Positions 1 to 64,000 of a stretch of 64,000 nt of DNA are shown here, piece by piece. The notes beneath the pieces were generated by a model that was not told the DNA's origin, searched no databases, and saw only the letters and a list, made by a program, of their open reading frames with translations. This stretch comes from Nemertoderma westbladi (taxonomy: Eukaryota > Animalia > Xenacoelomorpha), in assembly GCA_032718475.1 (NCBI GenBank), contig JAUCBJ010008087.1, positions 20,465-84,464 on the forward strand, read 5' to 3'. How positions within the stretch are numbered: position 1 is the first letter of the stretch; the number at the start of each line of letters is the position of its first letter. Both the position numbers and the translations under genes were made by a program.

Positions 1-2
1 AA

Positions 3-3000
3 ATACTCATCGGCCAAAACGCGCATGAGGCGCTCGAGACATTGGAGAAACGGCCTGCTCAACCGCAGCCACTGCAAACCTATGCGGTAAGAACTAGAGT
101 AGGTTGGTACTTTACTGGCCCTTCCCGCAGAACTCTCGAAGAGAGAATGCCACAAGAACGAATATACCAAGTAAACGATGGGGAAGTGGAGAGCAGTGAG
201 GTGGACGAACTAACTGAGGGAACACCATACTCCTCAGATAATGACGACATCTACCAACTCTTCGATGAAGTGAACACAATCGACCTACTTACAGAAAACA
301 AAACGTGGAAAAACCAGGTGAACCTATGTCAACTGATTCGCCCATCGGGACCCATTGATTACAATGACGAACTAAATGATGAGATAGAGCGCTGCAACGC
401 TAGAACTCGGGACGAACTCGCCGTACGATTCTTTACTCAAGAACTGGTAGAGCCCAATTCATACGATAAGGCCCTATCGATAGAAGAAGAAAGAGCCAAG
501 CAAATCCAGGAAACAACTACACGTTTTTTAAAGGACCAAGGTAGATATGAAATCGGCCTACCATTTCGAAAACGAGAACCTAGATTTATAAATAACAGAC
601 CCTTGGCAGAGAAAAGAATCGCTCAATTACATCGATGCCTTATGGCTAATGCTTCAGCTAAAGAAATGTACCAAATACAGTTGAAGAAATTTATAACAAA
701 GGGATACGCGGAGCGAGTACCAGAAGGAACACCAGTGACTGAGAGAACGTATTACTTAACACATCATTACGTTCCCAAACCCGGTAAACCCCACGAAGTA
801 CGAGTCGTATTCAATGGCTCCGCCCTATATATGGGCCAATCCCTCAATTCCGAGTTGTTACCAGGATCCAACTTACTCCAATCTTTGTTGGGAATACTTT
901 TAAGATCAAGACAATATTCCATCGCGTTCGCCTCCGATATAGAAGGAATGTTCTTACAAGTCAAGGCGCTGGATAGAGATAGAGACAGCCTGAGATTTCT
1001 GTGGTGGCCTGAAGGAGACCTCAATCAGAAACCGGTAGAGTACTGGATGACCATCCAGTCTTTTGGGATCATATCTAGTCCTTCCAACGCCTGCTCCGTG
1101 GTGCGAACCACTGCGAATGACAACCGAGACGCCTTCTCAAAAGAGGTGATAGACAACATCAAGCGTAATATATACATGGACGATAATTTAAGGTCCCTTC
1201 CAACAGTAGAAGAAGCCATTGATGTCGCGAAAGGAACGGTAGAGTGTTTGAAAAGAGGTGGATTTCGACTGACGAAATTCACTAGCAACTCCCGTGAGTT
1301 TCTGGAAGCGATACCGTTAGAAGACCGAGGAACGAAAGACCTAGACTTAATAAAGGACGATCTTCCTGAAACCAAGACGCTTGGCTTGAAGTGGGACACT
1401 GAAAGAGACATCCTGTTTTTTCAGTTAAAACAGCGAGATAATCCAGTTCGGACCAAACGGATTTGTTTAAGTATCCTGAGCACTTATTTCGACCCATTGG
1501 GATTTATTAGCCCAGTTATAGTGATTGCTCGGAGTTTAGTACAACAAATGTGGCTTGAAAACCACTCATGGGACGATCCGCTTAAGGGAGAACTGTTAAA
1601 GAAATGGATGAAATGGGAAGATTCTCTACCTGCCATCGAGAACTTTATAATTTCCCGTGCATATTTTGGCCATGTTCTTCCTACGTATTCCTATCAACTC
1701 CATGTGTTTGGAGACGCCAGCGACATGGGAATAGGTATAGTAGCATATCTGCGAGTCGAAACTCCGGATGGAATCAAAGTCGCCTTGGTTACCTCTAAGG
1801 CATTGATTAACAACAAGTTAAAGGTTCCTCGAGCGGAGTTAAAGGCGGCTTTATACGCTACAGCCATCGGCCGGAACGTAACAGAACAAATCGACTATCC
1901 ACTGGAGAAAACGGTTTATTGGACCGACGCTTTACTCGTGTTGGAGTATCTAACCAATGAAGTCTGTCAGTTCAGCGTTTTTGTTACTAACAGGGTAGCT
2001 ATTATTCTTAGTCGCACAAAGATAGATCAATGGAGACATTGCCCTGGTACGATTAATCCAGCCGATATCGCCTCCAGGGGAGCAACTCCACAGGAACTGA
2101 TAGATACTCCAGATTGGTTGGGTGGACCCGACTTCCTGAGCAAGGAAGAGGATGAATGGCCTCCTCACCTTACTACGGCGGAGATTAGACAAGCCAAGGG
2201 AGCGGAGACAGTCAAACCTAAAACCCGGGCGAGTAAATCGAAGTTATTTAAACCGACGATCGATCTATCTGTATTACATACTTCCGGGAATGATGCTTCG
2301 GATCCACAATCCCTCGCCACAAATAAGTCTGTTGTGGAAATTAGAGATAGAGATTGGAAATCTGGAATACCAGACGTCTCGCAAGGAATCTCACCCCTGC
2401 TGCAGAGAGCAACGCATCACTACAGTTCCTGGAATCGGCTCTGTAAAGCCGTCACATATTTAAGGCGATGTTTTCATCATCACTACTCCAGGACGAAGAC
2501 CACTAGTGATACCGCTCCATTGACATCTGCACAAGTTCATGTTATTAAAAATTTACCCAAATATAAGACATCTGACTGGTTTCTCAAGGAGAAAATAAGC
2601 AGATACTGAGACTCCTGCAATGCTATGAAGATTCCGATAAGTATTTCCTGTTGTTGAGAAATCCGCAGATGCGCTTACGGGATCGCTTCTCTAGCACAAT
2701 GATAGATGGGTTAATACGTGTTGGAGGAAGGCTCACCAATGCGCCATTATCCTTTGACACTAAATTCCCCATACTCATTAGAAATCTTGAAGTACAAATC
2801 AAGATGATTGTAGATGTTCACAGCAAACTTTATCATGCTGGTAGAGAACGAGTTCTTAGCGAAATCCGAACTCGCTATTATTTTTATAAACCCCGTAGAG
2901 CTCTGAACCAAGTTCTTAGGAACTGCATACCCTGTAGGAAAGCATTCAGTAGGCCTTTAACACAGCGAGAGGCAGAATTACCTAGGGAACGAGTAAGCTT

Positions 3001-4030
3001 CTATGAACCACCTTTTACTAATACTGGTGTAGATTTATTTGGCCCTATTGAAGTATATCGTGCTAGGACTATAGTCAAGAGATGGTGTGTCATCTTCGTA
3101 TGCATGACTTGTAGAGCCATCCATCTCGATATGGTGAACGATCTATCTACCAACAGCTTCGTATTAAGTTTACGCCGACAGATCGCTCGCTTCGGGACGA
3201 GTAATACCATGAGATCGGATAAGGGAACGAACTTCATTGGTGCCAACAACGAAATACAGGCTTACGTGAAGGACTGGAACCAAAGACAGGTGGACGATCA
3301 GCTAAGGATAACAGCGTCTAGCTGGACCTTCAACGCCGCCGACGCCCCTTGGTGGGGAGCAAGTTGGGAGATATTAATTAGAAGTGTTAAGACCGCATTT
3401 CACTTTATAGTGCCATGCCGCGCGTATCTCACCGACGAACTTTTGCGGACGTTAATGGAGGAAATAGCTGCCTATCTTAACGAGAGACCGCTTATGCCAG
3501 TCTCATCGAGTCCCGATTCCCTGGAAGCGCTAACACCCGCGCACTTCCTACTGAAGAAACCTGTAGCCATGCTCCCACGATCGGAGATTGCCGACGGAGA
3601 CGAATACTGCCGTCGAACTTGGCAACTTATGCAGTTGCTATCCCGTCGTTTCGCTGACCATTTCGAGAAACATTATCTGCCCACGCTACAACTTCGAACT
3701 AAGTGGTTTGCACAGCAAGAAAACGTCAGCGCCGGAGATATGGTGCTTATTGTAGATCCAGACCTCCCACGTAAACGGTGGCAGACAGGTCGTATCATCG
3801 GGACTCACATCTCAAATGATGGTTTAGTACGCTCGGTAGAACTCGTCGTCATGCGGCGTAACTTCAAGAAGCCAGGCATAATCTTTGAGACGCAACAACT
3901 CAACCGCCCAGTTGGTCGTTTATGTTTACTGGAAAGAGACAGAGAACTCTCCGGAAACTATGGAAGGCAAGACACTCTTCCCACGACCACCTCCCTAATT
4001 CCTCAAACATCTAGGGACTCCCCAACGTGA
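3..4030 (+). pseudogene. pol: BEL/Pao pol polyprotein (end of protease, RT, RNase H, integrase, DUF5641), disrupted at ~2607-2650
   Basis: ILIG (protease end), NIYMDD (RT), LHVFGDAS/PRAEL/YWTDA/NPADIASRG (Pao RNase H), HxxxxH...CxxC, GVDLFGP, SDKGTNF, WGASWE (integrase). A stop at 2607-2609 plus a frameshift separates ORFs 42..2609 and 2651..4030. Confidence 0.95.
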
Positions 4031-5645
4031 TACGTCTGGAGTGGGCGCATGACTATATTATTTTATCTATTTTATTATATTTTATACGTGAACATTATTA
4101 TGTACTTTATTATAATCGTTTTTATTCAATTTTATTTAGTAGAATGTTATTTTAGATTATTTAGTAGGTTAGTGCAATATATTAGTGTTTATTACGTAAT
4201 TACCTATATATAATATATATTTAGTGTGAAGGCGAGAAATAATTTTTCTCTTTCCTTACTGTCCGTATCATATTATAAATACGTGACTACAGTAAGATGA
4301 AATGTCCGTGCTTATTAAAGTACAATAAAGCCCCTACTATATTTAAGTATTATTGGTAGGCAGAGTATTAGGAATGCAAAGTTCAGATCCTCGTGTCTCG
4401 GCTAAACCAAGCTCTGGGTAGACCTTGGAAACGACTTGCCTCTTCACACTGACATTGCTTCGTGCGATATTGCTCTTCTACCTTATATTAAATAATACAT
4501 ATAGTAGCGTGATGTCCATATAACAGTAGCGTAAAACGCAAATAAATCTGTTAAACCTTTTGACCATCTGTAATTCTAGTCGATTAAGATATCGCGGCAC
4601 CCACCAATATACTTGAAAGACAAATTCTAGAATCAGTGGTTAACGTCCCCAGACAAGTTCTGGAATAAATCGGTGCCCATCTTAAATATTAATTTAATAT
4701 TTATTAAAATCTGTAAAATTCAGATCCTTTAAAATTTCTAGTCAATTAAGATATCGCAGCACTTACAGAAACTCTTAAAAGACAATTTTCATATAATTAA
4801 GGATCCTATGTCCCCAGACCTGCTCTGGAATCAAATTGTGTCAATTGTACTATCAAATAATAAAATTCACGGGAATAAATTTAAATTCATATTTTAAATG
4901 AATTTCATAAATTGTCATTTTGTGCAATTTATAACATTCCCAAAATTCCATTAATTAATAGATCATGGGAGCGGAGATTCATCCTATTGAGTGTATTAGA
5001 GTGCGAGAATCTCCAACATATAGTCAATAGCTGATAAAATTAATAAAATCATGTATAAAGAGGATATTGACAATTAAAGAATTACTATTAAATAGCATTC
5101 CAGATCTGTATGCATGAGAATTACCCTAATTCTACCGCTAGCTTTCCATAATGTCACCATAGCAACACCCACGCTAGAATTAGAAGCAAGTTAAAAGAAC
5201 AATAGAAAGCTTGTCACATTGCATAGCATAGAGAATACATAGCATACTGTTAGTATCCAAAGATACACAGTAATAACGTGACATTCTGGAAGGCACTGAC
5301 TAACGGACAAATGGCCTGTATGTGTACAGTTGTGTGGAATTTGTGCGTTTATAGGTGAATGTTACTGCTAAAGTATGTTTACAGTAGCTAGTCGCAATTG
5401 TGAAAGTAGCCCAACTCTCCTATAGAAAGAACCTAAAGTGGATTCAAGCCTTTGGGACGGACAGTGGAGTGACTTGTGCCGGTTATCGTTGTCGTGCTGT
5501 TGCTACATGTTGGCGTAAACACCGCGACGACGGTACATCGGCGCTGAGGATCTTGCACTGTCTGGGGGCAAAGAGGGGTAGGCAGCGACGCCCGCTAGCC
5601 TAAAATATAAACTCATTACAATATTAATAAACTCAGATAGCAGAT

Positions 5646-7076
5646 ATGACGGAGTTGATAGAAGATGATCTTGGTATCAGGGAGCGATATACTCTACCTT
5701 TACAAGCATTTGTGGATAGCTTGATACGCGGTGAAGCCGATCCAACCATTACGGAGGACGATGGTCGTTATATCGAACCGCCGATGTCCCAAGAGCAACT
5801 TACGCGTGAATTGGACTATCGAAAATTCACCGCTCGCTATACGCATCGTAATGGTACGTATATGGACTTCCTAACTACTGGCCATCCTATCGATTTACAT
5901 GATACGGACGATGTAGACACCGAAAGGGAAATGGTTCTATTTAAATATCATACCCAGCGGCGTCGTAACGATAAACCGAGAATAGATCACGAAAATTCTA
6001 TTCGTAACAGACTGGGAAGACGAACCAATATGCCTAGAATCTGAGGAGATTCAGCCTATCGCGCCCGGAACAGCGACAACGATTACATCCTAGAATGGTA
6101 TCAAGGTCCACAGTGTCTCACTGCGTACGATTATCGCCATGCCAACTATGTTTCTCGGCAACGTTGTCGGTTATGCGCATCGAGAGACCATGTTACGCCC
6201 ATGGACACAAACGTCCGCTGTTCCTATTTCCACGAACAACCGGCGATGGAAATTTATTGCGCGTATTGCAGATTTAATAATTTGCACATTTTTGCGGTTT
6301 GCCCTCAATTTATGACTCAATGTCACCATTGTCAACTAAAGGGACACGCCAGTTTCGATTGCCCTTTTTAATCACGATTTGGAAAGCATAGATGAAATGA
6401 TCACACTACGTTACATCAGAGCTTGGGAAGCGAACGCTGATTTACATTGTGATTCGCGCCATCGTTATTATCCTGGACGCGCTTACGAAGGAATTTATGC
6501 GTTCCATCCTTATCTATTCGCTTCTGTCGAGCAGAAATCACGCATATCGAGTTACGAACTACTGAAGCGCGTCGGAGAATGTATTTCAACCAAGTTCGTA
6601 CGCAAATTTCTCAGGAGTGTTAATCCTAGCGACCTTCATTCCTATAACTTAATCAATTATATCCATCAGGATCCGGACTAGGAGACTTATTTGTTAACTC
6701 ACACCCCGAGTTACAGGAAGTATACCGAGCCCGCGAACGCGAGTTGGAAAGAACCATTAAACCCCGGAGGTTTCTAACTGCCTATGGTCCACCCACGGCT
6801 CTCGTTCAGACCACTCGTAAAGGACCCGTAAGAGCGGCTGTCTTAAAACGCGCTCTCAAAGCCGTTAGACCCCTCTCCCCCGACGTTGATGTCAATCAAC
6901 CCGGCACTTCGACTGGCAGATACACCGACCATAATCCTACACCCTCTGATGCAATTATATTGCACCCTTCACCCAGGAGTTATAGCCCTCCTTGTAAAGT
7001 GGCTTGCCCCAAAGAGAAAAGGACTCTGGTCAGCTTTAAAAAACTGCGTAAACGCCGTCCGCGCAAGAAAGACTAA
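5646..7076 (+). pseudogene. Accessory ORF of BEL element 1 downstream of pol (~475 aa reconstructed), three CCHC-type Zn knuckles and a basic C-terminus
   Basis: ORF 5646..6044 reads through TGA into CRLCASRDHVTPMDTNVRC, CAYCRFNNLHIFAVC and CHHCQLKGHASFDC. A +1 shift in the T-run at 6365-6369 joins ORF 6379..6681, and a second shift joins ORF 6744..7076 ending KKLRKRRPRKKD. The duplicate copy at ~8605-8988 differs by an in-frame 18-nt indel. Confidence 0.7.
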
Positions 7077-7154
7077 CTGTTTAGAGTATTTACATATATT
7101 AGAAACTGTGATTTTTGTATATTTATAAACTTGAATCCCATTTTCTGGGAGCGG

Positions 7155-8275
7155 TGTAAAAGCTTTTGCGGATATAATCAGTCCCCCTCGCCCGCAAGGT
7201 ACCGTTATAGCTGTTTTAATGGACATAAAAGTCATTCTTCTATATGTGTGCTTTGGCGGACATGGTAAGGCAAAAAACCCGCAATGCGTCAAATACCCTG
7301 GCACAGCTTAGCCTTGATGATTCAGATTACGACATCTAACAGCTGGTTGCTGACATGGAAACGGCCATTGGACACATGGTTCTTTGTTTAGCTTAACAGC
7401 CAATCAGAGCGATTTTTTCTGTCGATGTGGAGATATTTAGCAGATCGTGCTAGGAGTGTTCAGTCTTACTGTTTTTCTTGATACTGTTGTGTTGTTTCTA
7501 TCTAGGCCAGGAACACCGGCTCTAGAGTCAATTCGTTTCAGACTTTAGAAGAAACATTAGTAGGCTTAGATTATAGAGCGTATAACTGTTATCGGTCTAG
7601 TACAATCAGTGCAATCAGCAGTAGTCTTATATCACTGCAACATACATTATTATACTGCTTTTTACTGTTGTGTTATGGTTGAATATTATTATCTGGAGAA
7701 CATCTATAAAGAACCCAAATTTCCCAATTTTCTTGATACACTACAGGTTAGAGAGACGGGTTACATATAGCGATTGCGACTTATATTATTGTGGTTTGTA
7801 GTGAATTTAATGCTATTTGATAAGCACTACATGAGTCAGTTGCTGTTCTCTTTATATATGATAAAATTCATTGACGGTCGGCAGATTAGTGTGCAGCATT
7901 GTGTGTTAACGGTAGTGTGCATGATTGTGAATGATAACTAAGCATTTCCTAAAGAATGCGCCTCATACGTGAATCATAAGCCTTACCGACTTACCGTTGT
8001 GTTTAGTATAAATCATATCTCTGTTTACCTAGATAGAGCGCCACGTCCTAAAGGAACTGTTAATATTTCCCGAAAGTGAATAATATTGGTCAGAAATTAT
8101 TTATTAACGATCAATCGAATAATACAGTAAGCTTACACTGCAATAACAATCTAAGCCCTCCGAATCCAGTCTCCCGGGTATATCCAGCGGGTGAATGGAC
8201 GCGCACTAGGCTGGCTTCGGCTAATGTTGTGTTTATTGGTATTAAATACTTGTCATTTTCTAAAGTCTATTTATA
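7155..8275 (+). repeat. LTR-A of BEL element 1 (lacks the last ~95 bp)
   Basis: Starts TGTAAAAGC after GGGAGCGG. Near-identical to 9067-10239 over ~7660-8275. Confidence 0.85.
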
Positions 8276-8439
8276 CGGTTGAATGGTGATATTAGGTGTC
8301 CGCGTCCCAATACGGCTAGGTAAGATGGGCGGCTAGCTAGAGCTCGCTGCCAGAGTGTTACCGATTAATTGTTAGGGTAGCACTAGATCTTTGAACAGTG
8401 AATACAGCTCGTGAGGATCTGGGATACCATCAGAATCGA

Positions 8440-8606
8440 AAGTCTGAGGTCTAATCAAGGAACGAGGTGGTCTGACCGAGTATTCCGGAACTATGATCGT
8501 AGGTTTACTCAAGGATCGTCTGAGTCGAGCGAGCGTAGGTGATATGTCGAACAAGTTTCGGAATACTCGGTCAGACCACCTCGTTCCTTGATTAGACCTC
8601 AGACTT
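8440..8606. repeat. Fold-back inverted repeat, 53-bp arms with a 61-nt spacer
   Basis: 8440-8492 is the reverse complement of 8554-8606 with one mismatch. Confidence 0.9.
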
Positions 8607-9066
8607 ACAGGAAGTATATCGACGGCCTTACGAATACCGAGCCCGCGAACGCGAGTTGGAAAGAACCATTAAACCCCGGAGGTTTCTAACTGCCTATGGT
8701 CCACCCACGGCTCTCGTTCAGACCACTCGTAAAGGACCCGTAAGAGCGGCTGTCTTAAAACGAGCTCTCAAAGCCGTTAGACCCCTCTCCCCCGACGTTG
8801 ATGTCAATCAACCCGGCACTTCGACTGGCGGATACACCGACCATAACCCTACACCCTCTGATGCAATTATATTGCACCCTTCACCCAGGAGTTATAGCCC
8901 TCCTTGTAAAGTGGCTCGCCCCAAAGAGAAAAGGACTCTGGCCAGCTTTAAAAAACTGCGTAAACGCCGTCCGCGCAAGAAAGACTAACTGTTTAGAGTA
9001 TTTACGTATATTAGAAACTGTGATTTTTGTATATTTATAGACTCAAATCCCATTTTCTGGGAGCAG
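8605..9066 (+). repeat. Duplicate of the accessory-ORF 3' end and PPT (copy of ~6711-7154)
   Basis: ORF 8656..8988 is nearly identical to ORF 6744..7076. Confidence 0.92.
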
Positions 9067-10334
9067 TGTAAAAGCTTTTGTGGGATGTAACTGGCCCTTT
9101 TGCTTTGCAATCCAGTTCCCCCCCAGGCGCTGGAATACTCTAAAAAGCTCTCTAACTCGAATGATGCAAAGCGACCGGCTGATTGGCTGATTTGTTATAC
9201 GACGGGCTATTTGCAATGTTCTATCGGCCAACCAGAGCTATAGCAGCAGAGTATGCAACCAGGGCAACCGAGCGGAGTGACTCATTTTGTGTGTTGGCCA
9301 AGGGCTGCAAAAATCCTGATAGTTCGGCATTTAGATATTCGTGGAACCTGTGGAATCTGGTGTTCTGCCAATGAGAGCTATTCCTCTCTGTGTAAAAAGA
9401 TACCTGCAACGGTGTTAGAGTCAGAGAGTGTTTTTGTTACTGTTGTGTTGTTTCTATCTAGGCCAAGAACACCGGCTCTGGAGTCAATTGTTTCAGACTT
9501 TAGAAGAAACATTAGTAGGCTTAGATTATAGAACGTATAACTGTTATCTCGCCATAATTATCAACTAACCAAACAATCATATCATATCTTAACCTACCGT
9601 CTTAATGCTATTTACTGTTGTTATTATTTGTATCAGTTGGTTGAATATTATTATTTGGAGAACATCTATAAAGAACCCAAATTTCCCAATTTTCTTGATA
9701 CACTACAGGTTAGAGAGACAGGTTACATATAGCGATTGCGACTTATATCATCGTGGTTTGTAGTGAGTTTAATGCTATTTGATAGGCACTACATGAGTCA
9801 ATTGCTGTTCTCTTTATATATGATAAAATTCATTGACGGTCGGCAGATTATTGTGCAGTATTGTGTGGTACCGGTAGTGTGCATGATTGTGGCTGATAAC
9901 TAAGCATTTCCTAAAGAATGCGCCTCATACGTGAATCATAAGCCTTACCGACTTACCGTTGTGTTTAGTACAAGTCATATCTCTGTTTACCTAGATAGAG
10001 CGCCACGTCCTAAAGGAACTGCTAATATTTCCCGAAAGTGAATAATATTGGTCAGAAATTATTTATTAACGATCAATCGAATAATACAGTAAGCTTACAC
10101 TGCAATAACAATCTAAGCCCCATCCGAATCCAGTCTCCCGGGTATATCCAGCGGGTGAATGGACGCGCACTAGGCTGGCTTCGGCTAATGTTGTGTTTAT
10201 TGGTATTAAATCCTTGTCATTTTCTAAAGTCTATTTATAAACCAAAAGACATATAAATTTTGGCAGGTTAAACTGCTAAAGGTCTTCAAAAGCGCGTACA
10301 GTCGGGATCCCACGCCAACCAGGATCCCGTCACA
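9067..10334 (+). repeat. LTR-B, complete 3' LTR of BEL element 1 (1268 bp, TG...CA)
   Basis: TGTAAAAG...CCCGTCACA, CCAAT boxes at ~9181 and ~9368, terminal hairpin shared with the LTR at 60000-60733. Confidence 0.88.
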
Positions 10335-10484
10335 CACAAATACAGTACAATCTTTAAATAAAATAATATAATAGTTTACAAGGAACACAAACAACCTAAA
10401 TAAAGTTGGCTCAGAGTATATTATTTGATTTTGTACTATTTCCTTAGAATCACTCCAAGTGTACTGGCAACAATGATCACAAGC

Positions 10485-11039
10485 CTATGGCACCGTAGCA
10501 GTAAAGATTGAGCTACTCCAATCAACTTCCCCATCTGCTCCGAGAGGATTATTCTCCCAAATAGTATCACAGGCTCCATCGCAGCATTGTGACTGACAGG
10601 CCACCTGGGGATCTTCTACCGTATTCTTGAATGCATTTACAATGTCCGCCATCATGTTTGCCATAACGTTTCCATCGTCTTCATCATCATCTTTACTAAC
10701 ACATTCATCCTCAGATATTGATTTACACTGATCCATCAACACATCTTCCCTCAAACACCCTACCATTCCCACATTCATGAGTATGTTGGCATCTACTTCC
10801 TTCATCTTCCCCCCTACTAGAGTCGACATTGTCATGCACTTCGCGCAATCTTCTGTAATTACCTTCGGTACTCCATCAGAAAGCGATTTGACCACCAGAT
10901 CTTGAATTTTCTGTATTTGGGAATTGTCAGATTTTATTACAAAAGTTAAACCTTCTTCACAAGTTGCGCCTTCACAAACTGAGTTAACGAAGATAACACA
11001 AAGACACACCACCACATGTATTAACTTGGGGTTATCCAT
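10485..11039 (-). CDS. Secreted Cys-rich protein, divergent Ly6/uPAR (three-finger)-like, intronless
   Basis: Hydrophobic signal peptide, then about 10 Cys ending in CQSQCCDGACD (resembles the LU C-terminal CCxxxxCN motif). A paralog at 13249-13797 conserves the Cys pattern. Confidence 0.7.
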   Translation of the reverse strand: MDNPKLIHVVVCLCVIFVNSVCEGATCEEGLTFVIKSDNSQIQKIQDLVVKSLSDGVPKVITEDCAKCMTMSTLVGGKMKEVDANILMNVGMVGCLREDVLMDQCKSISEDECVSKDDDEDDGNVMANMMADIVNAFKNTVEDPQVACQSQCCDGACDTIWENNPLGADGEVDWSSSIFTATVP

Positions 11040-11189
11040 TCTTGTAAGGTGTTATGTGGAATATTTAATTCTTTATACAGTAAATTATTTTTGCTATTAG
11101 ATTAAATAGGGTGAAATACAGTATTATTTGGAACCTATTAATAATTATCTTTGATAAATACTACAGTAATTAAAAAATATGAGATGCTA

Positions 11190-12030
11190 CCCATAGAAAC
11201 AGGGGACTTTACACCTGCCGAACTCCAGAGAAGCATTAAAAGCATTTCCAATCATAAAGTGAGTGGATTAGATGAAATCCCTGCAGAGAGGTATGGAAAA
11301 CAGGAGCCCTAACCAAAGCATTATTGGATGTTTGCAACCGGATGCTAAAAGGGGAAATTCCACCACGAATTTGGACTAAAGGTCAACGAAAGCCTCTCCC
11401 CAAGAAAGGAAACCTCGGTGTACCAACAAACTATCGTGGGATCTGTCTTCCTGAAGTACAGTGGCTGCCAAAATATACAACAAAATTATTCTTAATAGAA
11501 TTAGACCTCACATAGAGAAACTTCTTCGTTAAGATTCAAAATGGATTTCGACAAAATAGATCAACAATAGCTCAGATATTTGCACTTCGGAGACTACTAT
11601 AGTTAAGGGAATTAATTAAGTTAAGAAAACCTTCCCTCAGTCCTGACCTTTGTGGATTTTCAAGAAATCATTTGAATCCATCTATATAGATAAAATTCTC
11701 GAAATCCAAAGAGTTTATGGAATACCAGAAGTAATCGACGCTGACATTGTGTTGTTATATTGTAACACAGAAGCTCAGGTAATCTTACCAGATGGTGAGA
11801 CTGAGTCATTCTCCGTTATGGCTGGCGACTGCAAGGAGACACGTAGGCGCCATTACTATTCTTAAATGTAATCTGGATTACGCAATAAGGACGGCCAAAA
11901 GGGTGAAAATAATACAATCACAGACACCGACTTTAAGATGACATTGCCCTGTTTTCTAATACGCTAGCTGGTGCACAACTTATGTTGAATAAGGTGGAAA
12001 AGGCTGATAAAGTGGTTGAATTGCAGATTC
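11190..12030 (+). mobile_element. Degenerate non-LTR retrotransposon RT fragment (RTE-like)
   Basis: Frameshifted motifs SGLDEIPAE, PLPKKGNL...NYRGICL, QNGFRQNRSTIAQIFALR, TFVDF, YGIPE and DDIALF. Confidence 0.85.
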
Positions 12031-13248
12031 AATTCCAATAAAGTAAAATCGTTGTCGCAGACATCAAAAGAAGAGACAGTTAAGTAGACCAATGAGTTGT
12101 AACATTTTTAAAGTATTGTAAGTTACTTTCTAAAATATGTTAAAAATGTTTTATTGATCAGAGAATGCTCCAATTACCTCCTATTTATATACATTAGACA
12201 AAGGCCATTACTAAGTAGCCTACCTATTGAAATCAATAGAGACTCACTAAGTCAATTAACGTAGGCAATTTATATAACCTATTATAGGACAAATGTAGCA
12301 ATTATAGGAGAAATGTAGCAAATACTACATAGGGAACTACCCTGGTATAGCTAGTATTTAAATTATCATTTATTATTACAAACTTATGATTTGATTACAT
12401 GATAATAATTATTGTTAAGAAAGTAACATGCCGACCCCGACACTACTACTCTACTACTGCATCCGTTACATACAGACTGCTGTCTGATGACGCATTCTAC
12501 GACGTTAAGCCAATCATATATAAATATTACAATAATTTTTACATGCTCTGTAATTGTGTGTTGAAGGGGACCACGTTTCATATTCGCCTTATACTTGTAC
12601 TGTCTGGAGAGATCAACTAAAGAGGACTAAAGTTTTCACTTCACGATTGTCAGCCCTCTGGCGTCAGCCAATTAGGAGACCAACCCAATTCTATAACGTA
12701 TCGAACGAGGGTTTATAATAAAATTAATCTAAATTATATATAACTGAACAACGGGGGGATGCAAACGCGAGCGAATCTAGCTCGGAAAAAACTATTTAAA
12801 CTTTTGTTTTTTCTGTAGCGTATTTTTTCCTAATGTGGTAAACCATAATAACAAAAGCAGTAACCTACAGTATATCGCAGACTGACCTTTCAATTCTGTA
12901 TGTGTTAAAACAAGATGTCCTTACTCAAAGATCCTTCATTTTCTGCTTACATTTTGTGTTATTACATCATATTATGTAGCACCCATGTGAAGTATACCAG
13001 GTTTTCAATTCAGTATACATGTATGAAGAATTTGTATTTTTGCAAACACAAACTACTTATGAATGAAGTATAATAAAACTAATCTGATACAAGTACAGTA
13101 GATAGGGTCATTAAATATAATATTGTAACAGTTTAAAATGAACACAAACAACATGAATAAAGTTTGCTTAGAGTATATTATTTGATTTGGTACTAGTTCC
13201 GGAGAATCACTCCAAGTGTTAAGTGTACAGGTAACAATGATCACAAGC

Positions 13249-13797
13249 CTATGGCGCCGTATCAGTAAAGAATGCGCTACTCCAATCAACTTCCCCATTC
13301 GCTCCGAGAGGATTATTCTCCCAATTAGTATCACAGGCTCCATCGCAGCATTGCAACTGGCAGGCCACCAGGGGCACTTCTATCGTACTTTTTAAAGCAT
13401 TTGCAACACCCACCATCGCACTCGCCATAACGTTTGCAACATCTGTATCATCATCTTCACCAGCACATTCAGCCTCAGATATTGATTTACACTGACCCTT
13501 CAACACATCTGTCACACACATAACAAATCCCATATTCATGAGTAAGTTGGCATCTACTTCCTTCATCTTCCCCCCTACTAGAGTCGACATTGTCATGCAC
13601 TACGCGCAATCTTCTTTAGTTACCTTCGGTACTGCATCAGAAAGCGATTTAACCACCTGATCTTGAATTTCCTGTATTTGGGAATTGTCAGATTTTATTA
13701 CAAAAGTTAAACCTTCTTCACAAGTTATGCCTTCACAAACTGAGTTAACGAAGATAACACAAAGACATACCACGATTAATAACTTGAGGTTATCCAT
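13249..13797 (-). pseudogene. Paralog of the Ly6/uPAR-like gene with a premature stop (AAG>TAG at 13600-13602)
   Basis: ORFs 13600..13797 and 13249..13596 are in frame and colinear with 10485..11039. EDCAKCMT has become EDCA*CMT. Confidence 0.85.
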
Positions 13798-14639
13798 TCT
13801 TGTGAAGGAAATCTTAATTATTGATATAATTGTGAAATACCATAAAATTGGGAGCTTAAAGTAGTTGCAGTATCTTTAATAGAATCTACAATATATAATA
13901 ATAAAAAATGTATGGTTTTTGTTAACCAGCCTACCTCCCCAAGCCGGGTTTCTCCAGCCTAGCCAAAATTGTATTATTGACTAACATGTTAAATTACGCA
14001 AATTGTTAAAAATTTAAAAATAAATTAATGGGTACTATATCTCCACTTCATAACAAATAGCCCCTTGAAAACGGTATGGGGGGGGGGGGGGGGGGGGGGG
14101 TAGTGGCAAATACAACCAAACGTTCTGATTGGTTAGTTTTCCGTGATTGTGTGTCCTCGATTCTCTAGAGCCATTATAAGGAGGAAGGGGGGGGGGGGGG
14201 GGGGGGGGTGGTGATAATTATTAGAACCGTTCCTATGAATGGATTTCATGTACAGTAGGCCTATGAAAAGGAACGAAGGCGGGTATTGTTGTGAATAATT
14301 GGTAGCTATGATGAATGAGAAGGGGCACAATGGGCTCATGGTTAGGCCATGTTACTTACAAATAGAAATATGGTCCTGGTCCGGTTACATACAATGCCAC
14401 CACTCTAACAATGGGCTCACTCAATAACAATATAGTGTTAAAGGGGATTAAGGGATGTCTATACACTCTATCTACCTTTTGGTTGTAAAAGTCTCACTTA
14501 TTAAGGGCGACATTAATTGCTACTGTTTAGTAAACCTTTGTAGTCTGACAGCTACGGAGCCTCGTATGGGAAAGGCAAAAAATATTTATTAAATATTTAA
14601 TTATTAAATAATTATTTAATAAATATATATTGTACTTAA

Positions 14640-14745
14640 AGTAGAACTACGCCCTATATATGTGAACTACGCACTATATATGCCCTATATATGTGAACTA
14701 CGCACTATATATGCATATATAGAACTACGCACTATATATGTGAAG
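14640..14745. repeat. Short ~20-bp tandem repeat (GAACTACGCACTATATATGT)
   Basis: About four imperfect copies visible. Confidence 0.7.
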
Positions 14746-15006
14746 AATACCAGGATTTCATTTTTCGGTCGACTTTTTATTGGAATTTTATATATGAAGA
14801 TTTTTTATTTTTTTTATATATCTTTATTTAGTGTTTTATAGTCTTTTCAGTCTTATAACCTGTACCTATACTAATTCGTTTATTGTTTTGGTTAGATTCA
14901 GCCCTTCTGTAACCTGTGGTCTTGGTGAAAACCTGGTATTCTTCGCATGGGGGTAACTGCAAAGTGAAATATAACGGCAGAAAATCTGGTATTCTTAACA
15001 TGGGCC
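14738..15006. mobile_element. MITE with TIR GGCCCATGTGAAGAATACCAG (copy 1)
   Basis: Terminal inverted repeats. An inverted homolog lies at 54013-54302 and a fragment at ~12982. Confidence 0.8.
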
Positions 15007-15581
15007 TTGTACTATATATTCAGTGCAAATATGCTGTATAATATAAAAGGAATTTTAGTAAAAAAAATCCTTACCGGTAGATACAGCAAGGACACGAGGC
15101 GTTAAAGTCTATACAAATCAATCCAGGTTTCAGCCAATCACAAAGGAGATGACGTAGGGCCTATTACAAATGAATGTGGATTGATTTGTATAGACTTTAA
15201 TGACCACCCATGTTCTGTTAGAATCTATACATTTCAATTATTTTCATTTAAATACTGCTTTCCCACTACTATTTCCCATAATAGTACTAAAGTAAGTAAG
15301 ATGGTCTCCAGTGTATAATTGTTTGTTGTGTGAAGGTCAGCACACCAGTCTGCCAGTACACACAGTAGGCAGGAGAGGATTGGAATACTGATCGCATATA
15401 TATGGCAGGGTACTGTGTGTATGTAGTTACTGTAGGAGCTGTATTGAGAGCAATATTATTTAATATTAAGAGTGAGGGTCCATGACCTACACTATATACA
15501 GTAGTACTGTAGGTCATGGAAGAACTCTACAGTAGGTATCCCAACCAGTATACTGTTACTGTTAGGCCTTAGCGCCTAGCC

Positions 15582-18023
15582 ATGTCTAATATTCAATGCA
15601 AATATTGTTCTACTGGTCAAAGTTATAAATCTACGAACTCACTTGGGTGTCATATTAGGCGATTCCATAAAAACTATATTCCTCGCAGTGATAACGGCAA
15701 AATAACTTTCTCATTATCATCAGAACAAGAATTTGATTTATGGAAAGAAAATTTTGAAGATAAAACCATTTCAAAATTTATTAAGCGATCTGATGGCGCA
15801 ACGATGAGGAAGGATGGTTCCAGTGTAACGCATTACATATGTAATAGAATTGGCAACTACAGTACCAAAGGGTGTGGGCAAAGAATCTTAAAATATAAGG
15901 GGTCATATAAAGCGGCTGTGAAATCATGCTCAGCATTCATCAAAGCTGTAAAGTTGCCAAATGGGAATTTTGAAGTTGAGGCTGTAGGAACGCATGATTC
16001 ACATGATGTTTCAGTTCACCAACTGCCATTATCGAATAGAGATAAAGGTCAATGTGCGGAGTTACTTCAAATTGGAATACCAAAGGAACGTGTGTTGCAT
16101 GATATTCGTAGAACCGCAAAACTTGACAGCAGAATAATGTTTGTTAATCCACAGGATTTGAGAAATATATGCAAGAAAAACGGCATTAATTGTGATGAAA
16201 GGCGCCATGAAAACGATGCTATGTCGGTAGACATACGTGTTGAGGAGCTGCAATCATTAGACGAAAATCCTATTTTACTATATAAACCACAAGGGTTAAA
16301 CACTACTGTGAAACTTATGGATAGTCAATTATCTGATGACGATTTCGCTTTAATTATACAGACAAAATATCAATCTGACTGCTTTAAATTGTTTTCCAAA
16401 CATTTCGTATGTGTTGACTCCACTCATAAAACATCCGGCTATCAATTCCCACTAACAACCTTATTGGTATTGGTTGCGGACAGCTGGGGTGAAGGAATGC
16501 CTGTTGCGTGGTTGATCTCTAATAGAGAGGACTTCACCATGATTCGGCTCTTCTTTAGATTGCTATATGAACAGAGTCCAGAGGTTACTACGGCGGCGCT
16601 AATGAGTGATGACGCAGAACAGTACTATAAGTCTTGGGTTGACGCATTTCCACAACTCGAACAACCACGTAAACTACTCTGTAAGTGGCATGTTAAGAGA
16701 GCATGGACTGAGAACATAGCTAAGCTACCGCTGGAAGATAGATCAGAAGTAATGAAGATATTACACATGCTATGTGATGAACTAGACGAAGCACTGTTCA
16801 ATGAATCAATGAATAACTTCTTAGAATATCTTACTGCCAACGAACAGCGTCATGCATTTCGAGACTACTTTTGTAATTTCTATGCTAATCGAACCGAGAC
16901 TTGGGCGAGTTGCCACCGTACCAATCTACAAATAAATACGAATACGTATGTTGAATCATTTCACAAAGTAATTAAGTATAAATACCTCAAGGCGACTAAT
17001 AACAAGCGCTTGGATATACTTATTGATAAGCTTTTGCTCTTTGTTCAAGATAAGAATGTAGAACATCAAATCAGAGATATTGAAGGGAAATATTCTAAAG
17101 CCCAGAAGGAAAACGTTGCGCGGCATCGCCGGGCCTTGGCTCAACTGGATATCTTCTCTATTGAAGCTGCAAATGAGTTTATATGGTCTGTGACAAGCGG
17201 AACAAATAAGTACACTGATACATGCAATGCAAAAGTGAACTGTTGCAAACAGATTTGTCCAATATGTAACATCTGTTGTCACCGTTACAAGTGTTCTTGT
17301 AAGGATGCTGTTTTCACGAAAAGGCGCATTTGTAAACATATCCACGCAGTCTGCATTCAGTATCATGCTGGTAGAACAACATCTGTTTCGCAGGAAGATA
17401 TTGGGGCTGTTTCGCAGGAAGATATCCCGTCTGTTTCGCAGGAAGATATTCCGTCCATTTCGCAGGAAGATATCCCGTCTGTTTCGCAGGGAGATATCCC
17501 GTCTGTCCATCATACTGTCCTTCCGTCAGTTCATGATGCTGATATCGAACAACTATCCGAAACTGATTTATGCGAACCACAACTGGTTTCGGATTTTTGG
17601 GATTCTGGAATCCCTAAACAGTTCTGGGAGGCTACCTCCGCCATGTCTACGTCTAAGGAGGTAGGGTACCCCCTGCCTTGTCTGAACAAACTGAATTCTT
17701 TATTGCACAACCCGAAAATTACGCACAGCAATAAATTAATGGCTCACAATGCCATTGACAACATTATAAAATCCTTAACACATCGATTACCACTACTCAC
17801 AAAGTCGCCTAATAATAAACGAATTATCACCCAAAACCGCCGAATTTCCTCAATCCGATGGCAATTGTACACAACGCGAAAAAAACAAATTAGAAAAAAG
17901 AAGAAATACCTAAGACCGACTAACATGGAACAAAATAGTATGTCTGCATATCTCAATCGATTGCAGCCGGTTGTAATTGGACCGGGCCGCGATCATGATT
18001 ACGCATTAACTAACTGTATCTGA
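15582..18023 (+). CDS. MULE transposase with C2H2 finger, WRKY/FLYWCH-like DNA-binding domain, DDE core and SWIM finger
   Basis: CKYC...HIRRFH; VDSTHKT, MSDDAEQ, CKWH and TNTYVESFH (DDE with CxxH); CSC...CKHIHAV (SWIM). Uninterrupted 813-aa ORF. Confidence 0.95.
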   Translation: MSNIQCKYCSTGQSYKSTNSLGCHIRRFHKNYIPRSDNGKITFSLSSEQEFDLWKENFEDKTISKFIKRSDGATMRKDGSSVTHYICNRIGNYSTKGCGQRILKYKGSYKAAVKSCSAFIKAVKLPNGNFEVEAVGTHDSHDVSVHQLPLSNRDKGQCAELLQIGIPKERVLHDIRRTAKLDSRIMFVNPQDLRNICKKNGINCDERRHENDAMSVDIRVEELQSLDENPILLYKPQGLNTTVKLMDSQLSDDDFALIIQTKYQSDCFKLFSKHFVCVDSTHKTSGYQFPLTTLLVLVADSWGEGMPVAWLISNREDFTMIRLFFRLLYEQSPEVTTAALMSDDAEQYYKSWVDAFPQLEQPRKLLCKWHVKRAWTENIAKLPLEDRSEVMKILHMLCDELDEALFNESMNNFLEYLTANEQRHAFRDYFCNFYANRTETWASCHRTNLQINTNTYVESFHKVIKYKYLKATNNKRLDILIDKLLLFVQDKNVEHQIRDIEGKYSKAQKENVARHRRALAQLDIFSIEAANEFIWSVTSGTNKYTDTCNAKVNCCKQICPICNICCHRYKCSCKDAVFTKRRICKHIHAVCIQYHAGRTTSVSQEDIGAVSQEDIPSVSQEDIPSISQEDIPSVSQGDIPSVHHTVLPSVHDADIEQLSETDLCEPQLVSDFWDSGIPKQFWEATSAMSTSKEVGYPLPCLNKLNSLLHNPKITHSNKLMAHNAIDNIIKSLTHRLPLLTKSPNNKRIITQNRRISSIRWQLYTTRKKQIRKKKKYLRPTNMEQNSMSAYLNRLQPVVIGPGRDHDYALTNCI
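17381..17510 (+). repeat. Coding 24-bp minisatellite (SVSQEDIP) x5 in the transposase C-terminus
   Basis: TCTGTTTCGCAGGAAGATATCCCG units. Confidence 0.9.
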
Positions 18024-18365
18024 CTGTACATTTTATACTGTACGTATGATTAAATGTTCTGCGGCTTTCAGATAATGGTTTGCTTTCAGATAATGATTAA
18101 CCTGTTAATTTACTATAAGCATAACATATGTATCTATAATTATAATAATGTAGAACAAGTATGAGAGTGTCTAGCAAAGATTTTTCATATCCTTTCATAT
18201 AGCCTATACGGTTGACTTGAACTTATAATTTAAATTATAAGTAAAAAAATTGAAATGTATAGATTCTAACAGAACGTGGGTGGTCATTAAAGCCCATACA
18301 AATTAATCCACATTCGGTTGTAATAGGCCTACGTCATCTCCTTTGTGATTGGCTGAAACCTGGAT

Positions 18366-21300
18366 GGTCTGGCTGCAACCGGAGAGCCCGAGGCTCGACA
18401 GAGAATTATGAGGTATAGATACTGCAGCCTATTTAACGGAACATAGAACCCACCATCAACACCAACTTCAAACCTCATAATTTAACGGTCTAGTATCACT
18501 CCCTGAGAAGTAGGCATTTTGCTTTGATCTTTTTTAGGTGGATCTTTAAATGATTTTTCCAGGAGAACGGCGAAAGCTAGAACGATTCTGTTTGCGCGAT
18601 CTGGTAGATGGCCCTAGCGCGCTAGCTAGGAGTTTTTGTGGAAAAAATCTGTTAATTAATTAATTAGTAATTAGCGATTAAAGATTTCTAATTGATTTTT
18701 CTCGAAAAGTATTTGATTTTTCCCCTAGCAACGGTGTTTCTTTTTGTTCATCTCGGTAAGATCTAAAAAAAGTTCAGTCATCGCTATGGCCCTCCTATTA
18801 CTGTTAATTAGTACTAATTAGCCGAAAACTAATTAGCGTCGTAACTCGAAAACACTAAGAGCTATGAAAAAACGTAACATCACAAAGTTGTTCGGAATTT
18901 TATTCTACACAAAAAAGTCTCTAGCGCCGATGCCGTATCTCCTACCGTTAATTAGTAATTAACTAATTACTTAATTACCTAATTGGCGGGGGGGCTTTGT
19001 CCCCCCCGCCCCCAAATCCTTATTCACAAGGTGTATCAAAGCGGTTTACTATTTTACAAATGATAATTATTCTAAAATCTTTTGAATCGAACTAATTAAC
19101 GATTTTACTAATTAGTAAAGTTTCCCAAATTAATTAATAATTTATCCAATCCGGCTGCAATTAATTAAACAGCTGAGTCGTCAGCCTGGTTTGATGAACT
19201 TGATGAAATCATAAAGTCAGTAGTTGCTGTATGCCATTACTGACTAAAACTATATCTGTATATACCAAGCACCTCTTGCCGGTAGCTATCTCCACAGTCT
19301 GTAGTGAGCACCGGTGCAGGTATGGTAGGCCTACATGTATGGCATATTTAGTGGAGGTTCTTTTGGCAGATAGGCCTAGTCAAAACGTTACATCAGATGC
19401 CGTATTTTAGTCAAAACGTACCCTATCTTCATATAGTTGAGTATTGTCAATACAGGAATATCCAAGTACTGGGTACTCCTGTACTTAGTATACCCATCTG
19501 CCCATGTACAGTAACTGGCTGATAGTTACCCTTAGTTTGTAGGCTATAGATGATTGACGTTTCTAGCAATGTTCTTAACGTTGGGATTTTACTGGAAGTT
19601 ATTAATACCATAGTTTACCCCAAAAAAACTAAAATTACCCAAATCGCACCAAATCAAAATAAATCTTATAACAGCAACACGGGCTATCTGACGATATGGA
19701 TTAGATCAATGTAGCGGATTGTGACCATTGAAGGGCTTCTTATGCATGCAAAGGAAAATATGATCAGACCCAAATCACACAGTCAGACCTGATCTTTTGC
19801 TGATCAAATACCGGTAGGTGACTTTGCTGATATGCAGTAACATTTTACGGTACAATTTGATGCGAAAATGTTTTGGCCAGTACTCTGAACCTTCCATTGG
19901 GGTCTCAGGTCATGCGCGTACCATGGTCACTGTATCTGGCACCTGATTGGCTCAAATATTCAAACGCTGAAAACTTACCTAGGCCTTGACAATTAGTGAT
20001 AAGATTTTATGCGAATATGTTTTGGATGGTGTTCTGAATCTCGCGTTGAGGTCCCAAGTCACCCCCATACCGTGGTCATCAGATACGGCGCCTGATTGGC
20101 TAATGCTTTGAACGACGATAACTCGAGTTTGCTTCACTTTGGGATGAAGTTTGAAAGCTAAGAATATTCTCTGGAGTATGCCCTGGCTGCAACCGGAGAG
20201 CCCGAGGCTCGACAGAGAATTATGAGGTATAGATACTGCAGCCTATTTAACGGAACATAGAACCCACCATCAACACCAACTTCAAACCTCATAATTTAAC
20301 GGTCTAGTATCACTCCCTGAGAAGTAGGCATTTTGCTTTGATCTTTTTTAGGTGGATCTTTAAATGATTTTTCCAGGAGAACGGCGAAAGCTAGAACGAT
20401 TCTGTTTGCGCGATCTGGTAGATGGCCCTAGCGCGCTAGCTAGGAGTTTTTGTGGAAAAAATCTGTTAATTAATTAATTAGTAATTAGCGATTAAAGATT
20501 TCTAATTGATTTTTCTCGAAAAGTATTTGATTTTTCCCCTAGCAACGGTGTTTCTTTTTGTTCATCTCGGTAAGATCTAAAAAAAGTTCAGTCATCGCTA
20601 TGGCCCTCCTATTACTGTTAATTAGTACTAATTAGCCGAAAACTAATTAGCGTCGTAACTCGAAAACACTAAGAGCTATGAAAAAACGTAACATCACAAA
20701 GTTGTTCGGAATTTTATTCTACACAAAAAAGTCTCTAGCGCCGATGCCGTATCTCCTACCGTTAATTAGTAATTAACTAATTACTTAATTACCTAATTGG
20801 CGGGGGGGCTTTGTCCCCCCCGCCCCCAAATCCTTATTCACAAGGTGTATCAAAGCGGTTTACTATTTTACAAATGATAATTATTCTAAAATCTTTTGAA
20901 TCGAACTAATTAACGATTTTACTAATTAGTAAAGTTTCCCAAATTAATTAATAATTTATCCAATCCGGCTGCAATTAATTAAACAGCTGAGTCGTCAGCC
21001 TGGTTTGATGAACTTGATGAAATCATAAAGTCAGTAGTTGCTGTATGCCATTACTGACTAAAACTATATCTGTATATACCAAGCACCTCTTGCCGGTAGC
21101 TATCTCCACAGTCTGTAGTGAGCACCGGTGCAGGTATGGTAGGCCTACATGTATGGCATATTTAGTGGAGGTTCTTTTGGCAGATAGGCCTAGTCAAAAC
21201 GTTACATCAGATGCCGTATTTTAGTCAAAACGTACCCTATCTTCATATAGTTGAGTATTGTCAATACAGGAATATCCAAGTACTGGGTACTCCTGTACTT

Positions 21301-23255
21301 AGTATACCCATCTGCCCATGTACAGTAACTGGCTGATAGTTACCCTTAGTTTGTAGGCTATAGATGATTGACGTTTCTAGCAATGTTCTTAACGTTGGGA
21401 TTTTACTGGAAGTTATTAATACCATAGTTTACCCCAAAAAAACTAAAATTACCCAAATCGCACCAAATCAAAATAAATCTTATAACAGCAACACGGGCTA
21501 TCTGACGATATGGATTAGATCAATGTAGCGGATTGTGACCATTGAAGGGCTTCTTATGCATGCAAAGGAAAATATGATCAGACCCAAATCACACAGTCAG
21601 ACCTGATCTTTTGCTGATCAAATACCGGTAGGTGACTTTGCTGATATGCAGTAACATTTTACGGTACAATTTGATGCGAAAATGTTTTGGCCAGTACTCT
21701 GAACCTTCCATTGGGGTCTCAGGTCATGCGCGTACCATGGTCACTGTATCTGGCACCTGATTGGCTCAAATATTCAAACGCTGAAAACTTACCTAGGCCT
21801 TGACAATTAGTGATAAGATTTTATGCGAATATGTTTTGGATGGTGTTCTGAATCTCGCGTTGAGGTCCCAAGTCACCCCCATACCGTGGTCATCAGATAC
21901 GGCGCCTGATTGGCTAATGCTTTGAACGACGATAACTCGAGTTTGCTTCACTTTGGGATGAAGTTTGAAAGCTAAGAATATTCTCTGGAGTATGCCCTAA
22001 CTCACTGACGATGTTTTATAGCTGTTGGATTGTCGGGTTTTGCTACGTGGTCTATGATTGGTTAATTTTTTGAAAGGCTATATCTCAAGAAGTATTCACT
22101 TTGGAATGATGAAGTTTATTTTAAATGTTCTCTAGAGTGTTTCCGATCCTACTAAAGACATCCAATTGCTGTATGACTACCGGTTTTACGCTTTTGATTG
22201 TTTGAATATGCATGAAAATTTTGCATATAATATATCAAGAAGAATTAATTTTTGCACAAAGGAAATAATACTTACAATGCTCTCTGACATGTCTGGTGTA
22301 TTTTAAAATCACTGGGGTTGAACAATTGTAATTGGAATACACCTTTATGGGTTTTCTTTATGATTTTAGAGCTTTAAAAGTTCAATATTAAATTTTTTAT
22401 TAAATAATTATTTTTGTGTTATTTGTTAATATGAGTATATTTCTGTATTTGCTGGTATTATATTTTGGGTGTTTTTTTTGTTATTAGTTTTGGTATTAAT
22501 TATTTTTTATCAATCCAGGGAATATCCTTATTAACTCTGGGTCCTCACTCGTTAATTCAGGGACCACCCTCGATAGCTCTGGGTCCACCCTCATCTCGTT
22601 AATTCAGAACCACCTTTGTCAATTCAACAAATTTGAATAATTTTTTTTATTAGGTTTTCCAAGGTGCTGAATTAATTGATTGAAGATGGTTTTAAATGGC
22701 CTGCTTTTATTGTAATTCCATTTCGTGTGATGTGTTTCGTGCCACAAATTTTTGAAGTATAAATAATAATTTAATAATATGGTAGGCCTACATGTAGGGC
22801 AGATATAGTGGAGGTTCTTTTGGCAGATAGGCCTAGTCAAAACGTTACATCAGATGCAGAATTTTAGTCAAAACGTACCCTATCTTCATATATGGTAGTT
22901 GAATATTGTGAATACAGGAATACCCAAGTACTTCTGTAGGCCTACTAATGTACATGCGCAAGTAATATAAATTGGGGGGGTCTATGCGCCTGTCGATTCA
23001 TACGAATCGACAGGCGCAACAAAAGTATTTGGAATATTATGCCCATGTATACTTATATATGTAAGCCTTCAAGTAGAAACAAAACTGACCTTAACAAAAT
23101 CAAGGTAGGCATTTGTTATTTTCCATCAGCAATATGGGCTTTAACTTTTAACTTTACATGGGATTAATAATACTGTAATATTCTAGAACAATACCACATG
23201 GCCAACGCCGTCGGCCATGCGCTCGCACGGCGCAAATGCTCCATTTGCGCTCTCC
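18366..23255. mobile_element. Non-autonomous DNA element with 8-bp TSD (ACCTGGAT) and short asymmetric subterminal IR, Zisupton/KDZ-like
   Basis: TSD at 18358-18365 and 23256-23263. GGAGAGC lies 15 bp inside the left end and GCTCTCC is at the right terminus, preceded by two GC-rich hairpins. No long ORF. Confidence 0.7.
18369..21996. repeat. Apparently identical 1814-bp tandem duplication
   Basis: 18369-20182 matches 20183-21996 at every point checked, with CT microhomology at the junction. Confidence 0.93.
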
Positions 23256-23753
23256 ACCTGGATTGATTTGTATAGACTTTAACGCCTCGTCAGCAAGGAC
23301 CAAATTGTGTAAATAAACTATTAAGCTTTAAAAAGAATAAAACTGTACCTATACGTCCCAGTGATCGGTAGGTTTCGGCCCGCAGCTGAAGGCGTTCTCA
23401 AGAGGCCAAGCCAGCAAATGTGTTGCGTACTGTAAATACTTCACTGACTCCTGCTACTACAAAGAAACTCTGTTCCCACAAAAATCTGTTCTTCCAGCCA
23501 ATTAAAAATTGTATAAACTTACGATTCAATATGAATGTATTTCTCTCTTCATAATTCTATATCGATTAAGTTCAAATATTCATACGGATACTGCGAAAAG
23601 TTATAGTACCCTACTCACAAGGACTGGACTACTACATACAGTAAATAAAATACAGTAATGATAATAACCTTGTTTTACAGCCTACATCAATAACAGTACA
23701 GTTGTAGTTTCGGTGGTAAATCAATACAAGGTTGTGTGTTTTAAGTTTTGAGA

Positions 23754-24560
23754 ATGGGTAACACGGCTAGTATAGAAGAATACAAGTGGCAAATAGCCGG
23801 TTATTGCGTCGGCGCCGACTTCGCGATTCAATGGATCGGTTGGTTGATCGCCAGCGCCTTAGGAACCGAACGATTCTACGACATTACCGGGTCTATTACC
23901 TTCGTAACTCTAGCCTGGGCGAGTATAATCCATGATCTATCGCCCTCTAAGGTGGTCCAGGCCAGTCTCATAACAGCCTGGGCTTCCCGCCTAGGATTGC
24001 ATCTGATCACCCGCATCATAAAGGACAAGAAAGACAGACGATTCGACGGCGTTCGCGACAACCCACGCAAATTCTTCATCTACTGGACTATCCAAGGCGT
24101 CTGGATTGCCATTACTTTAGCTCCCACCTTGATTATGAACGTGAAGTCGAGTCACACTGATTGGATGAGTGCTCCCGCAGTGTGTGTGCGCGGAGTGGGC
24201 TGGTTGGTGTGGCTCGTTGGTTTCTCTCTCGAGGCCGTCGCCGACGCCCAGAAGAGATCGTTTCGCTCGGACCCCGCCAACGCGGGTGCCTTTATCTCCA
24301 CCGGTCTCTGGTCCATCTCCCAGCATCCCAACTACCTCGGTGAGATCGTTCTCTGGTTCGGTCTCTACATCTCGTCTGCGGCACACTTCCGTACCTGGGA
24401 GTTCCTTTCGGTTTTATCTCCGATATTCGTCGCCTACCTTCTCATTAACGTCTCCGGGATTCCCCTATTAGATAAAGCCGCTAAGGCCCATTGGGGTGAC
24501 AACCCAGCGTATAAACGCTATTGCAAGGGAACTAAAAAGTTGGTCCCATTTATATGGTAG
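23754..24560 (+). CDS. DUF1295 / steroid 5-alpha-reductase-like membrane protein, intronless
   Basis: TERFYDITGS, WASRLG, KDRRFD, WTIQGVW, EAVADAQK, FISTGLWSISQHPNYLGEI and VSGIPLL motifs with multiple TM segments. ATG at 23754. Confidence 0.92.
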   Translation: MGNTASIEEYKWQIAGYCVGADFAIQWIGWLIASALGTERFYDITGSITFVTLAWASIIHDLSPSKVVQASLITAWASRLGLHLITRIIKDKKDRRFDGVRDNPRKFFIYWTIQGVWIAITLAPTLIMNVKSSHTDWMSAPAVCVRGVGWLVWLVGFSLEAVADAQKRSFRSDPANAGAFISTGLWSISQHPNYLGEIVLWFGLYISSAAHFRTWEFLSVLSPIFVAYLLINVSGIPLLDKAAKAHWGDNPAYKRYCKGTKKLVPFIW

Positions 24561-25337
24561 AAAGTTGCATTCGTTTTTAGTCTTTTTAAATTTAAATTAT
24601 TATAATAACTTATCAGACTCAGGAAACGTCAGTGTAATTTGATCGATCAGTTCAGTTGATCAGGTTTATTTAATTTTTATAGATAATTCATTTATAACTA
24701 TTATTATATATAATTATTGCTGATAATTATAACTAATTATAAAATTAGTTATAGATAATTATAACTAATTATTAATGATAAATATATATAGTTATTCTGT
24801 AACTAATATGATACCGGTAGTTATAATTAAAAAAGGTAATAAATTTCAATAATAAAGAAAACTGGGAGGTCTGTTTGGAAAATAATGAAATTCTAAGTGT
24901 CGAATGGAATTTGTTTTTTCAATAAAGTTGGCAGCCTTTTTTCTAATAATTATGAATGATATTTGTCTTTGTTTGTTTGTTACATTAAAATATTAACTTA
25001 ACCCCGTTCTGGTGGTACCCCCGCATCCGTGCGTTGTGGCCTATTACGATGGAACGCGCAAAGCATTCGTAATTTACATCATAACTTACATAATAATTTA
25101 TAAAGTCGAGTGCAATTACTAACGTTTAATGTACAGGAGGCCTATATTATGAGGAAAAATACAATTTATTGAATTGAGAAAAAAATATGGAATTGAGTAA
25201 ACTTCTAGAACACGTCGTGAGTATTCTCCATTGATGAAACCAATGTAGGCTAAGTGTAAGTTCCTCTAAATAATGAAGGTTGAACAACTTTTCGTGTAAA
25301 GATACCCTACCGAGGTTTGTAGTGCCCAAAAGTTAAA

Positions 25338-25400
25338 AATTTGAGTTACGGTAACAATTTGAGTTAGGGTAACAATTTGAGTTAAGGTAACAATTTGAAT
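25338..25400. repeat. 18-bp tandem repeat (AACAATTTGAGTTAxGGT)
   Basis: Three to four copies visible. Confidence 0.7.
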
Positions 25401-25552
25401 ACTTGTTCATGAATCTGCACATATGGCGGGAAAACTTCCGTGTTCGTTCCAAACAATGTTTGAATCTCGTTGAGAAACAACTGCGCGAAATACGGTAGGC
25501 GTTCAATGATTGCAACTGTTATCGTTGGCTGGAGGCGATTTACAGTATAAAT

Positions 25553-27281
25553 GGGTGATTCTCACCGAAAGTGGCCAAATAGAACTGAAATATTCCTGAA
25601 ATTTGAACTCCATTGAAACCATACAAAACTATATATATTCTGAAAGCATTTTTTAAGGAGAATTCAATGGTGACAATCTCCGAGATGTTAGATAAAATCT
25701 TAAAGAAATAATCAAGGTAAAGTATGTGTCCCGCCTGTAATGGTTTGTCCCTCCATGTAATACGAATTTTTAGGCTGTAAATTGCCCCTGTAATGCGATG
25801 TCCCAGCCCTGTAACAATATATTCATCTATTGGTAGGCCTACCGTGTAATGCGATGTCCCCACGTTGTAACAATATAATAGTCATGTACGTATGTATTTA
25901 GTAAATTTTCCATACATAACTTTTTAGTAAGTTTTCCGAGAAAGATAAGTTTTGTCAAAATTGTGTATTATTTTTAAAAATTAATATAATCGACCACAGA
26001 AAAGAAACCAAAATCAGACAATTCCAAACTATTCGTAAGTTGCTACAATAGCCTAGAAACAAAATTAGTTCGGACAGAGTGAATTCGAAATTCAATAAAC
26101 TTCGAAATTATATAAAGTTTTCATTCAGACAAAAATTGGAGAGAATCAATAATTGAGGGGTAAAGTTCAGCATCCGACATATCAAACCCTGTAAAATCCA
26201 AAATAGCGAAGTCTTTCACTGCACTTGAATGCTTCGTACATAATAGTTCGCATGGTGGAAGGCATGGTTTCGTGTTTCCATTTTGTAAATTTAACGGACC
26301 ATACATAATTAATCTATGTTAGTAGAATGGTACGGTGTAAGTTAATTAAAACAGAAAAGTTAAGTCCTGAAATTAAATGACCAAATACAGATGCTTTTCA
26401 AATTTCCCACCAATTAGTGTGCCATAGAATCAATACTAAATTTCCCATTACAGAGAAGGGACAGTCCCTCACTGTAATGGCATCTCGCACACGTAATTTG
26501 TGGGACAATTACAGGGCCATTACATGGAGGGACAAATTGATCTTGATATTGAATGTGTAGGGAGCACACTTTAATATTGAAGTTGGAAGTAACAATGGCT
26601 GTATTGCCCATGTTTTAATCTGCTATAATAACTTTATTTTGTTAATTCAAAATGTTACATGCAAATTTATATGCAGAATTAGTAATGGAAAACATGGGAC
26701 AAAACATCTTGAACATACCGGGTTTGTCACATATAGATGTTAAAATCTCGGCAACTACTGGATCGTTTTCAATAAGGTTTTTTTTATTGTGTTCTGTAAT
26801 AATTGAGGCTGGATTTGCGCATCATCATACCGACTGATAACTTCTTATAGCTTCTTTCGAACCTCTATTTAACATTTGGGACATTACAGGGGTCATATTG
26901 AAATTTAATAATATTTTATGCTGTTACTGGAACGGAAGTATTTGTATCCTCCAAAAACTAATCTGAGAATGTAGGAAAATTTTCAAGCTTCCGAATGATA
27001 TATAGTTTGTACACCAAGGACCATAATGGGGTCATTCTACTGCTCTCTAAATGTTATGCAAATTCTTTAAACAAGTGTTAAAAATGCTATTTTTTAGCGT
27101 TTGACAGAGAAATATGGTAATATGCAGGGATTTTTCAACCCTGAAAACATGATGAGCAGAATTTTCAGGCCAAGTTTCATATATAAAACATTTTACCGTT
27201 TAAAAATTCACCAATCTAAACAGAAATTACGTTCCGGACAATTTCTAAGTCGGTTTTGGCCACTTTTGTTGAGAATGACCC
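25553..27281. mobile_element. Non-autonomous DNA transposon with GGG termini and apparent 3-bp TSD AAT (PIF/Harbinger-like)
   Basis: GGGTGATTCTCACCGAAAGTGGCCAAA versus TTTGGCCACTTTTGTTGAGAATGACCC. It interrupts a repeat that is continuous at ~28060-28240. Confidence 0.7.
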
Positions 27282-27436
27282 AATATTTAAAAAACACAGC
27301 GTTCTGGTATATATGAAATCTTCTGTGGAGCTACAATATCATGTCCTGGAATACTGTAGTGTTATTATTCTGACTGTACTGTACATGCGGGGGGGGGGGG
27401 GGGGGGATGTACTGTACAAGAATAAAATTTAGGGGG

Positions 27437-27600
27437 AGATAGATAGATAGATTTATTTATACATTATGTAAAAACAATAACAAATACACCAAACAATGTA
27501 CCGGTATAAAGGTATTGTCCAACATAACATATAGGATTACCCCTAAAGCTTTGCAGCTTATTTCCAAGGGGGTCCTTTATGTTACTTGGTTACAAATACA
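27437..27600 (-). mobile_element. Probable LINE (L2/CR1-like) 3' end
   Basis: On the minus strand: stem-loop GGACCCCCTTGGAAATAAGC...GCTTTAGGGGTAATCC, then AATAAA and a (TCTA)n tail. Confidence 0.45.
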
Positions 27601-28709
27601 ATATTACACTACGCTAACCTAAAACCAATATAAAACGTAATTACACTATGTACATGTACAACTTTACCGAGAGCGTGACAATGCCCGACTCAACGATAAA
27701 GATGTAATGTACAGAACAATTTATTATAAAACGTAATTACAGTATAAATAGTAAATAATTAATAAACTAATAACTTACTGTAGGACTATTGTACCTATTT
27801 TTACATTGCACACGGAGGTGAGATTTAACTGCAGATTTAAAAGGAGGGAGTTTGTCTACAAATCTTATGAGGTTGCATGAAATAGAAAATAGATATGCAC
27901 CATGAACCGTAATATAGTGTCATTTTCTGATGACATGGACCTCCCCCAGATTTTTCTACAAATCTTAAAATTTGAAACACAACTACTGTAATTCCACTCA
28001 CCTGTTATCCCATGAAGACGGAATTTTCGATTTTGCCTTTTATTTTTTTTAATTAGTTGAGAAACAGCTGAGATATAGGCGTTCAAAGATTGCAAGAAGT
28101 ATCGTTCGCTGGAGGCCATTTATTCTATTTAATAAATACACAATGTTCTGGAACATTTTGTTTAAGTATGAATAGCTACGCAATAGATATATACCATGTT
28201 CTGGAATATAGTGTCGTTATTCAGGTACCTGCCCCCCCCCAAAAAAATTTTTTTTTCTACAAATCGTAATGAGATTGCATGACATTTGAAACAGAGTCAG
28301 TTTCACCTCCCTCCTCGTTGCTGGGTGAGCCAGAATTTTTATTTTCGCTTTCATTCTTTAGCTACTGTACAAGCGTTTGAAAAAGTTGGAAAAGGTGTTT
28401 CCGGCGATATTTCACAGGCCACAGTGCAATCATTCTTCAACCTTGCGAAGATGCAAACCATGCGACTTTCTAACACTCCTACTAGTCGAGTCAATCTAGC
28501 AAAAAAACCATAAGTATTTCGCAATCAATCCGAACCACACATTTTGGATTCTATATTACCTTATTAATGACCAAAAAAAGTCTACAAAATTTTATTTTGC
28601 GGATCATATGTTTATTCATGGAAATTCTGCGTAAATTTGCATAAAATAAGCCAAACAAAAGGAATAGTAGGGAACAGTAAGTAGCAAATTGGTGATGTTC
28701 CAGAATAAT

Positions 28710-28954
28710 TTAAAGGTGTAATATTATGGTTTTGTTCAGAAATGGAATAAATGAGAAAGCGCGTCACTGGGGGTTGAACCAGTGCTATACGTACGTTTCA
28801 GCCTATCAGGCTTCATCAGTAGCGCTAACCAGTTCAGCCACTTGCCCCTGACATTCACTCTCCCACCTAATAATCCACTATTCATTTCTGAACAAAACCA
28901 TAATATTACACCTTTAATTACAGTTGCATCAACAGCTCAACTCCAATTCATTTA
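28710..28954 (-). mobile_element. Small inverted-repeat element carrying tRNA-like A/B boxes and a hammerhead ribozyme
   Basis: ~40-bp IR at 28710-28749 and 28879-28917 plus a unique tail. A related copy lies at ~56337-56515. Confidence 0.75.
28781..28826 (-). ncRNA. Minimal type I hammerhead ribozyme
   Basis: AGCGCUA-CUGAUGA-AGCCU(GAU)AGGCU-GAAA-C(GUAC)GUA|UAGCACU: complete catalytic core, 5-bp stem II, 7-bp stem I with one mismatch, palindromic minimal stem III. Confidence 0.8.
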
Positions 28955-30105
28955 AGAATAATTTAATTAATTTCACAATAAGCTGTGATTCAATGAGAAA
29001 TTAGTAATATTTACACTGGCGTGTTACACATTAATTGCTATATCTCGGAAACTAGAAGTCGCATCAAATTGTTAAATATTTCAAAAACTTCACGATATAA
29101 TAAGGTAACCGTTGTATAAAAATTATACAATTCCACTGCAAGGAAATTTCATATTTTCCATTAATGTTAGTGAAGATTTTTCACATAATTAAATTGTGAT
29201 TGCTCTATTGATTTTAGGTGTAATTTATTTATTTGTTTTAGTTTAGAAACCACAATAGTTTATCATATAACAAATAAATATTTTGGGGATAAGGGTTTTT
29301 GAGGTCGATAAATCCGATGGGCGAGGATACATCAACCCGTTTAGTAGAGAAGTTGTGTATAATAGTTGTGTAATCTTGTACCAGTAAAATTGGTATTAAA
29401 AATATGGTTAAATTATTAGACAAATTTCCGTTGCTCTGGAAACTAAATTGGTAACTATATAGAAGTGCATACTTCTGTCAATCGATAGTCATTAGAGTAA
29501 AGTTTGACTGTACCAAATTTCGAGAAAATCCCAACAATCCAATAGACCTCTTGTTGCTATGTAAAATCCGTGTTGCTAAGGAAAGAAACAGGAAATTGAA
29601 GGTGATCCGCATAATATATTTTGATAGACTTTTTTGGGGGTATTAACAAGGTAATGTAGAATAAAAAAAGTTAGTTTGGATGAATTGCGAATTTGTTATG
29701 GGTTGACCCCCTTTTTCGGCTAGATTGACTCGTCTAAACTGTATCTCAGCTATTTGTCAACAACTGCACTACCAGTAACTGCAGTAACATGACTACCTCA
29801 GTACCTGAATACTTGATTACCGGTACCGTTACTGCGTTATATCAGTATGTAGGCCTACCGCTGTGGCGCTGTACCGTATGCCGTATTTCTGTATTTTGTT
29901 AGCCAGTACAGCAGTACCGGTAGCGCGGTAGGTTACCGGTACATGTTAGCAGTTGTATCTATTTCGGTTCTAGTCTAATTCAACAGTTCAAAGCTGCAAG
30001 GTCTTTTTGTCAGGTGCCAGCTTGCTGCTCTGCTGCTCTGTCAACCTGCATGCTGGCATGGCAACGTCAGAACGTTGAACGTCTAACGGTCGATTGGATG
30101 ATGCG

Positions 30106-30329
30106 ATGCAACCTGATCAAAATCAACAGCAAGGATACCTGATTCCTGTAGTTTGTGCTCCTCACGACCTGAAATTTTACCTGGACAACTTGAGTAGCCA
30201 CAAACAGTTATTAACTATATATAATCCATGCGAATTTGTTCTTCATTACAAACTGCTTTCTAATGCGCGCGATAAATACATAGTCTCAGAACCAGAAGGA
30301 AAAATTAAACCTTATAAATGTATTGATAT
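30106..30329 (+). CDS. MOSPD1: MOSPD1/3-like motile sperm domain protein, exon 1
   Basis: IPVVCAPHDLKFYLDNLSSHKQLLTIYNPCEF resembles the MOSPD1 N-terminus. Donor AT|GTAAGT, phase 2. Confidence 0.92.
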
Positions 30330-30499
30330 GTAAGTGCAGAACATGATATAATTCCTGGGGTGTTTAGTACAATTACAATTAATTGCATGCATTCATTCGC
30401 CTTACAGCCTTACCACTTGCACTTAACCGTTCAGCCGTTGTACAATTTTTATTGATTTCACTCACCAACAGACTAAGGAGGAGGGAGGTGCGTGTCCCT

Positions 30500-31750
30500 G
30501 GATTACGACACTATCTACACAATGGCTCAGAATATACTTTCGTTATTAATGTACCTGCCCCACCCCCACCCAAAAAAAATTTCTACAAATCTTAAATGAG
30601 ATGGCATGAAATTTGAATTTGAAACAAAGATAGTTCCATCTCCCTCCTCCTTAGTAGGTGAGCCAGAGTCAGAATTTTTATTTTTGCTTCATTCTTTAGC
30701 TGCAAGCGTTTAAAAATGGTGTCTCCGAGCTCCGACGAAATTGCATCAGTTACACCCCTTGGCTGCTTGGTTACCGTTACACCGCAGATATTCTTCAAAC
30801 CTGTAGTGAGTTGTTGGTAGTAGTGGAAAGCTGACCGTGCAAGGACTGCAAATATGTAAAAATATTTGAATTTGGTTGGTAAATACTGAAATAGCGGAGA
30901 TATGGGCATTCGAATTTTGCATGTATTCAGGTATTAGCTTCCACTGCAGGCCATTTATTCCATTTAATAAATACACAATGTTCTAGAACGTTTTGTTTAT
31001 CTCATAAGTAGCTTGGCAACAATGCAAAGCCTACATAATAATACTAGTAAATTCATACATCAATACATAATCAAAAATGTTCTCGAACATTGTGTATTAA
31101 TTAAATAGAATAAATGGCCTACCGGTACAGCGGAAACAAATACATGCAACTTTCGAATGCCCATATCTCAGCTATTTCCCTACCAAATTCGAATATTTTA
31201 ACATAATATTTGGAATGGGCGGGGTAGCTCAGTTGGTTGAGCGCCGGGCCTGCAATCTATTGGTTGTAGGTTCAGCCCCGCCAGGGTCCACTCAGCCTTT
31301 CATCCACTGGGGTCGATAAAATGAGTACCAGTTAAATAACTGGGAGCAAATCTTGGGATAGGAGTAGCGCCCACCCCTACCCTCGGGTAGCCGAAAGAGG
31401 AGCCTTCGGGTCGCCTCCGGCTTCGGCCGACTATTTGCTTTTACTTGATTTGGAATGGAATCCTTGCACGGTCAGCTTTCCACTAGTACCAACAAATCAC
31501 TACAGGTTTGAAGAGTAACTGCGGTGTAACTGATGCAATTTCGTCGGAGACACCTTTAAATGCTTGTAGCAAAAGAATGAAAACAAAAATAAAAATTCTG
31601 GCTCACCCACTAGGGAGGAGGGAGATGAAAGTATCTCTGTCTCAAATTTCATGCAATCTCATTAAGATTTGTAGAAAAATTTTTTGGGGGGAGGGGGAGG
31701 TACCTGAATAACGAAACGACACTATTTTTCCAGGACATGGTGTATATTCA
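30500..31750. repeat. Large inverted repeat (fold-back element, ~480-bp arms) in MOSPD intron 1
   Basis: ~30520-31000 mirrors ~31070-31750 once the SINE is removed. Related fragments at ~25470, ~27290 and 27900-28400. Confidence 0.8.
31219..31447 (+). mobile_element. tRNA-derived SINE with 11-bp TSD ATTTGGAATGG
   Basis: A box TAGCTCAGTTGG, B box GGTTCAGCCCC, central CTCAGCCTTTCATCC...GGTCGATAAAATGAGTACCAG segment typical of animal SINEs, structured 3' tail. TSD at 31208-31218 and 31448-31458. Confidence 0.9.
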
Positions 31751-32180
31751 GATATTCCAGGACATGGTGCAATCGTGTACCGGTCAGCCGGTAGGCGGTA
31801 GCCTGTGTTGGACTTGGTTCCCTCAACTCAGATCTGTAACCTATATTTTATTGTCTAAACTGCGTGCAGTACGGTACAAATTCAATTGGTGTTACATGTT
31901 ATCACGCTAAATGCTAACTCACCCTGAAATAAGGTCAAAATATCCCAACGATATCAGATATTATTAATGTATTGTTCGATTTGAAGAAAAGGTCGGAATG
32001 GTTGATAGCTTAGTTTTTGTAATTCACTAAAATGATTGCATTAATGTATGTGGTTTAGTCATTGCATTATTATTGCTGATAACTTTGCGCTGTAGTAAAT
32101 TTTAATGTTATTTGTATTTTTTATTGACCTATCAAAATATTCGTTCAGTCATTGCATCCTGTGTCTATTATTGCTTTCAG

Positions 32181-32319
32181 TGTCATTAGACATGTGAACA
32201 TACATACAGCCGATGTTGGTGTCGAAGATAAGTTTCGATTGATGGTGTGGCAGTCCGGAAATCGGTCACTAAGCAACCAGAAAGATGTCATGGTTACCTT
32301 ATTTGCTACGGACGACAAG
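32181..32319 (+). CDS. MOSPD1: MOSPD1/3-like exon 2
   Basis: TTTCAG| acceptor, VIRHVNIHTADVGVEDKFRLMV...KDVMVTL, donor AAG|GTAGGG in phase 0. Confidence 0.92.
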
Positions 32320-32620
32320 GTAGGGTTCTGAAGATCTGGGGTCTATCGAGTGAATGGGTTAATCATTTCATTATTAATATTTGGTTTAATTGTTATATTT
32401 AATGACATTGCAACAGCTTGGTGTTCAAGATCAGCAGAGTGGCAGTGCCAAATTTTGCCGAAAAAAAGAAATAAAATATTCACCGATAGCCGGAAAAGTG
32501 TGTACTTTAACTTTAAAAAAATTACTTACTTTCCAGCTATGGGACCCATAGCCTATGGGTGCACCTTGAATCAGGCATCATCATCTGATAATAATCAAGC
32601 GTAATTTATTATTATTTTAG

Positions 32621-32723
32621 CCGATGTCGAACAAGTTGGACGGCAGAAATACCCAGATATCTCAGGGATTGCTGTATAGCAGACGAGATGGAAGTGAAAG
32701 CGGCCCTCCAACCTTACAGTACG
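32621..32723 (+). CDS. MOSPD1: MOSPD1/3-like exon 3 (linker)
   Basis: TTTTAG| acceptor, open frame PMSNKLD...GPPTLQY, donor G|GTACGT in phase 1, which matches the phase required by exon 4. Confidence 0.75.
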
Positions 32724-35700
32724 GTACGTCCAACCTTACAGTACGATAGGTCCAACCTTACAGTACGATAGATCCAACCTTACAGTACGATAGATCCAAC
32801 CTTACAGTACGATATGTCCAATCTTACAGTACGGTACGTCCAACCTTACAGTATGATAGGTCCAACCTTACAGTACGATAGATCCAACCTTACAGTTACA
32901 GTACGATAGATCCAACCTTACAGTACGATAGATCCAACCTTACAGTACGATAGATCCAACCTTACAGTACGATAGGTCCAACCTTACAGTGCGATAGATC
33001 CAACCTTACAGTACAGTACGATAGATCCAACCTTACAGTGCGATAGATCCAACCTTACAGTACGATAGATCCAACCTTACAGTACGGTATGTCCAACCTT
33101 ACAGTACGATAGATCCAACCTTACAGTGCGATAGATCCAACCTTACAGTTACAGTACGATAGATCCAACCTTACAGTACGATAGATCCAACCTTACAGTA
33201 CAGTACGATAGATCCAACCTTACAGTACGATAGATCCAACCTTACAGTACAGTACGATAGATCCAACCTTACAGTTACAGTACGATAGATCCAACCTTAC
33301 TGTACGATAGATCCAACATTACAGTACGATAGATCCAACCTTACAGTTACAGCGCGATAGATCCAACCTTACAGTTACAGTACGATAGATCCAACCTTAC
33401 AGTTACAGTACGATAGATCCAACCTTACAGTACGATAGATCCAACCTTACAGTGCGATAGATCTAACCTTACAGTACGATAGATCCAACCTTACAGTACA
33501 GTACGATAGATCCAACCTTACAGTACGATAGATCCAACCTTACAGTACAGTACGATAGATCCAACCTTACAGTACAGTACGATAGATCCAACCTTACAGT
33601 ACGATAGATCCAACCTTACAGTACAGTACGATAGATCCAACCTTACAGTTACAGTACGATAGATCCAACCTTACAGTACGATAGATCCAACATTACAGTA
33701 CGATAGATCCAACCTTACAGTTACAGCGCGATAGATCCAACCTTACAGTTACAGTACGATAGATCCAACCTTACAGTTACAGTATGATAGATCCAACCTT
33801 ACAGTACGATAGATCCAACCTTACAGTGCGATAGATCTAACCTTACAGTACGATAGATCCAACCTTACCGTTACAGTACGACAGATCCAACCTTACAGTT
33901 ACAGTACGATAGATCCAACCTTACAGTACGATAGGTCCAACCTTACAGTACGATAGATCCAATCTTACAGTACGATAGATCCAACCTTACAGTACGATAG
34001 GTCCAACCTTACAGTTACAGTACGATAGATCCAACCTTACAGTACGATAGATCCAACCTTACAGTACGATAGATCCAACCTTACAGTACGATAGATCCAA
34101 CCTTACAGTGCGATAGATCCAACCTTTCAGTTACAGTACGATAGATCCAACCTTACAGTTACAGTACGATAGATCCAACGTTACAGTATGATAGATCCAA
34201 CCTTACAGTGCGATAGATCCAACCTTACAGTACGATAGATCCAACCTTACAGTACGATAGATCCAACCTTACAGTACGATAGATCCAACCTTACAGTACG
34301 ATAGATCCAACCTTACAGTACGATAGATCCAACCTTACAGTGCGATAGATCCAACCTTTCAGTTACAGTACGATAGATCCAACCTTACAGTTACAGTACG
34401 ATAGATCCAACCTTACAGTACGATAGATCCAACCTTACAGTACGATAGATCCAACCTTACAGTACAGTACGATAGATCCAACCTTACAGTATGATAGATC
34501 CAACCTTACAGTACGATAGATCCAACCTTACAGTACGATAGATCCAACCTTACAGTATGATAGGTCCAACCTTACAGTACGATAGGTCCAACCTTACAGT
34601 ACGATAGATCCAACCTTACAGTACAGTACGATAGATCCAACCTTACAGTGCGATAGATCCATCCTTACAGTACGATAGATCCAACCTTTCAGTACGATAG
34701 ATCCAACCTTACAGTGCGATAGATCCAACCTTACAGTTACAGTACGATAGATCCAACCTTACAGTTACAGTACGATAGATCCAACCTTACAGTACGATAG
34801 ATCCAACCTTACAGTACGATAGATCCAACCTTACAGTACGATAGGTCCAACCTTACAGTACGATAGATCCAACCTTACAGTACTATAGATCCAACCTTAC
34901 AGTACGATAGATCCAACCTTACAGTGCGATAGATCCAACCTTACAGTACAGTACGATGGATCCAACCTTACAGTACGATAGGTCCAACCTTATAGTACGA
35001 TAGATCCAACCTTACAGTACAGTACGATAGGTCCAACCTTACAGTACGGTACGATAGATCCAACCTTACAGTACGATAGATCCAACCTTACAGTGCGATA
35101 GATCCAACCTTACAGTACGATAGATCCAACCTTACAGTACGATAGATCCAACCTTACAGTACGATAGATCCAACCTTACAGTACGATAGATCCAACCTTA
35201 CAGTACGATAGATCCAACCGTACAGTACGATAGATCCAACCTTACAGTTACAGTACAATAGATCCAACCTTACAGTACAGTACGATAGATCCAACCTTAC
35301 AGTACAGTACGATAGGTCCAACCTTCCAGTACAGTACGATAGATCCAACCTTACAGTTTGATAGATCCAACCTTACAGTACGATAGATCCAACCTTACAG
35401 TACGATAGATCCAACCTTACAGTACGATAGATCCAACCTTACAGTACGATAGATCCAACCTTACAGTTACAGTACGATAGATCCAACCTTACAGTTACAG
35501 TACGATAGATCCAACCTTACAGTGCGATAGATCCAACCTTACAGTGCGATAGATCCAACCTTACAGTGCGATAGATCCAACCTTACAGTACGATAGATCC
35601 AATCTTACAGTACAGCATGATAGATCCAACCTTACAGTACAGTACGATAGATCCAACCTTCCAGTACAGTACGATAGATCCAACCTTACAGTACAGCACG

Positions 35701-38700
35701 ATAGATCCAACCTTACAGTACAGTACGATAGATCCAACCTTCCAGTACAGTACGATAGATCCAACCTTACAGTGCGATAGATCCAACCTTACAGTACGAT
35801 AGATCCAACCTTACAGCTCGATAGATCCAACCTTACAGTTACAGTATGATAGATCCAACCTTACAGTTACAGTATGATAGATCCAACCTTACAGTTGCAG
35901 TACGATAGATCCAACCTTACAGTACGATAGATCCAACCTTACAGTGCGATAGATCCAACCTTACAGTACGATCGGTCCAACCTTACAGTACGATAGGTCC
36001 AATCTTACAGTACAATAGATCCAACCTTACAGTACGATAGATCCAACCTTACAGTGCCATAGATCCAACCTTACAGTACGGTACGTCCAACCTTACAGTA
36101 TGATGGATCCAACCTTACAGTGCGATAGATCCAACCTTACAGTACGATCGGTCCAACCTTACAGTATGATGGATCCAACCTTACAGTGCGATAGATCCAA
36201 CCTTACAGTACGATAGATCCAACCTTACAGCTCGATAGATCCAACCTTACAGTTACAGTATGATAGATCCAACCTTACAGTTACAGTATGATAGATCCAA
36301 CCTTACAGTTGCAGTACGATAGATCCAACCTTACAGTACGATAGATCCAACCTTACAGTGCGATAGATCCAACCTTACAGTGCCATAGATCCAACCTTAC
36401 AGTACGGTACGTCCAACCTTACAGTATGATGGATCCAACCTTACAGTGCGATAGATCCAACCTTACAGTACGATCGGTCCAACCTTACAGTATGATAGAT
36501 CCAACCTTACAGTACGATATGTCCAACCTTACAGTACGATAGATCCAACCTTACAGTACGATCGGTCCAACCTTACAGTATGATGGATCCAACCTTACAG
36601 TGCGATAGATCCAACCTTACAGTACGATAGATCCAACCTTACAGTACAATAGATCCAACCTTACAGTACGATAGATCCAACCTTACAGTACGATAGATCC
36701 AACCTTACAGTACAGTACGATAGATCCAACCTTACAGTGCGATAGGTCCAACCTTACAGTATGATAGGTCCAATCTTACAGTACGATAGATCCAACCTTA
36801 CAGTACGATAGATCCAACCTTACAGTACGGTACGTCCAACCTTACAGTACGGTACATCCAACCTTACAGTACGATAGATCCAACCTTACAGTACGATAGT
36901 TCCAACCTTACAGTACGATAGATCCAACCTTACAGTGCGATAGATCCAACCTTACAGTACGATATGTCCAACCTTACAGTACGATAGATCCAACCTTACA
37001 GTATGATAGATCCAACCTTACAGTACAGTACGATAGATCCAACCTTACAGTGCGATAGATCCAACCTTACAGTGCGATAGATCCAACCTTACAGTGCGAT
37101 AGATCCAACCTTACAGTACAGCACGATAGATCCAACCTTACAGTACAGTACAATAGATCCAACCTTCCAGTACAGTACGATAGATCCAACCTTACAGTAC
37201 AGTACGATAGATCCAACCTTCCAGTACAGTACGATAGATCCAACCTTACAGTACGATAGATCCAACCTTACAGTACAGTACGATAGATCCAACCTTCCAG
37301 TACAGTACGATAGATCCAACCTTACAGTGCGATAGATCCAACCTTACAGTACGATAGATCCAACCTTACAGTACGATAGATCCAACCTTACAGTTACAGT
37401 ACGATAGATCCAACCTTACAGTTACAGTACGATAGATCCAACCTTACAGTTGCAGTACGATAGATCCAACCTTCCTTACAGTGCGATAGATCCAACCTTA
37501 CAGTACGATAGATCCAACCTTCCAGTACAGTACGATAGATCCAACCTTACAGTACAGTACGATAGATCCAACCTTCCAGTACAGTACGATAGATCCAACC
37601 TTCCAGTACAGTACGATAGATCCAACCTTACAGTGCAATAGGCCCAACCTTACAGTGCGATAGATCCAACCTTACAGTACGATAGATCCAACCTTGCAGT
37701 ACGATAGATCCAACCTTACAGTACGATAGATCCAACCTTACAGTACAGTACGATAGATCCAACCTTACAGTACAGTACGATAGATCCAACCTTACGTTCA
37801 GTACGATAGATCCAACCTTCCAGTACAGTACGATAGATCCAACCTTACAGTGCGATAGATCCAACCTTACAGTACGATAGATCCAACCTTACAGTACGAT
37901 AGATCCAACCTTACAGTACGATAGATCCAACCTTACAGTACGATAGATCCAACCTTACAGTACGATAGATCCAACCTTACAGTACAGTCGATAGATCCAA
38001 CCTTACAGTACGATAGATCCAACCTTACAGTGCGATAGATCCAACCTTACAGTACGATAGATCCAACCTTACAGTACGATAGATCCAACCTTACAGTACG
38101 ATAGATCCAACCTTACAGTACAGCACGATAGATCCAACCTTACAGTACAGTACGATAGATCCAACCTTCCAGTACAGTACGATAGATCCAACCTTACAGT
38201 GCGATAGATCCAACCTTACAGTACGATAGATCCAACCTTACAGTACGATAGATCCAACCTTACAGTCAGTACGATAGATCCAACCTTACAGTTACAGTAC
38301 GATAGATCCAACCTTACAGTTGCAGTACGATAGATCCAACCTTACAGTGCGATAGATCCAACCTTACAGTACAGCACGATAGATCCAACCTTACAGTACA
38401 GTACGATAGATCCAACCTTCCAGTACAGTACGATAGATCCAACCTTACAGTGCGATAGATCCAACCTTACAGTACGATAGATCCAACCTTACAGTACGAT
38501 AGATCCAACCTTACAGTACGATAGATCCAACCTTACAGTACGTCGATAGATCCAACCTTACAGTACAGTACGATAGATCCAACCTTACAGTTGCAGTACG
38601 ATAGATCCAACCTTCCAGTACAGTACGATAGATCCAACCTTACAGTGCGATAGATCCAACCTTACAGTACGATAGATCCAACCTTACAGTACGATAGATC

Positions 38701-41700
38701 CAACCTTACAGTACGATAGATCCAACCTTACAGTACAGCACGATAGATCCAACCTTACAGTACAGTACGATAGATCCAACCTTCCAGTACAGTGCGATAG
38801 ATCCAACCTTACAGTACGATAGATCCAACCTTACAGTGCGATAGATCCAACCTTACAGTACGATAGATCCAACCTTACAGTACGATAGATCCAACCTTAC
38901 AGTACGATAGATCCAACCTTACAGTACAGCACGATAGATCCAACCTTACAGTACAGTACGATAGATCCAACCTTCCAGTACAGTACGATAGATCCAACCT
39001 TACAGTGCGATAGATCCAACCTTACAGTACGATAGATCCAACCTTACAGTATGATAGATCCAACCTTACAGTACGATAGATCCAACCTTACAGTTACAGT
39101 ACGATAGATCCAACCTTACAGTTACAGTACGATAGATCCAACCTTACAGTTGCAGTACGATAGATCCAACCTTACAGTGCGATAGATCCAACCTTACAGT
39201 TACAGTACGATAGATCCAACCTTACAGTACAGTACGATAGATCCAACCTTACAGTGCGATAGATCCAACCTTACAGTTACAGTACGATAGATCCAACCTT
39301 ACAGTTACAGTATGATAGATCCAACCTTACAGTTACAGTACGATAGATCCAACCTTACAGTTACAGTACGATAGATCCAACCTTACAGTACGATAGATCC
39401 AACCTTACAGTGCGATAGATCCAACCTTACAGTACGATCGGTCCAACCTTACAGTACGATAGGTCCAATCTTACAGTACGATATATCCAACCTTACAGTA
39501 TGATAGATCCAACCTTACAGTGCGATAGATCCAACCTTACAGTACGGTACATCCAACCTTACAGTACGATAGATCCAACCTTACAGTACGATATGTCCAA
39601 CCTTACAGTACGATAGATCCAACCTTACAGTACGATCGGTCCAACCTTACAGTACGATGGATCCAACCTTACAGTGCGATAGATCCAACCTTACAGTACG
39701 ATAGATCCAACCTTACAGTACGATAGATCCAACCTTACAGTACGATAGATCCAACCTTACAGTACGATAGATCCAACCTTACAGTACAGTACGATAGATC
39801 CAACCTTACAGTGCGATAGGTCCAACCTTACAGTACGATAGGTCCAATCTTAAAGTACGATAGATCCAACCTTACAGTACGATAGATCCAACCTTACAGT
39901 ACGGTACGTCCAACCTTCCAGTACGGTACATCCAACCTTACAGTACGATAGATCCAACCTTACAGTACGATAGGTCCAACCTTACAGTACGATAGATCCA
40001 ACCTTACAGTGCGATAGATCCAACCTTACAGTACGATATGTCCAACCTTACAGTATGATAGATCCAACCTTACAGTACGATAGATCCAACCTTACAGTAC
40101 AGTACGATAGATCCAACCTTACAGTGCGATAGATCCAACCTTACAGTGCGATAGATCCAACCTTACAGTGCGATAGATCCAACCTTACAGTACGATATGT
40201 CCAACCTTACAGTACGATAGGTCCAATCTTACAGTACGATAGATCCAATCTTACAGTACAATAGATCCAACCTTACAGTACGATAGATCCAACCTTACAG
40301 TACGATAGATCCAACCTTACAGTACGATAGATCCAACCTTACAGTACGATAGATCCAACCTTACAGTGCGATAGATCCAACCTTACAGTACGATAGATCC
40401 AACCTTACAGTACAATAGGTCCAACCTTACAGTACGATAGATTCAACCTTACAGTGCAATAGATTCAACCTTACAGTACGATATGTTCAACCTTACAGTA
40501 CAGTACGATAGATCCAACCTTACAGTGCGATAGATCCAACCTTACAGTGCGATAGATCCAACCTTACAGTGCGATAGATCCAACCTTACAGTACAATGGA
40601 TCCAACCTTACAGTGCGATAGATCCAACCTTACAGTACGATAGATCCAACCTTACAGTACAATAGATCCAACCTTACAGTACGATAGATCCAACCTTACA
40701 GTACGATAGATCCAACCTTACAGTACGATAGATCCAACCTTACAGTACGATAGATCCAACCTTACAGTACAGTACGATAGATCCAACCTTACAGTGCGAT
40801 AGGTCCAACCTTACAGTACGATAGGTCCAATCTTACAGTACGATAGATCCAACCTTACAGTACGATAGATCCAACCTTACAGTACGGTACGTCCAACCTT
40901 CCAGTACGGTACATCCAACGTTACAGTACGATAGATCCAACCTTACAGTACGATAGGTCCAACCTTACAGTACGATAGATCCAACCTTACAGTGCGATAG
41001 ATCCAACCTTACAGTACGATATGTCCAACCTTACAGTACGATAGATCCAACCTTACAGTACGATAGATCCAACCTTACAGTACAGTACGATAGATCCAAC
41101 CTTACAGTGCGATAGATCCAACCTTACAGTGCGATAGATCCAACCTTACAGTGCGATAGATCCAACCTTACAGTACGATATGTCCAACCTTACAGTACGA
41201 TAGGTCCAATCTTACAGTACGATAGATCCAATCTTACAGTACAATAGATCCAACCTTACAGTACGATAGATCCAACCTTACAGTACGATAGATCCAACCT
41301 TACAGTACGATAGATCCAACCTTACAGTACGATAGATCCAACCTTACAGTACGGTACATCCAACCTTACAGTACGGTACATCCAACCTTACAGTACGATA
41401 GATCCAACCTTACAGTACAATAGGTCCAACCTTACAGTACGATAGATTCAACCTTACAGTGCAATAGATTCAACCTTACAGTACGATATGTTCAACCTTA
41501 CAGTACGATATATCCAACCTTACAGTACAATAGATCCAACCTTACAGTACAGTACGATAGATCCAACCTTACAGTGCGATAGATCCAACCTTACAGTGCG
41601 ATAGATCCAACCTTACAGTGCGATAGATCCAACCTTACAGTATGATATGTCCAACCTTACAGTACGATAGATCCAACCTTACAGTGCGATAGATCCAACC

Positions 41701-44700
41701 TTACAGTACGATCGGTCCAATCTTACAGTACGATAGATCCAACCTTACAGTATGATAGGTCCAACCTTACAGTGCAATAGGCCCAACCTTACAGTACGAT
41801 AGATCCAACCTTACAGTACGATAGATCCAACCTTACAGTACGATAGAGCCAACCTTACAGTACAATAGGTCCAATCTTACAGTACGATAGATCCAATCTT
41901 ACAGTACAATAGATCCAACCTTACAGTACGATAGATCCAACTTTACAGTACGATAGATCCAACCTTACAGTATGATAGATCCAACCTTACAGTATGGTAC
42001 ATCCAACCTTACAGTACGATAGATCCAACCTTACAGTACGATAGGTCCAATCTTACAGTACGATAGGTCCAACCTTACAGTACAGTACGATAGATCTAAC
42101 CTTACAGTACGGTACGTCCAACCTTACAGTACGATAGGTCCAACCTTACAGTACAGTACGATAGATCCAACCTTACAGTACGATAGATCCAACCTTACAG
42201 TACGATAGATCCAACCTTACAGTACGATAGATCCAACCTTACAGTACGGTACATCCAACCTTACAGTATGGTACATCCAATCTTACAGTACGATAGATCC
42301 AACCTTACAGTACGATAGATCCAACCTTACAGTACGATATGTCCAACCTTACAGTACGATAGATCCAACCTTACAGTACGATAGATCCAACCTTACAGTA
42401 CAGTATGATAGATCCAACCTTACAGTGCGATAGATCCAACCTTACAGTGCGATAGATCCAACCTTACAGTGCGATAGATCCAACCTTACAGTACAATATG
42501 TCCAACCTTACAGTACGATAGATCCAACCTTACAGTGCGATAGATCCAACCTTACAGTACGATATATCCAACCTTACAGTACGATAGATCCAACCTTACA
42601 GTACAGTACGATAGATCCAACCTTACAGTGCGATAGATCCAACCTTACAGTGCGATAGATCCAACCTTACAGTGCGATAGATCCAACCTTACAGTATGAT
42701 ATGTCCAACCTTACAGTACGATAGATCCAACCTTACAGTGCGATAGATCCAACCTTACAGTACGATCGGTCCAATCTTACAGTACGATAGATCCAACCTT
42801 ACAGTATGATAGGTCCAACCTTACAGTGCAATAGACCCAACCTTACAGTACGATAGATCCAACCTTACAGTACGATAGATCCAACCTTACAGTACGATAG
42901 ATCCAACCTTACAGTACAATAGGTCCAATCTTACAGTACGATAGATCCAATCTTACAGTACAATAGATCCAACCTTACAGTACGATAGATCCAACTTTAC
43001 AGTACGATAGATCCAACCTTACAGTACGATAGATCCAACCTTACAGTATGGTACATCCAACCTTACAGTACGATAGATCCAACCTTACAGTACGATAGGT
43101 CCAATCTTACAGTACGATAGGTCCAACCTTACAGTACAGTACGATAGATCTAACCTTACAGTACGGTACGTCCAACCTTACAGTACGATAGGTCCAACCT
43201 TACAGTACAGTACGATAGATCCAACCTTACAGTACGATAGATCCAACCTTACAGTACGATAGATCCAACCTTACAGTACGATAGATCCAACCTTACAGTA
43301 CGGTACATCCAACCTTACAGTATGGTACATCCAATCTTACAGTACGATAGATCCAACTTTACAGTACGATAGATCCAACCTTACAGTACGATATGTCCAA
43401 CCTTACAGTACGATAGATCCAACCTTACAGTACGATAGATCCAACCTTACAGTACAGTATGATAGATCCAACCTTACAGTGCGATAGATCCAACCTTACA
43501 GTGCGATAGATCCAACCTTACAGTGCGATAGATCCAACCTTACAGTACAATATGTCCAACCTTACAGTACGATAGATCCAACCTTACAGTGCGATAGATC
43601 CAACCTTACAGTACGATCGGTCCAATCTTACAGTACGATAGATCCAACCTTACAGTATGATAGGTCCAACCTTACAGTGCGATAGGTCCAACCTTACAGT
43701 ACGATAGATCCAACCTTACAGTACGATAGATCCAACCTTACAGTACGATAGATCCAACCTTACAGTACGATAGGTCCAATCTTACAGTACGATAGATCCA
43801 ATCTTACAGTACAATAGATCCAACCTTACAGTACGATAGATCCAACCTTACAGTACGATAGATCCAACCTTACAGTACGATAGATCCAACCTTACAGTAC
43901 GATAGATCCAACCTTACAGTACGGTCCATTCAACCTTACAGTACGATAGATCCAACATTACAGTACGATAGGTCCAATCTTACAGTACGATAGGTCCAAC
44001 TTTACAGTACAGTACGATAGATCCAACCTTACAGTACGGTACGTCCAACCTTACAGTACGATAGGTCCAACCTTACAGTACAGTACGATAGATCCAACCT
44101 TACAGTACGATAGATCCAACCTTACAGTACGATAGATCCAACCTTACAGTACGATAGATCCAACCTTACAGTACGGTACGTCCAACCTTACAGTACGGTA
44201 CATCCAACCTTACAGTACGATAGATCCAACCTTATAGTACGATAGGTCCAATCTTACAGTACGATAGGTCCAACCTTACAGTACAGTACGATAGATCCAA
44301 CCTTACAGTACGATAGATCCAACCTTACAGTACGATAGGTCCATTCTTTCAGTACGATAGATCCAACCTTACAGTACGATAGGTCCAATCTTACAGTACG
44401 ATAGATCCAACCTTACAGTACGATAGATCCAACCTTACAGTACGATAGATCCAACCTTACAGTACGGTACGTCCAACCTTACAGTACGATAGATCCAACC
44501 TTACAGTACGATAGGTCCATTCTTACAGTACGATAGGTCCAACCTTACAGTACAGTATGTTAGATCCAACCTTACAGTACGATAGATCCAACCTTACAGT
44601 ACGATAGGTCCAACCTTACAGTAAGATAGGTCCAACCTTACAGTACAATAGATCCAACCTTACAGTATGATAGATCCAACCTTACAGTACGATAGATCCA

Positions 44701-47700
44701 ACCTTACAGTACGATAGATCCAACCTTACAGTACAATAGATCCAACCTTACAGTACGATAGATCCAACCTTACAGTACGGTACGTCCAACCTTACAGTAC
44801 GATAGATCCAACCTTACAGTACGATATGTCCAATCTTACAGTACGATAGATCCAACCTTACAGTACGATAGGTCCAATCTTACAGTACGATAGATCCAAC
44901 CTTACAGTACGATAGATCCATCCTTACAGTACGATAGATCCAACCTTACAGTACGATAGATCCAACCTTACAGTACGATAGATCCAACCTTACAGTACGA
45001 TCGGTCTAATCTTACAGTACGATAGATCCAACCTTACAGTACAGTACGATAGATCCAACCTTACAGTACGGTACGATAGATCCAACCTTACAGTTAACAG
45101 TTACAGTACGATAGATCCAACCTTACAGTTACAGTACGATAGATCCAACCTTACAGTACGGTACGTCCAACCTTATAGTACGATAGATCCAACCTTACAG
45201 TGCGATAGATCCAACCTTACAGTACGATCGGTCCAATCTTACAGTACGATAGATCCAACCTTACAGTTACGATAGGTCCAACCTTACAGTACGATAGGTC
45301 CAACCTTACAGTACGATAGATCCAACCTTACAGTACAGTACGATAGATCCAACCTTACAGTACGATAGATCCAACCTTACAGTACGATAGGTCCATTCTT
45401 TCAGTACGATAGATCCAACCTTACAGTACGATAGGTCCAATCTTACAGTACGATAGATCCAACCTTACAGTACGATAGATCCAACCTTACAGTACGATAG
45501 ATCCAACCTTACAGTACGGTACGTCCAACCTTACAGTACGATAGATCCAACCTTACAGTACGATAGGTCCAATCTTACAGTACGATAGGTCCAACCTTAC
45601 AGTACAGTACGATAGATCCAACCTTACAGTACGATAGGTCCATTCTTACAGTACGATAGGTCCAACCTTACAGTACAGTACGTTAGATCCAACCTTACAG
45701 TACGATAGATCCAACCTTACAGTACGATAGGTCCAACCTTACAGTAAGATAGGTCCAACCTTACAGTACAATAGATCCAACCTTACAGTATGATAGATCC
45801 AACCTTACAGTACGATAGATCCAACCTTACAGTATGATAGATCCAACCTTACAGTACAATAGATCCAACCTTACAGTACGATAGATCCAACCTTACAGTA
45901 TGGTACGTCCAACCTTACAGTACGATAGATCCAACCTTACAGTACGATATGTCCAATCTTACAGTACGATAGATCCAACCTTACAGTACGATAGGTCCAA
46001 TCTTACAGTACGATAGATCCAACCTTACAGTACGATAGATCCAACGTTACAGTACGATAGATCCAACCTTACAGTACGATAGATCCAACCTTACAGTACG
46101 ATAGATCCAACCTTACAGTACGATCGGTCTAATCTTACAGTACGATAGATCCAACCTTACAGTACAGTACGATAGATCCAACCTTACAGTACGGTACGAT
46201 AGATCCAACCTTACAGTTAACAGTTACAGTACGATAGATCCAACCTTACAGTTACAGTACGATAGATCCAACCTTACAGTACGGTACGTCCAACCTTATA
46301 GTACGATAGATCCAACCTTACAGTGCGATAGATCCAACCTTACAGTACGATCGGTCCAATCTTACAGTACGATAGATCCAACCTTACAGTTACGATAGGT
46401 CCAACCTTACAGTACGATAGGTCCAACCTTACAGTACGATAGATCCAACCTTACAGTTACAGTACGATAGATCCAACCTTACAGTACGATAGATCCAACC
46501 TTACAGTACGGTACGTCCAACCTTACAGTACGATAGATCCAACTTTACAGTGCGATAGATCCAATCTTACAGTACGATCGGTCCAATCTTACAGTACGAT
46601 AGATCCAACCTTACAGTACGATAGATCCAACCTTACAGTACGATAGGTCCAATCTTACAGTACGATAGATCCAACCTTACAGTACGATAGATCCAACCTT
46701 ACAGTACGGTACGTCCAACCTTACAGTACGATAGATCCAACCTTACAGTACGATAGGTCCAATCTTACAGTACGATAGGTCCAACCTTACAGTACAGTAC
46801 GATAGATCCAACCTTACAGTACAGTACGATAGATCCAACCTTACAGTACGATAGATCCAACCTTACAGTACGATAGGTCCAATCTTACAGTACGATAGAT
46901 CCAACCTTACAGTACAGTACGATAGATCCAACCTTACAGTGCGATAGATCCAACCTTACAGTGCAATAGATCCAACCTTACAGTGCGATAGATCCAACCT
47001 TACAGTGCGATAGATCCAACCTTACAGTACAGTACGATAGATCCAACCTTACAGTACGATAGATCCAACCTTACAGTGCAATAGATCCAACCTTACAGTA
47101 CGATAGATCGATCCAACCTTACAGTACGATAGATCCAACCTTACAGTGCGATAGATCCAACCTTACAGTACGATAGATCCAACCTTACAGTGCGATAGAT
47201 CCAACCTTACAGTGCAATAGATCCAACCTTACAGTGCGATAGATCCAACCTTACAGTGCGATAGATCCAACCTTACAGTGCAATAGATCCAACCTTACAG
47301 TGCGATAGATCCAACCTTACAGTACGATAGATCCAACCTTACAGTGCGATAGATCCAACCTTACAGTGCGATAGATCCAACCTTACAGGTGCAATAGATC
47401 CAACCTTACAGTGCGATAGATCCAACCTTACAGTGCGATAGATCCAACCTTACAGTGCAATAGATCCAACCTTACAGTGCGATAGATCCAACCTTACAGT
47501 GCGATAGATCCAACCTTACAGTACAGTACTATAGATCCAACCTTACAGTACGATAGATCCAACCTTACAGTACGATAGATCCAACCTTACAGTACGATAG
47601 ATCCAACCTTACAGTACGGTACGTCCAACCTTACAGTACGATATGTCCAACCTTACAGTACGATAGATCCAACCTTACAGTACAGTACGATAGATCCAAC

Positions 47701-50104
47701 CTTACAGTACGATAGATCGATCCAACCTTACAGTACAGTACGATAGATCCAACCTTACAGTGCGATAGATCCAACCTTACAGTGCGATAGATCCAACCTT
47801 ACAGTACGATAGATCCAACCTTACAGTACAGTACGATAGATCCAACCTGACAGTACGATAGATCGATCCAACCTTACAGTACAGTACGATAGATCCAACC
47901 TTACAGTGCGATAGATCCAACCTTACAGTGTGATAGATCCAACCTTACAGTACGATAGATCCAACCTTACAGTACAGTACGATAGATCCAACCTTACAGT
48001 ACGATAGATCGATCCAACCTTACAGTACAGTACAATAGATCCAACCTTACAGTACGATAGATCCAACCTTACAGTACAGTACGATAGATCCAACCTTACA
48101 GTACGATAGATCGATCCAACCTTACAGTACAGTACGATAGATCCAACGTTACAGTACGATAGATCCAACCTTACAGTACAGTACGATAGATCCAACCTTA
48201 CAGTACGATAGATCGATCCAACCTTACAGTACAGTACGATAGATCCAACCTTACAGTACGATAGATCGATCCAACCTTACAGTACAGTACGATAGATCTA
48301 ACCTTACAGTACGATAGATCCAACCTTACAGTACGATAGATCCAACCTTACAGTACAGTACGATAGATCCAACCTTACAGTACGATAGATCGATCCAACC
48401 TTACAGTACAGTACGATAGATCCAACCTTACAGTGCGATAGATCCAACCTTACAGTGCGATAGATCTAACCTTACAGTACAGTACGATAGATCCAACCTT
48501 ACAGTACGATAGATCGATCCAACCTTACAGTACAGTACGATAGATCCAACGTTACAGTGCGATAGATCCAACCTTACAGTACAGTACGATAGATCCAACC
48601 TTACAGTACGATAGATCGATCCAACCTTACAGTACAGTACGATAGATCCAACCTTACAGTGCGATAGATCCAACCTTACAGTACAGTACGATAGATCCAA
48701 CCTTACAGTAGGATAGATCGATCCAACCTTACAGTACAGTACGATAGATCCAACCTTACAGTACGATAGATCCAACCTTACAGTACAGTACGATAGATCC
48801 AACCTTACAGTACGATAGATCGATCCAACCTTACCGTACAGTACGATAGATCCAACCTTACAGTGCGATAGATCCAACCTTACAGTGCGATAGATCCAAC
48901 CTTACAGTTACAGTACGATAGATCCAACCTTACAGTTACAGTACGATAGATCCAACCTTACAGTACAGCACGATAGATCCAACCTTACAGTACAGTACGA
49001 TAGATCCAACCTTCCAGTACATTACGATAGATCCAACCTTACAGTACGATAGATCCAACCTTACAGTGCGATAGATCCAACCTTACAGTGCGATAGATCC
49101 AACCTTACAGTACGATAGATCCAACCTTACAGTTACAGTACGATAGATCCAACCTTACAGTTACAGTACGATAGATCCAACCTTACAGTTACAGTACGAT
49201 AGATCCAACCTTACAGTATGATAGATCCAACCTTACAGTACGATAGATCCAACCTTACAGTTACAGTACGATAGGTCCAACCTTACAGTACGATAGATCC
49301 AACCTTACAGTGCGATAGATCCAACCTTACAGTGCGATAGATCCAACCTTACAGTGCGATAGATCCAACCTTACAGTTACAGTACGATAGGTCCAACCTT
49401 ACAGTACGATAGATCCAACCTTACAGTGCGATAGATCCAACCTTACAGTGCGATAGATCCAACCTTACAGTGCGATAGATCCAACCTTACAGTGCGATAG
49501 ATCCAACCTTGCAGTACAGTACGATAGATCCAACCTTACAGTACGATAGGTCCAACCTTACAGTACGATAGGTCCAACCTTACAGTACGATAGATCCAAC
49601 CTTACAGTGCGATAGATCCAACCTTACAGTACAGTACGATAGGTCCAACCTTACAGTACAGTACGATAGATCCAACCTTACAGTACGATAGATCCAACCT
49701 TACAGTACGATAGATCCAACCTTACAGTACGATAGATCCAACCTTACAATGCGATAGATCCAACCTTACAGTGCGATAGATCCAACCTTACAGTGCGATA
49801 GATCCAAACTTACAATGCGATAGATCCAACCTTACAGTACAGTACGATAGATCCAACCTTACAGTACGATAGATCCAACCTTACAGTGCGATAGATCCAA
49901 CCTTACAGTACGATAGATCCAACCTTACAGTACGATAGATCCAACCTTCCAGTACAGTACGATAGATCCAACCTTACAGTACAGTACGATAGATCCAACC
50001 TTACAGTACAGTACGATAGATCCAACCTTACAGTACGATAGATCCAACCTTACAGTGCGATAGATCCAACCTTACAGTGCGATAGATCCAACCTTACATA
50101 CGGT
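32707..50104. repeat. 17.4-kb satellite, 22-bp monomer TCCAACCTTACAGTACGATAGA (26/27/28-bp variants), roughly 750 units, filling MOSPD intron 3
   Basis: Continuous tandem array without unique spacers. The unit count is estimated from length. Confidence 0.98.
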
Positions 50105-50150
50105 TACACGTATATGGATTTTCATATGATTTGATCTCATTATTCTACAG

Positions 50151-50380
50151 GAGAACCTACCGCAGATAAACCCCGCTCCCCCAGTCTGCTCTGGGTCCTA
50201 GTCGCAGTGGTCTGTATCGCCATACTGAGTCTACCTCATCCAGACTGCGACTCAGACAACCAATCACCGACAGCCACTATGTTTCTAGGGTTCTCTGTCC
50301 TACAGATATCAGTTACTAAGAAGCTTATTGCGGCTTACGTCTTGGGGATAGTAACTGTTATTCTCGTAAAACCCAGCTGA
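50151..50380 (+). CDS. MOSPD1: MOSPD1/3-like exon 4 (two TM helices, stop)
   Basis: TTCTACAG| acceptor. PSLLWVLVAVVCIAILSLP...SVTKKLIAAYVLGIVTVIL* resembles the MOSPD1 C-terminus. Confidence 0.93.
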
Positions 50381-51148
50381 GGCGTTGACCTGTTTTTTTC
50401 CTTTTTTAATATTTTTAGTAATAATTTATCGCTGACCATCTCCATACAGTTTACTTTTTTGAAAGCCTTTACGAATCTTGTTTTTTTCTCTTTTATTATC
50501 CTTCACTTAAAATGAATATGTATATATAAATATAATTAATTACACCCACCATATTTACTGTATATATATATATTATATTTTCTGTATTGCAACATTGAAA
50601 TAATTTCATACAAACAGTTTTAATTATACTAAGTTTACAATTTTGGTTGCGTTTAATTCTTGTTTTACGAGATTTGGTGCCGCAATTTATATTTGGCTGA
50701 ATTTCTGTGGAAACATGGACAATTATTTAGCATCTGGACTCGGTGGGGTTTTTCATCGGTTTACCATACGCAACCTTACGAGCTCAATTGCTCAAATATG
50801 AATTATTATTAATCGTTAAATTTCGATTGAGGCCGGCAATAGCTATCGGAAGTGACGTCATTTACACGAAAGGTTATTAGTAAATTTATATTGAACTATA
50901 AATCGAGATCCTGTGACGATGTTGAATAAACTGATCCACGTAGTAATCCATGTCTCCATGGCTACTTACCGACTTACGACTATGGTTACTCTGCTGTTGG
51001 GCCATCGGATTCTGTATTCTCAGAGTATACATAATTCTCCGAACCAAACCGAACTAAGAATGTTGACTGGGATTGTAAATTATTATGTTCCCTTATTTGA
51101 TTCGAATCATCATTAAATAGATTGTCTTCCTACTCCAAACTATAGCAG

Positions 51149-51210
51149 TCAGGGTTTTGTGACGCCAGGGTTTTGTGACGTCAGGGTTTTGTGACGTCAG
51201 GGTTTTACGT
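51149..51210. repeat. 16-bp tandem repeat CAGGGTTTTGTGACGT
   Basis: About 3.5 copies. The junctions create TGACGTCA palindromes. Confidence 0.75.
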
Positions 51211-52880
51211 TAATAAATTACTAGGGGGTGTTATTTGAGTTTTGTACGTTATTTGTGGAATTGGATTCCATTTACTCATTGGAACTCATTTATTATTCTA
51301 AGCGTGGCGGTTTAACATTGAAATTCTTTTTTTTTCTTGAGATTTAATCAGTGTGGCTGTGAGTATTATCAGAGTATAAGGTATAACAATAATTATTTAA
51401 TAAAGTCTGTTATACGAAATTTGTGGTTCGTTCCATCCAAAAGCGTTTGTGTGGTATGTGTCTCATGAAAAAAATAAAATAAATTACCAATCCGGGCATC
51501 AATAACTCATTGTTTTGTGTCCTTAACAGAAAACTAACTAAACTTATGTGCGGTGGCTTTGTATATTGTATGTTTTATTGTGCAGTTTTGTGTTGTTTTC
51601 GTTTTTTTAGATTGTTTGTTCCACATTATGCTTTTGTCGATATTGTGTTTGTTATATAATGTAATACTTACAATAAATTAATTGGTATTATTTTCTAGTT
51701 ACAATGTATTGTGTTGCAAACTTTAATAAAGCTCTGGCTTACTGTTTTGATTATAATGTTTGTCTCTCACGTCGTATTTGAACCGCACCTCAGTGTACTT
51801 AATTGTTTGCTACCGCCCCCGTAGCTTTTAGAGATACTGTATTTAGTGATTTTCTTAGATTTTATATTTGGTATGGAAAGCTTCTCTTATACTATTGGTG
51901 CACATAAATTGGGGTGACTAAGTCGCCAAATTTTTTAAATGTTGAATCTAGTTAGGATTGTATTCATGTACGTAACAATGTAATTAATTTAATATTATAC
52001 CCAGAACTGAATATATATTTTGTATAATTAGAGTTCTATGAGATCATACACTTTTCCTACTGCACTTGTACTGCCAGTACAGTCAGGATTCGTTCGTAAG
52101 GACTTCCCGCTTCTTGATTTATTTTACAAAATGTTTAATAAATTTTAACTGAAATGGATAAAAAAAAACGAAGGAATAGTAACGGAGGGATATTGAGCTG
52201 ATTTTTTGTTAACTTTCTACAGTATCATTTGGCTTAAACCTACGGAATATTCCGTACGACAGACTTAATCATTCATTACACGAAAGTCTTTATATCATCC
52301 GGTGCTCGCTCCATAATTTAATGTTGAACATTCATGTTTTATATTTGTGCGGTGCCGATTTCGATTTATTTGTATTTAAATATTTGTATATGAGGTCATA
52401 ATGGTCATAATAATAGACCGAATTTAATTGTTTTCCATTTGAAGACAATTTATTTTCAATCTGTAACACATTTTCCATGTGAGTCCGTAATCCGTATCCC
52501 ATTACAAGGTCACTTGGTTCACTTTACTTTTCACTGAATGGGGGCAATTTAAACATTTTATTTATTTTCATATAAGCTTGGGTTTTGTGACACCTTGGTC
52601 CTAGAACGCTCCGAATTGTTGTTTTCTAGATAGGAACACCTAGCCATGCAATCAGTAATCAGTTAACGGCAGTCGGCTGATTGGCAGTTTCACCCCCTCA
52701 GATGACTTTATAAAAAGGCCGAGCCGACCTAATAATGTAATGATATTTTTTTTCCGAAATTGTAACATTACTCAACGCCATTGGTATTAACAGCGAGTTG
52801 ATAATTAGCACTTTACAACTTTAGAGGACATTACAACATTGTATTGGCCTGTACATTTAGTATTGTATTTGGTGTTATTA

Positions 52881-52961
52881 TTTACGTGGTAACCCATGAC
52901 GGCGTTAAGTAATGTCCACTAAGGGGACATTACTTTACGCCGTCATTAGATACCACGTAAA
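52881..52961. repeat. Palindromic mini-MITE (~80-bp hairpin)
   Basis: TTTACGTGGTA..ATGACGGCGT.AAGTAATGTCC mirrors GGACATTACTT.ACGCCGTCAT..TACCACGTAAA. Confidence 0.75.
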
Positions 52962-53248
52962 CAATAGGTGGAAATTTGCCTGAGAGCCAGATAGGCCTAC
53001 TGCATTACCGGTAGGCGGGGTATAGCTATTACTAACCAGTAGGGCCTAGCTATAGTATTATAACATGGCTCCAAACGCCACCATAAATATAAGCTATCTT
53101 ATTTATAATATAATTTATGTCATTTTTACATTTATTTATACAGAAACTAATATAATTTGTGCAGTTTCTATCACTTATAATGTATATATACAATCATTTC
53201 GTAATGTTAAAATTTTGGAATAAAACTACATACATTTACTTGTTGCAA

Positions 53249-53349
53249 AGTACTTTACAGTGTTCTGATCCTCGTGGCTTTATTTTCACTCACTCACTAA
53301 CGTTCGATCGTGTAACAAAACCACTCGGATCATCAGACTGTAAAGTGCT
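53249..53349. repeat. Small hairpin MITE-like element
   Basis: AGTACTTTACAGT...GATCCTCGTGG mirrors CCACTCGGATC...ACTGTAAAGTGCT. Confidence 0.55.
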
Positions 53350-54012
53350 ACTTTACACACAAGTATGTAAATAGTAATTACACTATAATATACCTTACGC
53401 AAATATTACTACCATTTAGTAGATAGTGAGGTCATATATATATATATATATATAATGCAGCTACAATACAGCATGTCGATAATAGTAGGCCTATTGGCCT
53501 AGTAGTAGTACAGTTGAGACAATTTGGGGGGTACTACTGTACTACACCTACTTTTAGGCAGCTTAGTAAAGAAGCAGGTTACAGAGGCTGGTTGAAAGGA
53601 ACCAAAACAATAACGAGAGATAGAAAACAAATTAATGAAACCATTTTTTGGTTGAACCGGAACTGAAATAAATAGATTTAATCGAACTGAAATTAGTCAA
53701 ATTTTTTCAGTTCGAAACAAACACTAGGCCTACCGTATAATATATTGATATTTGGCCATCAAGCGGGAGTCCGTTGAACTGCCGATCTCTCAAAGTTCTA
53801 AAAATATTTCTACCCCTCGTCCTATTGATGTCTACAAATTAAAGATGTCACAAATTTGTGAACACTGGCTATTCACACAACCGTACGTGCATCTATGATG
53901 TATAATGACTTAAGCATCAGTCAGTAAGTACTCTGTGGTTGTCTTTCAATCCCTACTATCAATATTAATCAAAATATAAATAAATATACAGTATTTACTA
54001 GCCTTTAAAACT

Positions 54013-54302
54013 GGCCCATGTGAAGAATACCAGACTTTCTGCCGTTATAATTCGCTTTTCAGTTACCCCCATGTGAAGAATACCAGGTTTTCACCAAAAA
54101 CGCTTAAACACAGGTTACAGAAGGGCTGAATCTAACCAAAACGATAAATGAATTAGTATATGTACAGGTTAGGTTATAAGACAAAAATAAGCGCCATAAA
54201 ACACTTAATAAAGATAAATTTAAAAAATTAAAAAATTTTCATATATAAAATTCCAATAAAAAGTCGACCGAAAAGTGAAATCCTGGTATTCTTCACATGG
54301 CC
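54013..54302. mobile_element. MITE with TIR GGCCCATGTGAAGAATACCAG (copy 2, inverted relative to 14738-15006)
   Basis: TIRs plus reverse-complement homology to copy 1. Confidence 0.85.
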
Positions 54303-54667
54303 GTTAAAAAACTTGAACCAGCATGCTGATTCGAGGCAGTTAACATGTACATACTGTATATTGCACTGTACTTACTGATAATATAAAAGGCCTAAGTCGA
54401 CGGGCAAAAATGGTTTAACAATTTCGTGAAATGACCGCGGTATATTTCCTGTGATAAACATGCAACACCGGAACATCAGCTGGTAATGTAATAAATATGA
54501 AAGTGAAAACTGAAAATCTTTGCTGCCTATATGAAGTATTGATGTAGGCCTACTTTTTCTTTCACACTGTTATTTCTATCAGTATTTCCGGTCTGGTGTT
54601 AGCGGTAGGCCTACATCTGGATGTTGTATTTTTGAAAACCTATTAATTATCTATTAATTGACAGAAA

Positions 54668-55798
54668 ATGTGCGAAATCAAAAACGTAGGTGGTTACAAC
54701 GTGATTTCTCCCAAACGGGGAGAATCGCTATTTGACCTGGAAATAAATACTAGTGGAGAATGCTCTGAAAGGTCTTCCGTTAGACCCCAAGGGGTCATCA
54801 TTGGAATGTACCGCAACAATGCCGGTGTCATCAGTGAAGCCGACCAACTGCCGTATCTTGTTCATCCAGTGCCGCTGTCTGTCAACTTTGACCTGAACAC
54901 TTCAATGCATTTGACTAAGTTTGAGAGCGAACTTACAAGACCTGAAGGTCAACATCATCTATTAAAGTGGATCATCAATGAAAAGGATAACTTTAAGAAG
55001 GGAGGTAATTTTAATTTAGATGCTGATTTTGTGGTCAATCGAAGATTTCTTAGATCGTTGCTGCAATCCCCTTATGGAGGTGGAGATGACTGGATTGTCG
55101 CCTGCGCCAAATTCAAAGGAACTATCTATGTGATGAAAATGAAAACAGAAAATGACGTTCGAAGAATCATGTCTGCATCTGAGTTTGAGTTATCGTGTTC
55201 CAGATACGGACACAAATTTGAGCAGTTTCTGACGAGCGGTAGCCCAGGTAACAAACCAGATCCGAAATCAGCCATGGACGAAAACGACGAAATAAATACG
55301 GTGTATCGAACGCAACTCGGAATAAATAAGATAATATTCCCGACGGAAATTGATGCAATTGATTCTAGAATCGATATCAAGAGTCGTCTACCAAAGCCAT
55401 GTGAGCTCGTTGAGCTCAAAACCTCGACACAGATTCAGCATTCAGGGCAGCAGAATACATTTGAACGTTTTAAAACGTTGTCCTTCTGGTCTCAGGCAGC
55501 GATATCTAACATCCCAAAAGTTATTGTCGGGTTCAGAAATCGAGATGGTATCGTCAAGGAAGTTAAGGAGTTTCCAATGTCCAAACTAAAGAGTTTGGGG
55601 CGCCATACATGGCAACCGGCGGTTTGCTATGGGTTTGCTGACAAAGTCCTGGCATTCATGGGTGAAGCGTTTAATGAGGATAACCCCAACAAGGTTGTTG
55701 TCTTTACCTGGAACCGGGGTCGGAATACCTTAAGTGGTCATGATGCATCTGGTCTCGTGGAGGTTGTGCCTAAGTGGTATATAGATGGTATAAAATAA
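54668..55798 (+). CDS. DXO: DXO/Dom3Z/Rai1-family decapping exoribonuclease, intronless and divergent
   Basis: DFVVNRR...SPY...W, YGHKFEQF, TEID, VELKTS, FWSQ and VIVGFRNRDG follow the RAI1-family motif order. Confidence 0.88.
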   Translation: MCEIKNVGGYNVISPKRGESLFDLEINTSGECSERSSVRPQGVIIGMYRNNAGVISEADQLPYLVHPVPLSVNFDLNTSMHLTKFESELTRPEGQHHLLKWIINEKDNFKKGGNFNLDADFVVNRRFLRSLLQSPYGGGDDWIVACAKFKGTIYVMKMKTENDVRRIMSASEFELSCSRYGHKFEQFLTSGSPGNKPDPKSAMDENDEINTVYRTQLGINKIIFPTEIDAIDSRIDIKSRLPKPCELVELKTSTQIQHSGQQNTFERFKTLSFWSQAAISNIPKVIVGFRNRDGIVKEVKEFPMSKLKSLGRHTWQPAVCYGFADKVLAFMGEAFNEDNPNKVVVFTWNRGRNTLSGHDASGLVEVVPKWYIDGIK

Positions 55799-56336
55799 TG
55801 TACATATTATTTTGAATTGACTGACATATTTCAATATGGATTATAGTTCAATTGTGGAACCAATTAAGTACAATATAACTTGCTACCTACAACATACTCT
55901 AGTCTGCAATTGAATAAATGCTTTTGAATGTAGAAGAAGATTGACTATATTGACATTACTGTCTTCCAAAACTTAGTTTCTTCTAAAACATTGTTCTAAC
56001 GTACTGTGTATAATTTTAATTATCCAGATATACTGTGTTTTATGTTCATTGTTATAGATGTACTGTAATACTGTAGATGAATATTATTACTGTACACTGT
56101 ACAGTAGTCTTAAACCTCGTGGTTACCGCCATTCAACTAAAACTATTTACTGGTTTTTGGCCTACAACAGTTCTACATGGAAGCGAATAAATAAATCCAT
56201 GTTGAATGCGGATCCTCTGAAGGTACTGAGACTTACAGCGAGCAAAGGGGAAGGGGAATTTATGGAATAAAATTATTTTGGGGTTCTTATTGCGTCATGA
56301 AAAACAACCGTTTTTCTCTTACGATCCGGTATTATT

Positions 56337-56515
56337 GATGTAATATTATGGTTTTGTTCAGAAATGGAAAAAATGAATGGGTTGAACCAGCGCTATACGT
56401 ACGTACGGTCAACGCCCGGTGACGCGCTTTCTCCTTTTTTTCCATTTCTGAATAAAACGATAATATTACATCTTTAATTACAGTTTCATTAACAGCTCAA
56501 CTCCAATTCATTTAC
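56337..56515. mobile_element. Rearranged second copy of the hammerhead/tRNA-box IR element
   Basis: Shares the IR and the tail CAGCTCAACTCCAATTCATTTA with 28710-28954. Confidence 0.75.
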
Positions 56516-57044
56516 AGTATTATTTATTAACCACTATCGATAACGCGCACTTAGCAAATTAAACATCTCGGGGTCATCGTGAAAAAAGTATGTTCTACAT
56601 GTAATAAAACTTTATTTTTTAGTATATTATTGTTGAGACATTATTGCACATTCTTTGATGTGTAACATTCTCCTTGATACTGTATCAATTTATTAAGCTT
56701 TACACTGTACGATACCAAATCTGCGAATACTGTCTACATATATATATTATATACAGTATTATATTATATATATTATATTTTATATATTAAATTGAAGTAC
56801 CGGTAACTAGCGGTATATATATATTTGATTTGTTGATCTTCTAATCTAATACATTTGTCATTTTATCTAACACATATTGTTGTATCACCATGTTTTTTTT
56901 AGTATCGCACCGAAAGCTAGCCGGTAAAAACTATCAGTGTGCAAATAAATGCCGAGAAAATGAAAATATTTTCTGCATTGGATGCCAAAAATTATTAGAA
57001 AATATAGAAACCTTTATCATGTGAACTGATTTTTATGCCTTATT

Positions 57045-58160
57045 ATTAGCACTAGCGTAGCGAGGGTAGGGTTCCGGGACCCTACCGTGGAGGATCTCCA
57101 CCTCTTGCACCTACCTCTGAGAACATTTTGCCATCGTCAAGTTCCGTTAAATTAAAAAATTATTTGACAACTGCAATAAACCGAATATTAGAAAAACATT
57201 AGAAGTTGAAGTTATATTAGGAAGCAGCCGAATTCAGACCAGATATAATCCACATTATCCCAGGCCTGTTGCCAAAAAAATAAATATAGGAGACCGGAGA
57301 CCATACCCCGTAAAACTGTTGTAACCCCAGCCGCCATAGCCCCAATACCAATGATTTATTTTGTTCTCATTTTGGGGAGAGCAGGTAGTGTTGAACCGTG
57401 AGGAGGGTTGAATCAGTGCAATTTAATGGAGAACGCGTGGGTTTGGCGTTTCCATGGATACACCATTAGAGGAGACAATTAAAAACTGCACCTACTGTTA
57501 GTTGTATGTAGTCTAAATCTAGCCTACATGCTGCTTTGCTATGCAGGAAAGTATGCTTTTCCCACTTGTTTTCTAGAAATGATACCTCTGTTTTGGATCA
57601 CTCCCATTTAACAATTCACCAATAAATGTGATACTTTTCTGGTGGTGAAATTATTCTGCTTCAAAATTAAGTATGGATGATTACGTCACTGGTCTGCACT
57701 TTTCATACACAATGCGTTTTACAAAAAACGGAGTAGTGTGGGAGGCTTGAATCAATATGGAGGGGTAGGAGGGTTGAACCACTTTCCTATTGGTTGCTCT
57801 GGCTACCTATCTACAGATATGGATGGTATTTAATAGGACTAATTGACTAAATTTGTTTCAGTGTTACTTTCTTGTCAACCCGTGGTGACTGGAAGTAGAT
57901 AATATTATTGTTAAATAAAAAAACGACAGTTATTGATGGAGATAGAAAGTTTATTTGACAATAAAAGTGAGGTGTCACTGGCAGACAAACAGTGAACTAC
58001 AAATAGACAGATAGACATAGAACATCTGACAAATAGACAGAAATACTAATTTTCATTAACATATCTTCTTTTGATAAAATTGCTTCTATGGGTGGTTGAA
58101 ACCCCCCCGATTCAACCCTCCTATAGGGGTTAGGAGGCGTGAACCCAGATAACTAGGCTC
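57045..58160. repeat. Unclassified non-coding repeat with terminal hairpins and recurring GGAGGGTTGAA motifs
   Basis: Hairpin GGTAGGGT...ACCCTACC at ~57066-57087. Motif copies at ~57401, ~57741 and ~57768, inverted at ~58110. Confidence 0.35.
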
Positions 58161-59658
58161 GGGAAAACGCTTATTTATCATATAATACATGATTTTTGTG
58201 TTTGCGCTGTTGCTGTGAAAAAATGGGAAGACTTGAGCTACTGAATTTTTGTGATAATTTCCCCATATAGGTGCTCTACCGATCGGACAAAAACTTGTAA
58301 AAAAATATACGCTTATGTCTGTCTGGCTGTCTGTCAAATGTGTCTGTCAATTTGTCGGAAATTCCTGGATACGCGGCAGATTATTAGGTCCGCTTAGTCA
58401 GACCTCTAGCAGTCATTCCGTTGGTTGCTGTTGTTGTTGAGTTCCATTTTGCTCCTGCTTACTTTGTAGAGCGTTGTTGGACTTAGTTCGAGATGAAAAT
58501 ATTTCGGTTTTGTAAAATTGAAACTTGAAAGTATGTTTTAGGTTGGTAGGCTAAGCGATTCAAGGAGGATACAGTAAAGCTTTATTTTTATTTGTTTTTA
58601 TTTTTGTTTGTTTTTATTTACCAATGCGTCTGAATGATTATTTAAAAGCAGACCGTACCGAGCCTTAACGTATGAAATAAAGCCCATGTAATTTTATTCA
58701 AAAATAATATTTCACCGGCATTCGGTGGTAATAATTTGTAAAATCACCGCATACAATTGGAGTACAGTGAAATTGTTTCCGATTCTACTTACAGTCTATG
58801 TCTATCAATAAATGCAACGATATATATTTAACGTGAATTACTTGTATAGGGCCTACCATGAAGAAATTATGTAGGACCGCTTTCGGTTAACTTAATACCG
58901 AAATCATGAATTGACAGGCAGATGTTTGAAATTATTGCCTTTACGACGGGTAAGATATGTAATTATCACCACTCTTTAATTACCTAAATATTGCACTGAT
59001 ATTGTTGGTATTAGGTTAGCACACATTTAATTGTAAACATACAGTTATATTAGGCCAACTTGCAATCACGACAGATATTAATGTCCTGCAGACAGCAGTA
59101 GTGTGAGCCCTACAAGTTGGCGTACAGTATATTGACCCGGGGTTATTACTATGTAGAAATAAAAAACAACCAAGTAATAATACACAATTATACTCAACCG
59201 TAGCTACTGTAACTACTAACAGTAATTATTATATTTCCTGAAATAAATCTTTAAGTTTTCTGGTTAAAAATTTAAACCTTCGGACTAGAAGTGTTAAAAA
59301 GTGGAGTTTGGTACATTCATTACGTTAAATAGAACACTTACATTCAAAATTAACTAACTATATTTGTTTTTTTAAAACATCCCAAACAAATTGTTTCTTA
59401 CTGGTAGGCCCCATGACTGCATTATAATTCTATTTGCATTACATTGACAGGCCTATCAATGGCCTGCATTCGGTACGGTAGGCAAACCATGATATTTTTT
59501 TTATAAAATTTGGTGTTTGGGACATAAACAACAAACACCGGCGACACTAATAATATCACACTTAGGCCTACTGTTATTGTTATAAAGTAGCTGAAACAGC
59601 GTACTATAGGCTCTTTGTGGATGAGTAACTGAGGTTTGTTAATACGGTAATATTAATA

Positions 59659-59922
59659 ATGGAAGACAAACTAATTGTTATGCGTTTAACGTTGGTGGTT
59701 ATATTAGGATTATTGGGAATCGGTCCCGTTTATGGATTGGGGGTCAACAATGAGAGACGAAGTCTGTTAGATCAACTGGTAAATCTAATCTATGACTCAG
59801 CTGATGACGACGTCTCACCTGTTTCTCCAACTCCGCCTGCTCACCACACAACTTACCCCAATGATAATGACAACAAAGCAAGCGAGGCTCAACTCCTTCA
59901 TAGTTTTGATATCTCAAATGAG
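59659..59922 (+). CDS. Exon 1 of a secreted precursor protein (signal peptide, RR site, acidic/Pro-rich region)
   Basis: MRLTLVVILGLLGIGPVYG signal peptide, NNERR, donor GAG|GTGAGA in phase 0. The rest of the gene is not visible. Confidence 0.6.
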
Positions 59923-59999
59923 GTGAGATCAATGATTTAATATCTAATGTAAACAACAACAACATAGTATATAATAATCAATAATTAATTCGAATTATA

Positions 60000-60733
60000 T
60001 GTAATTAACGGAATGCAAATGATACGTTGGGTGGTTTGGGTGTGTGTGCGTATGTCTATCGAGACCGAGGGGGAAACATAACGCTAATCCCGTCTCGGTG
60101 TGTAAGTGGATTCAATTCCACTTCATTACCCTCCAGCAAATGGGATAATGGCATTTTCAGCAATATGTTGGAGATACGAGATTAGCAATATTAATCTCGT
60201 ATCACAACCAGCATTTGGGGGGGGGGGGCAACACAAGCCCCGAAGCCACACACAAAGGAAGGTTAGAGGTCAAACCACCTCAGAGGACACAGCTAGTAGA
60301 GGCTAGCAGCAGAGGGGAAACACTCCCAGAGAGTGCAAGGGTGAGAAGTAGGTTATTAGCCAATAGGGGGGAGGAAAGCACGTGATAGGGCACAGGAGAG
60401 CATCCATTAGGTAACAGGCCAAAGTAGCGTAGGAGGTGAAGCAATATTGGTATATCAATCATATATTACCCCCCGTTACCGGTTTGTGATTCAGTTATTG
60501 TTTCACCGTCATCAATATCGGCTATCAACCATATACTGAACCGGTAACATAACATTTCATCTGCCATCATATTAATTGTGCTATTATTGTACATATTACA
60601 AGACCAAGAAATAACATCAAAACTCTGAACGCTTTTATCCAACGGCCTCGGCCAAGCTACCAGTAACACCATCTTAAAGCCTGCGGTGACGCTTATAGCA
60701 ACCTACCCAGTCGGGATCTCTGATCCCGTCACA
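60000..60733 (+). repeat. 5' LTR of BEL element 2 (734 bp, TGTAA...CCCGTCACA)
   Basis: TG...CA ends, same terminal motif as LTR-B of element 1, directly followed by gag-like sequence. Confidence 0.8.
60461..60496 (+). promoter_or_regulatory. Predicted LTR core promoter (TATA-like ATATATTA plus Inr TCAGTT, TSS ~60493)
   Basis: TATA-like box about 30 bp upstream of a TCAGTT initiator. Confidence 0.55.
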
Positions 60734-60789
60734 GTGAAACAATCGACCAACTGCCATCAAACTGTGACTGCAAGAATAAGAGGAAGAAG

Positions 60790-63700
60790 ATGAGCACAGG
60801 AGAACCCCGATTATCAGACGGAGAGAGAACGCCGCCACAGACCCCGGACGATACCAACCAAACGATCCGTGAGGCCGCGACGCGACGGTATCAACCTGCG
60901 ACGCCGGATTCACCGACGAGGGACGATCCGGTACCCCAAGCGGAGGGCAGCCGTCAACCACGAGCGGGAGACGAGTTGACGCACGACGGCGGTCGGAGTA
61001 CCGAAGTTGCCGGCCAGCCACAGGCCGAGGGCATCGGACGGCCCACCGGAACGGCGACGGTGGGGCCGCCGGTACGACGCCGAACCAGGAGAGGTGGAGG
61101 AGTCGGCGAAGAAGACGTCGGGACGAGTGATCGTCTACGACGGGCCTACAACGCCACGAAGAAACTACTGAAGGATTCCAGAGAGGGTAGACCAGCCTAA
61201 GTTACACCAAAGGCTAGGTGAGTCTAACAAACATTTCCGGTATTTAGTCCGCTTTGGACAGGGAGAACTGGCGAGTGAGAGAGCGAGGGGGGTCACCACC
61301 GAACTGTTCAAACTGTGGCAATCCGGGGTTATGGGGCCTGAAGTAGTGTACGTAGGGCCGTACTTAGTGGATGCTAGGGGAATTAAGTTAGTGGGTTGGG
61401 CGGATCCGCACGAGGGCGAACCCGAGGTTAACCCCGAGGATTCGGTCTCGTCGGTTAGCGAGAACCCCAGAAAGTGGGGGAAAGTTAGTAGGACAGAGAG
61501 GCGACGAGAGTCCATCGCAATCTATAAGTCCGCTACATCCTCCGCGAAAGCAAGAAGGGTGTTGGAGATAGATCTGGCGTGTCAACTAGACATGGTGGCG
61601 CTAGACCAGAAATAATTAGAGAGGCAGTTGGAAGAGGGAACTGCGTTGTTAGAGAAAGAGAGAGAGTTGGCGAGGGAATGTAGAGAGAGGGCCGAAAGGG
61701 TGGCGAAGAACTGTAGTACGTTAGTAACTGTAACTGTAGAACGTATTATAATAATACGTTAGAGGGCATTAACATTAATAGTACCGTAGTAGACAACCCT
61801 AACCAAACTTTCATTGCAGGAAATAATCTTTTACCCGGTAACAATAATTCTGATTTAAATATACAAAATAATAATTCTAACTTAAATATACAAAATAATA
61901 ACCCTAATTTAAACGCACAAAATAATCTAAATAACAACTTTAATTCAAACGAACAAAATAATCCTAATTCTAACTTAAATATACAAGATAATTTAAACAA
62001 TATTCCGAATTCCGAACAAAATAATTTAAATAATTCAAATAATTTTGGCAATAATATTGTTGATAACGGTGCTATTAACACGAACGCAGCAAACATAGGT
62101 GGTCCGACCAGCGAGAGCCTGGAAGGCCACGTAGTTAGTATGCAGGGAGTAGCGGGGGTGAGTCACCCCGACGGGAGCCTGCGAGGCCACGTAGTTAGGC
62201 AGGGAAGAGCGGGGGTGAGTCAACCCGACAAGAGCTTGCAAGGCCACGCAGTGGTAGAGGGAGAGGCGGGGGTGAATAGACCCAGCCGCAGTAGAGATAG
62301 CACGTCGACTAGAGAGGGGCGTAGAAGCGAAATAGGAGATAGTGAAGTAATAGGTGGCGAGGGGGGGGGGGGGGCTACGGGCGCCCCACGACGAGAGATT
62401 AGTGGCGAGAGTGGGGGGGGGGGGGGGGCAGAGAATGTCCCACGAGGGTCGGCGGATAATGCGCGGGGCGAGTTAGGTGAACCGCGGCATCCGACGACAG
62501 AGAATAGTAGGGGGATTACGAGTATCCTCAGCAGCGTCCAACCGGCTAGAGAGAGAGAGAGAGAGGTTGGCGCCGTGAGCGGGCGAGCGACGAGATGTCG
62601 AGCCCAGTCGGATAACGGAAGAAGAACAGTGGAGTTTAACCAGGAGGTCGAAGAGAGATCTCATGAGCGGGAACGCTACACTGAAGAGAGAACAAGTGAA
62701 GAGAAAAGAAGAATCGTTGCTACGAGCGACCGGAGAGCGAGGACGGATAGCGAACCGTCGGTAATAGAGATGGAGTTGGAGAGTCAGTGGGGTCAAACTC
62801 CGGGAGATTGCCATCGCCCTGGAGTGACGCAGCCTGGCGAGATATACCATACGCCGGGAGAGGGGTACCGGTACAAGGATGAGAACAGGAGAGGGGATCG
62901 AAGAGAAACTTCCCGACGGGATATAGCTGCCGTATATAAGGCGCTCATCGTGCTAAAGACGCTAGATGCGCCATACGAACTCAACGCATCAAATAACATC
63001 ACCACAATAGCGCAGGCACTGCCAATCTGGCTAAGGAACAAATGGAGGAAGATCGCCTTCTCCACTCGGGAGAAGAAAGGTGCGGAACCGGGCCTAGAAG
63101 AAATGTCAAACTTCCTCAACTATGAAGCAGAGTTGATTACAGACCCAGTCTACAGTGAGGATAGTTTGGGGAAGGCGCTGAAGACCGAATACAACAGGCC
63201 TAAACCCGAACATAATCCGGCAGATGCATTCCCGAGAGTAAGACAGTCGCTACCACATGCGGCCACACAGGGGACTACAAGTCCACAGTTAGCTGGGAGT
63301 AGGGCCACACCGTGGCAGGGACAGAAACAAAATGACAACACGAACAAATATAATCCCAACACACCCAGTAGGCCGAGTCCAAATGGCCAAGGCACTAAAC
63401 CGGTAGATATGAATCTGCGCGCAATACGTGAAGGGCTATACAGGGAGCGCTACAATTCAGAATACGAATGTCAATTGCATAGGGATGGAACACATAAGAC
63501 CATGAGTTGTAAGCATTGGCAAGTGTTGCCTAAAAAAGATCGGGTAGCCTACGCAGATACAAACGGACTATGTCATTGATGCGTGGTAGAGGGACACAGA
63601 TCTGGAGAGTGTAGAGAAACACCGATAGGAGACGATGAGACTGGAGGCTAAAAAATGGCTATGAGCACGACAGGAGCAAGAAGAAAGAGGAAAGTACTAC

Positions 63701-64000
63701 TCGGGGTAGTACCAGTGAGGATATCAGGAAAGGGCGGCCGATCAGTCACAACATTGATGCTGGTCGACAGCGGAGCAGCCTTCATGCTGGTGGAGAATTG
63801 GGTGGCTGAGGAGGGTTACAGACGAGGCCGAGTAGGATGGCAGTAACTACTATCTCGAGCAAGGATGAGGTCCTGGAGATGAGGACGGGAAGGTGCGAGA
63901 TATCAGCAATAGCACCAGGATGTGATTATGGGGTGACCATCGACCCCATACAGATTATAGAATCGATTAATATAAATGCCAGGAGACCCACCAGGATCGA
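60790..64000 (+). pseudogene. gag: Disrupted BEL gag-protease
   Basis: IAQALPIWLRNKW...LEEMSNFL (end of the DUF1759-type capsid region), CQLH....H....C and CH*C....H....C knuckles, VLLGVVPVRI...LVDSGA protease. Multiple stops and frameshifts. Confidence 0.85.

Follow-up and report, generated by a model that had tools for sequence, protein, structure and literature searches.

Probable self-priming of reverse transcription in a lineage of BEL/Pao retrotransposons, with primers that may be assembled by splicing

How does a BEL/Pao retrotransposon begin reverse transcription when no tRNA-binding site follows its 5' LTR? The question is raised by a 64,000-nt stretch of Nemertoderma westbladi DNA (the window, below) that carries two such elements, element 1 and element 2. 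The ICTV account of the Belpaoviridae describes host-tRNA priming on an 18-nt primer-binding site (PBS) for tRNA-Arg or tRNA-Gly and calls BEL/Pao replication poorly understood; membership itself is defined by pol phylogeny, the PBS being part of the description (PMC8742986). Another way to prime is known from Tf1, where the element's own RNA anneals to the PBS through its first 11 nt, a piece that RNase H then cuts away (excerpts of PMC7175516). According to the excerpts of PMC6317226, PMC4600332 and PMC5341516, Tf1/sushi elements prime themselves as well, and Tcn1 and the TAR lineage of plant copia elements are predicted to. An earlier note on this DNA proposed that element 2 primes itself in the manner of Tf1. 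Covariation across related families supports that reading, with the +1 and the RNase H cut as predicted positions, and we hold it to be quite probable that element 2 and its relatives represent Tf1-like self-priming in a BEL/Pao lineage, the primer being the element's own RNA.

The features of element 2 that matter here, in window coordinates, are:

60101..60733, + strand: 5' LTR, about 633 bp, TG...CA, with a probable start
60462..60468, + strand: TATA-like box, putative in function, 31 nt before the predicted +1
60491..60496, + strand: Inr-like TCAGTT; predicted +1 at 60493; alternatively readable as a 3' splice site
60493..60506, + strand: predicted self-primer; 60497-60506 are exact pairs, and 60494-60496 lengthen the helix past a one-base bulge
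60712..60728, + strand: 7-bp hairpin at the end of U5 adjoining the PBS, common to element 1; z -3.0
60734..60747, + strand: non-tRNA PBS directly past the LTR; 60734-60743 exact
60790..64000, + strand: broken BEL/Pao gag-protease region; homology at 62932-63834, RT beyond the window

The decamer ATTGTTTCAC is found a single time in the 64,000 nt, at 60497-60506. Its exact reverse complement is 60734-60743, the first 10 nt past the LTR, just as the earlier note had claimed. The tRNA site that it reported missing is indeed missing: there is no TGG in the 37 nt past 60733. That LTR end is backed by a 3' end in common with the LTR of element 1 (10323-10334). The start had been put at 60000, giving 734 bp. 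It is more likely to lie at 60101 (TGTAAG), because a single-copy contig stops at 60129 and because depth rises sharply in the bin 60085-60241; in contigs of four public runs depth is that of single-copy DNA up to about 60100 and that of an abundant family beyond. Of the proposed promoter elements, TATATTA begins at 60462, and the A of TCAGTT follows 31 nt later, at 60493. In a fold of 60493-60760 the 5' end pairs with the sequence past the LTR in both the MFE and the centroid structure (z -2.99), including the bulge and G-U pair by which the helix had been said to extend, and the fold model gives the helix between 5' end and PBS a probability of 0.99. Any such 10-mer arose in the element 2 LTR in 20 of 20,000 dinucleotide shuffles (offsets 0-5), and near the predicted +1 in 1 of 20,000. 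Under relaxed rules (G-U pairs, any acceptor) 3 of 60 shuffled PBSs equalled the score of element 2.

Of 121 stored proteins, 103 match the region downstream in their gag-protease part, with a best E of 2e-18. The region is interrupted by stops and frameshifts, and this copy is defective. A Pfam search of the ORF and an Rfam search of 60050-60850 gave no match, and a search for tRNA genes in the window found none. The gag-region ORF holds an Asn-rich internal repeat at 61840-62033. A sister subfamily shares 60285-60496 and diverges exactly at the start of the 10-nt partner (contigs of X1 and X2); in run X1 it realigns over the LTR end and PBS, at 60633-60772, with 28 differences and 13 gaps. 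Its departure from the alignment at 60496 may reflect a separate primer/PBS pair.

The earlier note had called for covarying complementarity across BEL families that lack a TGG site. Relatives were gathered with the RT/RNase H of element 1, aligned with 35 of 120 listed homologues, as the query; we used the best 80 of 205 confirmed loci, all from metagenome contigs, which together with the window query form 63 groups at 85% amino-acid identity. RT/RNase H similarity among the compared families is no more than about 39-72%. Viral contigs were searched for BEL relatives as well and none were found. For eight families among these 80 loci a comparison of two LTR copies settled where the LTR ends; with the window they make nine fixed-end cases, in which the first TGG after the LTR is at +12 or later, or absent. 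A match to the LTR-end pattern in L001 falls inside a phage gene and was set aside as chance.

Covariation is what we found. Under a strict rule seven of the nine fixed-end cases (window included) reach 10-15 exact pairs, each equalled in 0 of 300 shuffles, while L038 and L042 reach only 6; among the cross-family pairs that served as control, 1 of 72 reaches 10. With G-U pairs and any YAG acceptor allowed, all nine reach the threshold against 5 of 72 cross-family pairs, the score of L010 being equalled by 1 of 60 shuffles. A scan for splice junctions in the 58 loci with enough upstream DNA (from the best 80 of 205) returned 14 matches, each 10-15 nt long, and brought in seven further families; neither of two wrong-pairing controls gave a single one (0 of 58 each). 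A wider scan (53 loci in 39 families, again from the best 80 of 205) looked for a helix joining upstream leader sequence to a position like that of a primer site: 20 of 39 families have one of at least 10 nt, while each of three controls gave 3 of 39. The relaxed, junction and wider scan rules were fixed after set A had been read by eye; those of the scans (GT or AT start, spacer 0-5 nt) derive from set A, and the controls were run under the same rules.

The wider scan left 19 of the 39 families with no match, and in many of these the LTR may be absent from the contig. L035 has an LTR pair and yet no match, and L004, which groups with the nearest database relatives of element 1, has none either. 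Our final 20 families are the 20 of the wider scan minus L033, whose match is probably chance, plus L010, found by the strict rule. Counting the window, 21 PBSs comprise 20 distinct 10-mers, which differ at a median of 5 positions, and each PBS is paired with its own LTR or leader; they have no sequence in common beyond the first two letters. All nine fixed-end cases have the helix starting 0-3 nt past the LTR, the place required of a primer. In one family, a pair that is G-C in L039 is G-U in L038. The predicted primer and the PBS keep their position and their complementarity and covary from family to family. In L037 (1069-1170) several near-copies stand in tandem behind a PBS-like 13-mer.

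The earlier note overlooked a predicted intron that divides the partner in most relatives. In 17 of the 20 families the partner comes together only where a predicted GT-AG splice in the LTR joins two exons, the downstream one supplying 5-8 of the paired nucleotides; the predicted introns are 71-478 nt long where measurable, and 12 of the 17 donors read GTAAG. Only three relatives (L012, L015 and L045) and the window element have a contiguous partner, and element 2 is the contiguous type, the most Tf1-like case. In fold models with an arbitrary 5' start the spliced helix has a probability of 0.66-0.99 in six of seven families (L013, 0.01), and in the unspliced RNA the exon-2 part pairs with a probability of 0.00 in six of seven (L010, 0.79). 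A quick tree makes L012 sister to L018 and L015 sister to L027, a contiguous with a spliced form each time (SH-aLRT 100 and 97). Such placement fits a presumed repeated loss of the intron. A 12-nt helix across an intron with a non-canonical donor, seen by eye in L059 (1-135), was left out of the counts.

What of element 1? Its features are:

3..4030, + strand: pol in two frames (PF05380, PF17921, PF18701)
7155..8275, + strand: truncated tandem LTR copy 3' of pol, breaking off inside the candidate primer
9067..10334, + strand: 3' LTR, with the same U5 hairpin at its end (10303-10329), z -3.2
10233..10242, + strand: candidate primer, 29 nt past TATTAAA (10204) and 92 nt ahead of the LTR end

This element, with 892 protein homologues, has a BEL-type pol in which a Pao RNase H region is followed by integrase, PF05380 (E 1.6e-36) coming first and PF17921 and PF18701 next. 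In the quick tree it is an unplaced long branch. Both of its LTRs were said to bear a site equivalent to that of element 2, and this was not borne out: TTTTACTGT is found only at 7660, and at 9611 it is an A that precedes TTTACTG. The two "LTRs" of that comparison both sit 3' of pol, one full and one a truncated tandem copy, and a partner for the 9-mer is absent from the window. As a primer, 7660/9611 was rejected, lying about 715 nt before the LTR end compared with 62-227 nt in the nine fixed-end cases; the argument from element 1 was circular and probably pointed to the wrong site. The stretch 10233-10242 appears to be the better candidate, preferred because the helix of other families sits 62-227 nt before the LTR end. 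Contigs aligned to the end of this LTR show mixed flanks at 10334, with an agreement of 0.43-0.45 in three runs and a single contig in the fourth. Loose contig ends at 10302 (12, 1 and 11 contigs in X2, X3 and X4) belong to a sister LTR family that shares 10245-10300. By eye, the ACA end of that family is followed by eight letters complementary to 10235-10242, a weak hint drawn from unlinked contigs.

The 55-nt block 10245-10300 is common to a far more abundant repeat family with different ends, and the terminal hairpin is common to several LTR families. About 3 kb separates pol from the LTRs (4030-7154), with a broken ORF-like stretch at about 5640-7076 that looks by eye to be rich in Cys and His; a second copy of 6722-7171 stands at 8634-9083, and there is an inverted repeat at 8440-8606. 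Elsewhere the window holds a MULE-like transposase ORF (15573-18023), a tandem duplication of 1,816 bp with identical copies, which is either recent or an artefact of assembly (18369-21998), a DUF1295 ORF (23745-24560), a 22-bp satellite of about 749 copies (32707-50102) and a RAI1/DXO gene in a single ORF (54662-55798).

We propose the following course of events. Transcription of element 2 would begin at about 60493, and the first 14 nt would fold onto the PBS, to which they are complementary, as the fold predicts. By analogy with Tf1, the element's own RNase H would cut the RNA immediately past the helix on its 3' side, which would give a 3'-OH ending in AC at the LTR edge. From there RT could copy through U5 and R as far as the cut and then jump to the 3' end. 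In 17 of the 20 related families, splicing of the LTR intron of 71-478 nt is predicted to be needed before there is a primer. Since the cut would lie 3' of the junction, strong-stop DNA would never copy the junction, and the intron could therefore persist in both LTRs if the 3' copy stays unspliced. Splicing would in this way license the 5' end for priming, and the unspliced 3' copy would keep the intron heritable; contiguous primers, as in element 2, might arise when a spliced 3' copy gets copied. The spacing of TATA-like box and Inr fits in the window and in L013, and loosely in L012, and neither is so placed in six of the nine fixed-end cases. Because only three of the nine have a TATA-like box no farther than about 45 nt from the helix, the primer may not be the extreme 5' end of the RNA in the relatives. 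The wider proposal, which we favour with some reserve, is that a broad and old branch of BEL/Pao self-primes, that ancestrally the spliceosome builds the primer from two LTR exons, and that the window element is an intron-loss derivative.

Several other readings of the helix deserve to be weighed against a cleaved primer. It might be regulatory, masking the PBS in spliced, translated RNA or helping packaging, with the unspliced genome primed by a host RNA. A pairing that depends on splicing would suit a switch, and six of the nine fixed-end cases have no TATA-like box near the helix; however, PBSs alike only in their first two letters would fit no single host primer, and in the window element, L012, L015 and L045, which pair without splicing, the PBS would always be masked. 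A cleaved primer is also favoured because strong-stop synthesis running to the cap would copy the junction and lose the intron at once, a loss that a cut 5-8 nt beyond the acceptor would avoid. We consider a regulatory helix improbable. Only a little less so is a primer made from the 3' terminus of the element's own RNA at the poly(A) site, or from a short LTR-derived RNA acting in trans. The TATTAAA of element 1 at 10204 may serve as a poly(A) signal, the truncated LTR copy breaks off within the candidate primer, at the counterpart of 10239, and in so abundant a family LTR-only transcripts are plausible. Yet among the 19 matching families A[AT]TAAA lies between helix and LTR end in 9 and within 40 nt upstream of the helix in just one, where it is inside the helix. 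Element 2 lacks a canonical signal upstream and has TATA/Inr spacing instead. The positions of poly(A) signals speak against the RNA 3' end as primer, with element 1 as a possible exception.

It is very unlikely, in our judgement, that an internal tRNA fragment or other host RNA anneals to the PBS and that the complement in the LTR is incidental. Some PBSs do contain GTTCGA, which resembles the T-loop of tRNAs. Such a primer, however, would leave family-specific complementarity at splice junctions (14 of 58 against 0 of 58) unexplained, even though tRNA halves serve some copia lineages according to the excerpts of PMC6317226. That the whole is a chance inverted repeat is scarcely credible: the window has only 10 exact pairs, and under relaxed rules 3 of 60 shuffles equal its score, but the cross-family controls largely refute chance, as do the shuffles near +1 (1 in 20,000). 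A cleaved primer from the element's own RNA is the reading that we retain.

How does this lineage compare with known systems? Like Belpaoviridae in general it has Gag-PR-RT-RH-IN homology, LTRs within or near 0.2-1.2 kb and a PPT-like tract ahead of the 3' LTR; unlike the ICTV description, it lacks the 18-nt PBS for tRNA-Arg or tRNA-Gly in the window element and the eight fixed-end relatives. Significance of the U5 hairpin is confined to the two window elements (z about -3, against -1.2 to +1.0 in eight relatives), and it is not general in the lineage; for Tf1-type priming, Lin and Levin 1998, by its title, reportedly describes a U5 stem-loop adjoining the PBS. In most relatives, unlike Tf1, the partner is divided by a predicted intron. 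Tf1/Tf2 of S. pombe, Tj1 of S. japonicus, Tf1/sushi and the Tcn1 chromoviruses, all Ty3/gypsy, likewise have a short LTR-adjacent PBS complementary to their own 5' RNA and no tRNA site, as far as the excerpted sources describe them; the lineage studied here has BEL/Pao proteins and not a Ty3/gypsy chromovirus pol, and so is not a member of that group. For the plant Ty1/copia elements TAR, Houba and Osr-1 self-priming is likewise predicted from sequence complementarity; they belong to another superfamily and to plants, and the excerpts of PMC6317226 do not mention splice dependence.

Our search of the openly accessible literature found no report of self-priming or of a spliced primer in BEL/Pao. 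Look-ups of PBS and priming terms in PMC554778, PMC3118150, PMC2774666 and PMC6238403 gave no mention, and there is nothing on BEL priming in the excerpts of PMC8220671, PMC13524379 and PMC3601003.

If the proposal is correct, BEL/Pao would be the third superfamily with self-priming, and its members in this lineage would no longer rely on host tRNA ends. A primer made at a splice junction would couple reverse transcription to host splicing, and would account for the survival of an intron inside an LTR. The finding also suggests a rule for annotating those BEL elements in which tRNA-based PBS finders return nothing. Each family offers precise and cheap tests, namely the 5' end of the RNA, the splice junction and the cut site.
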